Assembly: GCA_030646555.1 (NCBI GenBank)
Contig: JAUSKP010000048.1
Coordinates: 2,236 to 66,235, forward strand
Direction of reading: 5' to 3'
DNA length: 64,000 nucleotides
From: a bacterium
GTDB taxonomy: Bacteria; Patescibacteriota; Minisyncoccia; UBA6257; 02-FULL-45-10c
Shown: positions 1-64,000 of the stretch, in pieces
Layout of the letters: each line of letters starts with the position of its first letter
How positions within the stretch are numbered: position 1 is the first letter of the stretch
The notes under the pieces: generated by a model
The model's database searches: none
The model's input: the letters and a program-made list of their open reading frames with translations, nothing else
Told to the model about the DNA's origin: nothing
Made by a program: the position numbers and the translations under genes

Positions 1-4
1 TCTT

Positions 5-778
5 TTGGCGGATGTCCGCATCAGGGGCGTAAAAGTGGATGGGCACAAAGTGGTAAATCCGCTGGGATTTAAAGCAAAATCCGTAGAAATATATTTGAGC
101 GAAACTTTCGGTGTCAGGGATTTTATCAGGGGAGTCAGAGAATTAATGCCTTCCAATAAAATTATTTTCGTAAGCGAGGCGGGCACAACGCTGTCCCACA
201 CGCTTCTTAATTCTATAAATGAAAATAAGCCGTTGTTCCTGGTAAATTTATTTCCAAACCAAACCGCCGTCTTTCATGCTTCGGCCGGCCATCTGCGCCA
301 TATAGATAATTTTGCTTGGGGAGGCAATTCCTTGCTGCAAAATTTAAATGATAATTTTAAACTTGACGATGCCGTCTCTAAAACAATGATAGAAATTTAT
401 AATAGAAACGGCGGTTCTCCTCACCTGATTAAAAAATTGGAAAATATTTTTATGGAAGAATGCCAGCTTTTGGCTAATGGAATTGAGTTGTTGGCGCCGG
501 AAACCGGGAAAATATTCATAAATCCATACTTCAATCTTCCTTCTTGCCTGATCTCTGAAAGATTTGAGTCAAAGTTTAATAAAAATTTTAAAGTTGAATT
601 GTTATCCACCGATACAGTTATGAAAAAAACGGGTTTTACGATACAATTTAGTAAGTCTGTTAAAAAAATAAAGAATTTGTCAACGCTATCTTCTGTTCTG
701 TTGGAAATATTTTTGATGCCTAAAAACGAAAAGATCAATTATCTTGCCAATAGAAGGGTAAGGTGGCTTTTATCCTAA
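5..778 (+). CDS. hypothetical protein, 5'-partial at window edge; no family recognised
   Basis: Long ORF running into the window start, upstream of the infA operon. Possibly an actin-fold/FtsA-PilM-like C-terminal region, but no motif confirmed. Confidence 0.45.
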   Translation: MADVRIRGVKVDGHKVVNPLGFKAKSVEIYLSETFGVRDFIRGVRELMPSNKIIFVSEAGTTLSHTLLNSINENKPLFLVNLFPNQTAVFHASAGHLRHIDNFAWGGNSLLQNLNDNFKLDDAVSKTMIEIYNRNGGSPHLIKKLENIFMEECQLLANGIELLAPETGKIFINPYFNLPSCLISERFESKFNKNFKVELLSTDTVMKKTGFTIQFSKSVKKIKNLSTLSSVLLEIFLMPKNEKINYLANRRVRWLLS

Positions 779-791
779 CCAATTATTTTAA

Positions 792-2456
792 ATGAAAAAA
801 ATAAATATCAATAAAAGCGACGAGGCGGCTCTTATTGTTGAAAAAATTATAGAAACCGATTCAGACGAAGTTATTTTAATTATCCCAAGATTTTCTCAAC
901 TAGGGGAGTCTTTGAGCAATTTCCATCTTTTAAAAAGAGAGGCCGACGCTATAAGTAAAAAAATATTAATAGAGTCCGTAGATAACCGCGTTATTGAATT
1001 AGCCGAGCTTGCAGGCATTGAAGCCATAAATCCTTTTTTTGTAAAAAATAAAAGGCAATTTTCAGATATAATCCCTAAAAAAGAAAAAAGCGGGTCAGGT
1101 AAAAAAGATAAACCATCAGTTTCTACCAGAGAGACTTCTCGCGGAGAGGAAGATTGGAAAAAAGAAGAGGAATTTATTAAAAAAATTTCCAGCAATTTAA
1201 GCCTTGAAGAATTTGAAAACAAACAAAGTAGATTTCATAAAAAAGAAAAAGAGGAAAGAGTAGAAGAAGAAAGTAGTGAGGAAGTTGATGGATCTGAAGA
1301 AAAGGAATCTTTCATAAAAAAGATTCCCATTAAAATGGTTGTCGGAGCCGTTGTTTTAGGGTTGGTTGTTTTTGGCGCCGTCACAATACTTCCCAAAGTA
1401 GACATTAAGCTCGTTTCTAAAAAAATAGATTGGTCTTATAACGATTCAGTGATCACCCAAGTAAATGCTAAAGCTGATTACAAGACTGTCACCATTCCTA
1501 ATCAAAAATCTACTTCATCTAAATCTTCCTCTCTGCCATTTCCGGCAACCGGAAAAAAACAAGTTTCCGACAAAGCTTCCGGAAAAATGACGATCTATAA
1601 CAGCTATAGTTCCGATGCTCAAACCTTAGTAAAAGATACCCGTTTTCTTTCTCCCGATGGAAAGATATTTAAATTAGCCAAACAGATCATTGTGCCGGGA
1701 GCTAAAATATCCGAGGGCAAGATACTTCCATCAAGCATTGACGCGGATGTTGTTGCCGAAAAAGCCGGTGAAGAATACAACGTTGGTCCGGTGAAACTTT
1801 TCCAGATTCCAGGATTTAAAGGCACTCCAAAATACGCGGCGTTTTACGGGGAATCAAAAGGCAGTATGGCCGGCGGATTTGTTGGAGAAATTTCTTATCC
1901 AACCACATCCGATATTGCCGCTGCCAAGAAAAAAATGAAAGAAACATTGGAAAGCAGTTTGAAGACGGAGCTTTATTCTAAAATTTCCAGCGATTTTAAA
2001 ATTGTGGAAGGATCCTCGGTTTTTTCAACCACAAAAGAAGAGATAAATGAAACCGTTGATAAGGACGGCAATTTTTCTATTTCATCTGAAGCGCAGATGA
2101 CCGTTATTTCTTTTAAAGAATCCGATTTGATTGATGTATTAAGTCAAAAAGCGAAAGCCGAGAAAGGCGAGAATTATGCCGTTAAAAGCCATAGTTTGGA
2201 ATATGGCATTGCCAGAATGGATGTAGCTTCCGGGAGATTGAGCTTCCCGATGACTTTTAAGGCTGTTTTGAGCTATAAAACAGATATTGAAAAGCTTAAA
2301 AGCGATATTGCCGATATGTCGGATATTAAACTCAGAGAAACGATCTTTTCTCTTCCCAGTATTGATATGGAAAGCCAGAACGTTGTTTCGTTTTGGCCAT
2401 TTTGGGTAAAAACGGTTCCGAACAACCTAAATAAGATAAATATAACGGTTGACTAA
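792..2456 (+). CDS. hypothetical membrane protein: Lys/Glu-rich cytoplasmic N-region, one TM helix, large extracytoplasmic domain
   Basis: 554-aa ORF; TM segment VVGAVVLGLVVFGAVTIL; low-complexity KEEE stretch; no catalytic motif recognised. Confidence 0.55.
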   Translation: MKKININKSDEAALIVEKIIETDSDEVILIIPRFSQLGESLSNFHLLKREADAISKKILIESVDNRVIELAELAGIEAINPFFVKNKRQFSDIIPKKEKSGSGKKDKPSVSTRETSRGEEDWKKEEEFIKKISSNLSLEEFENKQSRFHKKEKEERVEEESSEEVDGSEEKESFIKKIPIKMVVGAVVLGLVVFGAVTILPKVDIKLVSKKIDWSYNDSVITQVNAKADYKTVTIPNQKSTSSKSSSLPFPATGKKQVSDKASGKMTIYNSYSSDAQTLVKDTRFLSPDGKIFKLAKQIIVPGAKISEGKILPSSIDADVVAEKAGEEYNVGPVKLFQIPGFKGTPKYAAFYGESKGSMAGGFVGEISYPTTSDIAAAKKKMKETLESSLKTELYSKISSDFKIVEGSSVFSTTKEEINETVDKDGNFSISSEAQMTVISFKESDLIDVLSQKAKAEKGENYAVKSHSLEYGIARMDVASGRLSFPMTFKAVLSYKTDIEKLKSDIADMSDIKLRETIFSLPSIDMESQNVVSFWPFWVKTVPNNLNKINITVD

Positions 2457-2495
2457 AATATAGCGCCGTGCTATATTTTGCATACCGTTTTTATT

Positions 2496-2708
2496 ATGAA
2501 AGATGACTCAGTAAAGCAGCTGGAAGGCATCGTTGAAGAGGCTCTTCCGGGCACTAATTTTAGAGTAGTAAGTGGAGATAAGAAAATTCTCGCGCATCTT
2601 TCTGGTAAAATGCGCATGAATTATATTAAAATATTACCAGGCGATAAGGTCCTGCTCGATGTCAGCGCTTACGATGAGACTCGGGGAAGAATAACAAGAA
2701 GACTTTAA
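2496..2708 (+). CDS. infA: translation initiation factor IF-1
   Basis: 70-aa S1-like fold sequence (LPGTNFRVV...[20 protein letters not shown]...YD..RGRI). The ATG at 2496 is preferred over the upstream TTG at 2478 given by the ORF track. Confidence 0.85.
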
Positions 2709-2750
2709 AGTAATCAACTAATAGCGAATTAAGTACGAATTTACGAATAA
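2707..2750. repeat. D-family repeat AAGTAATCAACTAATAGCGAATTAAGTACGAATTTACGAATAA immediately after the infA stop
   Basis: See the 54283-54325 feature; both copies begin at the A of the TAA stop. Confidence 0.75.
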
Positions 2751-2754
2751 TACT

Positions 2755-2868
2755 ATGAAGGTAAGAGCTTCGGTAAAAAAAATTTGCAACAGCTGTATAG
2801 TGGTCAGAAGAAAGGGCCGCGTTTGCATTGTTTGCAAAACTAAAAAACATAAACAAAGACAAGGTTAA
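2755..2868 (+). CDS. rpmJ: 50S ribosomal protein L36
   Basis: 37-aa ORF below the track threshold: [37 protein letters not shown], with the Cys-x2-Cys...Cys-x-His zinc-ribbon pattern, in the canonical position between infA and rpsM. Confidence 0.8.
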
Positions 2869-2873
2869 AATTT

Positions 2874-3257
2874 ATGAGACTATTGGGTATAAATATTCCG
2901 GACAATAAAAAAGTAGAAATTTCTCTTATGTATCTTTATGGCATAGGCCGTACTTTGTCGCGCGATATTTTGGAAAAAACTAGAATTGATATGAATAAAA
3001 GAGCGAAAGATCTGACTTCCGATGAACTTAGCAAGCTTAAAGAATATATTGAAAAAAATTATAAAATTGAAGGAGAATTAAAACAGATTATCAAGCAAAA
3101 TATAATGATGCTGAAAGATTTGGGAACTTATAGGGGATCCAGGCATGCCCGCAAACTTCCAGTGCGCGGACAAAGGACAAAAACCAATTCTAGAACCGTT
3201 CGCGGCAATGTCAGAAAAACTGCCGGCAGCGGTAAGAGAAAAACTGACTTAAAATAA
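2874..3257 (+). CDS. rpsM: 30S ribosomal protein S13
   Basis: MRLLGINIP...YLYGIGR; basic C-terminal tail; operon position. Confidence 0.9.
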   Translation: MRLLGINIPDNKKVEISLMYLYGIGRTLSRDILEKTRIDMNKRAKDLTSDELSKLKEYIEKNYKIEGELKQIIKQNIMMLKDLGTYRGSRHARKLPVRGQRTKTNSRTVRGNVRKTAGSGKRKTDLK

Positions 3258-3281
3258 TATATAAATTAATTTCTAAACAAA

Positions 3282-3737
3282 ATGGGAAAAGTTAAGGTGG
3301 CAAAAAACGAAAATAAAGAGGCAGTATTGGAAGGAAAAGACAAGGTTGAAAACGCAGTTGTAAAGACTAGCGCTAAATCAAGCGCTAAAAAAGTTGATAC
3401 CGGCAATGCTTATATAAAAGTTTCATATAATAATACTTTGATTTCGGTTACCGATGAAAAAGGTAATTTGTTAGCCTGGTCTTCAGCCGGCGCCCTTGGC
3501 TTTTCCGGACCTAAAAAGGCCACGCCATTCGCAGCCTCTAAAGTTGTCGCTGCGTTAGCTGAAAAATTAAAAAAGTCAGGTCCAGTCAATTTGCATGTTA
3601 TGGTCAATGGTATCGGCGGGGGCAGGGATTCTTCCATCCGTTCATTTGCCAACCAGGGTTTTAATATCTTATCCGTTAGAGACATTACCCCGATCCCGCA
3701 CAATGGTCCGAAACCAGTTAAAGTCAGAAGAGTTTAA
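3282..3737 (+). CDS. rpsK: 30S ribosomal protein S11
   Basis: YIKVSYNNTLISVTDEKGN...WSSAG..GF.G.KK.TPFAA core, with an N-terminal Lys/Ala extension. Confidence 0.9.
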   Translation: MGKVKVAKNENKEAVLEGKDKVENAVVKTSAKSSAKKVDTGNAYIKVSYNNTLISVTDEKGNLLAWSSAGALGFSGPKKATPFAASKVVAALAEKLKKSGPVNLHVMVNGIGGGRDSSIRSFANQGFNILSVRDITPIPHNGPKPVKVRRV

Positions 3738-3752
3738 TTTTTTAAAATAATT

Positions 3753-4367
3753 ATGTTTGATACTAGAGAAAAAAAGGAACGATCATTGGGCACTAAGCTT
3801 TTTTTGAAAGCCCATCGTTGTAATTCTCCAAAATGCGCCCTTGAAAGAAGGCAGGTCAAGCCGGGAGCTCATGGAGCCAGTAGGAAAGGAAAAAAATCAG
3901 AATATGGAGAGCAGCTCAATGAAAAGCAGAAAGTGCGATTTACTTATGGACTCAGGGAGTCTCAGATTCGCATTATTTTTAAAGCTGCTTCTAAAAAATC
4001 AGGAATTACGGGCAATATGATTATCCAACTCTTAGAAAGACGTCTAGACAATGTCGTTTTTAGGCTTGGATTAGCTCCATCTCGTTCCGTAGCGCGACAA
4101 TTGGTAAATCATGGACATATTATGGTAAACGATAAAAAGGTGACCATTTCTTCGTTTTCCGTGAAAGTAGGAGATAAAATAAGTATTCGTCCGCAATCAA
4201 AAGATCACGTAGTTTTTAAGGATCTGTCCGTTAATTTATTGAAGTATGTCGCTCCTCTTTGGCTCAATTTAAACCCGGAAAAATTAGAAGGAAAGGTAAT
4301 TTCTCTTCCGGCCGATATTGAGTTTCCTTTTGATATTAATATGGTCGTCGATTTTTACTCTAAATAA
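3753..4367 (+). CDS. rpsD: 30S ribosomal protein S4
   Basis: N-terminal C-x-C zinc-finger-like segment CNSPKCALER, S4 RNA-binding domain (ERRLDNVVFRLG). Confidence 0.9.
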   Translation: MFDTREKKERSLGTKLFLKAHRCNSPKCALERRQVKPGAHGASRKGKKSEYGEQLNEKQKVRFTYGLRESQIRIIFKAASKKSGITGNMIIQLLERRLDNVVFRLGLAPSRSVARQLVNHGHIMVNDKKVTISSFSVKVGDKISIRPQSKDHVVFKDLSVNLLKYVAPLWLNLNPEKLEGKVISLPADIEFPFDINMVVDFYSK

Positions 4368-4382
4368 TAATTAAAAAAAACT

Positions 4383-5144
4383 ATGGAATTTACATATTTA
4401 AGCGAGTCAGTAAGCATTAAAAAAATCTCTGAAACTATTACCGATGGCGTTTTTGAAATAGAAGGTCTTTATAACGGATATGGTTTAACGTTAGGAAACG
4501 CCCTAAGAAGAACTTTGTTTTCTTCTTTGCCCGGAGCAGCCATCACGCAAGTTAAAATAAAAGGCGTTGATCATGAATTTTCTACCATTCCGCATGTCTT
4601 AGAGGATATAGTGGAAATTTGCCTTAATCTTAAGAAAATAAGATTTAAGATCCTTGTAGACGAGCCTCAAATTTTAACATTGAAAATAAAAGGCGAGAAA
4701 AAAGTTTTAGCCAGTGATATTAAAGCCGGATCTCAAATTGAGATAATCAGCCCGGATATTCACATTGCTACTTTGTCTTCAAAATCAGCCGATTTAGATA
4801 TGGAATTAACAGTTGAAAAAGGCCTCGGATATGTGCCTGTTGAAGTCAGGAAATTTGAAAAACTCCCTGTCGGCACCATTGCCCTGGATTCATTTTTCTC
4901 CCCGGTTGTTAAAGTTAATTTTACGGTGGAAAATATGCGCGTAGGCGACAGGACCGATTATAATAAATTGAAAATAGAGATCAAGACAGACGGCAGTATT
5001 ACGCCTTCTTCCGCTTTGCATAAAGCCGGAAATATCTTGAAAGATCATTTTGATAAGATCTCAAAAGTAGAGGTATTGGAAATTACATCGGCTGAGACTA
5101 AAAAAGAAGTTAAAATCAAAAAAACAGTCAAAAAGAAGAAATAA
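4383..5144 (+). CDS. rpoA: DNA-directed RNA polymerase alpha subunit, N-terminal domain only (no alpha-CTD)
   Basis: LTLGNALRRTLFSSLPGAAITQVKIKGVDHEFSTIPHV matches the alpha-NTD dimerisation region. The protein is only 253 aa and ends in a Lys-rich tail. Confidence 0.85.
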   Translation: MEFTYLSESVSIKKISETITDGVFEIEGLYNGYGLTLGNALRRTLFSSLPGAAITQVKIKGVDHEFSTIPHVLEDIVEICLNLKKIRFKILVDEPQILTLKIKGEKKVLASDIKAGSQIEIISPDIHIATLSSKSADLDMELTVEKGLGYVPVEVRKFEKLPVGTIALDSFFSPVVKVNFTVENMRVGDRTDYNKLKIEIKTDGSITPSSALHKAGNILKDHFDKISKVEVLEITSAETKKEVKIKKTVKKKK

Positions 5145-5159
5145 TAAAAGCGATTAGTA

Positions 5160-5217
5160 CTTAGCGACTAGCGACTAGTAAAGAAAAAATACTAGGAACT
5201 AGTGGCTAGTGGCTAGT
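5160..5217. repeat. imperfect palindrome AGCGACTAGCGACTAGT...ACTAGTGGCTAGTGGCTAGT upstream of rplQ
   Basis: Tandem CTAGCGA / CTAGTGG units in inverted orientation; related motif at 34190-34215. Confidence 0.6.
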
Positions 5218-5229
5218 CCACTATTCACA

Positions 5230-5562
5230 ATGAGAAAGTTCCACAAGAAAAAGGGTCCGAGAAAGTTGTTTATAAAAACTTTGGCCCACAACTTAATAAT
5301 GAAGGGCAAGATGGAAACCACGGAAGCTAAAGCAAAGGGAATCAGGCCCGTTGTTGAAAAGGCTATGACTTTGGCTAAGAAAAATAATTTGGCCAGCTTG
5401 AGATTGCTTTTATCGAGACTCACCAAAGATTCAGCCAATAAATTATATTACGAATTAGCCCCGAAATATAAAGATAGAACCTCCGGATATTTGCGCATCC
5501 TAAAGATCGGCGGACAAAGAAAACGTGATGCCGCTCAAAAAGCATTAATTGAATTTGTATAA
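5230..5562 (+). CDS. rplQ: 50S ribosomal protein L17
   Basis: MRKFHKKKGPRKLF...LRIL..GGQRKRDAA. The track's GTG start at 5209 lies inside an upstream repeat, so ATG 5230 is preferred. Confidence 0.85.
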   Translation: MRKFHKKKGPRKLFIKTLAHNLIMKGKMETTEAKAKGIRPVVEKAMTLAKKNNLASLRLLLSRLTKDSANKLYYELAPKYKDRTSGYLRILKIGGQRKRDAAQKALIEFV

Positions 5563-5903
5563 TGGAATATATTATTGACGCGACAAATAAAAAATTAGGC
5601 AGAATGGCTTCAGAAATAGCTTCTATTTTGCAAAATAAAAAGAGCGCCTATTATGAGCCAAGGCTCGCCGGCAGTGATAGCGTTCTTGTCAAAAATATTG
5701 ATAAGCTGGATATCGCCGCTAATAAAAGAGAGCAAAAGATATATTATCGCCACACCGGCTATATGGGGCATTTAAAGGAAAAGAAATTAGGAATTGCTTA
5801 TGCTGAAAATCCCGCCAAGGTCTTGAGAAGGACTGTGGAAAGGATGCTACCGAAAAACTTTTTGAAAATGAAAAGATTAAGACGTTTAATTATTGAAAAA
5901 TAA
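5562..5903 (+). CDS. rplM: 50S ribosomal protein L13
   Basis: MEYIIDATNKKLGR.AS.IA..L...K....YYRHTGYMG.LK. Confidence 0.9.
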   Translation: MEYIIDATNKKLGRMASEIASILQNKKSAYYEPRLAGSDSVLVKNIDKLDIAANKREQKIYYRHTGYMGHLKEKKLGIAYAENPAKVLRRTVERMLPKNFLKMKRLRRLIIEK

Positions 5904-5904
5904 T

Positions 5905-6414
5905 ATGATAAAAAAAGCTGTAAAAAAGGAAACAACTAAAAAGGAGCCCGTAGTTAAAAAAGTTGCCATAAAATCAGCGGTTGTTAAACCGGTGATTGTT
6001 AAAAAGGAAGAGAAAGCGGTTTCAAAGGGCAGATATATTGAAACGGTTGGAAGAAGAAAAACTTCCATTGCAAGAGTAAGACTCATGATTAATGAGTCCG
6101 GCATTAAGATCAATGGAAAGGACTATAAAGATTATTTGAGGTTGTTAAAACTCCAAGAGATTATAATCGCGCCTTTAGCGATTTTGGAATTAAGAGATAA
6201 GCATGGGTTTACTGTTGTTGTGAGCGGTGGCGGAATATTTTCACAAGCCGAAGCCATTAGGCACGGAATTACAAGGGCTCTGATCAAATTAAATGCTGAA
6301 TTTAGAAAGAGGCTTAAAAAATACGGCTTTATTACCAGGGATTCAAGAATGGTAGAAAGAAAGAAACCGGGCCTTAAAAAGGCAAGAAAAGCTCCGCAAT
6401 GGGCCAAGAGATAA
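5905..6414 (+). CDS. rpsI: 30S ribosomal protein S9 with Lys-rich N-terminal extension
   Basis: GRRKTSIARVRL...VVVSGGG..QAEAIRHGITRAL...KKPGLKKARKAPQWAKR. ATG 5905 is preferred over the TTG at 5893 that overlaps the rplM stop. Confidence 0.85.
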   Translation: MIKKAVKKETTKKEPVVKKVAIKSAVVKPVIVKKEEKAVSKGRYIETVGRRKTSIARVRLMINESGIKINGKDYKDYLRLLKLQEIIIAPLAILELRDKHGFTVVVSGGGIFSQAEAIRHGITRALIKLNAEFRKRLKKYGFITRDSRMVERKKPGLKKARKAPQWAKR

Positions 6415-6432
6415 GGATTTAGTAAATAAAAA

Positions 6433-6467
6433 CTCCCTCAATCCATCGGATTGAGGGAGTTTTGTTT
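6433..6467. terminator. bidirectional rho-independent terminator
   Basis: 12-bp stem CTCCCTCAATCC/GGATTGAGGGAG with a 3-nt loop, A-run before and TTTTGTTT after; between convergent rpsI and ORF 6466-7863. Confidence 0.75.
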
Positions 6468-7863
6468 ATTGTGCGATCTTATATAGAGATTCGTTCTTGA
6501 TCAGAAATATTGAATTTTCCTGTCCGTCGTAAAAATATTTATCAATGCCGGTATCAATCGTTTGCAGATTTACTGGCTGATCATCATTGATCTCTAAAAA
6601 TTTCAGGGTTGTTTCGGATTTCACAAATAGATAATAGGAATTACCACTCCAAATAAAAGGAAGACTGGTATCTAAAGAGCTTATTTCAAAAGATGAAGTT
6701 CCCATTGATTTTTTGTTGAATAATTCGTAATCATCCCCGATAAAGAATATTTTTATCGTATTATTAGAGACCGTGGCTATTTTTTTACTATCCGGAGAGA
6801 ATTTAAAGAAAGTTGGGTTATCTATCAGGTTTATTAAATTGTTTTCTTTTTTAGATCTGTCTAAAAGTGTCAGCTTGTTATTTTCGGATAAAGCTACGAA
6901 TTGATTATTTGGTGAAATTTCTAAAGAATTAATACCCGCTTGATTTAATAGGGTAGAGGTCTCACCATTGTTTAAATTGTAGAAATATAAAGAATTTGTA
7001 TCGGTAAAAAATATTTCTTCTCCGCTAGCGCTAAAAAGAGTATATTGGCCGGGGTTAATTATTTCCAGGGAGGGCCTATAAAAATCTAAAATGTATAAAT
7101 TTTTATTTGTTGCTAGGATAAGCTTGTTTTTATCAGAGGGATGAGCGATGATTTTTTTAATAGGATTTTTATCGGTAATTATTTTTTGATACTTAAGATT
7201 ATCAAAAAGCAAATTGATATTTAAAGCGGAATTGTTTTGCGCGGGATTGATAATAAGATAATTTTTTGTAATCTCATCGTAAACTAAAGCAGATTTTTTG
7301 CCGGCTAGCCACGTTAAGAATTCGGTTCCCTTGATTATTTTGTCGCCCATTCTCAACTTATTATTTGTATCTTGCCATGCCAGATAGTTAGTATTTGAAA
7401 AAAAATCCCCAACTTTGTTTTTTAAAAGCGTTTCGGCGCTTTTTACGGGAATTAAAATTATTGGATAAATTTGAGTGACTAAAGATGGTTTTATAGCCAA
7501 GTTTTTATTCCATGATTGATACTCGTCTTTTTGTATGGAAATATGATAGGTTTTTGGAAATAGATTAGCTATTAATAAGCCACTTTTCATAAAACTGGAT
7601 TTTATTTCAAAACTTAACTTATCTACTCGGACCGAAGCTTCGGTTGGTTCTACATTCAAATAAAGTCCGCCAAGCTTTACAAAGCTAAGATTGCCAAGAT
7701 CAAAACGCCAGCCATTGGAATAGGGAATAATAAAAAAGGCGAGAATTAAGAAGATTATTATTAGGGCGTAAAATATGAGCCGTCTAATTTTTAGATTCAT
7801 TTTAATTGAGTTATTATGTAAGTAATACTTATTATGAAGTTTATCATTAACGGAGGCAAGCAT
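6466..7863 (-). CDS. membrane-anchored beta-propeller (TolB/PD40-like repeat) protein
   Basis: N-terminal TM helix (LIFYALIIIFLILAFFIIPY), then repeated motifs of the type FSPDSKKIA.., ISPNNQFVAL... Convergent with the ribosomal operon. Confidence 0.55.
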   Translation of the reverse strand: MLASVNDKLHNKYYLHNNSIKMNLKIRRLIFYALIIIFLILAFFIIPYSNGWRFDLGNLSFVKLGGLYLNVEPTEASVRVDKLSFEIKSSFMKSGLLIANLFPKTYHISIQKDEYQSWNKNLAIKPSLVTQIYPIILIPVKSAETLLKNKVGDFFSNTNYLAWQDTNNKLRMGDKIIKGTEFLTWLAGKKSALVYDEITKNYLIINPAQNNSALNINLLFDNLKYQKIITDKNPIKKIIAHPSDKNKLILATNKNLYILDFYRPSLEIINPGQYTLFSASGEEIFFTDTNSLYFYNLNNGETSTLLNQAGINSLEISPNNQFVALSENNKLTLLDRSKKENNLINLIDNPTFFKFSPDSKKIATVSNNTIKIFFIGDDYELFNKKSMGTSSFEISSLDTSLPFIWSGNSYYLFVKSETTLKFLEINDDQPVNLQTIDTGIDKYFYDGQENSIFLIKNESLYKIAQ

Positions 7864-9099
7864 TTAAAAGGCGAGGTGTCCGTGAAGGGATTTAAAAATT
7901 CTGCTACCCCCATTATAGCCGCTACAATTTTAAATACTACCGGTAAAACTATCCTGGAAAACATCCCCAAAATAGGCGATGTTTTGACGATGCTTGATAT
8001 ATTAAAAAGCTGCGGATCCAAACAGAAATGGATAGGCGAATATTCTATTGAAATAGATAATACCGATTTTTCACCTGAGCTCATAGACCACGTTTTGGTT
8101 AAAAAAATAAGGTCATCGGTTCTTTTGGTGGGACCAATGCTTGCCAGATTTAAAAAATTCAAATTAGCCACTCCGGGCGGCTGCCATATCGGCGCCAGAC
8201 CATTAGATACCCACCTTGAAGCATTTAAAGAACTTGGAGTTAAAATTAATTTTGATGAAAAAGCCGGTTTGTATGAATTGTCTTTTAATGAAATAAAGGG
8301 CAATAAAATAATCTTAAAAGAATTAAGCGTCACTGCCACGGAAAATTTATTGATGTTCGCGGCTGACAACAATTTGGAAATAAGGCTGGCCGCGACAGAG
8401 CCGCATGTTTTAGATCTTTCTATTTTTTTGAAAAAGATAGGAGTATCTATTTCCGGACTAGGCACCAATTTTTTATTCGTCAAAAAGAGAGAGAACAGCG
8501 CCAATAAAGAAATAAAACACAGAATAATCAATGATCCTATTGAGGCGGGAACTTTTGCTGTTTTGGCGGCGGCCACGAAGAGCGATATTTTAATTAAGGG
8601 GTGCAACCCCGAATTTTTAGACGCGCCCATTATGAAATTAAGGGATTTTGGAGTATCTTTTGAAATAAGCGATAATAATATCCGTGTAAATGGAAAGGCT
8701 TCGGTATTAAAGGCGGCAAAAATTCAAACGCTTCCTTATCCAGGCTTTCCAACCGACCTTCAGGCTCCATTTGGAGTTTTAGCCACACAGGCCAAGGGCA
8801 GTTCGCTTATTTTTGACATTATGTATGAAGGCAGATTAAAATATATAAATGAATTGAAAAAGATGGGGGCGGATGCAGTTATCCTAGATCCTCATCGGGC
8901 AATTATTACCGGGCCGACAGTTTTGGAAGGAGCAGAGATAGAAAGTTTAGATTTGAGAGCGGGAGCCACGCTCGTGATTGCGGCCTTACTAGCAAAAGGT
9001 AAAAGTGTGATTGGAAATATTGAACAGATAGACAGGGGATACGAAAAACTTGATGAGCGACTAGCGAAACTAGGAGCAGATATAAAAAGAACTAATTAA
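7834..9099 (+). CDS. murA: UDP-N-acetylglucosamine 1-carboxyvinyltransferase
   Basis: MKFIINGGK.L.GEV.V.G.KNSA.PI..A..L; EPSP-synthase fold length 421 aa; GGCHIGARP.D.H. Confidence 0.9.
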   Translation: MKFIINGGKHLKGEVSVKGFKNSATPIIAATILNTTGKTILENIPKIGDVLTMLDILKSCGSKQKWIGEYSIEIDNTDFSPELIDHVLVKKIRSSVLLVGPMLARFKKFKLATPGGCHIGARPLDTHLEAFKELGVKINFDEKAGLYELSFNEIKGNKIILKELSVTATENLLMFAADNNLEIRLAATEPHVLDLSIFLKKIGVSISGLGTNFLFVKKRENSANKEIKHRIINDPIEAGTFAVLAAATKSDILIKGCNPEFLDAPIMKLRDFGVSFEISDNNIRVNGKASVLKAAKIQTLPYPGFPTDLQAPFGVLATQAKGSSLIFDIMYEGRLKYINELKKMGADAVILDPHRAIITGPTVLEGAEIESLDLRAGATLVIAALLAKGKSVIGNIEQIDRGYEKLDERLAKLGADIKRTN

Positions 9100-9117
9100 T
9101 TTTTTAAATATAATAAA

Positions 9118-10125
9118 ATGTTTAATCGTAAAATAGGAATAGATCTTGGGACGGCAAATACAATCGTTTTTGTTTCGGGTAAGGGCTTTATTATTAATGA
9201 GCCTACAATTGTGGCCTTGAGCAAACCAGATAACACTGTTTTGGCTGTCGGCAGGGAAGCAAAAGAAATGATTGGTAGAACACCGGCGGATTTAATGGCG
9301 TATAGGCCGTTAAAAGATGGCGTGATAGCGGATTACTATATCACTAAGGCAATGCTTAGGTATTTTATTTCCAGGGCCAATGGAAGATTTAATCTGTTTA
9401 AACCCGATGTGGTTATATCTTCTCCTGCTGGCATCACCCCGACTGAAAGGAGGGCGGTTATGAACGCCGCGCGTGAAGCGGGCGCCAAAGAGGCATATAT
9501 CGTCAAAGAACCGATTCTGGCGGCATTAGGAGCAGGAATACCTATTAATGCCTATTCCGGAAGCATGATTATTAACATCGGCGGCGGAACATCCGAGGTG
9601 GCCGTTGTTTCTTTAGGGGGTATAGTTTCTTGGTCCAGTCTCCGCATTGCCGGTAATAAATTTGATCAAGTAATTACGGATTATATTAAGAAAAAATATT
9701 CTCTCGCCATTGGCGAACAGACAGCTGAACAGGTTAAGATCCAGATCGGATCGGCTTTGCCGACCAAGGATAAATTAGAATATCAGTTAAGAGGAAGGGA
9801 TCTCATCTCCGGACTTCCAAAAGATATAATTGTAAATTCCAACGAAATAGCGGAAGCTTTGACACCTCATCTTATTGATATAGCCGCTTCCGTTCAAAAT
9901 GTTTTCAACGAAACTCCTCCGGAACTTGTGGCGGATATTATGGAAAAAGGAATTATTGTTTCCGGCGGAGGCGCGATGCTTAGAAATATTGATGAATTTT
10001 TTAAACGAATGACTGGTGTGCAGACATATATCGCTGACGAGCCCTTGTTCTGCGTAGCAAAAGGCGCCGGAATTATCCTGACTCATTTGGATGTTTATAA
10101 GAGAACATTGCTTAATAAAAGATAA
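9118..10125 (+). CDS. mreB: rod shape-determining protein MreB (paralog 1)
   Basis: IGIDLGTANT...NEPTIVA; actin-fold phosphate motifs; GGGTSEVAV; 335 aa. Confidence 0.9.
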   Translation: MFNRKIGIDLGTANTIVFVSGKGFIINEPTIVALSKPDNTVLAVGREAKEMIGRTPADLMAYRPLKDGVIADYYITKAMLRYFISRANGRFNLFKPDVVISSPAGITPTERRAVMNAAREAGAKEAYIVKEPILAALGAGIPINAYSGSMIINIGGGTSEVAVVSLGGIVSWSSLRIAGNKFDQVITDYIKKKYSLAIGEQTAEQVKIQIGSALPTKDKLEYQLRGRDLISGLPKDIIVNSNEIAEALTPHLIDIAASVQNVFNETPPELVADIMEKGIIVSGGGAMLRNIDEFFKRMTGVQTYIADEPLFCVAKGAGIILTHLDVYKRTLLNKR

Positions 10126-10135
10126 AAATTAAGCA

Positions 10136-10951
10136 ATGCTTTGCGGACATAAAGATCTAAAAGAAAGTTTTTTTATTTTAGCTAAAAGGGGGAGTCTCTC
10201 TCACGGCTATATTTTTTTTGGAGAGCCACAAGTTGGTAAATTCAGTTTTGCTCTGTCACTGGCTAATTTTTTGGAAGCTGGCGATTTCAACTCAAAAGGA
10301 AAAATGCTTTCCGAAGTTTTAATCATAAAAGACTCCGGTATTGATTGCGTGAGAGAAATTAAGAATTTTCTGTGGCAAAAACCCCAAAATTCTCAAAAAA
10401 GGACCGTAATTATAGACAATGCGGACTTGTTAACTGCGGAAGCGCAGAGCGCCATTTTAAAAATAACCGAGGAACCCCCAGAACACGCTTTAATAATTTT
10501 GGTTGTCAGCAATCTGAATAATATTTTGCCGCCAATTCTTTCCAGACTGCAAAAAATATATTTCCCAAGAATAAGCAAAAATGAGATTAGTGAGTTTTTG
10601 ATAAAAGATATAGGTGTTAAAAAAGATAAAGCCGAAGAACTAGCAGTTCTTGCTTATGGCAGGCCAGGGAGGGCTATGAACCTGATAAATAACAAAGAAT
10701 TATCAGAAATAGATGAGTTGGCTCAAAAATTTTTAAGATTCACTGGTCTTAACAGATCACAATTCATTAAAAAGTTAGTTGATGATCAAAAAGAAAAACC
10801 GGAAATATTAGATCAATTTTTTGAAAGTCTGATTGTTATATTAAGAAAAGATCCTGTAAAAAATCATCAAATGATTAAGTCGATTTTAAGTAGACTATTT
10901 TTGATAAAAAGTTATAATGTTAACAAACGTTTACAAATTGAAGCAATATAA
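10136..10951 (+). CDS. holB: DNA polymerase III delta-prime-like clamp-loader subunit
   Basis: AAA+ clamp-loader motifs: GYIFFGEPQVGKFSFALSLANFL, VIIDNADLLTAEAQSAILKITEEPPEHALIIL, SRLQKIYF. Confidence 0.7.
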   Translation: MLCGHKDLKESFFILAKRGSLSHGYIFFGEPQVGKFSFALSLANFLEAGDFNSKGKMLSEVLIIKDSGIDCVREIKNFLWQKPQNSQKRTVIIDNADLLTAEAQSAILKITEEPPEHALIILVVSNLNNILPPILSRLQKIYFPRISKNEISEFLIKDIGVKKDKAEELAVLAYGRPGRAMNLINNKELSEIDELAQKFLRFTGLNRSQFIKKLVDDQKEKPEILDQFFESLIVILRKDPVKNHQMIKSILSRLFLIKSYNVNKRLQIEAI

Positions 10952-10962
10952 AATATAAAAAA

Positions 10963-11511
10963 ATGGATATTACTAAAGAATTGGACGCAAAACTTAAGAA
11001 CTTTTTAGAATTTCTTAAAACCGAATTCCAAACTATAAGAAGCAACAGGCCTTCAGCCAGAATGGTTGAGGACATAAAAGTTGAATATTTTGGCCAATTG
11101 ACTCCAATTAAGGCATTGGGTTCTATATCTATAGTTCCGCCGAGAGAAATAAATATTTCGGTTTGGGATGCAACCGTGGCTGGTGCAGTGGCAAAAGCTA
11201 TTGAAAATTCTTCTTTAAAGATTGGGGCCAGTATTACCGGCAATTTAATTAGGGTAAGTTTGCCATCTTTAACAGAAGAGAGAAGAAAAGAATTGGAAAA
11301 AGTTATCAGAAAAATAACAGAGGAAACTAAAATAAAAATTCGTGGCGCTCGAGATGATTCAAATAAGAGTATTAAAAAAATGGAGGACGAGGATGTTTTT
11401 TCAGAAGATGTGGCCTTTAAGAAAAAAGAAGAAGTGCAAAAGATTGTAGACAGATACAACGGGGAAGTAGATAAGGTGCTCGGAGCGAAAATTAAGGAGA
11501 TATTTGAGTAG
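10963..11511 (+). CDS. frr: ribosome recycling factor
   Basis: 182 aa; F..IR.NRPS..M.E.I.V.YFG..TPI...G.I; Lys/Glu-rich C-terminal half. Confidence 0.9.
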   Translation: MDITKELDAKLKNFLEFLKTEFQTIRSNRPSARMVEDIKVEYFGQLTPIKALGSISIVPPREINISVWDATVAGAVAKAIENSSLKIGASITGNLIRVSLPSLTEERRKELEKVIRKITEETKIKIRGARDDSNKSIKKMEDEDVFSEDVAFKKKEEVQKIVDRYNGEVDKVLGAKIKEIFE

Positions 11512-11528
11512 GGTTAAAAATAGTTTTT

Positions 11529-12548
11529 ATGGGAATAATTGTTTTTTTAGGACTTTCTTTTGTTGTTATAGTGCACGAACTTGGGCATTTTTTAATGTCT
11601 AAGTTTTTTGGTGTTGCTGTTGAAGAATTTGGAATAGGTTTTCCGCCCAGAATTTGGAGCAAGAAAATAAAAGAAACAATTTATAGCTTCAATTGGATCT
11701 TGTGGGGAGGCTTTCTCAAAATAAACGGCTTAAGGTCCGAAGTGGAAAGAAAAGATCTTCCGCCTCACACCAGTTTTATGCGTCAGAGTTTTTGGAAAAA
11801 GGCGCTGATAATCGCCGGGGGCGTCATGATAAATTTCTTTTTAGGATGGTTCTTGCTTTTTATAGTTATGACCTTGGGAATCCCGCAGGGTATTTTTGTG
11901 GCGGATATAAAGCCCGAGAGCTTGGCTTACTATTCCGGGTTCCAAAAAGGAGATTTAATATTAAATTTTCAGAATGCCGATGAATTCAATAGTTATTTAA
12001 AGGAAAGCGCCGGAAAAGAAGCAGATTTTAAAGTAAAAAGGGATGGTTCTGAAAAGAATATATCAGTTCTTTTTCCGGAAGAAAGCTCTAAAACAGGAGA
12101 AATATTAGGAATTTATTATAGCGAGACAGGTACGCCAAAAACCGGGATAGTGGAAGGTGTCATTGAAAGTTTTAAAACTGCGTGTGGTTTAGTTATTTCC
12201 TATCTGGGTGGATATATTTCTTTAATTGGCAGATTATTTACGGATTCTTCGGCTATTCAAAGTTTAGTGGGTCCAGTCGGTCTTTTTGCCATGGGATCAT
12301 TAGTTTCTAAAGCGGGACTGGTTTATTTTCTTCAGCTTCTGGCTTTTCTCTCTATAAATCTTGTAATTTTTAATTTTTTGCCATTCCCAATGCTGGATGG
12401 CGGGTGGTTTATAGTGATTTTAATTGAAAAAATAAAAGGTTCTCCTGTAAGCCAAAAAACTGAAATGATAGTGAATGGATTTGGCTTTATTGTTCTTTTT
12501 TCTTTATTTGTATTTACGACAATTAAGGACGTGATCGGTCTTTTTTAG
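11529..12548 (+). CDS. rseP: RIP metalloprotease RseP (site-2 protease, M50)
   Basis: HELGHF zinc motif at the N-terminus, multiple TM segments, central PDZ-like region, C-terminal LDGG motif. Confidence 0.8.
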   Translation: MGIIVFLGLSFVVIVHELGHFLMSKFFGVAVEEFGIGFPPRIWSKKIKETIYSFNWILWGGFLKINGLRSEVERKDLPPHTSFMRQSFWKKALIIAGGVMINFFLGWFLLFIVMTLGIPQGIFVADIKPESLAYYSGFQKGDLILNFQNADEFNSYLKESAGKEADFKVKRDGSEKNISVLFPEESSKTGEILGIYYSETGTPKTGIVEGVIESFKTACGLVISYLGGYISLIGRLFTDSSAIQSLVGPVGLFAMGSLVSKAGLVYFLQLLAFLSINLVIFNFLPFPMLDGGWFIVILIEKIKGSPVSQKTEMIVNGFGFIVLFSLFVFTTIKDVIGLF

Positions 12549-12594
12549 ATTTGTTTTATCACCGTTTTTCGCTTAAAATATTAGTACTAGTAAA

Positions 12595-13851
12595 ATGAAA
12601 CAATCTCAATTATTTGCAAAGACATCGAGGAAACTTTCTGAAAGTGAGGCATCTAAAAATGCCCAATTTTTACTTAGAGGGGGATTCATAGATAAATCTT
12701 CCGCCGGAGTTTATACCCTGCTTCCTTTGGGCTTGAGAGTTTTAGAAAAAATAAATAAGATTATTCGAGAAGAAATAAATGCCATTGGCGCAGAAGAGCT
12801 TTTGATGCCTTCTTTGATCCAGAAAAAATATTGGGAAAAGTCTGGAAGATGGGGAGTGGATGTTATTTACAAAACTTCAACCGGCACAGAAAATAAAGAT
12901 AAAAAAGATTTTGAATATGGCCTTGGCTGGACTCACGAAGAAGTCATCTCGGCCATAGCCGTAAAGTTCATTAATTCTTATAAAGATCTTCCTAAGGCCG
13001 CCTATCAGATTCAAACTAAGTTCAGAGCCGAGGCAAGGCCTCAAGCCGGACTTTTGCGCGGACGCGAATTTTCAATGAAAGACTTGTACAGTTTCCACGA
13101 ATCAAAAGAAGATTTGGATAATTATTATGAAAAAGTTATCAATGCCTACAAAAATATATTTAAGAGACTTGGTCTTAAAACTTTAATTTGTGAAACTGGG
13201 GGCGGGGACTTTACGAAAGAATATACCCATGAATTTCAAGTTCTCAATCCCGCCGGAGAAGATACTATTTTTTATTGCGAAAAGTGCGGTTTCGGCCAAA
13301 ATCAGGAAGTTTATAAGCCCGAAGCTCATAAAAATTGCAAAAATCCAATACAATCTGGCAGAGCTATTGAAGTGGGTAATATTTTCAAGTTGGGAATCAA
13401 GTTTTCCGAAGCTTTTGGAATTTCATTTTTGAATAAAAACGGCGAGAAAAAACCGGTAATAATGGGCTCTTACGGAATTGGACCAACCAGAGTTTTAGGA
13501 ACCATCGTAGAGGAGTTCAGTGATGAATATGGGATTATTTGGCCTGAAACAGTAGCTCCATTTCAAGTTCACTTAGTTGAATTAAGCGGTAAAGATTCGG
13601 ATGGCAAAGTAACTAAGGCAGCTATGGCCTTATATGAAAAACTAGTTAAGAATGATATTGAGGTATTGTATGATGACAGAGACGCTTCAACGGGAGAAAA
13701 ACTTAATGACGCGGATCTGATGGGGATTCCGAATAGGGTGGTAATCAGTGAAAAAACGTTGGCTGCCAAAAAAATTGAATTAAAAATAAGAGGATCCAAA
13801 AAAACTGATCTGATCTCTGAAGCAGAACTAATTAAAATTTTACAAAAATGA
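12595..13851 (+). CDS. proS: proline--tRNA ligase, bacterial type without INS editing domain
   Basis: Class II motif 2 FRAEARPQAGLLRGREFSMKDLYSFH; N-terminal YTLLPLGLRVL; 418 aa. Confidence 0.75.
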   Translation: MKQSQLFAKTSRKLSESEASKNAQFLLRGGFIDKSSAGVYTLLPLGLRVLEKINKIIREEINAIGAEELLMPSLIQKKYWEKSGRWGVDVIYKTSTGTENKDKKDFEYGLGWTHEEVISAIAVKFINSYKDLPKAAYQIQTKFRAEARPQAGLLRGREFSMKDLYSFHESKEDLDNYYEKVINAYKNIFKRLGLKTLICETGGGDFTKEYTHEFQVLNPAGEDTIFYCEKCGFGQNQEVYKPEAHKNCKNPIQSGRAIEVGNIFKLGIKFSEAFGISFLNKNGEKKPVIMGSYGIGPTRVLGTIVEEFSDEYGIIWPETVAPFQVHLVELSGKDSDGKVTKAAMALYEKLVKNDIEVLYDDRDASTGEKLNDADLMGIPNRVVISEKTLAAKKIELKIRGSKKTDLISEAELIKILQK

Positions 13852-14894
13852 AAATTTTCGATTATTTTTCAAAAAATATAGGAATTGATCTCGGCACAGC
13901 TAATTCGCTTATTTATCTGGCCGGCAAAGGCATGGTTATAAACGAGCCTTCAATTGCCGCCATCAATAATAAAACCGGACAAATAGTGGCCATCGGAGAA
14001 GAGGCTAAAAAAATGATTGGCAGAACCCCGCTTCACATTACCGTTATCAGACCGCTTATCAATGGCGTTATTTCTGACTTTGAAATGACCCAAGAAATGC
14101 TCAATTTTTTGCTTAAAAAAGCAGTTGGACCGTCAAATTTTTTAAATTTTAACAAAGCCGTCATAGGCGTACCCAGTAATCTTACTGAAGTTGAGCGTAA
14201 ATCTGTTGAAGATGCGGTGATCGGCGCCGGAGCCAGCAAAGTTTATATCGTTGAAGAGCCACTTTTGGCCGCTTTAGGAGCTAAAATGCCGATAGATGAG
14301 CCAACTTCTAATATGATCATTGATATCGGAGGGGGCACTACTGAAATAGCGGTAATTTCTATGGGCGGCATAGTAAATGCTAAGAGTATTAAAATTGCAG
14401 GTGATAAATTAAATGAAGATATTGTCAGATTTATCCGGGACGAATTTCATTTGGCTATCGGCGAACCTACAGCCGAAGAACTGAAAATAAATATCGGATC
14501 AGCGTTGCCACTAGACCAAAAGATGGACTTGCCCATAAGGGGAAGGGATATGACAACGGGACTTCCAAGAGAAATTATTGTCAGAGATACGCATATCAGA
14601 ATGGCAATTTCTAAATCTTTAAAAATAATCATAGATTCAATAAAAGAAACCATAGAAACGACTCCACCAGAATTAGTCGGAGACGTTCTTAAGAGAGGTA
14701 TCTTTATTTGCGGCGGGGGGAGCTTGTTGAAAGGCATAGATAAATTAGTTGAAAAGGAAATAACTGTAACCACCAGAATCGTTGAGGATCCATTAACCTG
14801 CGTTGCAAGGGGGGCCGGAATGATAGCCGAAAATCTCATTAAATATTCTTACCTGGTAAATAATCCTTTGAGACCCAAAGAGATTAAAATATAA
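13848..14894 (+). CDS. mreB: rod shape-determining protein MreB (paralog 2), first gene of mreBCD-pbp2 cluster
   Basis: IGIDLGTANSLIYL...NEPSIAA; GGGTTEIAV; 348 aa; immediately upstream of mreC. Confidence 0.9.
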   Translation: MKIFDYFSKNIGIDLGTANSLIYLAGKGMVINEPSIAAINNKTGQIVAIGEEAKKMIGRTPLHITVIRPLINGVISDFEMTQEMLNFLLKKAVGPSNFLNFNKAVIGVPSNLTEVERKSVEDAVIGAGASKVYIVEEPLLAALGAKMPIDEPTSNMIIDIGGGTTEIAVISMGGIVNAKSIKIAGDKLNEDIVRFIRDEFHLAIGEPTAEELKINIGSALPLDQKMDLPIRGRDMTTGLPREIIVRDTHIRMAISKSLKIIIDSIKETIETTPPELVGDVLKRGIFICGGGSLLKGIDKLVEKEITVTTRIVEDPLTCVARGAGMIAENLIKYSYLVNNPLRPKEIKI

Positions 14895-14940
14895 GGGCTT
14901 TGTCTGAGTCTTGCGAAGCGAGACGAAGCTACAAAACCTT

Positions 14941-14997
14941 ACCCTGTTAAATAATCCGTCAGTTGACGGATTGCCGCTAGGCGGCATTTAACAGGGT
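14941..14997 (+). other. Y-shaped structured intergenic element (12-bp outer stem closing two inner hairpins)
   Basis: ACCCTGTTAAAT...ATTTAACAGGGT outer stem. Inner hairpins are AATCCGTC-agtt-GACGGATT and GCCGC-tag-GCGGC. Sits between mreB2 and mreC. Confidence 0.5.
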
Positions 14998-15112
14998 GCT
15001 CAAATTTATTAGCCCGCTAAAATAGTTAACTGATTTAGTTAAAAAACAAAAAATCTAGATATTATGTGCTATTATCAAAAATTTATAATTAATTTAGCAG
15101 GATAAATTTGGC

Positions 15113-15799
15113 ATGATCTTTATCCGTTTTGCGATAATTGCGGTCTTGCTGATTTTATTATTCAGTAATAATTTAATTTTTGTTAAAAATTTATTTTCAC
15201 CTTCATTAAACGCTAAAAATGAAATTGAAAGATTGGCGCTAGAAAATGATTCTTTAAAAACAGAGCTTTATATTGCTGAAAATCTAAGCGGAAAAGAGCT
15301 TAGCGACGGCAAATGGGAGTATTTTTATTCAAAGATATTTTCTTCTTATCCGTTCAATGATCAAAATTTGATAGGCATAGCTAGCGGTGAAATAAGCGGC
15401 ATTCAGCAGTATCAAGCCGTTGCTGCCGCCCCAGGTGTTTTATTGGGGCAGATCATAAAAGTTAATAAAAATACCGCTCTAGTCAGAACGATTTTTGATA
15501 AGGATTTCATTGCTGCCGTTAAAATTGGGGAGAATAAAACCGACGCTTTATTGAAAGGAGGCATTCCTCCGACTCTGGAGATGATTGAGAAAAGTAAAAC
15601 CATTAAAAATGGGGAAGTTGTTTATAATGCGGATAAAAATTATCCATATGGCTTTAAGTTAGGTGAGGTTCAAATAGTTGAAAATAAAAATACAGATACT
15701 GCCGGATTATTTCAAAAAGCATATCTAAGAGTCGATTACAGCATCGCCTTGTTAGAAGATGCCTTAATCATAAAAAACTTTGAAGTTCTAAAAAATTAA
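15113..15799 (+). CDS. mreC: rod shape-determining protein MreC
   Basis: N-terminal TM, coiled-coil region (LALENDSLKTELY), beta-rich C-terminal domain with the G.ISG....QY motif; position after mreB. Confidence 0.7.
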   Translation: MIFIRFAIIAVLLILLFSNNLIFVKNLFSPSLNAKNEIERLALENDSLKTELYIAENLSGKELSDGKWEYFYSKIFSSYPFNDQNLIGIASGEISGIQQYQAVAAAPGVLLGQIIKVNKNTALVRTIFDKDFIAAVKIGENKTDALLKGGIPPTLEMIEKSKTIKNGEVVYNADKNYPYGFKLGEVQIVENKNTDTAGLFQKAYLRVDYSIALLEDALIIKNFEVLKN

Positions 15800-15815
15800 T
15801 TTATATTGATCTAGT

Positions 15816-16271
15816 ATGAAAGAGAGGATGGCATTTTTTTTAGACATAACGTTGGTTTCTATGATCGGTTTAGCGCAGAGCGCCTCTCTTATAATTTTTA
15901 GCGGCGTAAAACCCAATCTTATTTTGGCGGTATTGGTTGTTTTGCTCTTTTCCGAAAAAGAATTTTGGAAATACTTAATTTTAGTCTTGGTCTCTTTAAT
16001 TTGTTTAGATTATTCTGTTTTTATCTCAAAAGAAGTGGTTCTTTTTGGAGTAATAATGCTCTCAGCTTTTTATTTTAAAAAATATTTAAGTGAAAATACA
16101 TATTTAAATTTTTTCTTACTCACTTCAATTTTAACAGCAATGCTTTACCTGCTCGTTGATTACAAGTTCATTTTTAACAATTTCGGCTTATTTTTATGGG
16201 AACTATTTTATAATGTATTAATAAGTTTGGCCTTCGGATTTTTGTATAAAGGATTAAATGGCAAAGAATAA
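15816..16271 (+). CDS. mreD: rod shape-determining protein MreD-like polytopic membrane protein
   Basis: 151 aa, about 5 hydrophobic helices, lies between mreC and PBP2; call based on synteny. Confidence 0.5.
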   Translation: MKERMAFFLDITLVSMIGLAQSASLIIFSGVKPNLILAVLVVLLFSEKEFWKYLILVLVSLICLDYSVFISKEVVLFGVIMLSAFYFKKYLSENTYLNFFLLTSILTAMLYLLVDYKFIFNNFGLFLWELFYNVLISLAFGFLYKGLNGKE

Positions 16272-18096
16272 TTTTTCATCAAAGGAAGAAGTTTTTTTTG
16301 AAGAAGCTGTTTTTGACAGCTTTTCTTCGCATAAAAATTTAAATCATTTAGAGCTCCCTGTATCTAAAAAAGCTTTTGCCTTGATCGCTGCGGCGGCAAT
16401 TTTAATAGCCGGGGTAGTTTTTTTGAGGGTGTTGTATTTGAGCTCATTTATGGGGGGATTTTATAGCCTCAGATCGGAAGCCAATGTCGGCAAGGAAATT
16501 TATAATCCGAGCAATAGGGGTATCATTTACGATCGTTATGGAGAACCGTTGGTGGAAAATATTCCGGCTTTTGCTGTTTCTTTAAAAATTAAAGATTTTT
16601 CAGAAAATTCTGAAGCAGAAAAACAAGCCCTTTCCGATATATTAGAGATACCTCTATTAGAAATTGGAAATAAAATTTCCGGTCAGAACATAGAAAGATC
16701 CCCATCTTTTATTTTGGCTAGAGATGTTGATTCAGAAAAAATAATAAGCTTAAAAGCTTTAAATCTAAAAGGCGTTGAAATAATAGACGATTATAAACGC
16801 CAATATATTGACGGACCGGCTTTTTCTCACGTTTTAGGTTATACAGGTATGAGCGATAAAAGCAATGAAATAATAGGAAAAACCGGAATAGAGCTGTCTT
16901 ATGATGATATTTTAAAAGGGACTGACGGCAAAACTATCGTTTATAGAGATGCAAAGGGCAATATTTTTGATAAAAAGATAGTTGAAGAGCCTAAGAATGG
17001 GGAAAGCATAACGCTCACAATAGACGCTGATCTGCAAAATTATTTTTATAATAGCCTCAACCAAGCATTGATAAATTTAGGAAGAAATTCGGCTGTGGGC
17101 CTAGCTATCAATCCCCAAAATGGAGAAGTTCTGTCCCTTATCAGTCTGCCGAGTTTTGACAATAATATTTTTTCCAGATCGAGAAATAACGCGGAAAAAA
17201 ATAGAATTTTAAATTCTGTCTATGCTCCGCTTTTCAATAAAGCTATTTCCGGCGCTTATACGCCGGCTTCAACCATAAAACCAATGGTGGGACTGGCGGC
17301 CTTAGCAGAGGGTCTTATTGATCCAAAAAAACAAATTCTTTCTATTGGCTATATTGAAATACCAAATCCATATGATTCTACAAAGCCAAGCAGATTTTTA
17401 GACTGGAAGGCAAATGGCTGGGTGGATCTTTATTCGGCTCTGGCAAGATCCAGCAACGTTTATTTTTACGAAGTTGGCGGAGGATTTGAAGACCAAAAAG
17501 GCTTGGGAATTGATAAGCTTAAAGAGTATTGGCAAAAATTCGGTTTGGGCAAGAAAACAGGAATTGATTTGCCCAGCGAAGCCGAAGGTTTTTTGCCGGA
17601 TCCGGTTCAAAAAGAAGCCGATAAAAATGATATTTGGAGAATAGGCGATACATATAACGTCAGTATCGGGCAGGGAGATCTGTTGGTTACGCCAATCCAA
17701 TTAATTTCCCAGATTGCGGCCATAGGAAACGGCGGTTATTTTTATAAGCCGCATGTATTAAAAGATGCGGCCAGTGAAACTTTAATAGATTTTAGCAATC
17801 TAGGAAATTATATAAAAGAAATTAAAAGGGGAATGGGCGATGCAGTAAGCAAACATTATGGCACGGCGAATATGCTTAGCAGTATACCAGTGGGCATAGG
17901 CGCTAAAACAGGAAGTTCGCAGGTTTCTAATAATTTGAAAACAAATGCATTTTTTGTAGGATTTATGCCGCTGGAAAATCCGCAAATAGCAATTTTAGTT
18001 TTAATTGAAAATGCGAAAGAAGGCAGTCTGAACGCGGTTCCTGTCGCTAAGGATGTCTTGGAATGGTATTATTGGAACAGAATAGTTAATCTATAA
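16258..18096 (+). CDS. mrdA: penicillin-binding protein 2 (peptidoglycan D,D-transpeptidase)
   Basis: Transpeptidase motifs ASTIKP (SxxK), SNVYF (SxN), KTGS (KTG); N-terminal TM; 612 aa. Confidence 0.85.
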   Translation: MAKNNFSSKEEVFFEEAVFDSFSSHKNLNHLELPVSKKAFALIAAAAILIAGVVFLRVLYLSSFMGGFYSLRSEANVGKEIYNPSNRGIIYDRYGEPLVENIPAFAVSLKIKDFSENSEAEKQALSDILEIPLLEIGNKISGQNIERSPSFILARDVDSEKIISLKALNLKGVEIIDDYKRQYIDGPAFSHVLGYTGMSDKSNEIIGKTGIELSYDDILKGTDGKTIVYRDAKGNIFDKKIVEEPKNGESITLTIDADLQNYFYNSLNQALINLGRNSAVGLAINPQNGEVLSLISLPSFDNNIFSRSRNNAEKNRILNSVYAPLFNKAISGAYTPASTIKPMVGLAALAEGLIDPKKQILSIGYIEIPNPYDSTKPSRFLDWKANGWVDLYSALARSSNVYFYEVGGGFEDQKGLGIDKLKEYWQKFGLGKKTGIDLPSEAEGFLPDPVQKEADKNDIWRIGDTYNVSIGQGDLLVTPIQLISQIAAIGNGGYFYKPHVLKDAASETLIDFSNLGNYIKEIKRGMGDAVSKHYGTANMLSSIPVGIGAKTGSSQVSNNLKTNAFFVGFMPLENPQIAILVLIENAKEGSLNAVPVAKDVLEWYYWNRIVNL

Positions 18097-18100
18097 TAAA

Positions 18101-19525
18101 ATGTTCGATCTCATACCTTTAATTAAAGCAATCGGATATCTCGGTATTTTTATAATTGTTTTTGCCGAATCAGGGCTTTTTATCGGATTTTTTTTGCCGG
18201 GAGACAGCCTGATTTTTACGGCCGGTTTTTTGGCATCCCAAGGATTTTTAAATATTTGGGATCTGATATTTTTAATATTTATCGCTGCCGTTATTGGCGA
18301 TAATTTTGGCTATGCTTTCGGAAAAAAAGTTGGCCCCATGATATTCAAAAGAGAGGATTCATTTTTATTCCATAAAGATAATTTAAACAAAGCTAAGATG
18401 TTTTATGAGAAATATGGCGGAAAGGCGATAATTCTGGCGAGGTTTATGCCAGGCATTAGGACGTTTGCTCCAATTTTAGCTGGAGTCGGAAAAATGCAGT
18501 ACAGCAAATTTTTATCATTCAATATTATTGGCGGAGCTCTTTGGGGCATTGGATTACCTTTGCTTGGATACTATTTAGGGAACGTTATTCCAAATATAGA
18601 CAGGTATATTGTCTTTATAGTTCTTTTAATCATATTTATTTCAGTTTCCCCTATGATTTGGCACGTTGTAAAAGACAAAGCTACCAGGGATCGCATTTTA
18701 AATACTTTGTTAAACGCCCTGCATACTAAAGCAACAAAATATGCGGGCAAATTGGTTGTTTTTAACTGGAAAATGAATCCGGAAACTTTAGAAAGCGCGA
18801 TAGATATGGCAAGAAAAAGTGATCATAAAAATATCGTGGTTGCGCCGCCGTTCGTATTTATTGAAGAAATTGGAAAAATTATTAAAACAGCCAAACTTGG
18901 AGCCCAGGACTTATTTTATAAAAATACAAATGGAGGATCTTTTACGGGGGAAATATCTGCGTCAGAACTTGTTAATTTAGGAGTAAAATATGCAATTATC
19001 GGTCATTCGGAAAGACGGGCTATGGGTGAAAGCGATGAAATAATATCTAAAAAAATAAAAACGGCATTGGATAACGGGCTTATTCCAATACTTTGCGTGG
19101 GCGAATCCAAAAAAGAATCAGGAAGTATGAATAATGAATTAAGCGTTTCATCGAAAGAGTTTGTCAGGGATCAATTAGAAAAAGACCTATTTCTTATTCG
19201 TAATTCATCATTCTCAATTCACAATTCTCTCATCGTCGCCTACGAACCAATTTGGGCAATCGGCACCGGGAATAATTGTTCTCCGGAAGTTGCTCTGGAA
19301 ATGATCAAATTTATTAAAAGTCTTTCCGGGTCATTAGCTCCGGCGCTCGCTAAAAGCGAGGTCGGAGTCCCGACCGCTGAGCGCGTCGGGATTGTTGGTT
19401 GTAGGTTGTTAGTTTTATATGGCGGCTCCGTTAACTCAAAAAATATAAGTGATTTTCTTAAATATAAGGAGATAGATGGAGTTTTGGTTGGGGGAGCAAG
19501 TTTAGATCCAAAACTATTTTTTTGA
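18101..19525 (+). CDS. tpiA: fusion protein: DedA/SNARE-associated membrane domain + triosephosphate isomerase
   Basis: The first ~190 aa carry DedA motifs (FLPGDSLIFTAGFLA..., ILARFMPGIRTFAPILAGVGKM). A TIM barrel follows with NWKMN, IGHSERR, AYEPIWAIGTG, YGGSV. Single uninterrupted frame of 474 aa. Confidence 0.8.
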   Translation: MFDLIPLIKAIGYLGIFIIVFAESGLFIGFFLPGDSLIFTAGFLASQGFLNIWDLIFLIFIAAVIGDNFGYAFGKKVGPMIFKREDSFLFHKDNLNKAKMFYEKYGGKAIILARFMPGIRTFAPILAGVGKMQYSKFLSFNIIGGALWGIGLPLLGYYLGNVIPNIDRYIVFIVLLIIFISVSPMIWHVVKDKATRDRILNTLLNALHTKATKYAGKLVVFNWKMNPETLESAIDMARKSDHKNIVVAPPFVFIEEIGKIIKTAKLGAQDLFYKNTNGGSFTGEISASELVNLGVKYAIIGHSERRAMGESDEIISKKIKTALDNGLIPILCVGESKKESGSMNNELSVSSKEFVRDQLEKDLFLIRNSSFSIHNSLIVAYEPIWAIGTGNNCSPEVALEMIKFIKSLSGSLAPALAKSEVGVPTAERVGIVGCRLLVLYGGSVNSKNISDFLKYKEIDGVLVGGASLDPKLFF

Positions 19526-19569
19526 AAAAATCGAAATCCATATTTTTTAATTTTATTTTTCCTTCCCAT

Positions 19570-19667
19570 CTGTCATTGCGAGGAGTCTGCGACGTGGCAA
19601 TCCAGTTCTTTTTCTAGATTCCAGCCGTAGTTTACCCTCGAGCTACATCGGGGGCTGGAATGACAGA
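19570..19667. repeat. composite palindromic element (B-unit TGTCATTGCGAGGAGTCTGCGACGTGGCAATC + inverted A-like hairpin ...GGCTGGAATGACAGA)
   Basis: Terminal inverted motifs TGTCATTGCG / GGAATGACA. Internal 9-bp stem ATTCCAGCC/GGCTGGAAT. Lies immediately 3' of the dedA-tpiA fusion gene. Confidence 0.8.
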
Positions 19668-19721
19668 AAAATTATATGTTATTATATAATTGTATTGAGT
19701 ATTTAAATATAAATAAAAAAA

Positions 19722-19858
19722 TGGATCCCGCACATAACAAAGATAATTAATTTGTATGTGCAGATTCAAAAATAAAGTAATAAAGTCGTTTAAAATAATA
19801 ATTAATAAAAACAGAGAGTAAGAAAGCTTTGTTTTCAAATCTTTGTTATGTGCGGGAT
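19722..19858. repeat. perfect 20-bp inverted repeat (ATCCCGCACATAACAAAGAT / ATCTTTGTTATGTGCGGGAT) flanking ~97 nt of AT-rich DNA
   Basis: Arms at 19722-19741 and 19839-19858. The right arm overlaps the first possible start codon of the SIMPL gene. Confidence 0.7.
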
Positions 19859-20624
19859 GGATAATAATTTAGAATCATTAAAAAAATATTTTTGGCCTAT
19901 TTTAAACATATTATTAATAGTTTTGGTGATTTTGGGCATATTTTCAGTTAGCGCGTTGCGCCGGTATGTTGATACCACTTCTTCAAATCGCACGATCTCT
20001 GTTTCAGCTGAAGGCAAAACTGTGGTTACTCCGGACATAGCTAAGATTAATTTTTCTGTTGTGACCGAAGGCGCCGATACCGTTAAAATATCCGAAGAAA
20101 ATATTAAGAAAATGAATAAGGCCATTGATTTTGTAAAGTCGCAGGGGATCGGATCAAAAGATATCCAAACGGCAGGATACAGCCTTTCTCCAAAATATGA
20201 ATACAACGAAGATAAGAGGGAAAGTTTCATTAGCGGCTACACATTAACCCAGACCATCTATATTCAGATCCGTGATTTTTCAAAGATTAGCGGCATTTTA
20301 GGCGCGTTGCCCGGACTCGGCGTTAACAACATAAGCTCCCTGTCTTTTGCCATAGAAAACCAAGATGAAGCTTTGAAAGTTGCGCGTGATCAGGCTTTTG
20401 AGAAAGCTTTTGTAAAAGCCAGAGAAATGGCAAAACAAAATGGAGTAAGAATTAAAAGAGTGGTCACTTTTTCCGATTATCAAAACAATTACCCAATCTA
20501 CGCTAAAACAATGAGTTATGGAATCGGTGGAGGAGCGACCGATGAAGCAGTTCGGGCACCATCAATTGAGCCGGGTAGCCAAGAAGTGACCGTAAATGTG
20601 AGCATAACCTACGAAATAGATTAA
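19857..20624 (+). CDS. SIMPL (DUF541) domain periplasmic protein
   Basis: N-terminal TM/signal, then ISVSAEGK..V.PD.A...FSV..E.....A...N...M..A...VK..G....DIQT..YS..P.Y. Start at ATG 19857 because ATG 19848 lies inside the inverted-repeat arm. Confidence 0.65.
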   Translation: MDNNLESLKKYFWPILNILLIVLVILGIFSVSALRRYVDTTSSNRTISVSAEGKTVVTPDIAKINFSVVTEGADTVKISEENIKKMNKAIDFVKSQGIGSKDIQTAGYSLSPKYEYNEDKRESFISGYTLTQTIYIQIRDFSKISGILGALPGLGVNNISSLSFAIENQDEALKVARDQAFEKAFVKAREMAKQNGVRIKRVVTFSDYQNNYPIYAKTMSYGIGGGATDEAVRAPSIEPGSQEVTVNVSITYEID

Positions 20625-20627
20625 AAA

Positions 20628-21083
20628 ATGATAGCAAGATTTAGTAATTTGAAAGAAAGGTATCCTTTTATTCCTCAATTCATCAGATTCTTCCTTGTTG
20701 GAGCTATAAATACCGGAATAGATTTCGCGGTGCTGAATTTTCTTATTTTTTTTACCGAAAAAAGCAGCGGTGTTTACTATCCAGTTTTTAAATTTATTTC
20801 TTTTATGATTGCGGTCACCAATAGCTATTTTATGAATAAATATTGGACTTTCAAGTCCGATGATGCGTGCGGCGCAAAGCCTGGTGAATTTTTGAAGTTT
20901 TTGGGCGTTTATTTGGTTGGCGCAATAGTTAATGTCGGCGTTGCCACATATGTAGTAAATTACATTAGCGCCCCAATCGGATTTTCACCGGTCTTATGGG
21001 CGAATGTAGGGGCCTGTTTTGCAGTAGTGTTTACTCTTACTTGGAATTTCGTAGGTCTTAAATTTATAGTTTTTAAGAAATAA
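20628..21083 (+). CDS. GtrA-family membrane protein (polysaccharide synthesis/translocation associated)
   Basis: FIRFFLVGAINTGIDFAVLNFLIF N-terminal signature; 4 TM helices; 151 aa. Confidence 0.65.
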   Translation: MIARFSNLKERYPFIPQFIRFFLVGAINTGIDFAVLNFLIFFTEKSSGVYYPVFKFISFMIAVTNSYFMNKYWTFKSDDACGAKPGEFLKFLGVYLVGAIVNVGVATYVVNYISAPIGFSPVLWANVGACFAVVFTLTWNFVGLKFIVFKK

Positions 21084-21153
21084 ATTTAAACTTTAGTCCT
21101 TAGAAAATTGGAACGTGTTTTAAGATATATCTTATATGACGTTCTAAATTTGA

Positions 21154-21186
21154 CAAGAATGAGAAAATAGTGTATATTATACACTC
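21154..21186 (+). promoter_or_regulatory. sigma70-type promoter (TTGACA-17-TATATT) with overlapping palindromic operator AGTGTATA-T-TATACACT
   Basis: -35 TTGACA at 21154-21159, 17-nt spacer, -10 TATATT. An 8-bp perfect inverted repeat is centred on the -10. A near-identical module occurs at 29763-29800. Confidence 0.65.
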
Positions 21187-21231
21187 AAGTGAATTGTTCG
21201 TTCCAAATTCAGAAAAAGGAGATAAAAAAGA

Positions 21232-21369
21232 TGTCAGAACCGAAAAAAGAGCTGAGTAGCGAGGATCAGAAAAGCGAGGAGGCTTTTGCCGATCTGGTCT
21301 TTGCTAGCGAAAATGCGGTTATGGACAAAACCGGCTGGTTCGAAGTTCCGGTAAAGGCAGGGGAATAAG
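21232..21369 (+). CDS. small acidic protein (45 aa), hypothetical
   Basis: MSEPKKELSSEDQKSEEAFADLVFASENAVMDKTGWFEVPVKAGE. Strong RBS AAAGGAG 8 nt upstream, consensus promoter before it and a terminator after it. Below the ORF-track length cutoff. Confidence 0.45.
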
Positions 21370-21377
21370 TTTCAATA

Positions 21378-21412
21378 AAAGGGCGGATCTAATATGATTT
21401 CGCCCTTTTTTA
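21378..21412 (+). terminator. rho-independent terminator
   Basis: Stem AAGGGCG/CGCCCTT followed by TTTTTTATTT. Confidence 0.6.
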
Positions 21413-21466
21413 TTTGATGTTTTTAAGTTATAATCTTATTTAAGATTAGTAAAAAGAAAAAATTTA

Positions 21467-21577
21467 TGTCATTCCGGGCTCGACCCGGAATCCAGTCCGT
21501 CATTGCGAGCCCTAAAGGGGCGTGGCAATCTAATGAATTACTAGAGATTGCTTCGTCGCAGACTTCTCGCAATGACG
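21467..21577. repeat. composite palindromic element (A-unit, B-unit, spacer, inverted B-unit)
   Basis: TGTCATTCCGGGCTCGACCCGGAATCC + GTCATTGCGAGCCCTAAAGGGGCGTGGCAATC ... GATTGCTTCGTCGCAGACTTCTCGCAATGACG. Confidence 0.8.
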
Positions 21578-21606
21578 AAGATAATAATTAAAATTAGTAA
21601 AAATAT

Positions 21607-21921
21607 ATGAACTTAGATATTAAGGCAACAAATTTAGAATTAACTCCCGCTATTAAGCAGTATATTGAAACCAAAATTTCCGGGCTTTCCAAATTTTTAG
21701 AGAAATGGGAAAAATCCGGCAAAATAAACGTTAAATTTGAATTGGCCAGAACCACTAACCACCATAGCAAGGGTGAAGTTTTTTACGCTGAAATGAATCT
21801 TAATTTGGGAGAAAAAATGCTCCGCGCCGAACATTCAGCCGAGGATGCGTATAAAGCGATAGATAAAGTGAAAGACATAATGAAAGAAGAAATTATTGAG
21901 TTTAAAGAAAAGTCTGAGTAA
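21607..21921 (+). CDS. hpf: ribosome hibernation promoting factor / RaiA family (short form)
   Basis: MNLDIKATNLELTPAIKQYIETKISGLSKFL...YKAID.V; 104 aa. Confidence 0.85.
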   Translation: MNLDIKATNLELTPAIKQYIETKISGLSKFLEKWEKSGKINVKFELARTTNHHSKGEVFYAEMNLNLGEKMLRAEHSAEDAYKAIDKVKDIMKEEIIEFKEKSE

Positions 21922-21944
21922 AAATATAATACTCGTCATTGCGA

Positions 21945-22007
21945 TTGCCGCTGAAGCAATCTATTTTAATCACGAGATTGCCACGTCGCAGACTCCTCGC
22001 AATGACA
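21945..22007. repeat. composite palindromic element (B-variant + inverted B-unit) between hpf and secA
   Basis: GTCATTGCGATTGCCGCTGAAGCAATC ... GATTGCCACGTCGCAGACTCCTCGCAATGACAGA. Ends 10 nt before the secA ATG. Confidence 0.8.
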
Positions 22008-22016
22008 GAAAAATAA

Positions 22017-24365
22017 ATGTTTAACTTTTTTTCTTTTTTTGATCCGGTCAAGAAGCTTAAACCGGTTATTGAAAAAATAAATGATCTGGAAAAAGAAATA
22101 TCTTCTTTGAGCAATGAACAGCTTTTGGAAGAAAGCAAAAAACTTTTTGAAATAGAAATAGGCGAGAATGAATTGGTAAAAGGTTTTGCTTTAGTCAGAG
22201 AAACTGCCAAGAGAAATCTTGGCCAGCGTCATTTTGATGTCCAGCTGATGGGCGGCTTGGCGCTCCACGAAGGAAGAATTGCTGAAATGGCAACCGGTGA
22301 AGGAAAAACATTGGCTTCCACCGCGCCGATATATTTGAATGCGCTTTCCAAAAAAGGCGTTCACGTGGTAACCGTCAATGAATATTTAGCCAAAAGAGAT
22401 GCTGTTTGGATGGGCCAAATTTATCATGCTTTGGGGCTTTCTGTGGCTTGTTTGATCCACGAAGGCGCTTTGATGTATGACCCAAAATACATCTCTAAAA
22501 ACGCTGAAACGCTCATAGACAGGGAAAGGGACACAACCGGCAGTTTTATGGTGCAAGGCGAGTATTTAAGGCCAATTTCGCGCAAAGAAGCCTATTTAGC
22601 GGACATTACCTATGGCACAAACCATGAATTCGGCTTTGACTACCTAAGGGACAATTTAGCTTATTCTAGCGGAAACCAGGCGCAAAGAGGGCATAATTAT
22701 GTAGTAATTGATGAAATAGACAGCATTTTAATTGATGAAGCTAGGACCCCGCTTATTATTTCTGCTCCGGACGAAGAATCCAGCGATTTTTATAAGCAAT
22801 TTTCGCGCATAGTTTCCATGCTCAAAAAGGACGAGGATTATATAATTGACGAGAAAATGAAGTCGGCCGACATCACCGACGAAGGAATAAATAAAGTTGA
22901 AAAAGCTTTAAAGATAAAAAATCTTTATGATCCGGAAAATCTGAGACTGACCCGATATTTGCAGGAAACCCTGAAAGCTTACGGTTTGTTCAGGCGAGAC
23001 AAAGATTATGTGGTAAAAAATAATGAAGTAATTATCGTTGACCAGTTTACCGGCAGGCTTATGCCGGGCAGAAGATATTCCGGCGGATTGCATCAGGCCT
23101 TGGAGGCGAAAGAAAATGCGCAAGTTCAAAATGAATCCAGGACCTATGCGCAAATTACAATTCAAAATTATTTCAGGCTTTATAAAAAGATTGGGGGTAT
23201 GACCGGCACTGCCAGGACTTCAGCCGAGGAATTTGAAAAAGTATACGGACTGAAAGTTTTAAATATTCCGACCAATAAACCTTTGGCGAGAATTGATCAG
23301 CCAGACTTGATTTATAAAAACGAAGGCGCGAAATACAACGCCATTATTGAAGATGTTAAAGAAAGGCAAAAAATGGGTCAGCCGATACTCATCGGTTCAA
23401 TTTCTATAGAAAAAAATGAAATTTTGTCTAATTTGCTTAATAAATTCGGCGTGAGACACGAAATATTAAATGCTAAAAATCATGAACGTGAGGGCGCCAT
23501 TATTGCCCAGGCAGGAAGAGTCGGGGCCGTGACAGTCGCCACTAATATGGCGGGCCGTGGTGTAGATATTGTTCTTGGCGGCAATCCGGTGGATCCGGTA
23601 GAAAACCAAAAGGTAAAAGAATTGGGCGGACTCCACGTGATCGGCACGGAAAGGCACGAGGCTAGAAGAATTGACTATCAGCTTCAGGGACGAAGCGGAA
23701 GGCAGGGAGATCAAGGCTCATCCCAGTTTTTCCTTTCCTTGGAAGATGATCTTTTGCGTGTTTTTGGCGGAGAAAGAATTAAAAATTTAATGGAAAATTT
23801 TAATATCCCTGAAAATATGCCAATTGAATCGGGGATTGTGTCCAAAGCAGTTTCTCAAGCTCAAACCAAAATTGAAGGATTTAATTTTGACTCAAGAAAA
23901 AATTTGCTTGATTATGACGACATTTTAAATAAACAAAGACTCTCTGTTTATAAGAAACGCCAGGAAATGCTTGAAAAAAGTACTCATCCACAAATACTTT
24001 CTGTTTTAGATCTGTTTTGGATGAATCATTTGGAAAGTATGGAGGCCCTGCGGGAATCTGTGAGAATAAGGGCTTATGGCCAGCATGATCCGCTTGTTGA
24101 ATATCGCCGTGAAAGCCACGTTTTATATAGGCAGATGCTGGAGGGTTTTGAGAAATGGCTTGTTGAAAATAAAGAAAAAATTGAGGAAATGATTAAACAA
24201 CAAGCAGCCTCCTCTGTCATTCCCGCGAAAGCGGGAATCCAGGAAAAGAACTGGATTCCGGGTCAAGCCCGGAATGACAACAAGATGAATGGCCAAAAAG
24301 TTGGCAGAAATGATAATTGTCCATGCGGAAGCGGAAAAAAATACAAAAAGTGCCACGGAAAATAA
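22017..24365 (+). CDS. secA: preprotein translocase ATPase SecA with C-terminal zinc-binding tail and an in-frame repeat-encoded insertion
   Basis: DEAD-like motor motifs (MATGEGKT, VIDEIDSILIDEARTPLIIS), C-terminal CPCGSGKKYKKCHGK. Residues VIPAKAGIQEKNWIPGQARND are encoded by an A-family repeat pair. Confidence 0.9.
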   Translation: MFNFFSFFDPVKKLKPVIEKINDLEKEISSLSNEQLLEESKKLFEIEIGENELVKGFALVRETAKRNLGQRHFDVQLMGGLALHEGRIAEMATGEGKTLASTAPIYLNALSKKGVHVVTVNEYLAKRDAVWMGQIYHALGLSVACLIHEGALMYDPKYISKNAETLIDRERDTTGSFMVQGEYLRPISRKEAYLADITYGTNHEFGFDYLRDNLAYSSGNQAQRGHNYVVIDEIDSILIDEARTPLIISAPDEESSDFYKQFSRIVSMLKKDEDYIIDEKMKSADITDEGINKVEKALKIKNLYDPENLRLTRYLQETLKAYGLFRRDKDYVVKNNEVIIVDQFTGRLMPGRRYSGGLHQALEAKENAQVQNESRTYAQITIQNYFRLYKKIGGMTGTARTSAEEFEKVYGLKVLNIPTNKPLARIDQPDLIYKNEGAKYNAIIEDVKERQKMGQPILIGSISIEKNEILSNLLNKFGVRHEILNAKNHEREGAIIAQAGRVGAVTVATNMAGRGVDIVLGGNPVDPVENQKVKELGGLHVIGTERHEARRIDYQLQGRSGRQGDQGSSQFFLSLEDDLLRVFGGERIKNLMENFNIPENMPIESGIVSKAVSQAQTKIEGFNFDSRKNLLDYDDILNKQRLSVYKKRQEMLEKSTHPQILSVLDLFWMNHLESMEALRESVRIRAYGQHDPLVEYRRESHVLYRQMLEGFEKWLVENKEKIEEMIKQQAASSVIPAKAGIQEKNWIPGQARNDNKMNGQKVGRNDNCPCGSGKKYKKCHGK
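24215..24279. repeat. A-family repeat pair inserted in-frame in the secA 3' end
   Basis: TGTCATTCCCGCGAAAGCGGGAATCCAG...GGATTCCGGGTCAAGCCCGGAATGACA translates in the secA frame as SVIPAKAGIQEKNWIPGQARND. Confidence 0.8.
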
Positions 24366-24391
24366 TTTTAGGAAGTCCGACTTCCTAAATT

Positions 24392-24422
24392 AAAAACCTC
24401 CAAAATTTTGGAGGTTTTTTTG
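24392..24422. terminator. bidirectional rho-independent terminator between secA and the pilin-like gene
   Basis: Palindrome CCTCCAAAATTTTGGAGG followed by TTTTTTT and preceded by AAAAA. An additional hairpin AGGAAGTCCGACTTCCT lies at 24370-24386. Confidence 0.75.
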
Positions 24423-24431
24423 CTTCTAAAC

Positions 24432-26768
24432 TTACCTTATTTTTAATTTCAGTCCAGTAATTTCGGCTCTTAATTCTTCAATCTGTTTCTGCTGGTCTTG
24501 AATAGCGCCGGTCAAAATTGCTTCCATACCGGTTGGATTGTACCAATAGTATCCTTTATCATCTTGCGAGATCATTTCCGGAATAACATTTTTAACCTCT
24601 TGAGCAATAAATCCATACTTCAATCCCGGATTTGTGCCAAACTGGCTGTCGTGAAGCGCGTTCCATCTGTAAGAAACAGGGCGAAGAGCCATTATTTTAT
24701 TAAGAGACTCTCCTTTTAATTCACTATAAACATTTTTCCATCGCTGGTCAGAAGTGCTAGTCCAGGCAGTTCCCGTAGACAATCCGGCTGTTCCGACAAC
24801 ACTAAGCGCGTACGTCCCTGGCGCCGTCGTCCCAATGCCGACTTTGCCGGATGAATTTACCGTCAAAACATCACCCACTGAAGCATCGCTAACAGAAAAA
24901 TAATTCTTTCCTCCATTATAGTTTCCATAAGCGGAAGTTGGAGGCGTAAAATTAGCTGTCCATCTGGCAATCCCTTTGCTTACACGAACCTCATCTATTG
25001 CCCCGGTAAATCTTGACCCAGGGGCAGAGTCTGCGCCAAGGAAAAAGCCGGCGGTGGCGGCGTCATTGGTCGGAACCCCTGTTACGTCTTTAGTGTCTTG
25101 AAGTGCACCATCTATGTATAATTTTAGCGTGTTGCTTTGCCTAATAAAGGCGACGTGGTGCCAAGCATTATCACTGGTGTCCACCGTAGAGGTTACATCG
25201 TAGGCCGTCGCAGAGCTGTTCCAAATATACGCCCATAAATATTTCCCGCCGTAAATTTTCCAACTGGAACCGGCGCCGGTATTGTCTCCATATGCAATTA
25301 TAGGGTTAGTCCATTGACTATCCGTAGTAATCGCGCTTTTGTACCATAGATCTATAGTGAATTCGCCGCTTCCCATTTCATAGTCAACGTTATCCGTTGG
25401 TCCGGCAACATAGTCGCCTGTACCATCAAACAAAATAGAACCTGTCCCAAATTTTTGAAATGCTGTGTCAATTTGAGCGTCTGCTTGGCGCGTCATAGTT
25501 TTACTGGATTCATCGGTTATAGTAGCGGAACCGTCTGTTCCATTGGCATGGATAAGCGTTTTACTATAACTGTCATCCACACCTACTTCCGTAAATAATC
25601 CAGTATCGCGTCCTCTTACGTCAAGTGTTGATTCTGGTGTCGTCGTCCCTATGCCGACTTTGCCGGCAGTTGAAATAAATATCGTTGATGTTCCGACTGC
25701 GGTGTTTGCACTGCTAAAGTATGCAAGCTGGCCGGTAGAACCCGTCAAACTCGCGCTTCCGCCCGCGACACAAGTTCCATTTATGGCAAAACAGCCTCTT
25801 GCAACATCTATTCCGCCAGTTGAAGAAAAAGTAGATGTGGCAGTTGAAAAGTTTATGCCATTAGTATTTCCCACAGAAAACAAACTGCCGGGAGTCGTGG
25901 AGGAAATGCCGACGTTGCCGCCATTAGTGATGATTAAGTTAGTAGCCGTGGAAGAACCAATCACAAAAGCTGGACCGGTAATTCCGTTGGGATTGACAGA
26001 CAAAAGTCCCCATGGAGAAGAAGAGGCGATGCCAGTCTTGCCCTCTATTATCATTCCTGAAGTTGGCGCCGCGATAATGCCGTAAGTTGCTCCGACAGAA
26101 GCGCTGCCAGTTATACCCAGTTTGGACAGGGGCGCCGTATTTCCGATGCCGACACTACCACTTATATAAGCATTATTCCAAGGCAAAGCAGTAGTGCCGA
26201 TATCATAAAAAGTTGCGGCGCCGGGAATAAGATTAGAATCAAAAGTAGCGGCGGACACGCGGGCAATTGCCGAGCTTAAAGTGCGGGAAAAAGCGGATGC
26301 CGGATTAGTGGTGTTGTAGCTCAAAGTCAGATCAATTTGCACGGAATCATGCCCTGAATATCCGGAAACTTTTAAAAAGTTAACTGCGTCGGCAACAACA
26401 CTGCTATTGGTAAGCGGTTGGGGAGTGCCGTTAGCTTCTTCTTTATAAACTATGCCGTTTAAAATATAAAATTCCGTAGGATTTTTGGTATCGTCTTTAA
26501 ATCTCAAAACTAAAGTGGAGGTGGAAGTGCCGGCGTCTATATCAATGACAGAAGAATCCCTAATAGATCTCTGCATATTTTGCAGGGTGAAATTAAGCTG
26601 TTCATTGACTTCTATGACGGCAGTTTGCCTGCTTTTAATTTTTGTAGTGTCAATCAGAACGCCGGATAAAACTGCTCCTGTGGCGCCTAAGATGGCGGTA
26701 TAAATTAAAACTTCCATGAGGGTAAAACCACCTATTTTTTTATTTGTAGTCATAGATATATTATACAA
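24432..26768 (-). CDS. type IV pilin-like protein with tail-fibre-like repeats, LamG-like domain and C-terminal S74 intramolecular-chaperone (auto-cleaving) domain
   Basis: N-terminal class-III signal KKIGG|FTLMEVLI with Glu at +5. Gly/Ser/Thr-rich repeats of the GKVGIGTTTPESTLDVRG type. LamG-like segment (WHHVAFIRQSNTLKLYIDG...AIDEVRVSKGIARW). C-terminal ...STSDQRWKNVYSEL...LRPVSYRWN...GFIAQEVKNVIPEM...IQDQQKQIEELRAEI matches the phage tail-spike/endosialidase chaperone domain. Confidence 0.8.
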   Translation of the reverse strand: MYNISMTTNKKIGGFTLMEVLIYTAILGATGAVLSGVLIDTTKIKSRQTAVIEVNEQLNFTLQNMQRSIRDSSVIDIDAGTSTSTLVLRFKDDTKNPTEFYILNGIVYKEEANGTPQPLTNSSVVADAVNFLKVSGYSGHDSVQIDLTLSYNTTNPASAFSRTLSSAIARVSAATFDSNLIPGAATFYDIGTTALPWNNAYISGSVGIGNTAPLSKLGITGSASVGATYGIIAAPTSGMIIEGKTGIASSSPWGLLSVNPNGITGPAFVIGSSTATNLIITNGGNVGISSTTPGSLFSVGNTNGINFSTATSTFSSTGGIDVARGCFAINGTCVAGGSASLTGSTGQLAYFSSANTAVGTSTIFISTAGKVGIGTTTPESTLDVRGRDTGLFTEVGVDDSYSKTLIHANGTDGSATITDESSKTMTRQADAQIDTAFQKFGTGSILFDGTGDYVAGPTDNVDYEMGSGEFTIDLWYKSAITTDSQWTNPIIAYGDNTGAGSSWKIYGGKYLWAYIWNSSATAYDVTSTVDTSDNAWHHVAFIRQSNTLKLYIDGALQDTKDVTGVPTNDAATAGFFLGADSAPGSRFTGAIDEVRVSKGIARWTANFTPPTSAYGNYNGGKNYFSVSDASVGDVLTVNSSGKVGIGTTAPGTYALSVVGTAGLSTGTAWTSTSDQRWKNVYSELKGESLNKIMALRPVSYRWNALHDSQFGTNPGLKYGFIAQEVKNVIPEMISQDDKGYYWYNPTGMEAILTGAIQDQQKQIEELRAEITGLKLKIR

Positions 26769-26782
26769 TAATATTAGGTTAA

Positions 26783-26836
26783 GGAATATAGAATTTAGAA
26801 TATTGAATATAGAATAGGAATAGAGAATGTTGAATT
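26783..26836. repeat. AT-rich GAATATAGAAT-type low-complexity repeat (inverted copy at 27236-27275; similar motif at 34088-34135)
   Basis: AGAATATTGAATATAGAATA here versus the reverse complement of 27245-27270 (AGAATATTGAATACAGAATA) gives 19/20 identity. The two copies flank the four-helix-bundle gene. Confidence 0.5.
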
Positions 26837-27225
26837 TAAGATTCGTATCTTTTCTGGCGAGTAGCTTGCAATAAGCCTGTAAGAAGTTTATTGGCTATAA
26901 TTGATTGCTCAGCGCATTCGTCAAAATATTCTTTTGATAAATAACCAACATCCTTAGCAATTAAAAGCTGGTTTTGAAGCTCAGTCATTGAACCCTTAGC
27001 GTTGCTGTAGAAATAATGTTTTTCTTTTGAGGACCTTCTGCTAAAACCCTCGGCAATATTAGAAGTAAAAGAAACTACAGCTCTTCTCATTTGATCTGTG
27101 AGTCCATATTTTTCTTCTGAAGGAAAGTTTTTAGTTTCCTTATAAATCATCAAAACTAGTTTGTGTCCTTCCTGCCAAACTAATAAATCGGTAAATCTTT
27201 GAATTTTCTTAATTTCCTTATTCAT
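26836..27225 (-). CDS. four-helix-bundle protein (23S rRNA IVS-protein family, TIGR02436-like)
   Basis: 129 aa; LLVWQ....L...IY..T..FP..E.YGLTDQMRRA..S...NIAEGF.R.S..E...F...A.GS..E; family assignment from memory of the conserved pattern. Confidence 0.6.
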   Translation of the reverse strand: MNKEIKKIQRFTDLLVWQEGHKLVLMIYKETKNFPSEEKYGLTDQMRRAVVSFTSNIAEGFSRRSSKEKHYFYSNAKGSMTELQNQLLIAKDVGYLSKEYFDECAEQSIIANKLLTGLLQATRQKRYES

Positions 27226-27235
27226 AGTTTTAGTT

Positions 27236-27275
27236 TTTTATTCTATATTCTATATTCTGTATTCAATATTCTCAT
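27236..27275. repeat. inverted partner of the 26783-26836 AT-rich repeat
   Basis: TTCTATATTCTATATTCTGTATTCAATATTCTC; see the 26783-26836 feature. Confidence 0.5.
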
Positions 27276-27970
27276 TATACCCCAGAGGGGTCCGTGAAAA
27301 AGATAACCAAAGTTTTAAAAAGAATTTTAATATCTAGCCATAAAGACTGATTTTCCAAATAATATTTGTCGTATTCTAATTCCTTAAGAAAGGGGAGTCC
27401 TGAAGCGCCATTCACTTGAGATAGGCCGGTCAAGCCCGTTTTTGCCGCAAGAAGCTCGCGATATTCTCTGGGGTAAGCAAATAGTTCTTCCGGTTCGTGC
27501 GGCCTTGGGCCGACCAAAGAAAGCTCTCCTTTTAAAACATTTATTAATTGCGGAAGCTCATCTAATCTGAATTTTCTTAAAAACCTGCCAACTTTTGTAA
27601 TGCGGGGATCATTTTTTATCTTAAAGAATGGCCCGTCCTTGCGCTCATTTAAGCTTAATAAATCTTTCTTTTGTTTTTCAGCGCCTAAAACCATGGATCT
27701 GAATTTATACACTTTGATTATTTTTCCTTCGCTTATTCTGTCTAGTTTTATTAAAATCGGACTATTTGTCATTTTTGCGAAAAATCCCCCTTCATCCCCC
27801 TTTATAAAGGGGGAAAGAGGGGGATTAGGATTTGTTAATATTTGGGACATCGGAAGTCCAAGAAAAGAATCCATTTTTATGGCCAGCGCGATGAACGGAA
27901 AGAACGGAAGCAAAATAATTAGACCTATTAATGAGCCAAGTATGTCAATTAGTCTTTTTATGATAAACAT
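27275..27970 (-). CDS. initiating sugar transferase (bacterial sugar transferase / WbaP-WcaJ C-terminal domain family) with in-frame palindrome insertion
   Basis: N-terminal TM, KVYKFRSM, LSLVGPRPHEPEE..., LTGLSQVNG signature. Extra segment FLGLPMSQILTNPNPPLSPFIKGDEGG between the conserved AIK.DS and FF...KFRSM positions. Confidence 0.8.
   Translation of the reverse strand: MFIIKRLIDILGSLIGLIILLPFFPFIALAIKMDSFLGLPMSQILTNPNPPLSPFIKGDEGGFFAKMTNSPILIKLDRISEGKIIKVYKFRSMVLGAEKQKKDLLSLNERKDGPFFKIKNDPRITKVGRFLRKFRLDELPQLINVLKGELSLVGPRPHEPEELFAYPREYRELLAAKTGLTGLSQVNGASGLPFLKELEYDKYYLENQSLWLDIKILFKTLVIFFTDPSGV
27783..27826. repeat. 44-nt nested perfect palindrome inside the sugar transferase coding region
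   Basis: AATCCCCC-ttcat-CCCCCTTTATAAAGGGGG-aaaga-GGGGGATT. The reverse complement translates in-frame to NPPLSPFIKGDEGG. Confidence 0.85.
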
Positions 27971-27992
27971 TTTTTAATTATATACTATTATT

Positions 27993-28192
27993 GTTAATAA
28001 TTTTAAATTACAAATTTTAAATTTTTAATCAATACCCAATTACTAAATTTAAATGAATAAACAAAAACAAGGAAGGGTTTACGGGTCTATGTTATAATTT
28101 TGAAATCAAAAAAGATGAAATAAATGTTAGAACCTGTTTTTAAATTTAGATATTACTGTTTTAAAATTGATTTAAAATTTGTAATTTTAAAT
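27993..28192. repeat. inverted AT-rich repeats (TTTAAATTACAAATTTTAAA / TTTAAAATTTGTAATTTTAAA) bracketing the divergent promoter region between the sugar transferase and GT4 genes
   Basis: Arms at 27993-28013 and 28172-28192. An extended -10 TGTTATAAT at 28091-28099 lies between them. Confidence 0.45.
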
Positions 28193-28206
28193 TTAATATT
28201 TATTAT

Positions 28207-29685
28207 ATGCGCGTTGCAATCATTCACGATTATCTAAATCAATATGGCGGAGCGGAAAGAGTACTTGAAGCTTTTTGCGAGCTTTTTCCTGATGCGCCAA
28301 TCTATACTCTTTTTTACGATGAGGAAAAAACACTCGGGAGATTTAAAGACAAGGATATTAGAACAAGTTTTTTGGATATGAACTGGATTGCCACGTCTCA
28401 CCTGTCCGAAGCTTTACGCGAAGGAGGGTCGCAGGCTTTCCCGATTGCAAAGCAATCGAGGATCCTCGATAAAGTCGGGACTCGCAATGACAGAAAGGGG
28501 GAACTGGATTCCCGCTTTCGCGGGAATGACAGAGAGATTGCTTCGGCGCAGACTTCTCGCAATGACGGAATGGAAGCGGGAATAGTGGAAAAGAAAGGCG
28601 GAATCTTTCATAAATTTGTAATAAATAATCACAGGCTTTTTATCCCGCTAATGCCTATCGCCGCTTCGCTTATGAAAGTTGACGATGACTACGATGTGGT
28701 TTTATCTTCTAGCGCCGGATTCGGAAAGGGGATGAGAGTCGGGAAAAACACTATCCATATTTCTTATTGCCATACGCCCCTGCGTTACGCCTGGGAACAT
28801 TACAAATATTTTAATTGGCAAACTTATTTAAAAATTTTATCTGCCCCGGCTTTTTGGTATTTAAGAATATGGGATAAGTGGGTTGGACGAAAACCGCAAA
28901 AACTAATCGCCAATTCCAAATATATCTCCGAAAAAATAAAAAAATATTATAAAAGAGAGGCGGAAGTAATTTATCCGCCGGTAGATACCGAAAAATTCTG
29001 CGTCAAACCGAAAGTCAAAAAAGGGGATTATTTTTTGGCTGTCGGCAGGCTTATTCACTACAAAAAATTTGACCTGATCATTCGGGCATTCAATAAATTG
29101 AATTTGCCGCTTTTAATAATCGGCAATGGTCCGGAATTGGAAAATTTAAAACAATTAGCTAAATCCCCCCGCCTTCGCCCCGACTTCGCGAATGTTTCGC
29201 CGGGCAAACAAGGCTCCCTCCTTCGCCAAGGCTATGGCGGGCAAGCTGGCGGGCAAAGTAAAATAGAGTTTTTAACTTCCATAACCGATGAGCAATTAAT
29301 TCTTTTATATAATGGCGCGCAAGCTTTTATTTTTCCTCAGGTAGAAGATTTTGGACTGGTGGCCGCTGAAGCGCAGGCTTGCGGAACGCCGGTAATAGCC
29401 CTAAACCAAGGCGGTGGAAGAGAAATAGTTGAAGACGGCAAAACCGGCATTTTGTTTAACAATCAAAATGTAGATGATCTGATTATGGCGGTAAAAAGAT
29501 TCACCCTGTTAAATAATTTCGCTTTTAGAGAAATTCCCGCAAGAGCGGGATTTAACAGGGTAAAAATAAAGCAATTTGACCAAAAATTGATCCGTGAATC
29601 TGCGCTGCGATTTTCTAAAAATAAATTTAAAAAAGCGATATTGAAGGCGGTTTATGAAGCAAGGAATGCGTCATCCCGTACTTGA
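28207..29685 (+). CDS. GT4-family glycosyltransferase carrying repeat-derived in-frame insertions
   Basis: N-terminal MRVAIIHDYLNQYGGAERV, C-terminal GT-B motifs (E..G....EA.ACG.PVIA). Two internal segments and the C-terminal NASSRT-stop are encoded by A/B/C-family repeat units. Confidence 0.8.
   Translation: MRVAIIHDYLNQYGGAERVLEAFCELFPDAPIYTLFYDEEKTLGRFKDKDIRTSFLDMNWIATSHLSEALREGGSQAFPIAKQSRILDKVGTRNDRKGELDSRFRGNDREIASAQTSRNDGMEAGIVEKKGGIFHKFVINNHRLFIPLMPIAASLMKVDDDYDVVLSSSAGFGKGMRVGKNTIHISYCHTPLRYAWEHYKYFNWQTYLKILSAPAFWYLRIWDKWVGRKPQKLIANSKYISEKIKKYYKREAEVIYPPVDTEKFCVKPKVKKGDYFLAVGRLIHYKKFDLIIRAFNKLNLPLLIIGNGPELENLKQLAKSPRLRPDFANVSPGKQGSLLRQGYGGQAGGQSKIEFLTSITDEQLILLYNGAQAFIFPQVEDFGLVAAEAQACGTPVIALNQGGGREIVEDGKTGILFNNQNVDDLIMAVKRFTLLNNFAFREIPARAGFNRVKIKQFDQKLIRESALRFSKNKFKKAILKAVYEARNASSRT
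28385..28585. repeat. tandem B-long, A and B repeat units inserted in-frame in the GT4 gene (about 67 aa)
   Basis: GATTGCCACG...CTCGCAATGACA (109 nt), then GGATTCCCGCTTTCGCGGGAATGACA, then GATTGCTTCGGCGCAGACTTCTCGCAATGACGG. Encodes ...LDSRFRGNDREIASAQTSRNDG.... Confidence 0.85.
29163..29258. repeat. C-family GC-rich hairpin repeat inserted in-frame in GT4 (encodes SPRLRPDFANVSPGKQGSLLRQGYGGQAGGQS)
   Basis: CCGCCTTCGCC...CTCCTTCGCCAAGGCTATGGCGGGCAAGCTGGCGGGCAAAG resembles the 32694-32749 and 33205-33235 units. Interrupts the conserved GT-B region between LKQLAK and KIEFL. Confidence 0.7.
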
Positions 29686-29758
29686 TACGGGATCCAGGTC
29701 GAGGACTGGATTCCAAATCAAGTTTGGAATGACAGAGGGAGAAATGCTCGCAATGACA
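29669..29758. repeat. composite A/A/B-remnant element overlapping the GT4 stop codon
   Basis: GTCATCCCGTACTTGATACGGGATCC (the GT4 TGA stop lies in the hairpin loop) ... GGATTCCAAATCAAGTTTGGAATGACA ... GCTCGCAATGACAGA. Confidence 0.8.
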
Positions 29759-29764
29759 GAAAAT

Positions 29765-29799
29765 TTGACAAATAGGTGAAATTAGTGTATTTTATACAT
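29765..29799 (+). promoter_or_regulatory. sigma70-type promoter with operator-like palindrome, sibling of 21154-21186
   Basis: TTGACAAATAGGTGAAATTAGTGTATTTTATACAT; about 30/38 identity to the 21153 module, including the GTGTAT.TTATACA core. Confidence 0.6.
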
Positions 29800-29827
29800 A
29801 GTTCATTCAACCTTTAGGAGGGGAAAA

Positions 29828-30082
29828 TTGATAGAAACAATAAAAGAAGAAGAGGTAAAGATAAATACCAAGAGCGGGATTGTCGGAAAAACAATAAGCG
29901 AAATTGAGAAAGAATTCCAGGTTTGCATAGTGGAATTAAAAAATCTCAGCGATCGCGCATTCGTGTTTTCGTGGGAGGAAAAACCTGAAAAATCCACAAC
30001 TATCAAACCGGAAGACGAGATAGTTGTTTCCGGAGAACCGTTGAATATCAAGCAGTTTTCCAAGGCCGCCTCTCTGAATTAA
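29828..30082 (+). CDS. stand-alone TrkA-C (RCK C-terminal)-like domain protein, TTG start
   Basis: 84 aa; G.IVGKTISEIE....V.IV.....R.......P...I..GD.I.V.G; RBS AGGAGGGG upstream; followed by a strong terminator. Confidence 0.5.
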   Translation: MIETIKEEEVKINTKSGIVGKTISEIEKEFQVCIVELKNLSDRAFVFSWEEKPEKSTTIKPEDEIVVSGEPLNIKQFSKAASLN

Positions 30083-30088
30083 GAGAAG

Positions 30089-30128
30089 CACCCCCTCACT
30101 CATATAGAGTGAGGGGGTTTTATTTTTA
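30089..30128 (+). terminator. rho-independent terminator
   Basis: CACCCCCTCACTC-atatag-AGTGAGGGGGT followed by TTTATTTTTAT. Confidence 0.8.
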
Positions 30129-30155
30129 TATCATTTTTCTTCCTTTCTGTTTGTT

Positions 30156-30298
30156 TGTCATTCCTGCGAAAGCAGGAATCCATGTTTTTAGTTCATAATC
30201 TCTGGATTCCGGGTCAAGCCCGGAATGACAGATATGAGTAGATTGCTTCCTCCTTCGCATGGCTTCGGACGGACAAGTCGGCGGCACTCGCAATGACG
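30156..30298. repeat. composite palindromic element (A fwd, A rev, B-long rev with internal C hairpin)
   Basis: TGTCATTCCTGCGAAAGCAGGAATCC ... GGATTCCGGGTCAAGCCCGGAATGACA ... GATTGCTTCCTCCTTCGCATGGCTTCGGACGGACAAGTCGGCGGCACTCGCAATGACGG. Confidence 0.8.
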
Positions 30299-30362
30299 GA
30301 AAGACAACAAAAATGACATAGAGAAACTTCATTTTTTGTTCATTTTAAGTTAAAATCTATAA

Positions 30363-32192
30363 ATGTTAGAAAATATCAGAAATTTCTGTATAATCGCGCA
30401 TATTGACCACGGCAAATCCACATTAGCCGATAGACTTTTGGAATTCACCGGCACGATTGAAAAGAGAAAAATGAAAGCCCAATATCTGGACCAAATGGAT
30501 CTTGAAAGAGAACGCGGTATTACCATTAAAATGACACCGGTCCGGATGAAATATAAGTATAATGATACTGAGTACACCCTTAACTTAATTGATACCCCGG
30601 GGCACAGCGATTTTTCCTATGAAGTTTCCCGCGCTTTAGCGGCGGTAGACGGCGCTATTTTACTAGTAGACGCTTCCCAGGGAATACAAGCCCAAACATT
30701 GGCCAACTATAATCATGCTAAAAAAGCAGGACTAAAAATAATCGGCGCCATAAACAAAATAGATCTGAATCCGTACGGGGTGGAAGAAATAGCAAAAAGC
30801 ATCAGTGAATTAACCGGGGAAAATCCGGATGATATCCTAAAAGTTTCGGGTAAAACCGGCCAGGGCGTGGAAGAGCTTTTAAAGGTAGTGATAGAAAAAA
30901 TTCCTGCTCCTAAAAAAGCTTTGATCTCGGAAAAGATCTTTGATAAGGATATTTTTCAGGCTTTGATATTCGATTCTTTTTATCATGAACATAAAGGCAT
31001 CGTTGCCAATGTCAGAGTCTTTAACGGATCCTTAAAAAGAGAAGGCGAGGCATATTTGGTTGCCGCTCAGAATAAATTCAAAGTAAAAGAGCTCGGACAT
31101 TTTTCTCCAGAATTAAAAAATGATGAGATCATAGAAGCCGGACAGATTGGCTATATTGCCACAGGACTTAAAGATCCGGAGATCTTGAAAATAGGCGACA
31201 CTATAATCAGCAGTGATCAGAGGCTAACAGAAGAAGATGTGAGATCACTGGCGCTTTCCGGCTATAAGGACCCTCAGCCGGTTGTTTTCGTGTCTTTCTA
31301 TCCGGACGAAGCTGATGATTACGAAAATTTAAAAACCGCTTTGGGAAAATTGAAACTAAATGATTCCGCGCTTAAATTTGAAGCGGACTTTAATGAATTT
31401 CTGGGAAGGGGATTCAAGGGCGGATTTTTAGGAAGACTTCACTTTGAAATAACCGCCGAAAGACTTGAACGTGAATTTAATTTACGAACCGTAAACAGCT
31501 TTCCATCTGTTTCTTATAAAGTTAAAACCAGGAATGAGAAATGGATAACTGTGGACACGCCCAAAGATTTTCCAGAAGATCACCTAGAAGTATTGGAGCC
31601 TTTGGCAAACATTGAAATAATAACCCCATCAAATTATTTAGGCGCGGTTTTGGGGTTGCAGCAAAGTTTTAAATTAAGAGATATAAACACCCGCTCTCTA
31701 GGAAATTCTGTAATTTTAGACGGGATTTTGCCAGTTGCCGAACTTATCAGGGATTTTGATGACCAATTAAAATCTGTTTCGGCTGGATACGCTTCATTAA
31801 GTTATGAGGTTTCCGGTTATAAAAAAGCTCAAGTGGTAAAACTGGAAATTTTAGTTGCCGAACATAACATTGGCGGACTCACGCGCATTGTTTATAAAGA
31901 TGATATGGATAGGGAAGCCAGAAAAACCGTGGAAAGACTAAAAGAACTTTTGCCCGCTCAACAATTTTCTCAAGCTATACAAGCCACTATCGGAAGCAAA
32001 ATCATTGCCAGAGAAACTATTCCGGCTATGAAAAAAGAGCTTGGTAATTTCGGAAAAAATGGCGGAGACAGGACCAGGAAAATGAAGCTCTGGAAAAAAC
32101 AGCAAAGGGGCAAGGAACGGCTTAAAGAAAGGGGCATTAAGAGTAAAATAGATATTCCGGCTAGGATATTTAAAGAATTACTGAAGAAATAG
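30363..32192 (+). CDS. lepA: elongation factor 4 (LepA)
   Basis: NFCIIAHIDHGKSTLADRLL; G-domain motifs DTPGH, NKID; LepA-specific C-terminal domain; 609 aa. Confidence 0.9.
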   Translation: MLENIRNFCIIAHIDHGKSTLADRLLEFTGTIEKRKMKAQYLDQMDLERERGITIKMTPVRMKYKYNDTEYTLNLIDTPGHSDFSYEVSRALAAVDGAILLVDASQGIQAQTLANYNHAKKAGLKIIGAINKIDLNPYGVEEIAKSISELTGENPDDILKVSGKTGQGVEELLKVVIEKIPAPKKALISEKIFDKDIFQALIFDSFYHEHKGIVANVRVFNGSLKREGEAYLVAAQNKFKVKELGHFSPELKNDEIIEAGQIGYIATGLKDPEILKIGDTIISSDQRLTEEDVRSLALSGYKDPQPVVFVSFYPDEADDYENLKTALGKLKLNDSALKFEADFNEFLGRGFKGGFLGRLHFEITAERLEREFNLRTVNSFPSVSYKVKTRNEKWITVDTPKDFPEDHLEVLEPLANIEIITPSNYLGAVLGLQQSFKLRDINTRSLGNSVILDGILPVAELIRDFDDQLKSVSAGYASLSYEVSGYKKAQVVKLEILVAEHNIGGLTRIVYKDDMDREARKTVERLKELLPAQQFSQAIQATIGSKIIARETIPAMKKELGNFGKNGGDRTRKMKLWKKQQRGKERLKERGIKSKIDIPARIFKELLKK

Positions 32193-32201
32193 TCTTTTTT
32201 C

Positions 32202-32352
32202 TGTCATTCCGCACTTGTCGCCGAAGTCATCGCTATGCGAGATCTGGCGAAGCCAGACAATCTATCTATCTGTCATTGCGAGGGCTTTGGCCCGCGGCAA
32301 TCTATCTTATTATGGATTGGATTGCCACGTCGCGGACTCCTCGCAATGACAG
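32202..32352. repeat. composite palindromic element (A-long, B, inverted B) immediately 3' of lepA
   Basis: TGTCATTCCGCACTTGTCGCCGAAGTCATCGCTATGCGAGATCTGGCGAAGCCAGACAATC, TGTCATTGCGAGGGCTTTGGCCCGCGGCAATC, GATTGCCACGTCGCGGACTCCTCGCAATGACAGA. Confidence 0.8.
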
Positions 32353-32379
32353 AGAATATGATAAAATTAGAGGATAATA

Positions 32380-32670
32380 ATGAAAAATATTATAAATATT
32401 TTATTAATCGCGGTTATAGGTTTTTTAGGCTGGCAGTTTTTTAATTTATACATTAAGAATATTTCTTTAGAAAAATCGTCAAATAAATTAAATGCTGAAA
32501 TTTTTTCAATAAAGGCGGAAAATAAAGATCTCGTTTCAGATACCAACTATTTTTCTAATCCGGAAAATCAGGTGAAAGAAATAAAAAGCCAAACAAATTA
32601 CAAAGACCCAGGAGAAAAAGTGATCATTATAATTCCTCCGGCAACGGCAACGAGTACCGCCAATCAATAG
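32380..32670 (+). CDS. small single-TM protein with coiled-coil (FtsB/DivIC-like septum protein candidate)
   Basis: 96 aa; TM IINILLIAVIGFLGWQFF, then a heptad-like region ...LNAEIFSIKAENKDL. Weak call. Confidence 0.4.
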   Translation: MKNIINILLIAVIGFLGWQFFNLYIKNISLEKSSNKLNAEIFSIKAENKDLVSDTNYFSNPENQVKEIKSQTNYKDPGEKVIIIIPPATATSTANQ

Positions 32671-32693
32671 TAAATGTTAAAATAATTAGTGAT

Positions 32694-32749
32694 CCATCCT
32701 TCGCTGTTTCAGCGGGCTTGCCCGCCGAAGCCAGCTATGGCTGGCAAAG
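32694..32749. repeat. C-family GC-rich hairpin repeat abutting tRNA-Gly
   Basis: CCATCCTTCGCTGTTTCAGCGGGCTTGCCCGCCGAAGCCAGCTATGGCTGGCAAAGGCGGG, with nested stems CCCGCC/GGCGGG and GCCAGC/GCTGGC. Confidence 0.65.
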
Positions 32750-32820
32750 GCGGGATTAGTACAATGGTAGTACGCGACCTTCCCAAGGTTGAGACGCGAG
32801 TTAGATTCTCGTATCCCGCT
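32750..32820 (+). tRNA. tRNA-Gly (anticodon CCC), atypical T-loop
   Basis: Acceptor GCGGGAT/ATCCCGC is a perfect 7 bp; D-arm GTAC-AATGGTA-GTAC; anticodon arm CGACC-TTCCCAA-GGTTG. The T-loop is TTAGATT with A where the conserved C56 should be, so it could be degenerate. Confidence 0.5.
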
Positions 32821-32942
32821 CGCTTTGAGAATAATTCTTCTTTGGTAATGGGACGCTGGTTAAGACAGGGATCCGACCGCGCCCCGCACTCAGCTTCGCT
32901 GTAGTGCTGGGGCTCCCGTTACCCGCTCATAGTTAGATAAAA

Positions 32943-33015
32943 GCCACCTTAGCTCAGCTGGTAGAGCAATGCTTTCGTAAAGCAGAGGTCCCCGGTTCAA
33001 TCCCGGGAGGTGGCT
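32943..33015 (+). tRNA. tRNA-Thr (anticodon CGT)
   Basis: Acceptor GCCACCT/AGGTGGC is a perfect 7 bp; D-arm GCTC-AGCTGGTA-GAGC; anticodon loop TTCGTAA; T-arm CCCGG-TTCAATC-CCGGG; no encoded CCA. Confidence 0.8.
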
Positions 33016-33047
33016 CTGAAAAATGATACTATGAATATATGGCAGTT

Positions 33048-33067
33048 CCCTGCCTGCCGGCAGGCAG
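33048..33067. repeat. perfect 20-nt palindrome CCTGCCTGCCGGCAGGCAGG downstream of tRNA-Thr
   Basis: Self-complementary; possible tRNA 3' processing or terminator hairpin. Confidence 0.5.
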
Positions 33068-33164
33068 GAATTCTGGCAGGGGGCTCCGAAATAAAAAAAC
33101 AAATGACAAATTTCTAATATCTAATCAAATCCAAAATTCAAACAACAAAATTTTTAAACAAGAG

Positions 33165-33257
33165 TGTCATTCCCGCGAAAGCGGGAATCCAGAAAACCTA
33201 GATTCCGCATCCCTCCGCCGCAAGGCTTCGGACGGGCAAGCAAGTGCGGAATGACAG
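33165..33257. repeat. composite palindromic element (A fwd + A-long rev with internal C hairpin) upstream of prfB
   Basis: TGTCATTCCCGCGAAAGCGGGAATCC ... GATTCCGCATCCCTCCGCCGCAAGGCTTCGGACGGGCAAGCAAGTGCGGAATGACAGA. Confidence 0.8.
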
Positions 33258-33344
33258 AATATTTTTTTTAAACATTAGACATTTAATATTAGATATTGAT
33301 TAAAAATTGTAAATTAGAAATTAAAAATTGTTTTAGTAAATTAT

Positions 33345-34088
33345 ATGTTTAACCCATTGCTAGATAAATACGATAAAAAAAACGCCAACATCTCCCTTTT
33401 TCCCGGCGTGGGCGGAGATGATGCAAAAGATTGGGCGATAATGCTTTTGAATATGTACGTTAAATACGCCCAAAAACGAGGCTGGAAAGTGGTTCAAGTT
33501 GACGATAGATCTATAGATATAAGAGGGGAATATGCTTATGGCAATCTGAAAAAAGAAACTGGCGTGCACCGCCTGGTCAGAATATCTCCATTTGATTCCA
33601 AAAAACTCCGGCACACATCTTTTGCTTTAGTTGAAGTTTTGCCGGAAATTCCCGAAATAGAATTAAAGAATATAATAATTCCTTCGGAAGATCTGAAAAT
33701 AGAATTATCAAATTCCAGCGGTCCCGGCGGACAAAACGTGAATAAAAGAGAGACCGCGGTAAGGGCAGTGCATTTGCCGACAGGTCTCGCGGCGGCATCT
33801 CAAGTAGAAAGATCACAGCTTCAAAACAAAGAAAAAGCTTTGGCGTTGTTAAAGGCCAAATTGTTTAAATTGATGGCTGATAAGCAAGAAGGCGAGATAA
33901 AAAATCTTAGAACGCAAGTAAAACCGGAATGGGGCAATCAGATTCGCTCATATGTCCTTCATCCGTACCAACAGGTTAAGGATCATCGCACTGATATGGT
34001 AAGCCATCAGCCGGACAAAGTGTTAAACGGCGATTTGGAAAAATTCATTGAAGCAGAATTGGACACGGCGCCAGAATCTAGAATTTAG
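33345..34088 (+). CDS. prfB: peptide chain release factor 2 lacking N-terminal domain 1
   Basis: SPF tripeptide (RISPFDSKKLRHTSF), GGQ motif (SGPGGQNVNK); 247 aa, aligning from about residue 115 of E. coli RF2. All upstream frames are closed. Confidence 0.8.
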   Translation: MFNPLLDKYDKKNANISLFPGVGGDDAKDWAIMLLNMYVKYAQKRGWKVVQVDDRSIDIRGEYAYGNLKKETGVHRLVRISPFDSKKLRHTSFALVEVLPEIPEIELKNIIIPSEDLKIELSNSSGPGGQNVNKRETAVRAVHLPTGLAAASQVERSQLQNKEKALALLKAKLFKLMADKQEGEIKNLRTQVKPEWGNQIRSYVLHPYQQVKDHRTDMVSHQPDKVLNGDLEKFIEAELDTAPESRI

Positions 34089-34189
34089 AAAATAGAATAT
34101 AGAATAAGAGAAAAAGAATCTAGAAAATAGGATAAGATTGAAAAATTTGATATAATCAAAGTAATTAACGGTTAGTAAGTTTTTTATTT

Positions 34190-34215
34190 CTAATTACTAG
34201 TCGCTAGTGGCTAAC
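34190..34215. repeat. CTAGTCGCTAGTGGCTA motif (related to 5160-5217) upstream of ftsE
   Basis: TTACTAGTCGCTAGTGGCTAACTAC; compare AGCGACTAGCGACTAGT...ACTAGTGGCTAGTGGCTAGT at 5160-5217. Confidence 0.5.
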
Positions 34216-34225
34216 TACTATCTTT

Positions 34226-34909
34226 ATGATCAGTTTTCAAAACATTACAAAAGTATACAATAATAAATCTATTGCCCTGGAAGAGGTTAATTTGACTATA
34301 AAACCAAATGAATTTGTTTCTATAGTCGGTAAAAATGGGGCAGGAAAATCAACATTGATAAAGATCCTCATCGGTGAAGAAAAACCAAGTAAGGGCAGGG
34401 TTATGTTTGGTTCCTATGAGGTAAACAAGATAAGGCCCAGTGAAATCCCTGAATTCAGGCGTAAAATAGGCATAGTTTTTCAAGATTTTAAGCTATTGGC
34501 GACAAAAACCGCCTATGAAAACATAGCATTTGCGTTAGAAGTTGATGGAAAGTCGCAATCCGAGATCCAAGAATTCGTTCCTCAAATATTAGATATGGTT
34601 GGTCTTTCTGATCGCGCTTTTAATTTCCCGCACGAACTTTCCGGCGGAGAAAAACAAAGAGTGGCGATCGCCAGGGCATTAATACATCAACCGATGCTTT
34701 TAATCGCCGATGAGCCAACCGGAAATTTAGACCCGCTGAATTCAGCCGAAATAGTTAAGCTGCTTGTAAAAATCAACGAGCTTGGCACGACCGTTATGCT
34801 TGTTACCCATAATAAAGACATCGTTAATAATCTGCATAAAAGAGTGGTAAGTATGGATAGTGGTAGAATAATAAGAGATGAAGAAAATGGAAAATACGTA
34901 TTAGCATAA
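34226..34909 (+). CDS. ftsE: cell division ATP-binding protein FtsE
   Basis: Walker A GKNGAGKST, ABC signature LSGGEKQRVAIARAL, Walker B LLIADEPTGNLD; 227 aa. Confidence 0.9.
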   Translation: MISFQNITKVYNNKSIALEEVNLTIKPNEFVSIVGKNGAGKSTLIKILIGEEKPSKGRVMFGSYEVNKIRPSEIPEFRRKIGIVFQDFKLLATKTAYENIAFALEVDGKSQSEIQEFVPQILDMVGLSDRAFNFPHELSGGEKQRVAIARALIHQPMLLIADEPTGNLDPLNSAEIVKLLVKINELGTTVMLVTHNKDIVNNLHKRVVSMDSGRIIRDEENGKYVLA

Positions 34910-34925
34910 ATTAATTATCTATAAA

Positions 34926-35834
34926 ATGTTCACCGCCTTATTCAGAATAATAAAATATGGGGTTCAGGGATTTAAAAGAAATAGCTGGCTTTCCGTGACA
35001 ACCATAATAGTAATGACCTTAACTTTACTGGTTTTTGTCGGCCTAATTCTTTTTAGCGTGCTAACAACGGATACGATCAATTTATTAAAAGAAAAAATAG
35101 ATATCAGTGTTTATTTTAAAAATGAAACATCCGAAGACAGTATATTAAAAATTAAGAGATCTTTGGAGAGTTTGTCTGAAGTAAAAATTATAGAATATAT
35201 ATCCCGCGACGAAGCTTTAAAAATATTTAAAGAAAGGCACAAGGAAGACGTAACGATCTCTGAAGCTATAGACGTACTGGAAACAAACCCCCTTTCGGCT
35301 TCTTTAAATATAAAAGCCAAGGATCCAAAGGATTACCCTGTAATCACGGCTTATCTAAACAATGAAAACTTAAAAGAACAGGTGGAACAGGTAAGTTATA
35401 ATCAAAATCAGGTGGTCATTGATAGGCTGGCCACGATTGTAGACACAGTTCAGAAAAGTGGAATGGTTTTGATCTTAATTCTTTCATTGGTGGCTGTTTT
35501 GGTATCTTTAAATGCCATAATGCTGGCAATCCACTCAACACGCGAGGAAATAAGCATTATGAGGCTAGTGGGCGCCACAAACATATTTATAAGGGGACCA
35601 TATATCGTACAAGGAATACTTTATGGATTAATAGCCGGTATTTTAAGCATTGTATTTATCGCCCCATTGATTTATTTTTCTGCTCCCTACATAAAGATGA
35701 TCACTCCGGAAATAAATTTGTGGTCATACTTAATTGCCAATCTTTTTTCTATGACCGCCTATCAAATGCTCTTTGGAATTTTACTTGGCGCCATATCCAG
35801 CTCAATAGCTGTCAGAAAATATCTGAAACAATAG
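34926..35834 (+). CDS. ftsX: cell division permease FtsX
   Basis: N-terminal TM, periplasmic loop, 3 C-terminal TM helices; follows ftsE. Confidence 0.85.
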   Translation: MFTALFRIIKYGVQGFKRNSWLSVTTIIVMTLTLLVFVGLILFSVLTTDTINLLKEKIDISVYFKNETSEDSILKIKRSLESLSEVKIIEYISRDEALKIFKERHKEDVTISEAIDVLETNPLSASLNIKAKDPKDYPVITAYLNNENLKEQVEQVSYNQNQVVIDRLATIVDTVQKSGMVLILILSLVAVLVSLNAIMLAIHSTREEISIMRLVGATNIFIRGPYIVQGILYGLIAGILSIVFIAPLIYFSAPYIKMITPEINLWSYLIANLFSMTAYQMLFGILLGAISSSIAVRKYLKQ

Positions 35835-35853
35835 TTAGCGTCCGCTAAATAAA

Positions 35854-35886
35854 AATACCCCCGCTAATTGGCGGGGGTATTTTTAT
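35854..35886. terminator. bidirectional rho-independent terminator
   Basis: ATACCCCCGC-taatt-GGCGGGGGTAT flanked by AAAAAT and TTTTTAT. Confidence 0.8.
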
Positions 35887-35950
35887 AAACTTTATGAAAT
35901 GGGGCTATAATACTTTTTAAAATGAAGAAAGTGGAAATTCTCAATTGCTG

Positions 35951-36973
35951 CTATAGGTGTGGGGACTTAGAAATGATCTTATAAATTTCTAACAGGGTTA
36001 AATAGAAACTTAGGATTATTGGACCGAATAGCAATCCTAGGGGACCAAACAATGAAAGCCCGCCAAAGACAGCAAAAAGAATAAAAATTGGATGGGCCGA
36101 AACACCCTTCTTATAAATGATTGTTCTTAAAACATTATCTATAGAACCAACGAGGATGGTGCCCCAAATAAATAACCCAAAAGCCGCTAAATAGCTCCCA
36201 TTAATGAATAAATAGGCAATTGCAGGAAGCATAACAAGGGATGTTCCTATGCCGGGAACTAAGGCGACAATCACGCCAATCGTTCCCCAAAAAACTGGAC
36301 TCGGAATTCCAAATACCCAAAATCCAATACCGGCCAACGCGCCCTGTATTACGGCGATTAAAAGAGACCCCTTTACCACGGAATTAACAGCGTTATCAAG
36401 CTTCTCAAGTATTAAATTATCATACTTATCTTCTAATGGACTGATTTCTAATAATAATTTTCTGATTTTTAAATTATCTTTTAAGAAAAAGAATAGCGCC
36501 ACAATTACCAAAAGCAGATCAAACAATATTTGGGTGGTGCTAGAAACCAATGGGCCGATATTGCCCACAAACCAATTAAATAATTTCTGAATGTATAAAC
36601 TTAAATTTATAGAAAAGTCCGGAATCAATCTCTTTAGGGGCCCCTCCAAAAGGGTGTTTATTTTGTCCACATAAACAATTTTATTAGTTACCGCATCTGT
36701 ATATAAAGATTGAGCATCTTTAAGTATTTGCCATCCTAAAAGAATTAACGGAATAATGATAAATATCGCCAAAAGAACAATAACAATCAAAGAAGATAGC
36801 CAATCTACTCTAAATAGGGATTTGATCTTTTCATATGTTGGTTGAAGAGCTAGTGAAAGAATTGCGGCAAGCGCCAAAACACCTATAAATGGATAAAAAA
36901 CCAGTCCCATTAATATCGTGGTAGCTAGTAATAAAAATACGAAGAAATATGTTTGTAGTTTTTGATTATCCAT
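35951..36973 (-). CDS. AI-2E family transporter (UPF0118/PerM-like)
   Basis: 340 aa, about 8 TM helices, conserved ...G.IG...P....I......G..... C-terminal pattern. Confidence 0.7.
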   Translation of the reverse strand: MDNQKLQTYFFVFLLLATTILMGLVFYPFIGVLALAAILSLALQPTYEKIKSLFRVDWLSSLIVIVLLAIFIIIPLILLGWQILKDAQSLYTDAVTNKIVYVDKINTLLEGPLKRLIPDFSINLSLYIQKLFNWFVGNIGPLVSSTTQILFDLLLVIVALFFFLKDNLKIRKLLLEISPLEDKYDNLILEKLDNAVNSVVKGSLLIAVIQGALAGIGFWVFGIPSPVFWGTIGVIVALVPGIGTSLVMLPAIAYLFINGSYLAAFGLFIWGTILVGSIDNVLRTIIYKKGVSAHPIFILFAVFGGLSLFGPLGLLFGPIILSFYLTLLEIYKIISKSPHL

Positions 36974-37148
36974 ACCGGGTCAGTAGAAATTCAATAATTA
37001 TTAAAAAATAAGCGACTTTAAGCTGACTGTTTGTTTTATTACCCAGGTAGTGATTTATTTATCAATTATGTCGCATGGCGACCAATTGAATTTTCACTGC
37101 CCGGCATAATAGTTATTATAGCCTATTTTTATAAAATACAATAAATAA

Positions 37149-37176
37149 AATCCAGCCGCTTGGGCGGCTGGATTTA
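37149..37176 (-). terminator. rho-independent terminator for ORF 37209-37811
   Basis: AATCCAGCCGC-ttgg-GCGGCTGGATT; the minus strand is followed by a T-rich tract. Confidence 0.7.
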
Positions 37177-37208
37177 TATCTGTTTTAAAGTTTTAACTCT
37201 CTAAAAAT

Positions 37209-37811
37209 CTAATAACTCACAAAATAACGGATGGTATTGGCGGCCTTAAGAGAATCAACAAATGTTTTTGATTCAGCATTTAATTTTTGCTGCTTTATTT
37301 CTTGTGTTATCTGGTTATCGTAACTGACTTCTTCGCCTTTTGGAATTTCAATTTTATTATCAGCGATAAACTTTTCTTTATCAGCATCGGTAACTTGTAT
37401 CTTATCGGCAAGAAGCCCTTCTAATTTCTTTTGGATAGCAATTTGTTTTTTAAGGATTTCAAGTGTCATGCCCTGAGACGCAAGAGCTTCTTCCAATGTT
37501 CCGCCCTGGCTCTTAATTTGCGCCTCTGCATTGGCAATTTCAATATTAACTTCATCGTCGGTTACCTTAATATCGTTTTTATTGGCTTCATTATTAATAA
37601 GTTTTTTAACGATAAGACTTTCCAAAGCTGCCTTGCCCGAATTCCTCTCAAGTTCCTGGATAACAGAAAGACGGCTGATAGGAGATCCGTTAACCATGGC
37701 TGCGATGAATAAGCCTTTAATTGCGAAAAGAATAGCTAAAGCAACAATGACTACGCCAACAATGGTCGCTGTTTTTATGCTAATTGTTATTTTTTTATTT
37801 GATGCATCCAT
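37209..37811 (-). CDS. SurA N-terminal-domain-like periplasmic chaperone-related protein, membrane anchored
   Basis: N-terminal TM, then V.G..I.......E...........L..LI...L....A....I.V.D.E....I pattern typical of SurA_N/PpiD N-domains. Confidence 0.5.
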   Translation of the reverse strand: MDASNKKITISIKTATIVGVVIVALAILFAIKGLFIAAMVNGSPISRLSVIQELERNSGKAALESLIVKKLINNEANKNDIKVTDDEVNIEIANAEAQIKSQGGTLEEALASQGMTLEILKKQIAIQKKLEGLLADKIQVTDADKEKFIADNKIEIPKGEEVSYDNQITQEIKQQKLNAESKTFVDSLKAANTIRYFVSY

Positions 37812-37965
37812 AATATTTTTTGTTTATTTTATTAATTATCCCGATATTCTAATCAAGACTGGTTGAATTATAGCGTAAATATAAAAAAGTTAAAAGTGAA
37901 TAACCCTGCATACAACACAAAAACGCTCCTCAATATGGTAATATTTAAATAATATAGTAATTTTT

Positions 37966-39762
37966 ATGGAAACAGGATCTAAAAAATCATATGTTTACGC
38001 GACAATAGGTTTTGCTTTATTTTTGGCATTTTTCTTCGGATATTATTACTCCGATAAATTTTATCCGCGCACGTTCATTGGCGGCGTAGCGGTCAGCGGA
38101 ATGACTTACGCGGAAGCTCAGGCAAAAATAAAAACGGAACTGGAAGACATTGGCGCAAACGGATTTAATTTGGAATTTATCAAAGAAGCCGCCACTCATA
38201 AAGTGAGTGTCCCGGCTTCAATATCTGGGTTTACACCTGACACGGTAGTTGAATATTTTTCTATCAACAATATTGATGAAACCATTAAAAAAGCCTACGA
38301 CCGGGGCAGAGGACCATCATTCGTCCTTCGATGGGGCGAAAGAATATCTTCATTATTTTTCAAAAAAGCATTTACAGTTCCGTATTCCATTCAAAAGGAG
38401 GCAGTCTTTTCCTTATTAGAAAGAGAACTGAACGGATTTTTAAAGGGCCCGCAAACCGCGGAATTCAGTGAAAGCGGAAATAAAATAATTATATCCGAAG
38501 GAAAATTTGGAGCGGATATTGATTATGAAAGGGTAATCAAAGAAATGGACAAAGTGTTATTTAATGCAAGCGCTAAAAGTCTGAGATTTGACGTTAATTT
38601 AATAGCTCCATCCATAACCGCGGAAGATCTTAAATTGAAACTGGATTTTGTGAATGCCCTAATAGGCTCCGTTGATTTGAAATTGTGGAATGATCCATAT
38701 TGGTGGCGCGCGCGCGGGCCTATTTTGGCAACTTGGCTTACCATAAATAAAGATGACGAGGACAAAATAGAAATAAGGAGCGAAAAACTAAAGAATTTTG
38801 TTGAAATAAATACCAATTTATTGATTGACGGAAGGATGGTAAATAGCCGCTTTGAAATGCAAAATGGCAAGCTGGCGGAGATTGTTCCCGGCCAAGCCGG
38901 ACTGGGGGTAAATTTTGATAAATTAAAAGCAGATATAGAGAAGGAATTGCAAAGGATTTATCAAAATTATAATGGTAAAAAAATAAAGCCGGAAACGCTG
39001 GCGGTTAAATTTACCATTGAAAAAGTATTACCAAAAGTTACGAAGGAAACCATTGAACAGTACAAAATAACCAACCTGATCGGTGAAGCAAAAACTAGTT
39101 TTGCCGGAAGTTCTGCTGCTAGAATACATAATATAAAAGTTGGGGTTTTAAAGCTTAACGGAATATTGATAGCTCCAGGGGAAGAATTTTCCACGGTAAA
39201 AGCAATCGGGGAAGTAACTGAGAAAGAAGGATATAAAAAAGAATTTGTAATCAAGCTAGATAAAAGCGTGGAAGAATTCGGGGGCGGACTTTGCCAAATA
39301 GCGACTACATTATTCAGATTAGCGCTTAATACCGGGCTGCCGATCACTGAGAGGCAAAATCATAGCTACGTTGTCGGTTATTACGGACCGGGACTGGACG
39401 CGACAATTTATGGACCGCATCCGGATCTCAGGTTTGTTAACGACACGGGAAATTATGTTTTATTGCAGGGAATGGTAAAAAATAACGATTTAATCTTTGA
39501 GCTTTATGGAAGAAAAGACGGCAGAAAAGTATCAATTTCCGAACCAAGAATACGCGACAGAATATCTCCGCCTGATACAAAATATATTTTAACGGATGCC
39601 CTGCCGCTGGCGCAAAAAAAATGCACCGAGAGGCGCAGAGAGGGACTAACTGCGGAAACTGATTATCGCGTGGAATATGCCGACTCCAGCATTCATGAAC
39701 AAACTTTTTTCAGCGAGTATAAGCCTTGGCAGGAAGTGTGCCTCTTTGGCACACGGTTTTAA
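37966..39762 (+). CDS. VanW-family protein (N-terminal TM, peptidoglycan-associated)
   Basis: VanW domain signature GGGLCQIATTLFRLALNTGLPITERQNHSYVVGYY near the C-terminus; 598 aa. Confidence 0.7.
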   Translation: METGSKKSYVYATIGFALFLAFFFGYYYSDKFYPRTFIGGVAVSGMTYAEAQAKIKTELEDIGANGFNLEFIKEAATHKVSVPASISGFTPDTVVEYFSINNIDETIKKAYDRGRGPSFVLRWGERISSLFFKKAFTVPYSIQKEAVFSLLERELNGFLKGPQTAEFSESGNKIIISEGKFGADIDYERVIKEMDKVLFNASAKSLRFDVNLIAPSITAEDLKLKLDFVNALIGSVDLKLWNDPYWWRARGPILATWLTINKDDEDKIEIRSEKLKNFVEINTNLLIDGRMVNSRFEMQNGKLAEIVPGQAGLGVNFDKLKADIEKELQRIYQNYNGKKIKPETLAVKFTIEKVLPKVTKETIEQYKITNLIGEAKTSFAGSSAARIHNIKVGVLKLNGILIAPGEEFSTVKAIGEVTEKEGYKKEFVIKLDKSVEEFGGGLCQIATTLFRLALNTGLPITERQNHSYVVGYYGPGLDATIYGPHPDLRFVNDTGNYVLLQGMVKNNDLIFELYGRKDGRKVSISEPRIRDRISPPDTKYILTDALPLAQKKCTERRREGLTAETDYRVEYADSSIHEQTFFSEYKPWQEVCLFGTRF

Positions 39763-39774
39763 CCTTTGCGGTCT

Positions 39775-40401
39775 TTAAAGCCGCACCGTAATAAATCTTT
39801 TTTTCCACACCTTAATAAAATCCTGGATGGAAATTTTTTCTCCTGCCGATGTTCCGGCGGGATCATTATAATAAATTGTATCGCCGTCAATGCCGCTTAT
39901 AACCGCGAGGTGAGGTATTGAGCTTTTTAGATCAAATTTATAATGGACCGATGCAATGACGGGACCTTCCTTTAAGGATTTTTTAAATTGAGCGAAGGCG
40001 GCATCCACGCTCAAACTTGAAAGATCATAATTTTCGCCTTTTAGGCCATATTTGCTGGCAAGAAGCGCAAGCTCTCTATGTTTCCATCCCGCATCGTTAA
40101 GATATGCTCCGGCATCAATACCTTCCTTGAGCAGGGTATTAACCGCCACAGTTCCCGGTTTATAAAATTCAATAAGCATCGCCAAGCTTGCTATGCCGCA
40201 ACCCAGTTTTTGCCATTCAACATCATCAATATCGCTAAATTGCGAGTAAAAGAGAACATCGGGAATTTTAGTTTGAACGTTAATAACCATCTCATTTTGA
40301 GAATTATAGCGAGTATCAATCGGAGCATTCAAAGAAACGCCTGAAGCGGCGATTGAAGTACCAACCAAGAAATTTATAAGAAGGTTGAAATATGATGCCA
40401 T
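39775..40401 (-). CDS. secreted C39-like cysteine peptidase-domain protein
   Basis: Signal peptide, QKLGCGIASLAMLIEFY catalytic-Cys context, downstream H (IPHLAVISGID); 208 aa. Confidence 0.55.
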   Translation of the reverse strand: MASYFNLLINFLVGTSIAASGVSLNAPIDTRYNSQNEMVINVQTKIPDVLFYSQFSDIDDVEWQKLGCGIASLAMLIEFYKPGTVAVNTLLKEGIDAGAYLNDAGWKHRELALLASKYGLKGENYDLSSLSVDAAFAQFKKSLKEGPVIASVHYKFDLKSSIPHLAVISGIDGDTIYYNDPAGTSAGEKISIQDFIKVWKKRFITVRL

Positions 40402-40498
40402 GTTTTAAATTATACCATATTTTAACAAATATTGCAAGATAGGGTGATATAACTGCCAACCTTAGGGCAGCTCATCCAAATGAACTTAATAATTATTT

Positions 40499-41986
40499 TT
40501 ATTTCCTTGGAATTTTGGAAAACACTGTGTGTTTTTCAATCCCTGATACGTATTTGAAATAGAAAAGCATATAATACTTGGCCATTCTTAAAAGCCCTTT
40601 CTTACTCGCATTTTTAGCTGTTTTATATCCGTAAAAAGCAAAGTATAGCCAAGTATAAAAATGGGTAAGCGGTTGAGAGATCAAGAATTCCGTGAATGGA
40701 CGCAAAAATGGAAACTGCACAATAATGCCGAATAACTTATGCAAATTGACTATTTTTAATTTTAATTTGGGGTCTCCAAAATTCAAAGCAGAATCGGTCT
40801 TGTTGGAAACATGGATTTTATCAAAATTCTCATCAAACATTCCTTTCTGAATTGCCAGTTTGCCAAGTTCCGTTTCCGGATAAGGATAGAGAATGGAAGA
40901 CCAAGCATAATCCGGTTTAAGTTTAATATTAAAGTCTAGGGTCTCCAAATCCGCTTTCAATGGATCATCCACCGGCAGACCGACTAAATTTTGCGTTAAT
41001 ATTTTAATCTTATATTTATGAAGGATTTCGCAAGCTTTGACAATTTGTTCATTAGGAATATTACGTTTTAGAATTTTAGTTGAAATTTCGTTGTTAGCGC
41101 ACTCTACTCCCAAGCACATAGTTTGGCAGCCCATTTGTTTTAAAAGTTTGCCTATCCTGTCTTCATATATTAAATTTGCTCGTCCATTACAAAAGAGCGG
41201 CAGTCCTATTTCTTTAAGAAATTTCTCGGCAAACTCTTCTAGCCAGCCATTAGGCTTAATAAGAAATGTATCATCGTCAATAAATACACAATCCAAAAAA
41301 TAATTTTGTTTAACTTCTTTAATCTCGGCGATCATATTGTCAACTGAACGCACTCGGAGCATCTTGCCCTTGCCCTCAGTCATTTTGTTGTAAACATGAT
41401 TAAAACAATACGTGCACTGATTTGGACATCCCCGCATAGACATAAACATCTTTTTACCATTGAAGCGCAAAGAAGGATCCGCATCATAGAATAATTTTCT
41501 GTCCGGAAAAGGGAGGCTATTTAAATCTTCAACTAGGGGGCCTATTTCATTTCGGATAATATCGCCATTTGGTTTTTTAAACCAAAAATTTGGAGTGTTA
41601 TAAAAATCCTTACCCTTTTCCATCCGTTCAACCAATTCCAAAAAATAAATATCTCCTTCTCCGCGGCAAATGGCGTCCACCCTATCCTTTTCAACCATTT
41701 CCGGTTTAAACGTAGGGTGAGGTCCGCCAAAGACCGAAAAGCAATCATAGCGATCTCTCACTATCTTATTCAAATCAATATAATAATTGTGTTCACCTGT
41801 AGTAATGCTGTAAGCAAGGATATCTGGTTTGTACTCTTTTATTTTTGCGACACACTCATCCTCACTTAATTCCTCAGTTAATAATAGCCGGACAGAATGG
41901 CCTTTCTGTTTAAGAATGCTTGAAAGCGTCATAATTCCTAATCGCTCGTACATGGTCGTGCTTTTAAGAAAAAATTGGATTTTCAT
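40499..41986 (-). CDS. B12-binding-domain radical SAM protein
   Basis: N-terminal Rossmann-like B12-binding region (ILAYSITTGEH), radical SAM CxxxCxxC cluster site GCPNQCTYC; 495 aa. Confidence 0.8.
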   Translation of the reverse strand: MKIQFFLKSTTMYERLGIMTLSSILKQKGHSVRLLLTEELSEDECVAKIKEYKPDILAYSITTGEHNYYIDLNKIVRDRYDCFSVFGGPHPTFKPEMVEKDRVDAICRGEGDIYFLELVERMEKGKDFYNTPNFWFKKPNGDIIRNEIGPLVEDLNSLPFPDRKLFYDADPSLRFNGKKMFMSMRGCPNQCTYCFNHVYNKMTEGKGKMLRVRSVDNMIAEIKEVKQNYFLDCVFIDDDTFLIKPNGWLEEFAEKFLKEIGLPLFCNGRANLIYEDRIGKLLKQMGCQTMCLGVECANNEISTKILKRNIPNEQIVKACEILHKYKIKILTQNLVGLPVDDPLKADLETLDFNIKLKPDYAWSSILYPYPETELGKLAIQKGMFDENFDKIHVSNKTDSALNFGDPKLKLKIVNLHKLFGIIVQFPFLRPFTEFLISQPLTHFYTWLYFAFYGYKTAKNASKKGLLRMAKYYMLFYFKYVSGIEKHTVFSKIPRK

Positions 41987-42145
41987 TATACGGCTTTATT
42001 TATTAATAAAATAATTGGAACATACCTGGTAAGCTTTTAATCCTTAAAAATTTTACAAGCGATTTACAAATATTGCAAGCCAACTTAGCCGCCAATAAAT
42101 TTTACATGACTCTTATTATTACAATAAATAGAATATAATATTAGT

Positions 42146-43810
42146 GTGAACACTACATTTGAATCCCTCAAGCCTTCTTTTAAAGGTGATGTAGATAATT
42201 CGGAAATGGCTCTTTCTACTTACTCTCATGACGCAAGCTTGTTTGAAATTCGTCCGCGCGCAGTGCTCTATCCAAAAGACGCAGAAGATGTCAAAACCTT
42301 GACGCGCTGGGTTGCGGCAAACAAAAAACAGGATCCATCACTTTCTATAACTGCCCGTTCTGCCGGCACTGATATGTCCGGCGCGGCTATTGGCAGCTCT
42401 ATTATCGTTGACTTCACTAGATATATGAATGAGATCAAAGAAATAGCGCCAGACCACGCCATAGTAATGCCGGGGTGCTATTACAGAGACTTCGATGCCG
42501 CGACTCAAAAAATAAATCGTTTTATGCCTGCTTATACCGCTTCCAGAGAAATAAATGCCATGGGCGGAATGATTGGAAATAATAGCGGCGGTGAAAAAGC
42601 CATTAAATATGGAAAAACCGAGCAATATATAAACTCCCTTAAGATAGTTCTTTCCGATGGCAACGAATATATTATTAAACCGCTGACAAAAACTGAAATC
42701 GAAGAAAAGATTGCTAAAACGCCTAAACCGGAAAATTCTTTTGAGGTTGAACTGTATCAAAAACTGCATAAGCTTATAACTGAAAACTATGATCAAATTA
42801 TGTCCGCAAAGCCCGCTGTTTCCAAAAACTCCGCCGGATACTATCTATGGAATGTGTATAACAAAAACATGGGAACATTTGATCTGTGCCAGCTGATCGT
42901 CGGATCGCAAGGAACGCTGGGCATCGTAACCGAAATTAATTTTAAACTTGCGCCGACCCAGCCATATTCAAATATTCTAGTGGTTTTCTTGCCATCTCTT
43001 GATGCGGTAAGCGATCTTGTTACTGAAATATTGCCTTTCAAACCTGACAGTTTGGAAACATATGATGATAAGAGCATGATGCTGGCAGTAAGATTCTTTT
43101 TTGATTTCTTCAAGCAATTGGGTTTTTGGGGTGCGATCAAACTCGGCCTCCAATTTATTCCCGAAGCTTGGATGATGGCCATCGGCGGCGTGCCAAAACT
43201 TATCCTTATGATTGAATTTACCGGCCAATCCAAAGAAAATGTAAATAAAAAACTGATGGAAGTAGAACAGCATATTAAACACTTCGGCTTTCGCGCACAT
43301 ATTGCCCGATCAAATGCTGAAGCGAATAAATATTGGAAAATCCGGCATGAGAGTTTTAATCTACTCAGAAAACACGTTAAAAACAAGCGAACAGCGCCTT
43401 TTATTGACGATGTCATCGTAAAACCGGAATATTTGCCGGAGTTTCTGCCAAAAATAAAAGTCTTGCTTGATGAATACAAGCTTGACTATACAGTCCAAGG
43501 GCACCTTGGCAATGGAAATTTTCATATCATCCCGCTAATGGATCTCAACTCTCCTTTTTCGGCGGATATCATTATTGATCTTTCGGCCAAGGTATACGCT
43601 CTCGTGCATGAGTATCGTGGTTCAATTACCGCGGAACACAATGATGGAATTATTAGAACGCCATACCTGGCGCAACAATATGGCGCAGAAATAATCTCGC
43701 TTTTTGAGCAGACAAAAAATATATTTGATCCAAACAATATTTTTAATCCCAAAATAAAAGTGGGAGGAACTTTTGAGGATATTAGAAAAGCAATTAAGAA
43801 AAATAACTAA
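42146..43810 (+). CDS. FAD-linked oxidase (FAD_binding_4 / GlcD-like) protein
   Basis: FAD-binding PCMH fold N-terminal half (ARSAGTDMSGAAIG, NAMGGMIGNNSGGEKAIKYG) plus a C-terminal oxidase domain; 554 aa. Confidence 0.75.
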   Translation: MNTTFESLKPSFKGDVDNSEMALSTYSHDASLFEIRPRAVLYPKDAEDVKTLTRWVAANKKQDPSLSITARSAGTDMSGAAIGSSIIVDFTRYMNEIKEIAPDHAIVMPGCYYRDFDAATQKINRFMPAYTASREINAMGGMIGNNSGGEKAIKYGKTEQYINSLKIVLSDGNEYIIKPLTKTEIEEKIAKTPKPENSFEVELYQKLHKLITENYDQIMSAKPAVSKNSAGYYLWNVYNKNMGTFDLCQLIVGSQGTLGIVTEINFKLAPTQPYSNILVVFLPSLDAVSDLVTEILPFKPDSLETYDDKSMMLAVRFFFDFFKQLGFWGAIKLGLQFIPEAWMMAIGGVPKLILMIEFTGQSKENVNKKLMEVEQHIKHFGFRAHIARSNAEANKYWKIRHESFNLLRKHVKNKRTAPFIDDVIVKPEYLPEFLPKIKVLLDEYKLDYTVQGHLGNGNFHIIPLMDLNSPFSADIIIDLSAKVYALVHEYRGSITAEHNDGIIRTPYLAQQYGAEIISLFEQTKNIFDPNNIFNPKIKVGGTFEDIRKAIKKNN

Positions 43811-43828
43811 AAAAAGAGGATGGATTAT

Positions 43829-43902
43829 TGGCTGCCAGACCTGGATTCGAACCAAGATACCCGCCTCCAAAGGGCGGTGTCCTACCATTAGACGATCTGG
43901 CA
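43829..43902 (-). tRNA. tRNA-Gln (anticodon TTG), CCA encoded
   Basis: The reverse complement reads TGCCAGA-TC-GTCT-AATGGTA-GGAC-A-CCGCC-CTTTGGA-GGCGG-GTAT-CTTGG-TTCGAAT-CCAGG-TCTGGCA-G-CCA; all stems are canonical. Confidence 0.85.
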
Positions 43903-43974
43903 ATATTTTATTTATACTATCACGATTTTTTTTAAAATTCCACTTAATTTGTTATAATAAATACCTATTTAAAT

Positions 43975-44451
43975 ATGATTTTATCTATACACGCAATAGT
44001 CGGAGCAGTTTTAGCCTCTAATTCTAATAGTATCGGGCAAGCTATCATATTAGGCCTCGTGAGCCATTATTTTTTGGATTCTATTCCTCATGTTGAATAT
44101 ACAATAAAAAATATTCAAAAAGGGGACTTAAAAACGGCCATTAAGGAATTCGTCAATATTTCCATTGATCTGATTGTCAGTCTTGCGATCCTTTTGTACT
44201 TGATCCAAAATAAAAATTTTGATCAAACAATTTTGATATTAACCGGATCTTTTTTTGCGTTACTTCCTGATGGGCTATACTTTATTGATTGCCTTGTTAA
44301 AAATAAGAATAGGAATATATTTACAAAGTTTCTAAAAATGCATTCTGATTTTCACGCAAAAACACATTCCAATATTGCTTCTTTTAAAATACAGCTTATT
44401 ACGCAGATTATAATAGCCTTAGCCCTGCTTTTCTTTATCCTTTTTAAATAA
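43975..44451 (+). CDS. hypothetical polytopic membrane protein
   Basis: 158 aa, 4-5 hydrophobic helices; no motif recognised. Confidence 0.45.
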   Translation: MILSIHAIVGAVLASNSNSIGQAIILGLVSHYFLDSIPHVEYTIKNIQKGDLKTAIKEFVNISIDLIVSLAILLYLIQNKNFDQTILILTGSFFALLPDGLYFIDCLVKNKNRNIFTKFLKMHSDFHAKTHSNIASFKIQLITQIIIALALLFFILFK

Positions 44452-44455
44452 AAAA

Positions 44456-44478
44456 CGTCCCGATGTTTATCGGGACGC
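44456..44478. terminator. hairpin ACGTCCCGAT-gttt-ATCGGGACG between convergent genes (weak T tract)
   Basis: 9-bp perfect stem; overlaps the stop of the minus-strand L,D-transpeptidase gene. Confidence 0.45.
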
Positions 44479-45207
44479 TTTGCCAAGAATTTTTACCAGA
44501 ACAGGCGGACCATTTATCCGGCCCATTTTCTTTTTGTCGGTCGCCACTATCCACATATAAAGCGTTTTAGCGTCCATTAGCGCGGGCTTTTTCGGATAAC
44601 CGTAATATTTTTTCTGCATTTCCTCATCATATAAACCGATACAGCCGTGCGAAGCGGGTTTTCCGTCCAAGTCCCTGCCATGGATAAAAAAGTTAGTATC
44701 TTTTTTTTCTGACCGAGAAAGCTGCAATGCCCAATCCATAGGATAGGGCCGTGTGGAATTATTTATAAAATAACGGGAAGAACGCTTATTTTTTTCAAAA
44801 TTATAAATATAAAATAATCCAGTTGGCGTAGCAAAGCCTTCTTTTCCGGAGGATATCGGAAAACTAAATTTAAGTCTGCCGTACTGATAAGCTCCTAAAA
44901 ACTGCTTAGAAAGATCAACAACTATCACCTTGGGAACTAGCCTATATTTTTTTAAAGCCATAGGCAGGGGATTATAATGAAAATTCTCCGAATTGAGAGG
45001 AATTTTGACTTTGTATCCCTTGTAAATGTGAACTCTATCTATGCGATTAAATCTTAATATTTCAATCCACGATTCAGGAAAAACTTTTTCTAAATCATTT
45101 TGGCGTTTAAGCGTATACATCCTAAAGTCGGGTTCTTGAGAGAAGACCATTCCCGAACCTGCAAATAAGAAAAAAATGCCTAGCAGCGCCCTATATAACG
45201 CGAACAT
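44467..45207 (-). CDS. L,D-transpeptidase (YkuD domain)
   Basis: Catalytic motif ASHGCIGL preceded by H (FFIHGRD); N-terminal signal/TM. Confidence 0.8.
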   Translation of the reverse strand: MFALYRALLGIFFLFAGSGMVFSQEPDFRMYTLKRQNDLEKVFPESWIEILRFNRIDRVHIYKGYKVKIPLNSENFHYNPLPMALKKYRLVPKVIVVDLSKQFLGAYQYGRLKFSFPISSGKEGFATPTGLFYIYNFEKNKRSSRYFINNSTRPYPMDWALQLSRSEKKDTNFFIHGRDLDGKPASHGCIGLYDEEMQKKYYGYPKKPALMDAKTLYMWIVATDKKKMGRINGPPVLVKILGKASR

Positions 45208-45217
45208 ATTTCCTCCC

Positions 45218-45251
45218 TTTGTCCGCCATAGCTTTATGCGAAGGCGGATTT
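45218..45251. repeat. C-family hairpin; antisense near-copy of the RNase P RNA P3 region
   Basis: TTTGTCCGCCATAGCTTTATGCGAAGGCGGATTT versus the reverse complement of 57958-57986 (TTGTCCGCCATAGCTTTAGCGAAGGCGGATC). Confidence 0.7.
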
Positions 45252-45445
45252 ATTTTAATTTTTAAGAATCTAATATCTAGGTTAGTATTTAATGGCTTGC
45301 ATTACAAGCGCCCTAAAACATTCGCCCTTGGCGGATGTTCGGGCGATCATTTTGCAAAACAAAATGATTTAGCCCTAAAACCAGCACCGTCAAAATTATA
45401 AACATAAACAGTTGTGCAAAGAAAAAATTAAGTTATAATTAAAAC

Positions 45446-45712
45446 ATGGACACTTTAATGAAATCAGAAATATTCTTTTTTATTACATCAATAGCGGTGG
45501 TAATTTTGACAATATTTATAGGAATAGTGGCGGCATATTTAATTAGGATCCTTAGGAATGTTGACAATATTTCTAAAACGGCAAAAGATGAGGCTGCGCT
45601 TATCAAAGAAGATGTTGCGGACCTGCGCCAAAACATCAGGGACGAAGGAATAAAAGTAAAAAGTTTTGTCAGGTTTTTTAATAAATTGAAAGGCCGAAAA
45701 AATAAAAAATAA
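45446..45712 (+). CDS. small single-TM protein (DUF948/YtxH-like), probably leaderless
   Basis: 88 aa; TM FFFITSIAVVILTIFIGIVAAYLI; -10 TATAAT ends 7 nt before the ATG. Confidence 0.5.
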   Translation: MDTLMKSEIFFFITSIAVVILTIFIGIVAAYLIRILRNVDNISKTAKDEAALIKEDVADLRQNIRDEGIKVKSFVRFFNKLKGRKNKK

Positions 45713-45724
45713 TCTTAAATAAAA

Positions 45725-46087
45725 ATGAATAAAAAAACAAAAAGAATAGCAGTTGAAACGGGCATGGGTCTTGCCGCATTAGCCGCAACCGCCGCCGGAG
45801 TATATTTCTTGTCCGGCAAGAAAGGCGCAAAAAACCGCAAAAAGGTTAAAGGCTGGATGCTAAAAGCCAAGGGCGAAGTTCTCCAAGAAATGGAACATAT
45901 GAAAAATATGGGCGAGGGCACTTATCACGATACAATTGATGCTATGTCTGAAAGATATAAAATTCTTAAGAATGTAGATAAAAAAGAGCTTGATAATTTG
46001 GTTAAAGAATTAAAAAGCCATTGGAAACATATTAAAAAGGATCTGAAACCAAAAGCCAGAAAATCTTCCAGCAAGAAAAGAAAGTAA
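45725..46087 (+). CDS. YtxH-like small membrane-associated protein
   Basis: 120 aa; N-terminal GMGLAALAATAAGVYFL glycine-zipper helix, Lys-rich tail. Confidence 0.5.
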   Translation: MNKKTKRIAVETGMGLAALAATAAGVYFLSGKKGAKNRKKVKGWMLKAKGEVLQEMEHMKNMGEGTYHDTIDAMSERYKILKNVDKKELDNLVKELKSHWKHIKKDLKPKARKSSSKKRK

Positions 46088-46097
46088 ACTTAAAAAA

Positions 46098-46140
46098 CAT
46101 CCCCTCACTCTGCAAGAGTGAGGGGATGTTTTTTGTTTTT
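46098..46140. terminator. bidirectional rho-independent terminator
   Basis: CATCCCCTCACTC-tgcaag-AGTGAGGGGATG, then TTTTTTGTTTTT. Shares the CCCTCACTC/GAGTGAGGG core with the 30089 terminator. Confidence 0.8.
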
Positions 46141-47923
46141 AGTTCTTTGCCTTTAAATCCCTCTTTCTAATTCTCAGGCTTTTCGGCGTAACCTCTAAAA
46201 GTTCGTCGTCCCCTAAATATTCTATATGTTGCTCCAAGCTCATTTCTCTTGGGGCGATTAAACCAGCAGTTAAAGCTTCTGTTTTTGCTCTAAAGTTATT
46301 TAATTGCTTTGCTCGACAAACATGTACGGCCAAATCCATAGCTTTAGCATTTTGACCAACTACCTGACCCGCGTATACCTTTACGCCAGGACCAATAAAC
46401 AGTTCGGCACGCTCTTGAGCGATTACCAATCCATAATTAGTGGTCGTGCCAGTTTCGTGGACTATTAAAGATCCGTGTGGATTTGTTTTTATATCTTCAA
46501 CAAAAAGAATATATCCAGAAAACAGGGTATTAATAATACCAGTACCTTTAGTTTCAATCATAAAGTCATTTCTAAATCCTATTAAACCTCTAGTTGGGAT
46601 ATTGAAATGGAATATTGCTATACCATTTTCTACGCCCATATTCTTCATTACACCCTTTCTATTATTCATTCTTTCTATGATTATTCCAGAATATTTTTCC
46701 GGCGCCTCAATCCAAATATCTTCAGCTGGTTCAGTTTTCTTTCCGTTTTCTTCTTTAAAAATAACCTCCGGCTTAGAAACCTGAAATTCATATCCTTCGC
46801 GCCTCATCGTTTCAATTAAAATACCTAAATGGAGCTCTCCGCGTCCACTCACGATAAATTCATCAGTTGATTTTCCTCCCTCAACTCTCAAAGCCACATC
46901 ATTATCTAGTTCCTTTTCCAATCTTTCTTTTAAATTTCTGGAAGTGCAATATTCGCCTTCTTCGCCGGCAAAAGGGGAGTTGTTCACGCTAAAAATCATT
47001 TTAACAGTAGGTTTTTCAATATTAATCGGCGGAAGGGCCATTGGATTATTTAAGTCCGCAATAGTATCACCAATGTTTATATTTTCTATTCCGCTCACGG
47101 CCACAATATCTCCGGCTTCACATTCCGCGGCCTCAACCTTACCTAAACCGACAAAAGTCATAAGACTACTAATTTTGACTGACTTATTTTTTCCCTCCCT
47201 GGAAATATGCATAACTTGCTGAGAATTCTTTATAGTGCCTTGATGGATTCTCCCAATTCCTATTCGGCCCTTATAATTATCGTAGGCGATTGTCACAATC
47301 ATCATTTGCAGAGGAGCTTCTGGATGAAATTCGGGCTGAGGGATATATTTTAAAACAGCGTCAAAAACAGGTCTTATGCCGGTCATACTGGCTAAATCCG
47401 GGATTAACCCCGCTTTTGCAAGTTTAGAAGAAGCATAAATAATAGGAAAATTAAGCTGTTCCTCATTGGCACCAAGCTCAATAAAAAGATCGAGTACTTT
47501 ATCCAATGCGTAATTGATACGGGCGTTCGGTTTATCTATTTTATTTATAACCACGATAACCTTGTGATTGAAGGATAAAGCTTTCTTTAAAACGAATCTT
47601 GTTTGAGGCATTGGGCCTTCCTGTGCATCAACTAAGAGTAAAACTCCGTCCGCCATATTTAAAACACGCTCCACTTCGCCGCCGAAGTCGGCGTGTCCGG
47701 GAGTATCTATAATATTTATTTTTGTATCTCCATAATAAACGGCTGCATTTTTAGAAAATATAGTAATTCCACGCTCTCTTTCAAGATCGTTAAAATCCAT
47801 TATTAATTCCTTATCACTAAGCTTTCCTAAATCAGTGTCTGATTGCTTAAGCAAAGCGTCCACGAGAGTGGATTTCCCATGGTCAACGTGAGCAATGATA
47901 GCTATGTTTCTAATCTTTTTCAT
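46139..47923 (-). CDS. typA: translational GTPase TypA/BipA
   Basis: [42 protein letters not shown]; 594 aa with BipA C-terminal domain. Confidence 0.9.
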
Positions 47924-47995
47924 GAGTTGTTATTTTACAATAAATAAACCAAAAATACAAGTTTTTATATCTAAATTCATTAACAACCGATTTAT

Positions 47996-48024
47996 ACCAC
48001 TATTCCGCGGTCGCGGAATAGTGG
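47996..48024. repeat. 13-bp perfect inverted repeat CCACTATTCCGCG-gt-CGCGGAATAGTGG upstream of typA
   Basis: Self-complementary; the ATTCCGCG arm is reminiscent of the A-family core. Confidence 0.55.
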
Positions 48025-48059
48025 AGTAAAAAATATTTTTTAGAAAAGATAAAAAAGAA

Positions 48060-48092
48060 AAGAGCCCTTTATGCTGAGGGCTCTTTATTATA
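48060..48092 (-). terminator. rho-independent terminator for ORF 48099-48317
   Basis: AGAGCCC-tttatgctg-AGGGCTCT; the minus strand is followed by TTTCTTTTTT. Confidence 0.6.
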
Positions 48093-48098
48093 AGAGTA

Positions 48099-48317
48099 TT
48101 AAGATATCTCTATCTTAACGATATCTTCTTCCTTAATTTCGCCAGGGGAAAGAAGGTAAAGATAAGGAAGCACCACGGTGCGGTTCTTTAAGACAGAGCC
48201 GTCTTTAAGAGTAATGTCGACGACTTGATAGCCCATTCCGCTTTCGGGCATTCTAAGAAGTTTACTTACCCACTTCTCACTTAATTCTAATTGCATAGCG
48301 CCTCCTTCAAAGAACAA
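48099..48317 (-). CDS. hypothetical small protein
   Basis: 72-aa ORF with a downstream terminator; no motif recognised. Confidence 0.35.
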   Translation of the reverse strand: MFFEGGAMQLELSEKWVSKLLRMPESGMGYQVVDITLKDGSVLKNRTVVLPYLYLLSPGEIKEEDIVKIEIS

Positions 48318-48332
48318 TTTTGTTTTGAAAGC

Positions 48333-48620
48333 TTATATCCAAGCCAGCGCAAGCGCCAGCTTTAGCACAAGAGATAAAACCGCCAATAAAAAGAAAACTA
48401 AGGCGATTATCAAGTCACAGCACAGATATCTGCCTATGCGCCTCTTCATTGCTTCAATCTCAAAGATATCAAATTCTTTTTTTATTTCCGGCCGATCCAG
48501 CCTGAAATAAGCGTAGATAGCCTGACCGATAAAGAACAGATAAATAATAAAAAATCCTACCCAGTACCAAATGTGACCGACCAAAAACAGAATGCAGGCA
48601 TTGATAGCTTCCATACTCAC
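48333..48620 (-). CDS. hypothetical small membrane protein (2-3 TM)
   Basis: 95 aa, hydrophobic helices (ILFLVGHIWYWVGFFIIYLFFI; LIIALVFFLLAVLSLVL). Confidence 0.4.
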   Translation of the reverse strand: MSMEAINACILFLVGHIWYWVGFFIIYLFFIGQAIYAYFRLDRPEIKKEFDIFEIEAMKRRIGRYLCCDLIIALVFFLLAVLSLVLKLALALAWI

Positions 48621-48691
48621 CTCCGTTAGATTGTGAAGTTCCTAAGCCGGATTATCGCACAAGCAGCCGAGAGTTGTAAAGAAACCGAAAT

Positions 48692-49792
48692 TTATTTCAA
48701 ATTCTCAATTATAGCAACCTCCAAAGGCGCGATAGGGAACGGGGAATAGCGCATTTCCGAATAAGCGCGTATAAAAGATTTTATGAGATTTATATGTTTC
48801 TCCGGCTTTATCAATGCTGAATGTTTTTTAAGAGTATTTAAATTATCTGAAGTCAACTCTTTTTTATAAAATTCTTCCACTTTAGGGCTTAGATTTAAAG
48901 CTAGCGCGCGCCTCAGATAGTGAATAAGATCTTTTGTCAGTTGGACCAGGTTATATCCTTCTTCGTTTATTTGCGATAAATAAGTTAAAGATTTTTCTAA
49001 ATCTCCAGCCAATATCAAGGCGGCAAGTTCTGCTGTTTTTTTATAGCCGATCTTTCCCACTATCTTTTCAACATCTTTCAGCTCAATACTAGAATCCATT
49101 GAAGCGATCTGATCTAAAAGAGATTCGGCATCCCGGAAACTGCCTTCGCCAAGAGAAGCAATAAGCTCCAAAGCTTCATCGGATATCTTTATTTTCTCGG
49201 TCTTTACTATGCCGTCTAATTTTTTCAAAATATCCCCGATAGCCAACTTTTTAAAATTAAACTTTTGAGTTCGGGAAGAAACTGTGGCTGGAATTTTTTC
49301 ATATTCAGTGGTAGCTAAAATAAATATGGCATGAGCAGGAGGCTCTTCTAGAGTTTTCAAAAGCGCGTTAAAAGCATCGCGGGTGAGCATATGAACTTCG
49401 TCTATGATAAAAACTTTTTTGGATAAATAAATAGGGGACAGCTTGATGCCTTCTTTAAGATCCCTAATCTCATCTATACCTCTATTGGAAGCAGCGTCAA
49501 TTTCCACCACATCCATTGCCTGATTGGCGTCTATTTCGGTACAGGCCCTGCATTCATTGCACGGCTCTCCTTTTTCCATAAACTTTTCATCTTTTATCCT
49601 TTTCTCGCAATTTACCAATTTAGCCAAAAGCCTGGCGGTTGTGGTTTTACCGGAACCCCTGGAACCATAAAATAAATAAGCGTGCGCAAATCTGTTCTGC
49701 CTGGCGGAATTTCTTAATACTTCAATTATATGTTCCTGTCCCAACAATTCGGAAAGTTTTTTAGGACGATATTTTCTGTAGATGGCTAACAT
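48692..49792 (-). CDS. dnaX: DNA polymerase III gamma/tau subunit (short, gamma-like form)
   Basis: Walker A GSRGSGKTT, Zn module CNECRAC, SRT sensor motif (TVSSRTQKF); 366 aa without tau C-terminal domains. Confidence 0.85.
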   Translation of the reverse strand: MLAIYRKYRPKKLSELLGQEHIIEVLRNSARQNRFAHAYLFYGSRGSGKTTTARLLAKLVNCEKRIKDEKFMEKGEPCNECRACTEIDANQAMDVVEIDAASNRGIDEIRDLKEGIKLSPIYLSKKVFIIDEVHMLTRDAFNALLKTLEEPPAHAIFILATTEYEKIPATVSSRTQKFNFKKLAIGDILKKLDGIVKTEKIKISDEALELIASLGEGSFRDAESLLDQIASMDSSIELKDVEKIVGKIGYKKTAELAALILAGDLEKSLTYLSQINEEGYNLVQLTKDLIHYLRRALALNLSPKVEEFYKKELTSDNLNTLKKHSALIKPEKHINLIKSFIRAYSEMRYSPFPIAPLEVAIIENLK

Positions 49793-49898
49793 ATGAATAG
49801 TATATAGCCATTAGAAGTTAGAGACTAGTGTAAAAGTTAAAATTATGTGAATAAGAAAAAACCGCCAAGCTGATAAGCCGGCGGTTTTTAAAGTTTCA

Positions 49899-50480
49899 CT
49901 ATTTTTTAAAACAAAAGAGTTTTTTTAATATCTCCCACCGATTTTCCGATCTTTTGACCCATACAAGAGCATATTCGCTTTCTTTCGCAGCCAAATATGA
50001 AATAAATTTCGGCTTTTCTGAGGTCTGCGGGTTCATAGGAATAACAGTTTCACCGCCCAAACTGATAACGCCGGGAAACTGTACCCATTCGCCGGAGGTT
50101 TTGTAACTTACCCAGTAACCCCTGTTAACATTAAAATATTCTTCAGCGGTTATGGGTCCTTCGTATAGACTATCACTACCGCAACGGAACGCAGACGCCT
50201 TCTTAAAGGTCGCAAGGCATAAGTACAGCCCATCGTTATACCAACGATAGGCAAATTCTATCTCCAACAGCGCGCCTTTAACCATATAGGACTTAACGGC
50301 TTCATATTTCTTCAGTGGCTCTGGTCCGGTCTCAAAATAGATCTGAAAATATAGTTTGTGATTATCCTCTCCCTGTAAGTCGCATTCAAATACTTTTTGA
50401 GTTTTTTGATCCCACGGCTTTATAACAATTTCTGCCCTCGTTACCATATATACGCCGTAAACCATATCCATACGCCCCAC
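49899..50480 (-). CDS. hypothetical cytoplasmic protein, locally higher GC
   Basis: 193 aa, Trp/Tyr-rich; no family recognised. Confidence 0.45.
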   Translation of the reverse strand: MGRMDMVYGVYMVTRAEIVIKPWDQKTQKVFECDLQGEDNHKLYFQIYFETGPEPLKKYEAVKSYMVKGALLEIEFAYRWYNDGLYLCLATFKKASAFRCGSDSLYEGPITAEEYFNVNRGYWVSYKTSGEWVQFPGVISLGGETVIPMNPQTSEKPKFISYLAAKESEYALVWVKRSENRWEILKKLFCFKK

Positions 50481-50611
50481 CTCCTTTTGTTTCTGCTTTA
50501 ATGTGCTGATAGCAGTCTATATCCGAATATAAAACTTTGTCAATTAAAATAATTTACCTTTATTATACTCTGTTAAATGCATAAAAAATCAGATATAATT
50601 ACAGTATAAAA

Positions 50612-51853
50612 ATGCAAAAAGTTATTTATTTTTTTATTTTAATATTCAGCGGCATGGGCCTATTTTTATTTTTTACTTCCAATAACAATTTGAGCCTTTC
50701 CGATATTCCAAAAACAGCCAGCCAAGAAGATGTAGTAGCCGAGAAAAAAATACCCGAACAGGCAAAGCCCGTAGATCCCAAAGCCGACATTGAACCGCAA
50801 AAAAAACTGGAAAATCCTCCGTCTGTAATTAAGGCTATCTATTCAAGCGCCTGGTCAGCCAGCAGCGCTAAAAAAATTGATTATTTTATCAACCTTATTA
50901 AAACCACAGAAGTAAACGCTATTGTTGTTGATATTAAAGATTACACCGGAAATTTGAGCTATAAAAATGATATTGAGTTGGTCAATAAATATGGCGCCAT
51001 AGAAGTGAAAATCACAAAACCAAACGCCTTAATTAAAAAACTGCACGATGAAGGCATATATGTGATAGCCAGAATGGCGGTTTTCCAAGACCCGGCGCTT
51101 GTTAAAGCCAGACCGGACTTAGCATTGCAAAGCATATCCAAAAATAAACCCTGGACGGATTACAAAGGGATCCCTTGGGTGGATACATCTTCAAAAGAAG
51201 TTTGGGACTACAACATTACTATAGCCAAAGACGCGTTAAGCAGGGGATTTGATGAAATAAATTTTGACTACATTAGATTCGCTTCAGACGGAAATATGGC
51301 AGACATCAGATATCCTTTTTATAACTCAAAACTGCAGACAAAGAGACAGGTGATGAACAGCTTTTTTAAATACTTGAGAGAAAATCTGCCTGACGCAAAA
51401 ATGTCCGCTGATTTATTTGGCTACACCACATTGCTTCAGGATGATTTGGGTATCGGACAACATATAGATGATGCTATGCCGTATTTTGATTACATCGCGC
51501 CGATGGTTTACCCATCGCATTACAATAAAGGATTTAACGGCCATACTAATCCGGCGGAATTTCCTTATGACGTAGTTTATACATCTATGTTAAAAGCCGA
51601 GCAACGACTAAATGCTTTTAATGAGTCAACCACGACAATAAAAATAGTTGAATCCAAATTCAGGCCTTGGCTTCAGGATTTTGATTTGGGAGCGGATTAT
51701 GATGCCGCTAAAGTCCGGGCCCAGATTCAGGCGACTTACGACGCGGCCTCCACAACTGAAGCAGGCTCGCCCGCCGAAGCTTCGGCGAAGGCGGGATGGA
51801 TGCTTTGGGCGCCTACAAATATTTATACAAAGGACGCTTTATTAAGCGAGTAA
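50612..51853 (+). CDS. hypothetical secreted protein, possible glycoside-hydrolase-like TIM-barrel (DUF4015-like) fold
   Basis: N-terminal TM/signal; NAIVVDIKDYTGNL...IYVIARMAVFQD...GFDEINFDYIRF pattern. Contains the C-family repeat-encoded segment TEAGSPAEASAKAGW. Confidence 0.5.
   Translation: MQKVIYFFILIFSGMGLFLFFTSNNNLSLSDIPKTASQEDVVAEKKIPEQAKPVDPKADIEPQKKLENPPSVIKAIYSSAWSASSAKKIDYFINLIKTTEVNAIVVDIKDYTGNLSYKNDIELVNKYGAIEVKITKPNALIKKLHDEGIYVIARMAVFQDPALVKARPDLALQSISKNKPWTDYKGIPWVDTSSKEVWDYNITIAKDALSRGFDEINFDYIRFASDGNMADIRYPFYNSKLQTKRQVMNSFFKYLRENLPDAKMSADLFGYTTLLQDDLGIGQHIDDAMPYFDYIAPMVYPSHYNKGFNGHTNPAEFPYDVVYTSMLKAEQRLNAFNESTTTIKIVESKFRPWLQDFDLGADYDAAKVRAQIQATYDAASTTEAGSPAEASAKAGWMLWAPTNIYTKDALLSE
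51764..51799. repeat. C-family palindromic unit inside the coding sequence of ORF 50612-51853
   Basis: GGCTCGCCCGCCGAAGCTTCGGCGAAGGCGGGATGG, containing the perfect palindrome CGCCGAAGCTTCGGCG. Confidence 0.6.
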
Positions 51854-51860
51854 AAGAAAA

Positions 51861-52637
51861 ATGCGATACGAAATAAAATCAGACCAATTCACTGGCCCAC
51901 TGGATAAACTGCTTGAACTGATAGAAGAAAGAAAAATGGAAATAACGGTAGTAAATTTGGCGGAAATTACCAACGATTTCTTAAAATATCTGCAAAGCAT
52001 CAATGAGGAGACAACTCATCCAAGCGTAATTGCTGATTTTATAATAGTCGCCTCAAAACTTTTACTGATAAAATCAAAGGCTCTTTTGCCATCTCTAGAA
52101 CTGACCCCAGAAGAAGAAAACGACATCCAAGATCTTGAGCTTAGATTAAAGATCTATAAAGAATTCTCCGCCAGAGGCGGATCTGCCTTGGGCGGAAAGA
52201 ATGCCGCTCTGAATCTTAAAACTCTGTGGGACAATAAAAAATATTGTTTCGGCAAAGAATTATTCGCTGATTTGCCGCCGATTTTCTATCCGCCCAAAAA
52301 CTTGGAAATTAAAGATCTGATCGGTCCGATAGAAAAAATAATTACTGAGCTTAAAGCTCTTATTCCGGAAAAGAAGACTGTTAAAAAAATAGTCATTTCC
52401 ATTAAAGAAAAAATGGAGGAATTGCTTAACAGATTCAAACAAAAAGCCGAAAATAGCTTTAAAAATGTGGTTGAATCAAAATCAAAGCTTGAAATTATTG
52501 TCTTTTTTCTGGCAATACTACACTTAATACGCGACCGGCTCATCACCTCTACTCAGGAAGACCAATTTTCTGATATAATCATTAAGCAAAAGCCTAAGGA
52601 ATCCGAACCGTTATTAAGCGGAGAACAAAGCATATAA
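51861..52637 (+). CDS. scpA: segregation and condensation protein A
   Basis: F.GPLDLLL.LI......I..V.L..IT..FL.YL N-terminal signature; 258 aa. Confidence 0.8.
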   Translation: MRYEIKSDQFTGPLDKLLELIEERKMEITVVNLAEITNDFLKYLQSINEETTHPSVIADFIIVASKLLLIKSKALLPSLELTPEEENDIQDLELRLKIYKEFSARGGSALGGKNAALNLKTLWDNKKYCFGKELFADLPPIFYPPKNLEIKDLIGPIEKIITELKALIPEKKTVKKIVISIKEKMEELLNRFKQKAENSFKNVVESKSKLEIIVFFLAILHLIRDRLITSTQEDQFSDIIIKQKPKESEPLLSGEQSI

Positions 52638-53227
52638 TGGACAATCTATTATCAAAAATTGAAGCGGTTCTATTTGCCTATGGAGAGCCTATTTCCGTTG
52701 AAAGGCTCGGTAAAATTTTAAAGATAACTTCAGCCGAACTGGAAACAGCCTTAAAAGATCTAGAGATAGAACTAAACAGACAAGAAAGGGGAATTGTCCT
52801 TATTAAAAATGTCGGGAAAATACAGCTCGCAACTAAGCCTGAACTCACCGGTCTTTTGGAAGACATCATAAAACAGGAATTTACCGAAGATCTTACTCCG
52901 GCGGCATTAGAAACCCTTTCTATCATTGCCTATGCCGGTCCTATAAGCCGCGCCGATATTGAATATATCCGCGGAGTTAATTCCAGTTTTACAATGAGGA
53001 ATCTTCTTTTAAGAGGGTTAGTTGAAAGAACAATTGATCCAAAAAGAGCCAATGCGTATATTTATACAGCCAGTTTTGATCTGATCAAAAGATTGGGAAT
53101 TCTAAAAGTAGAAGATCTGCCGGATTATGAAAGATATAAGCAAATGGTAAAAAATCTTCACGAATCATCTCTAAATCCTATCCAGCAAAAAGCCGAGGTT
53201 TTAACCCCCGAAGAACAAAATATTTAA
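52637..53227 (+). CDS. scpB: segregation and condensation protein B
   Basis: IEA.LF..GEP.S...L winged-helix signature, second wHTH (PISRADIE.IRGV); 196 aa. Confidence 0.8.
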   Translation: MDNLLSKIEAVLFAYGEPISVERLGKILKITSAELETALKDLEIELNRQERGIVLIKNVGKIQLATKPELTGLLEDIIKQEFTEDLTPAALETLSIIAYAGPISRADIEYIRGVNSSFTMRNLLLRGLVERTIDPKRANAYIYTASFDLIKRLGILKVEDLPDYERYKQMVKNLHESSLNPIQQKAEVLTPEEQNI

Positions 53228-53229
53228 TT

Positions 53230-54282
53230 ATGCTGTCCCAAACAATAAGATTGTTAATTTTAGCCGGAACCGCTTTTACGGTGGCATTGATATTGACCCC
53301 TGTTTTTATAAAAATACTGGATCGGTTTCATCTCCATAAACAGATTCGCAGCCAAGAATCAGCTCCGGTTTTTTACAGTCTTCATAAACACAAAGAAAAT
53401 ACCCCAACAATGGGCGGGGTGATAATCTGGGTAACTGTTTTAGGGCTAGCTTTTTTAATTTGGATTTTAAGCGATATTTTTGGAGGAGTTTTTGATTATT
53501 TAAATTTTGTTGATAGAGCCCAGACATATCTACCGATAGCGGCCATGCTCATTGCGGCATTGCTAGGCTTGTCAGACGATATATTGGGCGCTCTAAGAAT
53601 AGGGCCGAACGGGGGAGGGCTCAGAATTTCTCAGAAGCTTATTATGTATACTGTTTTGGCCGCCATCGGAGGTTTTTGGTTTTTTTATAGATTAAATTGG
53701 GATGTTTTATATATTCCATTTTGGGGCAATTTAACGATCGGCTGGTGGTACATTCCAATTTTTATATTTGTAATTGTAGCAAGCGCTTTTTCCGCCAATG
53801 AAACCGATGGATTAGACGGACTGGCCGGCGGAGTTATGCTTTTCGCTTTCGTTTCTTTAACGGCTGTGGCTTTTATCTTGGGAAGGTATGATCTGGCAGC
53901 TTTCGGCGCCACGGTCATAGGCGCGCTTTTGGCATTTTTATGGTTTAACATTTATCCGGCAAGATTTTTTATGGGCGACACCGGATCCATGGCTCTGGGA
54001 ATTACAATGGGCGTGATCGCAATGCTCACCAACACGACACTTTTCCTGCCATTATTCGGATTCATTCTGGTAGGAGAATCAATTTCCGTAATAGTCCAAT
54101 TACTAAGCAAGAAAATATTTAAGAGAAAAATATTTTTATCCACGCCGATACACCATCACTTTGAAGCGCTGGGCTGGCACGAAACCAAAGTTACTATGCG
54201 TTTTTGGATCATCTCGGTCATCTCCTGTATTTTAGGCCTGGTGCTTTTTATGATGAGCAAGTTTATGTTTTTAATAAAATAA
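53230..54282 (+). CDS. mraY: phospho-N-acetylmuramoyl-pentapeptide transferase
   Basis: NETDGLDGLAGG and MGDTGSMALG motifs; 10 TM helices; HHHFE. Confidence 0.9.
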   Translation: MLSQTIRLLILAGTAFTVALILTPVFIKILDRFHLHKQIRSQESAPVFYSLHKHKENTPTMGGVIIWVTVLGLAFLIWILSDIFGGVFDYLNFVDRAQTYLPIAAMLIAALLGLSDDILGALRIGPNGGGLRISQKLIMYTVLAAIGGFWFFYRLNWDVLYIPFWGNLTIGWWYIPIFIFVIVASAFSANETDGLDGLAGGVMLFAFVSLTAVAFILGRYDLAAFGATVIGALLAFLWFNIYPARFFMGDTGSMALGITMGVIAMLTNTTLFLPLFGFILVGESISVIVQLLSKKIFKRKIFLSTPIHHHFEALGWHETKVTMRFWIISVISCILGLVLFMMSKFMFLIK

Positions 54283-54325
54283 AAGTAATCAACGAATAGC
54301 GAATTAGTACGAATATACGAATTCC
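54283..54325. repeat. D-family repeat AAGTAATCAACGAATAGCGAATTAGTACGAATATACGAATTCC immediately after the mraY stop
   Basis: About 39/43 identical to 2707-2750, the sequence immediately after the infA stop. Confidence 0.75.
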
Positions 54326-54381
54326 ATCATTGCGAGGCAACTGACTTGTCCGCCATAGCTTCGGCGAAGGTGGAAGCAATC
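54324..54381. repeat. B-family unit with internal C-family hairpin
   Basis: CCATCATTGCGAGGCAACTGACTTGTCCGCCATAGCTTCGGCGAAGGTGGAAGCAATC. Confidence 0.75.
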
Positions 54382-54401
54382 TATAATCCAGTAAATAATT
54401 T

Positions 54402-55484
54402 ATGAAATATCTAAGCAATCTAAACAAAAAGGAACTCAACGGAAAAACCAGTCTTTTAAGAGTGGACTTGAATATTAAATCCCTAAAAGATCATTTTAGA
54501 ATTGATTCGGTTTTGCCAACCATTAAATATCTTCTAAAGAACAGTTCAAAAGTTGTCATATTAAGCCACCGCGGCAGGCCAAATAGTATAGATCCAAAGT
54601 TAAGCCTGCGGCCAATAGCTAAAATAATTTCTCAAAAATTAAAATCAAAGATCAAATTTATTGATTCATTTGCTGACTTTAATTTTTCCACCAGAGGCGG
54701 ATCAGCCTTTGGCTGGAAAAAAATAAAGAAAGAGATCGATTCTGAAAAAAAAGTAAAAGTTTTTGTTTTGGAAAATTTACGATTTCTGTCCGGTGAAGAA
54801 AAAAACAGCAACAACCTGGCTAAAAAACTAGCAAGTCTTGGAGATCTATACATAAATGACGCCTTTGCCGTATCTCACAGAAAAAATGCGTCAGTTTTTG
54901 CGATCACTAAGCACATCAAAAGCTACGCCGGATTACTTATGGAAAAAGAGATAGCGGGACTTACCAAGGCCACAAAAAATCCTAAACAACCATTAATTGT
55001 TGTTCTTGGAGGTACTAAAATAGACACTAAAATAAATATTGTTAAGAATCTAAATTCGCGAACAAAATTCTTTCTTTTAGGGAGTTCTATTTTTAACGAA
55101 ATAAAAAATCCTATAGTTAAAAATATTATTAAAAATAAAAAATGCCTGATACCAATTGATTTTTTTAAAAGAAATGGGAAATTTTTTGATATCGGACCGG
55201 AAACAATTGTCTTATATAAAAAAATAATTTCGGAGGCAAATACTATAATTTGGAACGGACCAGTGGGAATGTTTGAAGATAAAAAATATTCTAAAGGAAC
55301 GGCCAAGATTGCGAGCGCCATAATAAGATCAAAAGCTTTTAAGGTGATCGGCGGGGGAGAAACGGCTAATTTCATCCTAAATAACAAAATGAATAAGAAT
55401 ATAGATCTCCTATCAACCGGGGGCGGAGCTATGCTGGATTTTTTGGCCGGCAAAAAATTGCCAGGCATAGAAGCCTTAAAATAA
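54402..55484 (+). CDS. pgk: phosphoglycerate kinase (divergent)
   Basis: LLRVDLN, VVILSHRGRP, ENLRF...EE, GGGETANF; 360 aa. Confidence 0.75.
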   Translation: MKYLSNLNKKELNGKTSLLRVDLNIKSLKDHFRIDSVLPTIKYLLKNSSKVVILSHRGRPNSIDPKLSLRPIAKIISQKLKSKIKFIDSFADFNFSTRGGSAFGWKKIKKEIDSEKKVKVFVLENLRFLSGEEKNSNNLAKKLASLGDLYINDAFAVSHRKNASVFAITKHIKSYAGLLMEKEIAGLTKATKNPKQPLIVVLGGTKIDTKINIVKNLNSRTKFFLLGSSIFNEIKNPIVKNIIKNKKCLIPIDFFKRNGKFFDIGPETIVLYKKIISEANTIIWNGPVGMFEDKKYSKGTAKIASAIIRSKAFKVIGGGETANFILNNKMNKNIDLLSTGGGAMLDFLAGKKLPGIEALK

Positions 55485-55485
55485 T

Positions 55486-56682
55486 ATGATCAAGTTAAAA
55501 AACACCGATAAGGCCGTCAAAAGACTCATTTTAGCCCTTAAAAATAACGAGAAAATAGGCGTCTGGAGCGACTATGACCCGGACGGTGTATTTGCTTTAA
55601 CCCTAGCCTATGAAGCCCTTTTAAACGCCGGTTTTAAGAAGAATAACCTGGCGCTTTCTTTGCCGAACCAGCATAAATATAGAAGAAGTTTTAATAAATT
55701 TCATTTAAAACTTTTCAAAAAATCAGGCGTCAAATTAATTATCGGCATTGATTTTGGCACAACCGACTTTGAACAGGTCGGCTGGGCAAAAAAAATGGGA
55801 TTTGAAGTGATACTTTTAGACCATCATCGCCAAAGACCGGGCAACTTACCGGCGCTTTTGATAAATCCATACCAAAAAGGAGATGATTCCAAAACTAAAA
55901 ATTGGAGTGGGGCCGGAGTGGCGTATTTATTTTTTGAAAATCTTTATAATTTCTTAAAAATAGATCCCAAAAAACTTGAAAAGAGCATTGATCTAATATT
56001 AATTCCGGCGCTTACCGATTACATACAAATTAATAATGGAAATCTGCCCTATCTTAAAAAAAGTTTGGGAAAAATAAAAGCCGGTGATCGTCCGGGACTC
56101 AATGCTTCTCTAAAACAGATTGGGTTAAATAAAAATCTAGCTATTGAAGATTTTAAGGAAAAAAGGGCTGATTTATGCGATTTTTATGGGACGCTGAATG
56201 GAAATGGAAAACAAAACAACGTTTTTAATTTGCTCTTGTCCAAAAACAAAAAAGACGCTGATAAAATATCGAAACAAATCAAAAAAGATCTTGCGGTTTT
56301 TGAAAAATATATTGATTCAATGGTCGCGCAAGGCATCAAAAAATTCAGATCAGCCAATCAAGCAAAGAAACTTAAATTTATTTTTTGGGGAACAGATAAG
56401 GATATGGGAATGATTGCCACTGGCTCAAAGATAGCCAACAGATTAAATGAATATTTCAGAATTCCAGTTTATTTTTATAACAAAGAAAACAATATTATGA
56501 AAGGTTCGGTTAGAACCAACTATCCCGAAAACTCTGACGCAAATGTGATTGATTCCATGAAAAGTTCCGCTCAATTATTTTTCAGTTTTGGCGGGCATCC
56601 TAGAGCGGCCGGATTCTATATTAAAAAGAAAAACTTGCCATTGTTTGAAAAAGCTTTAAATAAATACTATGGAAACAGTTAA
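55486..56682 (+). CDS. DHH/DHHA1-family phosphoesterase (NrnA/RecJ-like)
   Basis: Motif I VWSDYDPDGV, DHH motif ILLDHHRQRP, DHHA1 GGH motif FSFGGHPRAAGF; 398 aa. Confidence 0.7.
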   Translation: MIKLKNTDKAVKRLILALKNNEKIGVWSDYDPDGVFALTLAYEALLNAGFKKNNLALSLPNQHKYRRSFNKFHLKLFKKSGVKLIIGIDFGTTDFEQVGWAKKMGFEVILLDHHRQRPGNLPALLINPYQKGDDSKTKNWSGAGVAYLFFENLYNFLKIDPKKLEKSIDLILIPALTDYIQINNGNLPYLKKSLGKIKAGDRPGLNASLKQIGLNKNLAIEDFKEKRADLCDFYGTLNGNGKQNNVFNLLLSKNKKDADKISKQIKKDLAVFEKYIDSMVAQGIKKFRSANQAKKLKFIFWGTDKDMGMIATGSKIANRLNEYFRIPVYFYNKENNIMKGSVRTNYPENSDANVIDSMKSSAQLFFSFGGHPRAAGFYIKKKNLPLFEKALNKYYGNS

Positions 56683-57307
56683 ACCGAAAAAATATTACGC
56701 TTATATGCTGACTAACAAAAATCAGTCCGGAATATTGGAAAACTGGAAAGAATGCGAAAAGATTGTTTCCGGAAAAGATGCCAGATATAGAAGCTTCACA
56801 TCCAAGGAAGAAGCTGGAAATTGGCTTAAAAACGGCGCTAACTATGAAGTAAGGCCCTCAAAAAAAATATCTCCCTTCGGGAGACCTCCCGCAGGGAGAG
56901 AAAAGGGGATCTATTTTGATTCCGGCACTGGCCGCAACCAAAAAGTGGAAGTGAGCGTCACCGATGAAAAAGGAAAAGATCTTTTGGACAAGATCAGGCC
57001 AAAAATAAAACTTAACAAATTTGGAAAACATCCGGAGCCTAAAGCTACAAATAATTATGGTGAATTATTAGGCTGTAAATACGCATTACAAATCTCTCTT
57101 AAAGAGAAAAATAAAAAAATATTCGGAGACAGCCAGCTGGTGCTGAACTATTGGTCCAAGGGATTCATAAACAAAAAAGAAATGGATAAAAATACAATCA
57201 AGCTTTCTGAAGATGTGTCAAAATTGCGCAAAAAATTTGAAGAAGCGGGCGGTACGATCGAATTTATTAAAGGTGCCTACAATCCCGCAGATTTGGGTTT
57301 TCATTAA
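56669..57307 (+). CDS. rnhA: ribonuclease HI with N-terminal hybrid-binding (Cauli_VI-like) domain
   Basis: N-domain KKYYAYMLTNKNQSGILENWKECEKIVSGKDARYRSFTSKEEAGNWL; RNase H core GIYFDSGTGRN...NNYGELLG..YAL...GDSQLV. Confidence 0.75.
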   Translation: METVKPKKYYAYMLTNKNQSGILENWKECEKIVSGKDARYRSFTSKEEAGNWLKNGANYEVRPSKKISPFGRPPAGREKGIYFDSGTGRNQKVEVSVTDEKGKDLLDKIRPKIKLNKFGKHPEPKATNNYGELLGCKYALQISLKEKNKKIFGDSQLVLNYWSKGFINKKEMDKNTIKLSEDVSKLRKKFEEAGGTIEFIKGAYNPADLGFH

Positions 57308-57320
57308 ACCATTCAATGGT

Positions 57321-57812
57321 TTATTTGGTAAAAAATTCAAAAAATCGTTCTCGAAAAAAAATAAATAATGTCGCTCCTGACCCAATAATAAAACTTGAAA
57401 CAACCGAGGCGGTATAACCATATTCTCTCGCACACGCCTCAATAAAATACAGTGGCTTGATAAAATCCCTTCCCCTCCAATCAGTTGTTAGAGTGGTATT
57501 TCTATTATTAGCGTCGAGTGGTATGAGTAATTCTTTTTTTATGGCTTTATCAATCAAATCATCTATCTTTTTCCACTGTATTCTAACCAAATTTGTTCCA
57601 TATTCTGTTGCCTGTGTCGGATATTTACCACTTATACATTGATACCATCTGCGTATTGTTGATTTCCAATCTTCATAAAAGTTTTTTTCATGTGCAAGAT
57701 GTATTCTAAAATATGAACGACTTATATTGTCGTTAAACCAATTCGGGGCATTACCATCTTTCGGCCTGTTCGGACGTGTAAAATACCACATTAACCACCA
57801 AAGTTTTATCAT
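57321..57812 (-). CDS. hypothetical protein, AT-rich and Trp-rich
   Basis: 163-aa ORF between rnhA and rnpB; no motif recognised. Confidence 0.4.
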   Translation of the reverse strand: MIKLWWLMWYFTRPNRPKDGNAPNWFNDNISRSYFRIHLAHEKNFYEDWKSTIRRWYQCISGKYPTQATEYGTNLVRIQWKKIDDLIDKAIKKELLIPLDANNRNTTLTTDWRGRDFIKPLYFIEACAREYGYTASVVSSFIIGSGATLFIFFRERFFEFFTK

Positions 57813-57895
57813 AATACTTATTCTACTCCAAAGACATAATTTTTCAATAATTTTTGTATTACTTATGTTTATGGTATAGCCGCTAATTACAATTT

Positions 57896-57924
57896 ATTGA
57901 AATAAACTCCATAATATGTTATAG
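57896..57924 (+). promoter_or_regulatory. sigma70-type promoter for RNase P RNA
   Basis: TTGAAA-17 nt-TATAGT, positioned about 16 nt upstream of the P1 5' strand. Confidence 0.55.
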
Positions 57925-57940
57925 TATTTTTGTTGGCAGT

Positions 57941-58578
57941 TTAGACAGCAGCCGTGATCCGCCTTCGCTAAAGCTATGGCGGACAACGGAGGAAAGTCCG
58001 GACACTCCTCCGATGCAAATCGGAGAGCAGGGTAGCGGGTAACCCCCGTCCAGGACTCTATTTCGATAATAATTCCTAAACGCGTTGCCAGGATAAGTTG
58101 AAAATTTCAAGGCTTGCCGACAAGCCAGTGGATGATTCCACGGCTTGGAGGCATAACACAGAAATTTTCAAGTTAGACCGCAAACCTCCGGGATACAGCC
58201 AATTTTATTTATAACTGCGTTGGTCGTCGGAAATGTAGAATCATCTACTAATTTCCTCCTCCCGCCTGGTTCTAAATAAAATTGGCTAGTATCGCGTTGG
58301 AAACTATTATCGAAATAGAGTCCGATAGTAATATAGAGGTGCGAGCAGAAACGTCTTGTTTTGAAAAGAACAAGGAGACCTGATCTCAAGCTAATCGGTC
58401 TAGTTCAGATATAGAGATAAAAAATCTGAAATGAAACGGCTAAATCCTTACCCGAGTGCAAGGCCGTACTGCGCAAGCAGTGTGCCGCAAGAGCCATTAA
58501 GCAATTAGTGGCCCAGATAAATTGCTGTTATCTATCCGTTAAAAGACAGAACAGAATCCGGCTTATTAGCTGCCAACA
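57941..58578 (+). ncRNA. rnpB: RNase P RNA (bacterial type A) with large internal expansion
   Basis: P4 strands GGAGGAAAGTCCGGAC and ACAGAATCCGGCTTA. P1 pairing GTTGGCAGTT/AGCTGCCAAC. P18-like AGCCATTAAGCAATTAGTGGCCCAGATAAATTGCTG. A ~280-nt AT-rich insertion is closed by the 19-bp helix GGACTCTATTTCGATAATA (58042-58060) / TATTATCGAAATAGAGTCC (58304-58322). Confidence 0.75.
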
Positions 58579-58581
58579 ACA

Positions 58582-58612
58582 AATCCCCTCGCAAGAGGGG
58601 ATTTTGTTTTCT
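58582..58612 (+). terminator. rho-independent terminator after rnpB
   Basis: AATCCCCTC-gcaa-GAGGGGATT followed by TTGTTTTCTT. Confidence 0.75.
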
Positions 58613-58635
58613 TAATTAAAAAGAAAACCCGCTCC

Positions 58636-58845
58636 CTAGTGATAGGGGCGGGTTTTTATCTTTGCCCGGTTTACGAGAATGCTCGCACCGGAATAAAGAA
58701 AGAACAGAGAAATGAGCACTGTATTTATGTTCCGCAGTTCGCGAATGTAAATATGCATTTTAACACCGAGATAAGCCTCTGCCATGAGACCGCACACAGC
58801 GAAGCAGAACAATCCCCAGCAAACATCCTTCTGTTTATTAGACAT
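58636..58845 (-). CDS. hypothetical small membrane protein (2 TM)
   Basis: 69 aa; RBS AGGAGA 5 nt upstream of the ATG; hairpin terminator at 58626-58652 overlapping the stop. Confidence 0.4.
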   Translation of the reverse strand: MSNKQKDVCWGLFCFAVCGLMAEAYLGVKMHIYIRELRNINTVLISLFFLYSGASILVNRAKIKTRPYH

Positions 58846-58913
58846 GAAATTCTCCTAAAGAACAAATTCTTCCGTCTGATAATTCAGACTGAAGTTTTTA
58901 TACTATAACACAC

Positions 58914-60260
58914 TTATTTGTACTTTGTCAAGAGTTCCTGAGAATAGTTGATTATGTCGCCGGCACCCATCATTACGATAGTAACAGGGGACTTATAACC
59001 CCTAATTACCTCAAAAATAGCCTTATTTAAGCCCGTTTTAGGGTTTTCCAGGTATATTGAACCCTTAATATGATTGGCTAGACTTTTAGCATTATATCTA
59101 ATTTCTACCTGATTTTCCCTACCGGCAACCTTATAAATAGGGAACACAATAGTCTTATTGGCATCGGAAAATGCGCGCGTAAAATCTTTAAAAAGCGCTT
59201 TGAGCCGTTTGGCCTGATGAGGCTGAAAAACACATATCAGTTTGTTCTTGGGGTATTTTTCTTTGAGGCCCTGAAGCGTGGCCTTGACTTCATTCGGATG
59301 ATGGGCATAATCGTCAAAAAGAATAATTTTATTTTTTAAACTGTGAAATTTTAATTCGCCCTTATATTCCATTCTTCGCCAAACTCCGTTGAATTTACTT
59401 ATTGAACTTAAAATTATTTTTTCGGAAATATCCAAACCCCTGGCAACGGAGTAGGCGACAAGCGCATTCAATTGGTTGTGTTTTCCGGGAATTTTAAGCA
59501 TCCACCTAATCTCATCTTTAATTTTTGCCGGCACATCCGAAATTGGATATTTCTTCAAAGACGCCGCTTTTGAAACAACTTCGCCAAGAGCTTTATTGAG
59601 ATCATTAAATATTATTTTTGATCCGGCTTTATGATTTGCCAAAAATCTTTGAAAAGACTTTTTAACTCCAGCGAAGTTCTTATAAAAATCCAAATGCTCG
59701 CGATCAATATTGGTGATACCGGAGATAAAGGGATGATAATTCCAGAACGCTCCGCCATATTCATCGGCTTCTAAAACTAAATATTCACTTTTGCCTAATC
59801 GAAAATTGCTGCCATTAAACTCTTTAAGTTTGGTGCCTACTATAACCGTCGGGTCCAAACTGGCGCTTATCATAATTAAAGCCACTAAAGCCGTAGTCGT
59901 GCTTTTTCCGTGCGCGCCGGCAATGGCGACTATCTTGAATTCCTTGGAAAGTTCACCAACAGCTTCGGGATACGACATATGATCCAAACCCATTTTAAGA
60001 ACCTGCTTCATTTCGGAATTATCCAAATTAACCGCCTGACTATGGATGATCAAGGTATTCTTCAAATTTCTTATATTTCCGGCATTATGCCCAATATAGA
60101 CAACCGCCCCTTCTTTTGCCAAATCCCTGATTATAGGGGAGTCAGATAAGTCGGAACCTAATACTTTATACCCCTTAGACAAAAAATAACGCGCCAAGGC
60201 GCTCACGCCTATCCCGCCGATGCCAATGAAATAAATTAATTTATATTTGGCAAAAATCAT
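58914..60260 (-). CDS. murC: UDP-N-acetylmuramate--L-alanine ligase
   Basis: N-terminal Rossmann GIGGIGVSALA, Mur ligase ATP motif GAHGKSTTTA, C-terminal domain; 448 aa. Confidence 0.9.
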   Translation of the reverse strand: MIFAKYKLIYFIGIGGIGVSALARYFLSKGYKVLGSDLSDSPIIRDLAKEGAVVYIGHNAGNIRNLKNTLIIHSQAVNLDNSEMKQVLKMGLDHMSYPEAVGELSKEFKIVAIAGAHGKSTTTALVALIMISASLDPTVIVGTKLKEFNGSNFRLGKSEYLVLEADEYGGAFWNYHPFISGITNIDREHLDFYKNFAGVKKSFQRFLANHKAGSKIIFNDLNKALGEVVSKAASLKKYPISDVPAKIKDEIRWMLKIPGKHNQLNALVAYSVARGLDISEKIILSSISKFNGVWRRMEYKGELKFHSLKNKIILFDDYAHHPNEVKATLQGLKEKYPKNKLICVFQPHQAKRLKALFKDFTRAFSDANKTIVFPIYKVAGRENQVEIRYNAKSLANHIKGSIYLENPKTGLNKAIFEVIRGYKSPVTIVMMGAGDIINYSQELLTKYK

Positions 60261-60402
60261 ATGAGATCAAATTGTTTTGGATTTAAAGTGGCTAGTCTGA
60301 GCGTAGGGGGAAGGGCTCCTTTTTCCTATACTACCTGTCGCACAATATACCTTTTGCGACATGTTATCCTATACACAAAGCTGAAGACGCCCGATAAGCC
60401 AT

Positions 60403-60669
60403 TTAAACACTTTCTGTCATCTTCTTTATTAGCTCTATCAAAAAATTATATGCCAACGAAAAATATTTTATAATAAATTCTGTAAAAACATTTATTATTT
60501 TTTGAATATCAATCCCCAATACATTTCCCAGCCAAACATTCGCGCCGCCCAACAAGTTCCAACCCTGCTTTAAAATCCCTAAAACGTCTTCTTTGCTCTG
60601 TGGAACATACTTGGCAAGCATTGCGCTGGCTGCGTTAAACATATTAAACAATTTAAGCCATATATCCAT
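60403..60669 (-). CDS. hypothetical small protein in the M23-murC intergenic region
   Basis: 88-aa ORF co-directional with flanking genes; no strong RBS. Confidence 0.3.
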   Translation of the reverse strand: MDIWLKLFNMFNAASAMLAKYVPQSKEDVLGILKQGWNLLGGANVWLGNVLGIDIQKIINVFTEFIIKYFSLAYNFLIELIKKMTESV

Positions 60670-60735
60670 TACTTAAGTATAAACCTTATAAATCGTGGCT
60701 TCAAACTCAAAAATCCCTCTTAAAAATAGCTAATT

Positions 60736-61998
60736 TTAGAGGTAATCTTCGGGATTTATTGTAACGCCAACAGGAACCAAGCCTTTTACCGGCGGGAAAT
60801 TCTTAAAAAGTAAACTCGGTGTCCAATAAATGCCAAGATGTAAATGGGGCCCCGTACTATAACCGGAATTACCGACGTATCCGATCAATTCACCGCGTTT
60901 TACAACATCTCCTTTTTTAACCGCCGTGGCTGAAAGATGTGGATATAAAGTACTTAAATTATTAGCGTGCTCTATCATAATATATTGGCCGTATTGATAT
61001 TTCTGCCAATAACTTCTGTCATTATTATCAACCGCGGACACCTTGCCGTCTTCCGCGGCAAAAACAGGCGTACCTATAGCCGCGCCTATATCCAAACCAT
61101 TATGGAAACCATTTTTATACAGCCTAATTGCAGCGGCGGTCCTTCCATATTTTTGAGTGATAATTCCCAAACCGCCATCTTTTTTAAGCTTAACCGGCCA
61201 AGCAAAAACCCCGGGTCTTTTAGACGGCAGTAAATTAGGATCAAAGCTCTCTCTTAATTTAGATTCAACATCGTTTATCTCTTTAGATAGGGCCTCTTGA
61301 TCTTTTTCGAGTTGTTTTATAAGTTGTTGGTATATTTTTTCCTGATTTTTAGTTTGTGTCAGCAAGCTTTGTCTTTCTGTTTTCTGATCCTGTAAAATTA
61401 CTTTTCTGTTCTTTAAATTTTTATTTTCTACTTCAACCTTAGATTTTTTAGTTGATCTATCAGTTAAGTTATTAGAGAGTTTGTCATTGAGAATTTGCAG
61501 ATCACCAACTTGATTAGAAAGCCCTGAATTTATGTCAACAATATTTTGTATTTCATCCATGCTCTCAGCAATACTTTTATTCTTTAAAATAATAACCAAG
61601 GAGTTTTCCATATCTTTTTTTTGCAGTTCCCGTAAAAGTTCGGCTATTGCCAGCTTTTTAACGTCAATCTGGGATTCCGTATCCCCAATATCGTATTTTA
61701 AAGCCTCTATTTCCAGATTAAGTTTTTGTATATTTAATTCGCTTGATTTGACGCTTAAATTAAGCTGATTAATGCTGTAATCTGATTTTTTAAGGTCTTT
61801 TTGAAGGGATTCCCTTTTTCCCTCGGTGGCTTCCAGATCTTCTTTTGTCTCAGTTATTTTTTGATTGACTTCTTGAAGAGCCTGAGTCTTTTCTTCAATG
61901 GCTTTTTTCAGTTCCTCCGGCGTTTCAGCGGCGAAAGAAATGCCTTTAAAAGCAAAATACAGAATAAATATAAAACAGATATAAGATTTCTTTGGCAT
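60736..61998 (-). CDS. M23-family metallopeptidase with N-terminal coiled-coil (EnvC-like)
   Basis: Signal peptide, long Glu/Lys/Gln heptad region, C-terminal HxxxD ... HLHLG (GFHNGLDIGA..., GPHLHLGIY). Confidence 0.8.
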   Translation of the reverse strand: MPKKSYICFIFILYFAFKGISFAAETPEELKKAIEEKTQALQEVNQKITETKEDLEATEGKRESLQKDLKKSDYSINQLNLSVKSSELNIQKLNLEIEALKYDIGDTESQIDVKKLAIAELLRELQKKDMENSLVIILKNKSIAESMDEIQNIVDINSGLSNQVGDLQILNDKLSNNLTDRSTKKSKVEVENKNLKNRKVILQDQKTERQSLLTQTKNQEKIYQQLIKQLEKDQEALSKEINDVESKLRESFDPNLLPSKRPGVFAWPVKLKKDGGLGIITQKYGRTAAAIRLYKNGFHNGLDIGAAIGTPVFAAEDGKVSAVDNNDRSYWQKYQYGQYIMIEHANNLSTLYPHLSATAVKKGDVVKRGELIGYVGNSGYSTGPHLHLGIYWTPSLLFKNFPPVKGLVPVGVTINPEDYL

Positions 61999-63437
61999 TA
62001 TTTCTCAAGCGCAATATTAATGCGCCTGATCGTTTCTTTTTTACCAAGAACGCCCATAATATCAAATGGACCGGGAGACTTATCTTTTCCGGACAAAGAA
62101 ACCCGGAGCGGCCAAAGCACGTCTCCCCTGCCGATCTCATTGGCAAAAGGCATCAGAATAGATTCCAGCTTGGCCTTATTAAAATCATTTTCGTTTATTT
62201 CTGAAATTTTTTCTAAAACTAATTTTAAATTTTCAAAAGATTTTTCAAGCGGAGAATTCTTCCAAACTAAAAGCTGTTTTTCGTAATTAGGCAAATTAAA
62301 GAAAAACTCGTTCATTTCCTTAAAATCAGTCAGTTTCTCCATTCTGTCCCTTGATAGATTGATCAGTTTATCAATCAGATCTTTCTTGATAAAATCGTGT
62401 CCGAAAATGTCTGCTAAAGATTTTTTTAATTCCGAAACTGGGGCTTTTTTAATATATTCTGAATTGAGCCAATTTAATTTTTTAACATCAAAAATAGCCC
62501 CGCCTTTCTGAACTCTGTCCAAGGAAAATTCTTTTATCATTTCCTTAAAACTTAGAACCTCCCGGTCTTCTTTGGGATGCCAGCCCATCAAACCGATAAA
62601 ATTAAGAATTGCTTCCGGTAAATATCCAAGTTGTTTATATTCAAAAACTCCGGTCGCGCCATGACGCTTGGAAAGCTTGGATTTATCCGGAGCAAGGATC
62701 ATCGGCAAATGCGCGAATTTTGGAGCCTCCCAACCGAACATTTTATAAAGAACAAGGTGTTTCGGCGTAGACGGCAGCCACTCCTCGGCGCGGATCACGT
62801 GAGAAATTTTCATTTCACGGTCGTCAATGACATTGGCTAAATGATAAGTCGGATAGCCGTCGGACTTCAAAAGCACCTGGTCGTCTATAAGCGACTGGTC
62901 AAACTCAACATCGCCCCTGATAAGGTCATGAACCGTTATTTTGCCGATTTTGGGCATTTTCATCCTTATCACATACGGCTCTTTACCTTCAACTTCCGAT
63001 ATTTTGATCCCGACTTCACGGCAATGGCCGGAATACATCGGCGGCCTTCCCATTTTCATCTGTTCTTCCTGATCGGCGGCCAATTTTTCTTTGGAACAGA
63101 CACAGACATAGGCATCTTTTTTTTCTAATAATTCTAAGGCGCGTTTTTTATAAATATCAACTCGTTCTGATTGAACCATCACATGACCTTCGTTGTCCAG
63201 TTCCATACCCAGCCATTTAAGAGCGGCTTTGATACGGTCAACTGAACCCGGAACCAGCCTTTCTCTGTCTGTGTCCTCAATTCTTAATAAAAATTTTCCG
63301 CCATTGCGCCTGGCAAAAAGATAATTAAAAAAAGCTGTTCTGGCGCCGCCAATATGAAGCTCTCCTGTCGGACTGGGCGCAAATCTTACTATCACTTTAT
63401 TTTTTCCGCCGAAGATATTTTTTAAAAAACTAAGCAT
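61998..63437 (-). CDS. gltX: glutamate--tRNA ligase
   Basis: Class I HIGH (PSPTGELHIGGARTA) and KMSKS (KLSKRHG) motifs; 479 aa. Confidence 0.9.
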   Translation of the reverse strand: MLSFLKNIFGGKNKVIVRFAPSPTGELHIGGARTAFFNYLFARRNGGKFLLRIEDTDRERLVPGSVDRIKAALKWLGMELDNEGHVMVQSERVDIYKKRALELLEKKDAYVCVCSKEKLAADQEEQMKMGRPPMYSGHCREVGIKISEVEGKEPYVIRMKMPKIGKITVHDLIRGDVEFDQSLIDDQVLLKSDGYPTYHLANVIDDREMKISHVIRAEEWLPSTPKHLVLYKMFGWEAPKFAHLPMILAPDKSKLSKRHGATGVFEYKQLGYLPEAILNFIGLMGWHPKEDREVLSFKEMIKEFSLDRVQKGGAIFDVKKLNWLNSEYIKKAPVSELKKSLADIFGHDFIKKDLIDKLINLSRDRMEKLTDFKEMNEFFFNLPNYEKQLLVWKNSPLEKSFENLKLVLEKISEINENDFNKAKLESILMPFANEIGRGDVLWPLRVSLSGKDKSPGPFDIMGVLGKKETIRRINIALEK

Positions 63438-63440
63438 AAT

Positions 63441-64000
63441 TTATTTTAACAGCGCTTCTTTAATTGGAGCATTATTCGGATAAATATTAAGGCCGCTAAA
63501 AGATAAAAGATGCGCGGCTACGGTTTCGGACGAAAATGGCCTATAAAAAGCCGATGCTGACTTGGACATCGCTTTTAAAACTTCTGCTTTAGAAATTAAA
63601 GTTTCCAGTTGAACCAAAACCAAATGACTCAAGAAGTTTTCCTGTTCAATATCAATTGTGGCGCCCGATTCTTCAAATTCAATAGCATTCAAAACTTGAT
63701 GATCATTGGCCGCGTCCGGAAGTGGAATTAAAATTGAGGGCTTGCCAAAATATGCCAATTCAAAAATAGTGCCGGCTCCGGCGCGGGCCAAGATTATATC
63801 AGCGGCAATATAGGCGCTTTTTAGATTATTTTCAAAATAAGGATAAAATTTATAATTATTTTTTACCGGATCAGGAAGAGTCTTGCTCAAAAAATCGTAA
63901 TCTTTTTTATACTCATCAAAATTGCTTGGCCCGACTTGATGCAAGACCTGAAATTTAACAGAGAGAGTTTCAATGTTTTTAAGCACAAAATCATTAATAA
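63441..64000 (-). CDS. murG: MurG glycosyltransferase, C-terminal part (gene continues beyond the window)
   Basis: GT28 C-terminal domain ...ARAGAGTIFELAYFGKPSILIP.P.A..DHQ..NA; the ORF runs off the 3' window edge. Confidence 0.8.
   Translation of the reverse strand, partial: INDFVLKNIETLSVKFQVLHQVGPSNFDEYKKDYDFLSKTLPDPVKNNYKFYPYFENNLKSAYIAADIILARAGAGTIFELAYFGKPSILIPLPDAANDHQVLNAIEFEESGATIDIEQENFLSHLVLVQLETLISKAEVLKAMSKSASAFYRPFSSETVAAHLLSFSGLNIYPNNAPIKEALLK

Follow-up and report, generated by a model that had tools for sequence, protein, structure and literature searches.

How does a glycosyltransferase gene come to translate repeat DNA in its own reading frame, down to and including the stop codon? 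The question is raised by a GT4 gene in the 64-kb stretch of Patescibacteria DNA analysed here (hereafter, the window), which encodes 492 aa where its orthologs encode ~360 aa. A preliminary description, made from the letters of the window, had proposed that repeat-derived DNA is read in frame within this gene and supplies its stop, and ortholog alignments and Pfam searches confirm that it does. From sequence comparison and structure modelling, we consider it very probable that this is an intact GT4 glycosyltransferase gene into which small mobile DNA hairpin repeats have moved on four occasions.

The host gene and its signature motif are positioned as follows.

28207..29685, plus strand: GT4 (GT-B fold) glycosyltransferase, the host gene; 492 aa, identical to GenBank MDO8443115.1
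29344..29370, plus strand: EX7E motif EDFGLVAAE (E380...E388), a conserved GT4 signature, intact and in invariant columns

The protein, whose only known source is one contig in one MAG, matches Glyco_transf_4 (PF13439, E=1.2e-9) in its N-terminal domain and Glycos_transf_1 (PF00534, E=1.6e-30, in two stretches) in its C-terminal domain; according to the alignments, the second of the insertions described below (ins2) lies inside the PF00534 region. Foldseek searches with a model of the protein returned MshA, BshA, HepE and PimA at a probability of 1.00, pointing to two Rossmann-like domains arranged as a GT-B fold. Synteny is conserved around the orthologs in the order Bac_transf / GT4 / TrkA_C / LepA.

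DNA and protein alignments against these syntenic orthologs resolved four clean in-frame additions, with a combined excess of about 130 residues. The preliminary description had counted three repeat segments and about 100 extra residues, the site at 29503-29562 having been overlooked. The additions, together with the features nested within them, are listed below.

28378..28608, plus strand: ins1, 231 nt, 77 aa, residues 58-134; a nested array
28504..28531, minus strand: A unit in ins1; the minus strand reads TGTCATTCCCGCGAAAGCGGGAATCCAG, and the unit is translated ELDSRFRGND
28388..28585, plus strand: spurious out-of-frame ORF of 65 aa from stop-poor repeats, within ins1
28414..28632, minus strand: spurious antisense ORF of 72 aa from repeats
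29170..29259, plus strand: ins2, 90 nt, residues 322-351 (RLRPDF...GGQS), GC 0.66
29503..29562, plus strand: ins3, 60 nt, residues 433-452, TLLNNFAFREIPARAGFNRV; a hairpin element
29669..29760, plus strand: 3' composite, which supplies the GT4 stop; fold z=-3.8

The first insertion had been described as a tandem of a long B unit, an A unit and a B unit at 28385-28585. The order of B-long (28385-28491), the A unit (28504-28531) and the B unit (28536-28566) stands, and a decayed tail of 40 nt follows; the stated extent does not hold, as 28378-28608 measures 231 nt and 77 aa rather than ~200 nt and ~67 aa. The loop of B-long is filled by a reversed C core (~28395-28428; profile E=2.6e-5) and small hairpins, and the 28-mer of the A unit has identical copies at 24215-24242 and 33165-33192. 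Orthologs P0004 and P0006 lack ins1. The two out-of-frame ORFs at 28388-28585 (plus) and 28414-28632 (minus), which had been ascribed to the repeats, do exist and lie within this insertion. Peptides predicted from the GT4 inserts would include ELDSRFRGNDR and QGYGGQAGGQSK.

The second insertion had been placed at 29163-29258 and assigned to the C family. An extra segment is indeed present at 29170-29259 as a gap in all orthologs, being absent from 112 of 112 aligned orthologs and from seven further metagenome relatives, and its GC content of 0.66 compares with 0.376 for the window. Family membership is less firm: with a C profile built from three other copies, ins2 was the best match outside the training set, at a weak E=0.16. 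Its sequence probably represents two diverged C cores without hairpin termini, and the idea that ins2 is itself a hairpin was ruled out by the lack of any significant fold of its own (z=-0.5).

The third insertion carries terminal inverted repeats of 12-15 nt (ACCCTGTTAAAT / ATTTAACAGGGT), the arms of which (29500-29514 and 29550-29564) are 93% complementary, around an inner stem-loop, ATTCCCGC-AAGA-GCGGGAT. Its DNA fold is very stable (-20.3 kcal/mol, z=-8.6). The same termini recur in L051, from another Patescibacteria MAG, on an element (216-314) that is in frame within a RecG-like gene. Among the orthologs and metagenome relatives compared, ins2 and ins3 were found in one assembly only, and both the age and the accuracy of these two inserts depend on one MAG contig.

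The 3' composite opens with a CGTC-tagged SRM hairpin, CGTCATCCCGTACTTGATACGGGATCCAG (29669-29697); next come an inverted partner at 29706-29734 and, last, a B end in truncated form (~29747-29757). As the preliminary description held, the C-terminal residues and the stop lie inside the first hairpin, which starts CGTCAT and contains codons 489-492 (SSRT) and the TGA at 29683-29685. The composite sits just upstream of TTGACAAATAG, a conserved promoter-like box of the next gene; in ortholog P0004, the GT4 gene ends GCAAGATAG immediately 5' of that same box, indicating that the composite displaced the native stop. Ortholog P0005 also possesses the first hairpin, and its protein ends in ...VSSRI. 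In the DNA alignment with orthologs, no target-site duplication was found flanking any of the four inserts. Equivalent loops in repeat-free homologs had been named as a finding that would count against the reading; most orthologs have nothing at the insert sites.

Judged by their sequence, the repeats correspond to CGTC-tagged REPs, or Ssn-related motifs, in a class with dRS3/NTS and RPE-4/6. The preliminary description had not recognised the A-type units as NTS/dRS3-like CGTC-tagged REPs, a class known to occur in frame (PMC3733652; PMC11893778). The core family combines a (C/T)GTCAT tag, a short stem-loop with a variable but complementary stem, and an ATCCAG tail, the stems in the window being CCCGC/GCGGG, CCGGG/CCCGG, CCAAA/TTTGG and CCGTA/TACGG. 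Across phyla, 46 of 139 motif matches have perfect 4-bp stems, and most others pair at 3/4 positions. The published SRM search motif has four sites in the window against 0.05 expected, and half of these (2/4) fall within the GT4 gene; units of the B, C and ins3 types fall outside this motif. Three 28-mers lie at one mismatch from the Neisseria NTS consensus CGTCATTCCCGCGMAVGCGGGAATCYRG, and GGAT..ATGAC units number 20 in the window versus 4.4 in shuffles. Units are found alone, in inverted doublets and in a long form that has a GC-rich core in the loop, with the doublet of an NTS-like unit and its inverted partner recurring at seven loci. Fold z-scores of the hairpins range from -3.8 to -8.6, excluding ins2. 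A known structured RNA was ruled out as an explanation of the repeats by an Rfam gathering scan of the window, which returned only three tRNAs and no match in the repeat region.

The repeats are not scattered evenly: 12 of 12 clusters lie within 13.7 kb of the 64-kb window (P ~4e-7), in a region that surrounds a pilin-like protein, SecA, a sugar transferase and GT4. Six of the clusters are in coding sequence and six are intergenic. Those outside GT4 include the following.

24214..24282, plus strand: in-frame inverted doublet in SecA (NTS-like unit and partner), translated VIPAKAGIQEKNWIPGQARND; z=-4.9
27764..27865, minus strand: in-frame hairpin insert of ~34 aa in the Bac_transf sugar transferase, the neighbour of GT4; z=-4.1
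30157..30296, no strand: intergenic cluster of an A unit, its inverted partner and a B-long unit with a C core, the same families as in the GT4 inserts
19572-19603, 21468-21576, 21935-22007, 32197-32350 and 33165-33255: further intergenic clusters

The SecA doublet is located just before the SEC-C zinc motif, and ortholog L002 has a different array at that site. The Bac_transf insert is absent from the aligned L001 and L006 sequences, and the L128 and L129 products (200 aa) are too short for it; its palindrome also occurs in intergenic DNA of L002 (10390-10428). ScpA and PGK in the window contain similar in-frame repeat segments, the ortholog check having been carried out for SecA and Bac_transf. 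In relatives, in-frame repeats are present in LepA (L002) and the RecG-like gene (L051), whereas a peptide search with the 77-aa ins1 for other decorated proteins gave no usable candidates. The A unit is read LDSRFRGND in GT4 versus VIPAKAGIQ in SecA, and both frame and orientation differ between genes; such differing readings of one unit argue that there is no selection at the peptide level.

A cognate nuclease or transposase for the repeats was not found within the 64-kb window. The enzyme expected for such motifs is a single-domain GIY-YIG (cd10448) Ssn, typically with motif copies beside its gene. Neither a regular expression, nor phmmer with the L042 Ssn, nor a Pfam scan of 20 ORFs, including 14 small ones, detected an Ssn gene there, and Pfam revealed no Y1_Tnp (RAYT) among the scanned window ORFs. 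The ORF at 21607-21921 was considered as an Ssn gene on account of the repeat units on both sides (NTS-gene-NTS), and proved to be the ribosome hibernation factor HPF (PF02482). The sole sign of Ssn in CPR comes from a Kazan MAG, in which a truncated GIY-YIG fragment lies 2 kb away from a copy of the motif; a search with this fragment for full-length CPR Ssn genes yielded no candidates.

How might an enzyme survive four such arrivals? In the explanation we favour, the hairpins would insert at the DNA level without target-site duplication, spreading perhaps through transposition or repair, and selection would retain those copies with a 3n length, no stop in the frame used and a permissive site. 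Because the units are GC-rich and stop-poor, with the A unit open in five of six frames, retention would be easy. In GT4, ins1 would occupy such a permissive site in the N-terminal Rossmann domain, in the link that follows strand beta3. The site of ins2 would be the passage from a helix to a strand in the C-terminal domain, and that of ins3 the link ahead of the last helices; the composite is at the extreme C-terminus, where it contributes four codons and a new stop. The resulting peptides would be disordered surface decorations with no specific function.

The structure model fits this picture. The AF2 model of GT4 has a mean pLDDT of 84.7 and a pTM of 0.82, with 355 residues at a pLDDT of at least 90, and confidence is low only at residues 76-126 (pLDDT <50), ~321-351 and ~441-458. 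Within the inserts, pLDDT is 32-57 (47-55 for ins2), with a value of 82 at the start of ins3. Sister-genome comparison and AlphaFold mapping, both suggested in the preliminary description, thus gave clean indels on the one hand and, on the other, inserts modelled as low-confidence stretches that separate confident secondary-structure elements; their predicted positions are compatible with the fold, presumably as surface loops. In GT-B enzymes, the side of the N-domain where ins1 follows a beta-strand usually faces the acceptor site, and a 77-aa loop in this place could impair function.

Site 1 of GT4 is a hot spot, as orthologs bear different hairpin arrays at one codon boundary. Other hairpin contents occupy the identical boundary in P0002, P0016, P0003, L137, P0005 and P0010, and the states placed on a rough NJ tree range from an empty site, through a 21-nt palindrome or one B unit, to arrays. 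The patchy distribution on this tree does not cleanly support one ancestral insertion at site 1. For the subset formed by the window, P0002/L132 and L137, a common tail, KKGGI[FI]H, speaks for common descent or exchange.

In GT4, SecA and the sugar transferase alike, the array found at one codon boundary varies between sister genomes, and the repeats cluster at a cell-envelope locus. A more far-reaching proposal would fit these observations, although we regard it as doubtful. In this lineage, CGTC-REP/SRM hairpins might be targeted to fixed intragenic positions and undergo turnover at those positions, as intragenic mosaic elements; together with an Ssn-type ssDNA nuclease, they might set recombination breakpoints within the genes of these presumably competent ultra-small bacteria, and the near-identity of the 28-mer to the Neisseria NTS might stem from horizontal transfer of a nuclease-plus-motif system between phyla.

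It is also conceivable, yet unlikely in our estimation, that the inserts have been exapted, either as protein loops useful for membrane or partner binding or for linker length, or as hairpins in the gene body that an Ssn-type ssDNA nuclease would recognise, limiting or patterning recombination in the envelope locus. The confinement of all 12 clusters to 13.7 kb near envelope genes recalls the NTS clusters beside surface-protein genes in Neisseria (PMC11893778), and both the near-identity of the 28-mer to Neisseria NTS and the varied arrays that many orthologs hold at site 1 would suit such a role. However, the vacancy of these sites in most orthologs, the change of frame and orientation from gene to gene and the predicted disorder of the peptides all weigh against it, as do the lack of an Ssn gene in the window and the restriction of CPR evidence to the truncated Kazan fragment.

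Whether the enzyme tolerates its extra residues or the gene is being degraded had been posed as an alternative in the preliminary description, and the evidence leans toward tolerance. Were the gene a young pseudogene, which we think quite improbable, the insertions would reflect relaxed selection, and the frame would survive as the units are intrinsically stop-poor. Four insertions are unusually many for one gene, the units are open in most frames, and ins2 and ins3 occur in this lineage only. Nevertheless, all three internal inserts have a 3n length, no frameshifts or stops occur over the four inserts, and the used frame of ins1, ins2 and ins3 (231, 90 and 60 nt) has no stops against a background of 0.0565 per codon; across the 77 codons of ins1, the other two sense frames contain 2 and 4. 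Nor is there an excess of core substitutions, as the protein is off consensus at 1 of 135 columns (those at least 90% conserved), compared with an ortholog median of 2. All invariant columns are kept, and the EX7E glutamates E380 and E388 are invariant over 113 orthologs. The dN/dS of GT4 against orthologs is ~0.05, the level seen between insert-free orthologs, although such pairwise values integrate a long divergence and, with dS saturated at ~1-2, are compatible with a very recent inactivation or an otherwise invisible relaxation. Furthermore, inserts of this type are also present in indispensable genes, namely SecA in the window and LepA in a relative, and related site-1 arrays are still in frame in the diverged P0002/L132, L137, P0016 and P0003. 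The intact frame, near-complete agreement with consensus, retained EX7E motif, low dN/dS and confident AF2 core together favour tolerance over degradation, and the enzyme would accordingly be predicted to be active.

An assembly artefact, with arrays wrongly joined or lengthened by the assembler and a true gene free of inserts, is very improbable. The origin of the protein from one contig of one MAG and the identical 28-mers at three loci would allow it, but the flanks are colinear with orthologs on either side of every insert, the frame is kept at each one, and independent assemblies from other samples have homologous inserts at site 1 and the 3' end. Removal of the inserts as introns or inteins, leaving a mature enzyme of ~360 aa, is scarcely credible: each insert does lie between conserved blocks and itself forms strong secondary structure, but 60-231 nt (20-77 aa) is far under intron or intein sizes, Rfam reports only tRNAs in the window, Pfam reports no intein (Hint) domain, and the units are common in intergenic DNA.

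Colonisation by mobile hairpins, the favoured explanation, has precedents in several known systems. The CGTC-tagged REPs, among which dRS3 is CGTC-1 and RPE-4/6 are also counted (Di Nocera et al., 2013; PMC3733652), resemble the window repeats as short stem-loops with CGTC at one end, a tag that the stop-codon hairpin of GT4 also bears (it starts CGTCAT). They fall into many sub-families distinguished by their stems and loops, for the most part form inverted dimers or clusters, and are found in frame within genes. Their intragenic dimers encode 20-30 aa and their clusters 43-82 aa; some ORFs are hit twice, ~10% of copies are at ORF ends, and no dedicated transposase was known in 2013 (PMC3733652). 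In contrast, Patescibacteria/CPR fall outside the five phyla covered there (PMC3733652), and most window copies bear TGTC. The window further differs in its four sites in one 1.5-kb gene (GT4), its intragenic share of 6/12 clusters and its long units with a nested GC-rich core.

The SRM and NTS motifs were defined alongside SsnA, a GIY-YIG ssDNA nuclease (PMC11893778, Nat Commun 2025). The window 28-mer TGTCATTCCCGCGAAAGCGGGAATCCAG fits the NTS consensus with one mismatch, and its copies are likewise clustered near envelope genes; however, only 2% of NTS in N. meningitidis are inside genes (PMC11893778), as opposed to 6/12 window clusters, and the window has no ssn gene. Rickettsia RPE-1 elements (Ogata et al., 2000, 2002, via PMC10969869) are palindromic mobile repeats that are similarly in frame in unrelated functional genes, with insert-free orthologs and fold-compatible positions. 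These elements span ~100-150 bp with one conserved peptide and frame, whereas the window modules measure 25-110 nt, combine into arrays and are translated in various frames and orientations. REPINs/BIMEs with RAYT share inverted doublets, mosaic arrays and the lack of target-site duplication with the window repeats, but have a GTAG tag instead of (C/T)GTC, and the small ORFs of the window include no Y1 transposase. REPINs are essentially extragenic. Intragenic MITEs (ERIC/RU; Delihas, 2007, PMC2759123; PMC10969869) are comparable to ins3, which has 12-15 nt terminal inverted repeats and is in frame in two unrelated genes of two genomes; ins3 differs in being only 60 nt long, with no target-site duplication and no parent IS identified.

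In-frame hairpin repeats were thus already known from Rickettsia and other bacteria and are here extended to the CPR phylum. Protein-coding palindromes being best known from Rickettsia, this case widens their range to the Candidate Phyla Radiation, where mobile hairpins may end up in genes because intergenic regions are very short (6/12 clusters, versus 2% of NTS in Neisseria). For annotation, it follows that CPR proteins can bear repeat decorations of 20-80 aa and that stop-poor repeats give rise to spurious ORFs, both of which inflate hypothetical-protein counts and distort length-based orthology. For protein engineering, the four GT4 sites provide natural examples in which a GT-B enzyme appears to accept large insertions.

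The occurrence of an NTS-like 28-mer in a CPR genome, and of the motif in many phyla, implies that the Ssn family has candidate substrates far beyond Pseudomonadati, and whether the motif has spread across phyla can now be put to the test.

The glycosyltransferase gene of the window is a single ORF encoding 492 aa with both Pfam domains of family-4 glycosyltransferases (GT4), and the core fold of its product matches MshA, BshA, HepE, and PimA in structure comparison. The protein is identical to GenBank MDO8443115.1 ("MAG: glycosyltransferase [bacterium]"), recorded from one 77-kb contig. Its nearest relatives are Patescibacteria (CPR) proteins of approximately 358-370 aa; their genes share the same order (an oppositely oriented sugar transferase gene, then those for GT4, a TrkA_C protein, and LepA) and are therefore true orthologs. 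In protein alignments of 21 and of 113 sequences and a DNA alignment against the genes of six orthologs, the window gene has four clean additions:

28207-29685, + strand: GT4 gene
28378-28608: ins1, 231 nt, residues 58-134
29170-29259: ins2, 90 nt, residues 322-351
29503-29562: ins3, 60 nt, residues 433-452
29669-29760: 3' composite, 92 nt, source of codons 489-492 and the TGA

The preliminary description had recognized three repeat-derived segments in this gene; ins1, ins2, and the stop-codon hairpin were borne out, with boundaries drawn slightly short, and ins3 had been overlooked. Both ins2 and ins3 are absent from seven further metagenome relatives. In the ortholog P0004, the gene end GCAAGATAG directly abuts TTGACAAATAG; in the window, the TTGACAAATAG box comes after the 3' composite.

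The window contains families of short hairpins with common ends, GGAT(T/C)...(A/G)ATGAC, or GTCAT...ATCC on the other strand. Such units number 20 in the window vs 4.4 in shuffles, and their stems vary yet remain complementary (CCCGC/GCGGG, CCGGG/CCCGG, CCAAA/TTTGG, CCGTA/TACGG). The Neisseria Transformation Sequence (NTS), CGTCATTCCCGCGMAVGCGGGAATCYRG, contains the dRS3 repeat and was published together with a degenerate "Ssn-related motif" (SRM) (PMC11893778). When these published patterns were run on the window, four SRM sites were found vs 0.05 expected, three of them an identical 28-mer, TGTCATTCCCGCGAAAGCGGGAATCCAG, with one mismatch to NTS. Two of the four fall in the GT4 gene, namely the A unit of ins1 (antisense strand) and the CGTC-tagged stop-codon hairpin (sense strand). 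The remaining modules are harder to assign. B units share the GGAT...ATGAC ends, but their stem-loop is longer and they fall outside the SRM pattern. A further GC-rich sequence, the C core, occupies the loop of "long" units and is also present, reversed, within the long B unit of ins1:

30244-30290: C core in the loop of a "long" unit
33207-33250: C core in the loop of a "long" unit

ins2 resembles, weakly, a pair of diverged C cores that lack hairpin ends: it is the top non-training match to a C-core profile, but with E=0.16, and a DNA fold test gave no significant fold. The 60-nt ins3 has terminal inverted repeats and folds very stably (z=-8.6). An element with the same termini but another interior lies in frame in the gene for a RecG-like helicase in a different Patescibacteria MAG (L051 216-314), flanked by GTHALIQEDI and KFKNLALVIIDEQHRFGV.

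Several observations favor an intact host gene. The three internal inserts are all multiples of three and carry no stops in the frame used, the window average over all frames being 0.0565 stops per codon; the other sense frames of ins1 hold two and four. The protein deviates at one of the 135 columns that are at least 90% conserved (ortholog median, 2) and retains all invariant columns, including the EX7E glutamates E380 and E388. Its dN/dS relative to orthologs is approximately 0.05, equal to that among insert-free orthologs, although dS is saturated and the value hardly covers the recent past. The AlphaFold model (pTM 0.82; pLDDT at least 90 at 355 residues) is of low confidence only at residues 76-126, ~321-351, and ~441-458; these are the inserts, each flanked by strands or helices that are predicted well. 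Given the secondary-structure string and the usual topology of Rossmann folds, ins1 would follow strand beta3 on the side usually turned toward the acceptor, ins2 would link a helix to a strand on the face pointing away from the nucleotide site, and ins3 is predicted ahead of the terminal helices.

The codon boundary at which ins1 sits (site 1) is occupied in 12 of 113 GT4 orthologs, always at this shared position, by a 21-nt palindrome, a single B unit, a B unit plus tail, or a three-unit array, and occupancy is patchy on a rough tree. At the 3' end, a ~290-nt element, whose terminal inverted repeats are AGAACCTCTCTCAATAAYAAT / ATTATTGAGAGAGGTTCCT, interrupts the gene in two other orthologs, P0010 and P0006 (L128 ~7080-7400 and L129 ~2880-3230); it contributes RTSLNNNS and a stop, and the original last codons (EARDAG*) lie downstream of it in L129. 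Promoter-like boxes at window 29761-29798 and 21146-21183 (AAATTTGACAA...AGTGTAT(A/T)TTATACA) are 84% identical, each upstream of small genes. The box 3' of GT4 is kept in the orthologs whose downstream sequence can be read (P0004, L133, and P0003, and in variant form P0002), and has outlasted insertion of the 3' composite immediately upstream.

In-frame hairpin insertion is a general phenomenon in this lineage, as further genes of the window and of a sister genome (L002) attest:

24214-24282: SecA, inverted doublet of GTCAT-type hairpins, in frame, read as VIPAKAGIQEKNWIPGQARND, in the linker leading to the SEC-C zinc motif
27275-27970, - strand: Bac_transf sugar transferase, in-frame insert at 27764-27865, ~34 aa
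52164-52201: ScpA, another short hairpin repeat, TTCTCCGCCAGAGGCGGATCTGCCTTGGGCGG..., in frame, putative insert
54684-54721: phosphoglycerate kinase (PGK), the same repeat as in ScpA, in frame, putative insert
L002 7884-7945: LepA (EF4), in-frame hairpin doublet, 34 aa, between GTPase motifs G2 and G3

In L002, the SecA ortholog holds another array at the equivalent site, along with an additional insertion within the zinc motif. The Bac_transf insert comprises a mini GTCAT...ATCC unit and a 44-nt C/G palindrome that is intergenic in L002 (10390-10428), where the sugar transferase carries a different insert at the matching position. The ScpA/PGK repeat reads S(A/T)RGGSA(L/F)G (FSARGGSALGG in ScpA, FSTRGGSAFGW in PGK), and LepA of L002 has 640 aa vs 609. 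All 12 clusters of GTCAT-type, C-type, and TIR hairpins fall within 13.7 kb (window 19572-33255; P about 4e-7), with none in the remaining 50 kb, ribosomal-protein region included. This stretch surrounds envelope-related genes, and half of the clusters (6/12) are inside coding sequence. Beside the repeat-rich locus are genes for a 778-aa protein that combines an N-terminal methylation motif of the type IV pilin-like kind with a LamG domain and a Peptidase_S74 chaperone domain (24432-26768, - strand) and for a 23S_rRNA_IVP/Avd-like four-helix bundle (26836-27225, - strand), the location of which varies among relatives.

These data show DNA-level insertion of multicopy hairpins, retained in frame and recurrent at particular sites. 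Selection would keep stop-free copies of 3n length in permissive loops, and the encoded peptides would have no specific role, because one hairpin unit is read in differing frames and orientations across genes. The GT4 inserts behave as the protein-coding palindromes known from Rickettsia do. The class of "CGTC-tagged REPs", in which Di Nocera et al. (2013) placed dRS3, RPE-4/RPE-6 of Rickettsia, and many other repeats, has in-frame intragenic copies on record: dimers encode 20-30 aa and clusters 43-82 aa, some genes are hit twice, and ~10% of intragenic copies lie at ORF ends (PMC3733652). The A-type units belong to this CGTC-tagged REP/SRM class by sequence, and the inverted doublet of an NTS-like unit and a partner, found at seven loci, is reminiscent of REPINs. 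In-frame hairpin decoration of GT4 is a known kind of phenomenon, solidly documented here. What is new is the host phylum, along with the density (a single gene with four sites, and every second cluster intragenic), the nesting seen in "long" units, and turnover at a hot spot.

Targeted insertion, with hairpins that act in recombination through Ssn, seems improbable. As candidates for the enzyme that spreads the hairpins, neither a GIY-YIG nor a Y1 transposase gene was found within the 64-kb window, and the one bona fide Ssn seen with flanking motifs is at an alphaproteobacterial locus (L042). A candidate division Kazan (CPR) MAG has a truncated 47-aa GIY-YIG ORF (L101 3256-3399), possibly what is left of an Ssn-like gene; its Pfam match (E=5e-6) covers the N-terminal half only, and a GTCATTCC...GGAATCC hairpin lies 2 kb away. 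No target-site duplications were seen at the GT4 inserts in the DNA alignment, so classical MITEs were rejected. An intron or intein was also rejected, as were GTAG REPs as a class for the window hairpins.

In a scan of one genome per species, the GTCATTCC-stem-loop-stem-GGAATCCAG pattern was found at at least 120 loci, the matches listed including Nitrospirota, Bradyrhizobium, Dehalococcoidia, Methylococcales, several Patescibacteria, and others; among these, too, stems are variable yet complementary. On a Chromatiaceae contig (L077 5434-6047), the hairpin motif recurs five times at a regular ~146-nt spacing as a tandem array, with eight copies in 6.5 kb.

Follow-up and report, generated by a model that had tools for sequence, protein, structure and literature searches.

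The window analyzed here, by which we mean the whole 64-kb stretch of DNA, comes from a CPR (Patescibacteria) metagenome assembly and carries a class A RNase P RNA gene (rnpB; 57933-58577, forward strand, 645 nt) that is interrupted by a palindromic element of 271 nt. The best explanation, which we consider probable, is that the window holds a recent copy of a dispersed family of non-coding palindromic elements, inserted in the vestigial P9 arm of an rnpB gene that is apparently functional. The insertion is recent, the ribozyme core is intact, and the element belongs to a family with a conserved structure, made up of a terminal stem of 19-31 bp and two long hairpin arms, that is undescribed in Rfam. 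Literature searches turned up no earlier account of an element of this kind, either in rnpB or in CPR.

The interrupted gene is a class A RNase P RNA

The gene, its signals and the position of the insert are as follows:

57897-57925, forward strand: rnpB promoter (TTGAAA, a 17-nt spacer and a TG-extended TATAGT; 10/12 matches in a consensus scan)
57933-58052, forward strand: RNase P RNA 5' segment, with P1, P2, P3, the 5' strand of P4 (GGAGGAAAGUCCGGAC), P5, a small extra hairpin, the 5' strand of P7, and P8 with a GUAA loop
58053-58323, no strand assigned: inserted palindromic element, 271 nt helix to helix, absent in seven syntenic relatives, with copies outside rnpB in loci L019, L021 and L022
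58324-58577, forward strand: RNase P RNA 3' segment, with the P9 loop remnant (GAUAGUAAUAU), P10, P11, P12 (58350-58376), P13, P14, P15, P18, and the 3' strands of P4 (ACAGAAUCCGGCUUA), P2 and P1
58581-58611, forward strand: rnpB intrinsic terminator, a 10-bp stem (58581-58604) followed by a T-rich tail

The original prediction had been that this locus encodes an RNase P RNA of about 640 nt with a P1 pairing, both P4 strands, a P18 region, a promoter and a terminator. The call is borne out by synteny, by matches of both flanks of the insert to the Rfam model RF00010 and by a core fold with covariation, the length is in agreement (645 nt versus 353-460 nt in relatives), and all of the listed landmarks were found. 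P1 is formed by UUGGCAG pairing with CUGCCAAC, the P4 strands are GGAGGAAAGUCCGGAC and ACAGAAUCCGGCUUA, the P8 loop is GUAA and the P18 loop is GCAA. Transcription is expected to start near 57932-57933, and the -10 block ATATGTTATAGTATTTT is also kept in two of the relatives (L001 and L003).

The relatives used for comparison were contigs encoding homologues of the window MurC (79-90% identity), which provided seven loci with the common gene order GltX-M23 peptidase-small ORF-MurC-rnpB-RNase H-like-DHH-PGK-MraY. The top-ranking named homologues of the window MurC itself belong to "Patescibacteria group bacterium", Minisyncoccia and Parcubacteria, and the 163-aa ORF upstream of rnpB is identical to NCBI MDO8443145.1 (Q7S81_02735, "MAG: bacterium"). 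We rejected the idea that this ORF travels with the element, as the locus of a homologue (L020) has neither the element nor rnpB. The rnpB genes of the relatives scored 126.6 (L008), 107.8 (L003), 105.1 (L007), 100.7 (L004), 90.5 (L001) and 78.6 bits (L002) against RF00010; these scores cover six loci, and the seventh (L005) has the same rnpB sequence as L004. The window gene shares its MurC-rnpB-RNaseH neighborhood with the four relatives that pass the threshold (L003, L004, L007 and L008).

When the insert is removed, the remaining core of 373 nt is 90.9% identical to that of L001, with many of the differences being compensatory, and it keeps every column that is invariant among five relatives. 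RNAalifold analysis of the core together with five relatives gave a class A consensus fold with 96 pairs, compensatory changes being present in 24 of these, so that the class A helix set (P1-P5, P7-P15 and P18) is present and backed by covariation. The 5' segment aligns with the relatives, compensatory pairs included, as does the 3' segment, with covariation of its own. Judged from these comparisons, the window gene looks maintained, not decayed, and is apparently an orthologous, functional class A RNase P RNA gene, and we infer that the interrupted ribozyme would be active.

The intact gene had no RF00010 match at the gathering score (100 bits), and in E-value mode Rfam returned a distorted alignment of the 3' part only (48.1 bits). 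Scored alone, both flanks are recognized: the 5' flank (57925-58052) gave a 3'-truncated match of 17.1 bits (E 5.8e-4) to model positions 1-91 of 367, and the 3' flank gave 48.1 bits (E 3.9e-14). The window rnpB falls below the Rfam threshold because of the insert and CPR divergence together.

The insert occupies P9 and is absent from relatives

All seven syntenic rnpB loci lack the insert and have an empty site, and because none of the relatives carries it, we conclude that the insertion of 272 nt is recent. That value is the net gain relative to the empty site of L001, which reads CCCCCATCAATTAGTAATATAGAGG, while the window reads CCCCCGTCCA, 271 nt of insert, and GATAGTAATATAGAGG. The junctions are known from one assembly; a Logan contig of the same strain (L006) ends at 58439, short of the insert. 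The strain is also represented in metagenome run SRR13727527. Exactly as had been predicted, the segment is bracketed by an inverted repeat: GGACTCTATTTCGATAATA at 58053-58071 recurs as its perfect 19-nt reverse complement at 58305-58323, and the repeat extends to 27 nt at 89% complementarity. The 19-nt repeat has no further match in the window at three or fewer mismatches (0.04 expected by chance), and no second copy of the element was found within the 64-kb window. Folded alone, the insert is strongly structured (-122.7 kcal/mol; z = -12.5 versus shuffles).

The insert lies directly 3' of P8 (GCGGGUAACCCCCGU) and 5' of P10/P11 (AGAGGUGCGAGCAGAAAC), that is, at the P9 arm of the P7-P10 four-way junction, and the RF00010 alignment of the 5' flank breaks at model position 91, inside the P9 5' strand. 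P9 is vestigial across the clade, consisting of a 3-bp stem and a GCGA loop in L002, L007 and L008 and of less still in L001 and L004. P12 (58350-58376, GUCUUGUUUUGAAAAGAACAAGGAGAC) is downstream of the insert, intact and conserved. The P9 position and the intact downstream P12 therefore overturn the earlier placement of the segment between the P10-12 and P13/14 regions. Its description as AT-rich is accurate relative to the ribozyme core (41.7 versus 47.4% GC) and fails relative to the window as a whole (37.6% GC).

A different expansion was observed in L002, whose rnpB has a 125-nt rod-like hairpin after P5 that is unrelated to the window insert. Taken together, the window insert and the L002 rod mean that peripheral rnpB hairpins have gained sequence at least twice in the clade.

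Homologues of the element are dispersed outside rnpB

Copies in other genomes were located using a spurious minus-strand ORF of the insert (58168-58389) as a probe, because gene callers repeat the same spurious call elsewhere. This ORF led to the protein P0121, and an exhaustive search with P0121 identified P0125, P0126 and P0127. The DNA behind three of these proteins contained full homologues of the insert alone, without similarity to the rnpB flanks. The full copies are on metagenome contigs (L019, L021 and L022) and have 75-91% identity to the insert. P0128, which differs little from P0126, has been recorded on 17 contigs.

The copy in L019 (JGI 3300014204) is the most similar, at 86% identity in BLAST over the whole insert and 91% over aligned columns. 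It lies between divergent tRNA-Arg and tRNA-Pro genes, with its end 2-3 nt before tRNA-Pro, and it has an extra 20-nt GC palindrome nested in one of its hairpin arms (arm A, below). The same nested palindrome recurs in the window at 33046-33068. A mini hairpin that consists of the element ends only is located ~30 nt upstream of the L019 copy, both being within 400 nt. We also noted a 13-nt match between the rnpB promoter region of the window (57894-57906) and this mini hairpin, which we discarded as being at chance level (3 versus 1.5 expected).

The other two copies are in ribosomal protein operons. That of L021 (74% identity) fills the rpsS-rplV spacer, and that of L022 (75% identity) fills the rplB-rpsS spacer, where its reading frame overlaps the rpsS start. 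In both, operon transcription reads the strand complementary to the one that rnpB transcription reads in the window. The L021 and L022 hosts are close relatives (ribosomal proteins 80-96% identical), the spacers differ and the copies are 80% identical to each other; we therefore conclude that the two copies were placed independently.

Searches based on the ends of the element were uninformative. Exact scans with the 19-nt end repeat produced chance matches only (three in genome contigs and three in metagenome contigs), as did a scan of viral contigs with a 17-mer of the repeat (four matches). The genome matches that were inspected are coding sequence for the peptide GLYFDN, and none of the end-repeat matches extends beyond ~25 nt. 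No match was found by blastn of the element against phage and plasmid collections, or in scans of viral sequences for its conserved internal blocks.

The copies share a fold maintained by compensatory changes

The four copies (window, L019, L021 and L022) could be aligned over their full length and have one common fold, which in the window has the following parts, with a 2-bp hairpin between the two arms:

58053-58083, forward strand: terminal stem, 5' strand; perfect pairing over the first 19 nt; extended P9; 7 compensatory pairs among the four copies
58084-58184, forward strand: arm A, a long hairpin of variable sequence with an invariant internal GGAGG (58147-58151); 12 pairs with compensatory changes (helices 2 and 4)
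58192-58293, forward strand: arm B, a long hairpin with the strongest conservation of all parts, in which CCUCCUC (58255-58261) is invariant
58294-58323, forward strand: terminal stem, 3' strand, pairing with 58053-58083

The terminal stems of the four copies are:

Window: 5' GGACTCTATTTCGATAATA, 3' TATTATCGAAATAGAGTCC
L019: 5' TAAACCTATCTTGATAATA, 3' TATTATCAATATAGGTTTT
L021: 5' GGAACCTATACCAATAATA, 3' TATTATTGGCATAGGTTCT
L022: 5' GAAACCTATCCCAATAATA, 3' TATTATTGGGATAGGTTTC

The consensus fold comprises 96 pairs, with 96.3% of cells paired. Both sides have changed in 22 of the 96 pairs, versus 11.1 +/- 2.1 in column shuffles (0/500), and sliding the partners by 1-3 columns left 0-9 two-sided changes. 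The fold has thus been kept by compensatory changes while the sequence drifted to ~75% identity. The conservation is uneven: arm B has a 72-nt block that is identical between the window and L019, and the GGAGG of arm A and the CCUCCUC of arm B are not only invariant but mutually complementary. A promoter-like TTGGCT-17-TATTAT (58282-58310) runs from the 3' end of arm B into the terminal stem and points outward.

The two strands fold nearly alike: the window gives -122.7 versus -122.3 kcal/mol, and the two strands of every copy come within 1-3.5 kcal/mol of each other. Both the folding energies and a test of G-U versus A-C pairs on the two strands gave differences too small to tell selection on the RNA from selection on the DNA. 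Three G-U pairs are common to the copies, all on one strand, and the copy-specific wobble pairs tend toward the transcribed strand, with counts that are small. No Rfam match to the element was obtained at permissive thresholds in three of the four loci, and as a positive control the same search found a group I intron in L019 at 78.8 bits.

How the element may have spread and how rnpB may bear it

The element resembles a MITE in its terminal inverted repeats (19 nt perfect, 27 nt at 89%), its length of 271 nt and its lack of a credible ORF. Comparison of the flank sequences showed none of the four copies to have a target-site duplication, and a transposase that might partner the element was not found, for which reasons we use the MITE label as an analogy only; the single copy in 64 kb likewise speaks against a classical MITE. 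With ERIC/REP-like repeats the element has in common its location in transcribed spacers, its occurrence in both orientations and the preservation of pairing through compensatory changes. The internally deleted mini copy, the nested palindrome and the near-equal folding of the two strands favor a palindromic repeat that acts at the DNA level. We propose that the element would have spread as DNA, in the manner of a MITE, ERIC or RPE-type selfish palindrome, with insertion possibly being targeted to hairpin loops.

Within the RNase P RNA, the terminal helix of the element would replace or extend P9 in the four-way junction and project away from the catalytic core. The insertion is clean and its site is a peripheral hairpin that was already degenerate. 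The insert would be tolerated, and the ribozyme would still fold, because the paired ends of the element form a helix that extends P9; palindromic inserts elsewhere are tolerated in the same manner.

Alternative explanations

Two of the alternatives concern what the insert does, or what becomes of it, once transcribed. The near-perfect duplex of 19-27 bp is a plausible RNase III substrate and the mature RNA may therefore be trimmed into two pieces, in the manner of the intervening sequences (IVSs) of rRNA: RNase III would cut the terminal stem, the arms would be discarded, and the two pieces (~125 and ~260 nt) would be held together by P1, P2, P4, P5, P7 and P10. The location in a hairpin loop of a stable RNA is as expected for such a sequence, as is the sporadic presence among close relatives that is also characteristic of rRNA IVSs. 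The stem, perfect over 19 bp and 89% paired over 27 bp, is of adequate length, since RNase III cuts stems of 19-27 bp, and RNase P RNA is able to reassemble from fragments in vitro. Against this, the 64-kb window has no RNase III gene or signature, and we know of no natural split bacterial RNase P RNA. We regard processing of this kind as possible and, on balance, unlikely; it bears on what becomes of the insert and does not conflict with the best explanation of where the insert came from. It is more doubtful that the element has a function of its own as a structured RNA, such as a protein-binding or catalytic module, for which the RNase P RNA serves as an expression scaffold. The strong covariation would be accounted for, as would the 72-nt block shared with L019, the invariant GGAGG and CCUCCUC (which could pair between the arms) and the three G-U pairs conserved on one strand; moreover, all known sites are in transcription units of the translation apparatus (rnpB, pre-tRNA and the S10 operon). 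However, opposite strands are transcribed in the window and on the tRNA-Pro side of L019 versus L021 and L022, both strands fold equally well, there is no consistent promoter belonging to the element, the comparison covers four sequences only, and the invariant motifs give no covariation evidence. The conservation of arm B and of GGAGG/CCUCCUC beyond the needs of pairing, together with the shared G-U pairs, is a hint of a sequence-specific RNA- or protein-binding role as opposed to plain selfish DNA. A wider form of this idea, that the element represents a new structured RNA class under RNA-level selection which spreads via highly expressed transcripts of the CPR translation apparatus, and which in the window is either a working RNase P domain or is cut out to leave a two-piece ribozyme, appears to us decidedly unlikely. 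If the inserted domain does have a function of its own, as the original prediction had envisaged, that function would be the element's and not that of RNase P.

The remaining alternatives concern origin and are far less credible than these. That the segment might be an intron, self-splicing (group I-like) or otherwise spliced to leave an RNase P RNA of normal length, had been suggested, and introns are known from the rRNA and tRNA genes of CPR bacteria (PMC8172020). L019 has a group I intron elsewhere and the excised unit, GGACUC...GAGUCCG, would end in G. Nevertheless, no RF00028 or group II match was obtained in 57800-58750 (E up to 10), the last nucleotide of the 5' exon would be A instead of U, a 19-bp helix that joins the ends is not group I architecture, and the other copies are in intergenic spacers in both orientations, all of which make an intron very improbable. 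An expansion segment that grew in place, as an extreme P9 or P12 extension serving RNase P, is hardly credible. The unrelated 125-nt rod at another hairpin of L002 and the large helix extensions known in CPR RNase P RNAs (PMC8172020) are in its favor, but the insert is missing from the closest relative (L001, in spite of a core that is 90.9% identical) and the same element, at 75-91% identity, is found in contexts other than rnpB. The extreme P12 expansion that had been offered is thus wrong in origin as well as in position, which is P9. We give just as little credence to the idea that the strand opposite rnpB encodes a small protein (82-93 aa), whose gene would be in sense with the S10 operon in L021 and L022. 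Three of the four copies have a frame of 88-93 codons that stays open from one end of the element to the other, it fits neatly between ribosomal protein genes, with the overlap of the rpsS start in L022, and L021 and L022 differ by 6 synonymous and 8 non-synonymous codons. On the other hand, the variable sites show no codon periodicity (24, 27 and 33 at the first, second and third positions), and the copies disagree in frame over their C-terminal halves, L019 being also locally frame-shifted relative to L021/L022. In the window the frame is interrupted, a Pfam search gave no match, other frames are likewise open (69-76 codons), and 96% of the sequence is base-paired with compensatory changes. 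We share the earlier doubt that the minus-strand ORF at 58168-58389 is a gene, and on this sequence evidence the element is treated as non-coding; selection that keeps ribosomes moving through the operon copies is a possible side effect. Of the three possibilities raised at the outset, it is the inserted mobile element that the evidence supports.

Relationship to known repeats and insertions

The inserted palindrome has counterparts among several classes of bacterial repeat. ERIC/IRU, Correia (NEMIS) and RUP elements are non-coding imperfect palindromes with terminal inverted repeats that are found in transcribed spacers in either orientation with compensatory pairing, and Correia elements are reported to have promoter-like sequence near one end. 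The element described here has all of those traits, including a promoter-like hexamer pair near one end. Unlike them, it is larger (~270 nt), is built as a branched stem with two arms and not as a single hairpin, has no target-site duplication that could be seen, and in the window sits inside a structural RNA gene. Rickettsia palindromic elements (RPEs) are selfish sequences of ~100-150 bp that are best known within protein-coding genes. The likeness is that of a palindrome within a functional gene, at a point where the product can accommodate an additional surface module; the two are unrelated in sequence, and RPEs are shorter.

Insertions within stable RNAs offer a second set of comparisons. 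The IVSs of 23S and 16S rRNA (in Salmonella, Leptospira, Campylobacter and Coxiella) replace a peripheral hairpin loop, have a long terminal stem and are sporadic. The window insert likewise occupies a peripheral hairpin of a stable RNA, has a long terminal stem and is sporadic among relatives; it differs in that the host is rnpB, that the element is also present in mRNA spacers and beside a tRNA gene, and that excision by RNase III is a candidate event. In cyanobacteria, short tandem repeats (STRRs) that are found throughout the genome have also inserted in P12 of the RNase P RNA, where they are reportedly kept without loss of activity. Both cases involve repeat sequence embedded in a peripheral rnpB helix, but STRRs are tandem heptamer repeats in P12 whereas the element is a single structured palindrome of 272 nt in P9.

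A previous study (Lui, Nielsen and Arkin 2021, PMC8172020) found that many CPR RNase P RNAs score below Rfam thresholds and show "large extensions of helices". Of its 35 circular CPR genomes, 10 required a relaxation of the RF00010 thresholds, and the extensions, for example an extended P15, were described as structural divergence. The window gene is like those RNAs in belonging to the same phylum-level group, in being missed by RF00010 and in having a large extension. In contrast to the extensions of that study, the one in the window is a discrete insertion that close relatives lack and that has homologous copies outside rnpB.

Implications for CPR structural RNAs

The window gene, which the curated Rfam thresholds miss, explains one route by which CPR rnpB genes escape annotation. 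It fits the published picture of CPR RNase P RNAs (PMC8172020) and adds a cause, a discrete dispersed element, to it; at least some of the "helix extensions" in CPR structural RNAs are discrete dispersed insertions and not gradual divergence. The element represents a new family with a conserved structure, for which an alignment and a consensus fold are now available for a covariance-model census of CPR genomes. P9 emerges as a natural permissive site in the ribozyme. If the two-piece reading were true, this would be the first natural two-piece bacterial RNase P RNA, and the finding raises the question of whether a bacterial RNase P stays active while carrying a 272-nt passenger, or when divided into two pieces.

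The region around rnpB

An open reading frame lies between rnpB, the RNase P RNA gene that carries the 271-nt palindromic element, and the RNase H-like gene:

57321-57812 of the window, minus strand: 163-aa ORF

This ORF was missing in all seven syntenic relatives. Its product, identical to NCBI MDO8443145.1, has a hydrophobic C-terminus, contains no Pfam domain and has two homologues at 48-49% identity. We considered a link between the ORF and the rnpB insert and rejected it, since the element is missing from the contig encoding a homologue (L020).

A relative with an 85% identical MurC (L002) has a different rnpB expansion, a rod-like structure of ~125 nt (6266-6395, minus strand) that is unrelated to the element and stands in place of the small hairpin after P5. 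The folding energy of the rod was -57.4 kcal/mol (z -10.0) for the sense strand versus -49.6 for the antisense strand, and this stronger predicted folding of the sense strand points to G-U pairing in the RNA.

Small palindromes and inverted repeats

A GC palindrome, CCTGCCTGCCGGCAGGCAGG, is located immediately after tRNA-Thr at window 33046-33068, and an identical copy is nested within arm A, one of the two hairpin arms, of the L019 element (L019:241-260). In these genomes the tips of hairpins seem to be places into which small palindromes move. On both sides of the tRNA-Gly/tRNA-Thr pair of the window (32199-32353 and 33165-33259) there are several GC palindromes that resemble REP sequences, of the types GTCATTCCCGCGAAAGCGGGAAT and TGTCATTGCGAGG, and among them is a perfect 19-nt inverted repeat with 1023 nt between its arms. 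Elsewhere in the window there is an intergenic perfect 20-nt inverted repeat, ATCCCGCACATAACAAAGAT (19725-19744 / 19839-19858, 94 nt between arms), whose 3' arm reaches into the ATG of ORF 19848-20624.

The element copies outside rnpB

In L019, where the element lies between tRNA-Arg and tRNA-Pro, these features were identified, the first of them also in the window:

window 58282-58310 and L019:88-117 (minus strand): promoter-like TTGGCT-17/18-TATTAT, pointing outward at the 3' end of the element
L019:1215-1461, plus strand: group I intron (RF00028), 78.8 bits

The TATTAT is kept in all four copies of the element. The -10 of the L019 site ends ~15 nt before tRNA-Pro, with a predicted start site ~10 nt upstream, and the site could drive tRNA-Pro. 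A mini hairpin (L019:395-440), lying upstream of the full copy at a distance of ~30 nt, has arms that correspond to the ends of the element (TCTATTTCAATAATAATTCC ... TTATTGAAATA) and looks like an internally deleted derivative of it. The TTGAAA -35 box of the promoter-like site before the full copy comes from the 3' arm of this hairpin. Adjacent to the group I intron, the minus strand carries a small ORF (734-1108) for an HNH endonuclease.

In both S10-operon copies (L021:422-682 and L022:213-494) the entire element is an open frame, read in the direction of the operon, and the stop codon of the L022 frame shares bases with the start of rpsS (ATGA). The open frame could reflect selection for ribosome read-through of the structure together with maintained translational coupling.

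Follow-up and report, generated by a model that had tools for sequence, protein, structure and literature searches.

A dispersed GC-rich hairpin repeat as the probable source of the distal P3 helix in the RNase P RNA of a Patescibacteria bacterium

The window, i.e., the whole 64,000-nt stretch of DNA analysed here, belongs to a Patescibacteria (CPR) contig with a GC content of 37.6%. It carries an rnpB gene with the following features.

57897 to 57925, forward strand: promoter-like site of rnpB (TTGAAA, 17-nt spacer, TG-TATAGT; 10/12 matches)
57933 to 58579, forward strand: rnpB, type A RNase P RNA (partial match to Rfam RF00010, 48.1 bits, E = 2e-13)
57935: GGCAG, the 5' strand of P1; the 3' strand of P1 ends at 58574
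57952 to 57989, forward strand: helix P3, 38 nt (MFE -18.6 kcal/mol, z -5.0)
From 57989: GAGGAAAGTCCGG, the 5' strand of P4
58550 to 58564: ACAGAATCCGGCTTA, the 3' strand of P4
58581 to 58604: intrinsic terminator of rnpB

Loci of relatives were collected by scanning metagenomes with a conserved 28-mer of rnpB (48 loci) and genomes with MurC (5 loci); the MurC-based relatives are labelled "Patescibacteria group bacterium" or "Candidatus Harrisonbacteria". The gene order mraY-pgk-DHH-rnhA-rnpB-murC is common to several of the relatives. In the window gene, both strands of P4 (GAGGAAAGUCCGG ... ACAGAAnCCGGCUUA) are intact at 57989–58001 and 58550–58564, and the P1 and P2 strands are complementary. 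The -10 region of the promoter-like site is kept in L009, L019, and L012, and the 3' 244 nt of the gene are 93% identical to those of L009 and L012. The window rnpB has no RF00010 match at the Rfam gathering threshold (100 bits), which is explained by a 274-nt insertion (58051–58324) between P8 and P9 together with the enlarged P3, and not by absence of the gene. Among the syntenic orthologues, those of L001 (126.6) and L005 (106.2) pass the threshold, while that of L009 (90.5) falls below it. No match to the base stem of the 274-nt insertion was found elsewhere in the window, in the loci or in IMG/VR. Owing to this insertion, the Rfam E-value mode misplaced P1–P3 of the window gene, and the rnpB genes of relatives were used in its place. 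When L009 is aligned to RF00010, its homologue of the hairpin is assigned to P3 and carries 14 inserted nt in the loop, and the hairpin at 57952–57989 is thus P3 of the window rnpB. Its parts read, from 5' to 3', CCGT GA TCCGCC TTC GC TAAA GC TAT GGCGGA CA ACGG.

An initial annotation of this DNA had described the P3 hairpin as near-identical, in antisense, to dispersed repeat copies, and the similarity was borne out. The 16-mer AAGCTATGGCGGACAA (TTGTCCGCCATAGCTT on the forward strand) occurs exactly three times in the window, at 45219–45234 (+), 54346–54361 (+), and 57971–57986 (-). With up to three mismatches allowed, six window sites were found against 0.38 expected, a number reached by none of 100 shuffles. 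Moreover, rnpB 57956–57986 (GATCCGCCTTCGCTAAAGCTATGGCGGACAA) and the reverse complement of 45218–45250 are the same in 30 of 31 columns, with one 1-nt indel. The annotation had the right sites but the wrong numbers: the 31-mer spans 57956–57986 instead of 57958–57986, and the second copy 54346–54376 instead of 54341–54370. Its term "antisense" holds for the strands of the window only, as five copies (29177, 29214, 30246, 32692, and 33209) share the orientation of the rnpB copy. The copy at 45218 is sense relative to its own gene, which encodes YkuD on the minus strand. CCGCCATAGC presumably resembles the 5' end of 5S rRNA.

Further copies were searched for with R1, a covariance model trained on four copies outside rnpB (45218, 54345, 29214, and 51766). 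A seven-copy nhmmer profile was too insensitive for distant copies, and the covariance model was used in its place; a six-copy MAFFT alignment misaligned two copies with a bulged A, and R1 was built from the four clean copies instead. The P3 hairpin, held out from the model, scored 42.9 bits with E = 9e-7. The match between P3 and the dispersed repeat copies is real and far above chance. R1 gave 11 matches in the window, two of which (29177 and 28397) lie beyond the sites annotated before; the additional hairpins that had been listed then (30255, 32700, 33205, 29230, and 51764) were all either found by R1 or part of its training set. The copies and composites are as follows.

57956 to 57987, forward strand: distal P3, the probable repeat-derived family copy (R1 score 42.9 bits; 30/31 columns vs the 45218 copy)
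45218 to 45250, reverse strand: stand-alone copy in the 5' UTR of the YkuD L,D-transpeptidase gene, 2–3 nt upstream of the Shine-Dalgarno sequence
54345 to 54376, reverse strand: copy nested in the loop of an older hairpin in the mraY-pgk spacer (part of the R1 model; carries the 16-mer)
30246 to 30277, forward strand: copy nested in an ATTGC...GCAAT hairpin upstream of lepA (24.4 bits)
29169 to 29258, forward strand: 90-nt in-frame insertion (30 codons) with R1 matches in a GT4 glycosyltransferase gene
28397 to 28429, reverse strand: weak copy in an ATTGC...GCAAT hairpin, within a 231-nt in-frame insertion (28377–28607) of the GT4 gene
51766 to 51797, reverse strand: copy in the 3' part of a DUF4015 gene (residues ~385–396, PAEASAKAGW)
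32692 to 32756, both orientations: composite of two overlapping copies (27.2 and 32.7 bits)
33209 to 33240, forward strand: weak copy nested in a GATTCCGCA...TGCGGAATGAC hairpin (18.7 bits, E 0.3)

The family consensus, of ~32 nt, is YCCNCC-TTC-GC-loop-GC-TWY-GGNGGR-CAAG, and the window P3 equals it. In P3 the copy folds into the stems 57958–57963/57978–57983 and 57967–57968/57973–57974, separated by a 3 × 3 internal loop (TTC/TAT) and closed by the apical loop TAAA. Most window copies are variants other than the 16-mer type (GCTTCGG, GGCGGGCAAG). When 24 copies, from inside and outside the window, are compared, 95% of the cells are paired and the outermost pair of the hairpin covaries, with U-A in 13 copies and C-G in 10; these pairing and covariation scores were reached by none of 500 shuffles. 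The family hairpin is therefore structurally conserved. As read from their flanks, at least five of the ~11 window copies, P3 included, lie within the loop of another hairpin. In the composite at 32692–32756, the forward copy ends at 32748, directly 5' of a tRNA-Gly that starts at 32750.

Several of these sites are empty in relatives. At the YkuD gene, the L101 orthologue (87% amino acid identity) has no hairpin and reads AAAAATT|AGGAGGCTGGCTTATG, whereas the window 5' UTR contains a 38-nt insertion with the hairpin at its end, directly before AGGGAGGAAATATG. In the mraY-pgk spacer, the loop of the window's outer hairpin (CATTGCGAGGCA[...]GAAGCAATC, 54327–54380) contains 33 nt of family hairpin, while the L012 hairpin (GTCATTGCGAGGCAGCCGAAGCAATC) lacks the nested copy; the loop differs in L001, and L009, L019, and L005 have no element in this spacer. 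L054 has an orthologous outer hairpin upstream of lepA, again without a family copy, and none turned up in the 21 kb of L054 that share synteny with the window region where repeats are densest. In the GT4 gene, three insertions (231, 90, and 60 nt) keep the reading frame, all being multiples of three and free of stop codons, and are missing in eight homologues and in L054 DNA; the GT4 protein has 492 residues, as compared with ~360 in the homologues. Family copies were found in the 231-nt and 90-nt insertions. The 90-nt insertion, absent from the eight homologues (65–90% identical) and from L054, consists of the copies 29177–29208 and 29214–29245 followed by a GGCGGGCAAAG tail. On these comparisons, the family hairpin is a derived insertion at four sites besides P3, namely the GT4 gene, the YkuD 5' UTR, the mraY-pgk spacer, and the region upstream of lepA. 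We found no transposase or other mobility signature for the family, no RAYT (Y1 transposase) among ~11 window ORFs scanned against Pfam, and no evident target-site duplication in the flanks of the 90-nt GT4 insertion, the one site inspected. The term "insertion" thus refers to presence/absence comparisons only.

The P3 helices of the relatives fall into the following types.

L001, L011, L017, and L046: CCCTGATGTAAAAGTCGGGG
L005: CCTTGAAACGAAAGTTTCAGGG
L012 and L047: GCTCATTGAATAAGTGAG
Window, L009, and L019: 38-nt repeat type, with the 3' arm AAGCTATGGCGGACAA the same in all three

When rnpB was aligned across relatives, as the initial annotation had proposed, P3 proved shorter and different in L012, L047, L001, and L005, where it is a short unrelated hairpin of 17–22 nt. 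These relatives are close, with MurC 81–85% and rnpB cores 84–93% identical. Relatives free of the family but with the same P3 were looked for and did not turn up. These data, together with the derived insertions elsewhere, support the earlier suggestion that P3 was colonised by the repeat. A neighbor-joining tree of five proteins has the topology (L005,(L019,((L011,L001),(L012,(window,L009))))), on which the repeat-type P3 needs one gain as opposed to at least three losses. In the simplest history, the repeat-type P3 would have been gained once, in the common ancestor of the window organism and L009. L019, with its deeper position, was considered as a separate witness for an older insertion and rejected: the first 117 nt and the 3' end of its rnpB are almost identical to L009 while the middle is L001-like, and the L019 and L009 contigs come from the same metagenome. 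L019 is thus a recombinant or a chimeric assembly and no independent witness.

Window and L009 differ at five positions of P3, all in the 5' arm; in L009 and L019 this arm has drifted (TTCACCATCGC), giving A.C mismatches. The R1 search of the L009 and L019 loci (10–12 kb; L009, 11.7 kb) found no family copy besides P3, an absence that counts for little because the window itself has copy-free stretches of 12–28 kb. Because P3 changes so rapidly, its ancestral sequence is beyond reconstruction. The change in P3 may have been a simple insertion or a replacement by gene conversion, both of which fit.

The family extends beyond the window. In IMG/VR, a scan with the 16-mer gave 44 matches, ~40 of which are chance matches or one phage coding sequence and four of which are true family hairpins. 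These four lie in GC-rich (51–62%) contigs and score 38–48 bits, and the hairpin of one of them, the viral contig L070, differs from the window P3 at one of 29 nt. Among the 53 CPR loci, every R1 match with E < 0.3 outside the window is located inside rnpB, which makes up ~5% of that DNA. These matches are the P3 of L009 and L019 and, at the P19 position, an inverted doublet in L033, L039, and L049 (27.9 and 21.8 bits) and another in L027 (21.7 and 18.7 bits), so that family-like P19 hairpins occur in the rnpB of two distant CPR lineages (L033 and L027). The P3 helices of L014 and L018, which look alike by eye, were rejected as family members (16.6 and 14.4 bits, E ~1–3, not significant). The bias towards rnpB outside the window is suggestive only, and several causes may underlie it: copies may be preferentially retained in a conserved RNA gene, targets rich in hairpins may be favoured, or segments of rnpB may have been exchanged. 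Judged from this distribution, the family is older and wider than the rnpB gene of the window.

Based on these findings, we propose that the distal P3 is a copy of the dispersed hairpin repeat placed in the apical loop of a short ancestral P3, in the common ancestor of the window organism and L009, and we consider this account likely. Before the gain, P3 would have been a short helix. A GC-rich repeat hairpin of ~32 nt would then have been inserted into its apical loop, or copied there by recombination or template switching, an event in the stem lineage shared by the window organism and its sister L009. The ribozyme would tolerate a hairpin in a hairpin loop, because the helix merely becomes longer and P3 is peripheral and variable in length. 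The repeat copy would now be transcribed as the distal 30 nt of P3, and its presence there is presumably neutral or beneficial for RNase P.

The initial annotation had also raised the opposite direction, in which fragments of rnpB seeded the repeat family. P3, or P3 with the 5' strand of P4, would then have been copied elsewhere and given rise to at least the AAGCTATGGCGGACAA subfamily (45218 and 54345). The P3 copy does predate the split between the window organism and L009, whereas the copies at 54345 and 45218, missing at the orthologous sites of L009, L012, and L101, are perhaps younger. Furthermore, the 45218 copy is the closest relative of the window P3, and its match runs on into GGAGGAAA, for a total of ~39 of 43 positions; of the seven GGAGGAAA sites in the window, only that at 45216, before YkuD, has an ATG at Shine-Dalgarno spacing. 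However, L101 has AGGAGG at this place without the hairpin, so that GGAGGAAA at 45216 is an older Shine-Dalgarno sequence, not an import from P4, and merely resembles the P4 5' strand. We therefore rejected the 45218 copy with GGAGGAAA as a retro-copy of rnpB P3–P4. Its near-identity to P3 was likewise rejected as a sign of recent copying: the copy on the viral contig L070 is as near to P3 (28/29) as that at 45218, which points to a conserved family consensus and not to recent descent. Most window copies belong to other variants, the family is present in lineages with unrelated P3, and the same consensus recurs in distant CPR lineages and in viral contigs. The seeding of the family by rnpB is thus not upheld, and we regard rnpB as a very improbable source.

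Selection rather than spread could also have distributed the hairpin, if it were a functional RNA module that arose separately in RNase P RNA, tRNA leaders, 5' UTRs, and spacers, for instance to bind a protein or RNase or to confer stability. Its sequence as well as its structure is conserved across phyla, the hairpin is kept with covariation, two copies stand directly 5' of tRNA-Gly and of a Shine-Dalgarno sequence, and the CPR matches with E < 0.3 outside the window all lie in rnpB. Against this, copies run both with and against local transcription (those at 54345 and 51766 are antisense), some lie in frame in protein genes and are unlikely to act there as RNA, close relatives with unchanged gene order differ in whether a site is filled, and the 5' arm is decaying in L009 and L019. 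On balance, such a module is an unlikely explanation. Chance or convergence would make stable GC-rich hairpins in an AT-rich genome alike without common descent; CCGCC/GGCGG stems and UUCG or GNRA-type loops are generic, and the weak P3 matches of L014 and L018 are not significant. Yet the exact 16-mer is present three times, the 30/31 identity includes unpaired positions, the held-out hairpin is detected at E = 9e-7, and relatives under equal compositional pressure have a different P3. The chance reading is effectively refuted and has a negligible probability.

A broader version of the proposed capture of a repeat by P3 would have these hairpins be mobile elements, of ~32 nt and conserved in sequence, that are undescribed, cross phyla, and target apical loops, with P3 and the P19 position of rnpB as sites where they repeatedly land or are retained throughout the Patescibacteria, and with rnpB as a long-lived reservoir able to release new copies. 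Preferential insertion in apical loops would imply a structure-targeted mechanism, possibly mediated by ssDNA or RNA. We find this extension doubtful. Literature searches returned no prior account of the repeat family or of repeats in CPR rnpB.

Rickettsia palindromic elements (RPEs) are ~100–150 bp long, are known only from Rickettsia, and are not GC-rich islands; we know of no transposase associated with them. The window family differs in being ~32 nt, in occurring across phyla, and in lying often in the loop of another hairpin. RPEs resemble it as dispersed palindromes in intergenic DNA, in protein genes (in frame), and in RNA genes (PMC1166351), and their sites, too, are present or absent between relatives. 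R. felis has 728 RPEs, 85 of them in ORFs and 3 in RNA-coding genes (PMC1166351); repeats in structural RNA genes are thus documented, and the view that a repeat within rnpB, in either direction, would be unusual was overstated. By analogy only, the conserved dispersed hairpins, the presence/absence sites, and the in-frame insertions of the window family would be RPE-like behaviour. Yeast mitochondrial GC clusters (e.g., GC42) are similar in that they are short GC-rich hairpins spreading in an AT-rich genome, with constrained stems, strain-variable sites, and palindromes that merge and shuffle into composites (PMC4478555). Duplication of an AG target dinucleotide has been reported for GC42 (PMC4478555), whereas none is evident at the GT4 insertion. 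GC clusters further differ from the window family in being organellar and eukaryotic and in having unrelated sequences. A MITE identity was rejected for the family, with no target duplication evident at the GT4 insertion, the one inspected.

REP and REPIN sequences are likewise imperfect palindromes of 20–40 nt, often in inverted pairs. By definition REPs lie outside genes; they are also specific to their species and tied to a RAYT gene. The window family differs in that its consensus is shared across phyla, and a REP/REPIN identity was rejected because copies lie inside the rnpB, GT4, and DUF4015 genes and no RAYT was present among the ~11 ORFs scanned. Inverted pairs are seen in the family doublets of the L033 and L027 rnpB genes and likewise in other hairpin families of the window. 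In heterocyst-forming cyanobacteria, STRR repeats were reportedly found inside rnpB by Vioque in 1997 (Nucleic Acids Res 25:3471). They would parallel the window repeat as a genome-wide short repeat in a variable peripheral helix of an rnpB gene that is kept, and differ in being tandem heptamers instead of a single hairpin; STRRs are located in P12, not in P3. For CPR bacteria, the passages on RNase P RNA in Lui et al. 2021 (PMC8172020) state that rnpB genes miss the Rfam thresholds when helices are absent or greatly extended, and describe an extended P15 (S5 Fig); the window rnpB and that of L009 (90.5 vs 100) likewise fall under the threshold. In that paper's passages on RNase P RNA and insertion, helix extensions are not tied to dispersed repeats. 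The window P3 is a new bacterial case of a known phenomenon, that of selfish palindromic repeats in tolerant parts of essential genes.

Capture of dispersed hairpin repeats would provide one concrete route to the helix extensions of diverged CPR RNase P RNAs, and would help to explain why standard covariance models miss CPR rnpB genes. It would also represent an RPE-like invasion of protein genes, in frame, and of a ribozyme gene, in a CPR genome whose streamlining would lead one to expect little selfish DNA. CPR genomes and GC-rich viral contigs share this short hairpin with nearly the same sequence, and, if it were indeed a structure-targeting mobile element, the family would offer a tractable model for minimal elements that move while encoding nothing.

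The RNase P RNA gene (rnpB) of the window carries an insertion that may be more unusual than the probable colonisation of its helix P3 by the dispersed GC-rich hairpin family.

58051-58324, 274-nt insertion in rnpB, between P8 and P9

Its base is a perfect 19-bp stem (58053-58071 pairing with 58305-58323), and it also contains two long hairpin arms; folding yielded an MFE of -122 kcal/mol with a z-score of -11.5. The insertion is absent from the sister lineage (L009) and from the syntenic relatives L012, L047, L001 and L005. No second copy was detected in the window, the comparison loci or IMG/VR, and Rfam returned no match.

Lineage-specific expansions are also present in further Patescibacteria rnpB genes (L033, L027, L012 and L013), and the P4-to-P15 distance ranges from 123 to 449 nt across 48 loci.

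L033:6994-7055 and L027:4236-4344, family-like hairpins arranged as inverted doublets in the P19 position
L012:4394-4882 and L013:3730-4218, insertions of ~100 nt within the hairpin that follows P5

Comparison of the rnpB of another relative (L019:5311-5716) with those of L009 (L009:7042-7423) and L001 (L001:7196-7599) showed the L019 gene to be a mosaic. The first 117 nt and the 3' end are near-identical to L009, and the P15-P17 region (CCCAGCCCCAGTTTTTTTTAAAAACTGGGGCTGGG) matches L001 exactly; in the protein tree, L019 falls outside both. Because L009 and L019 derive from one metagenome, the mosaic is attributed to recombination inside the gene or to chimeric assembly.

Next to rnpB lies an orphan ORF with no match in Pfam, PHROG or NCBIfam.

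57321-57812, minus strand, 163-aa orphan ORF between rnhA and rnpB

The syntenic relatives all lack this ORF, since their rnhA and rnpB genes are immediate neighbours.

A copy of the family also borders the YkuD gene, where the hairpin and a Shine-Dalgarno sequence precede an ATG at 45207.

44467-45207, minus strand, YkuD gene in its longer form, starting at this ATG

The start annotated by NCBI (P0121, 217 aa) lies 29 codons downstream; the longer reading is backed by an orthologue of 246 aa (P0122).

Repeats have entered coding sequence in the GT4 glycosyltransferase gene, the product of which is 492 aa in the window, compared with ~360 aa in homologues.

28377-28607, in-frame repeat insertion, 77 codons
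29169-29258, in-frame repeat insertion, 30 codons
29503-29562, in-frame repeat insertion, 20 codons

The 77-codon insertion occupies a hot spot, at which the proteins P0002 and P0003 carry smaller insertions that differ from it.

Other hairpin families occur in the window, often as inverted pairs spaced ~60 nt apart, an arrangement that resembles REPINs.

19573-32349, region with other hairpin repeat families (e.g. 21500/21566, 21936/21996, 32273/32340, 28481, 28556)
32843-32925, hairpin GGTAATGGGA...TCCCGTTACC between tRNA-Gly and tRNA-Thr

Examples of the families in 19573-32349 are GTCATTGCGAG...GCAATC, with the motif CTCGCAATGA in 11 exact copies, GGATTCCCGC...GCGGGAATGAC and GGATTCCGGG...CCCGGAATGAC. 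Among relatives, the loops of these hairpins vary extremely, and it is there that nested copies of the GC-rich family sit. The hairpin between the tRNA genes has no match in Rfam and is conserved with L054, a locus syntenic with the most repeat-rich part of the window; the window version holds an extra 36-nt GC-rich hairpin insert (~32877-32912).

The GC-rich family hairpin was also found in four GC-rich IMG/VR viral contigs.

L070:4121-4152, L087:1491-1524, L096:8742-8773 and L074:8807-8838, family hairpin

By-eye reading placed one of these copies within a putative prohead-protease-like ORF and another within an ORF whose GHSLGG motif looks lipase-like. All four take the form TCCGCC-NNC-GC-loop-GC-TAT-GGCGGA-CAAG, and the family consensus is thus conserved across very different genomes.
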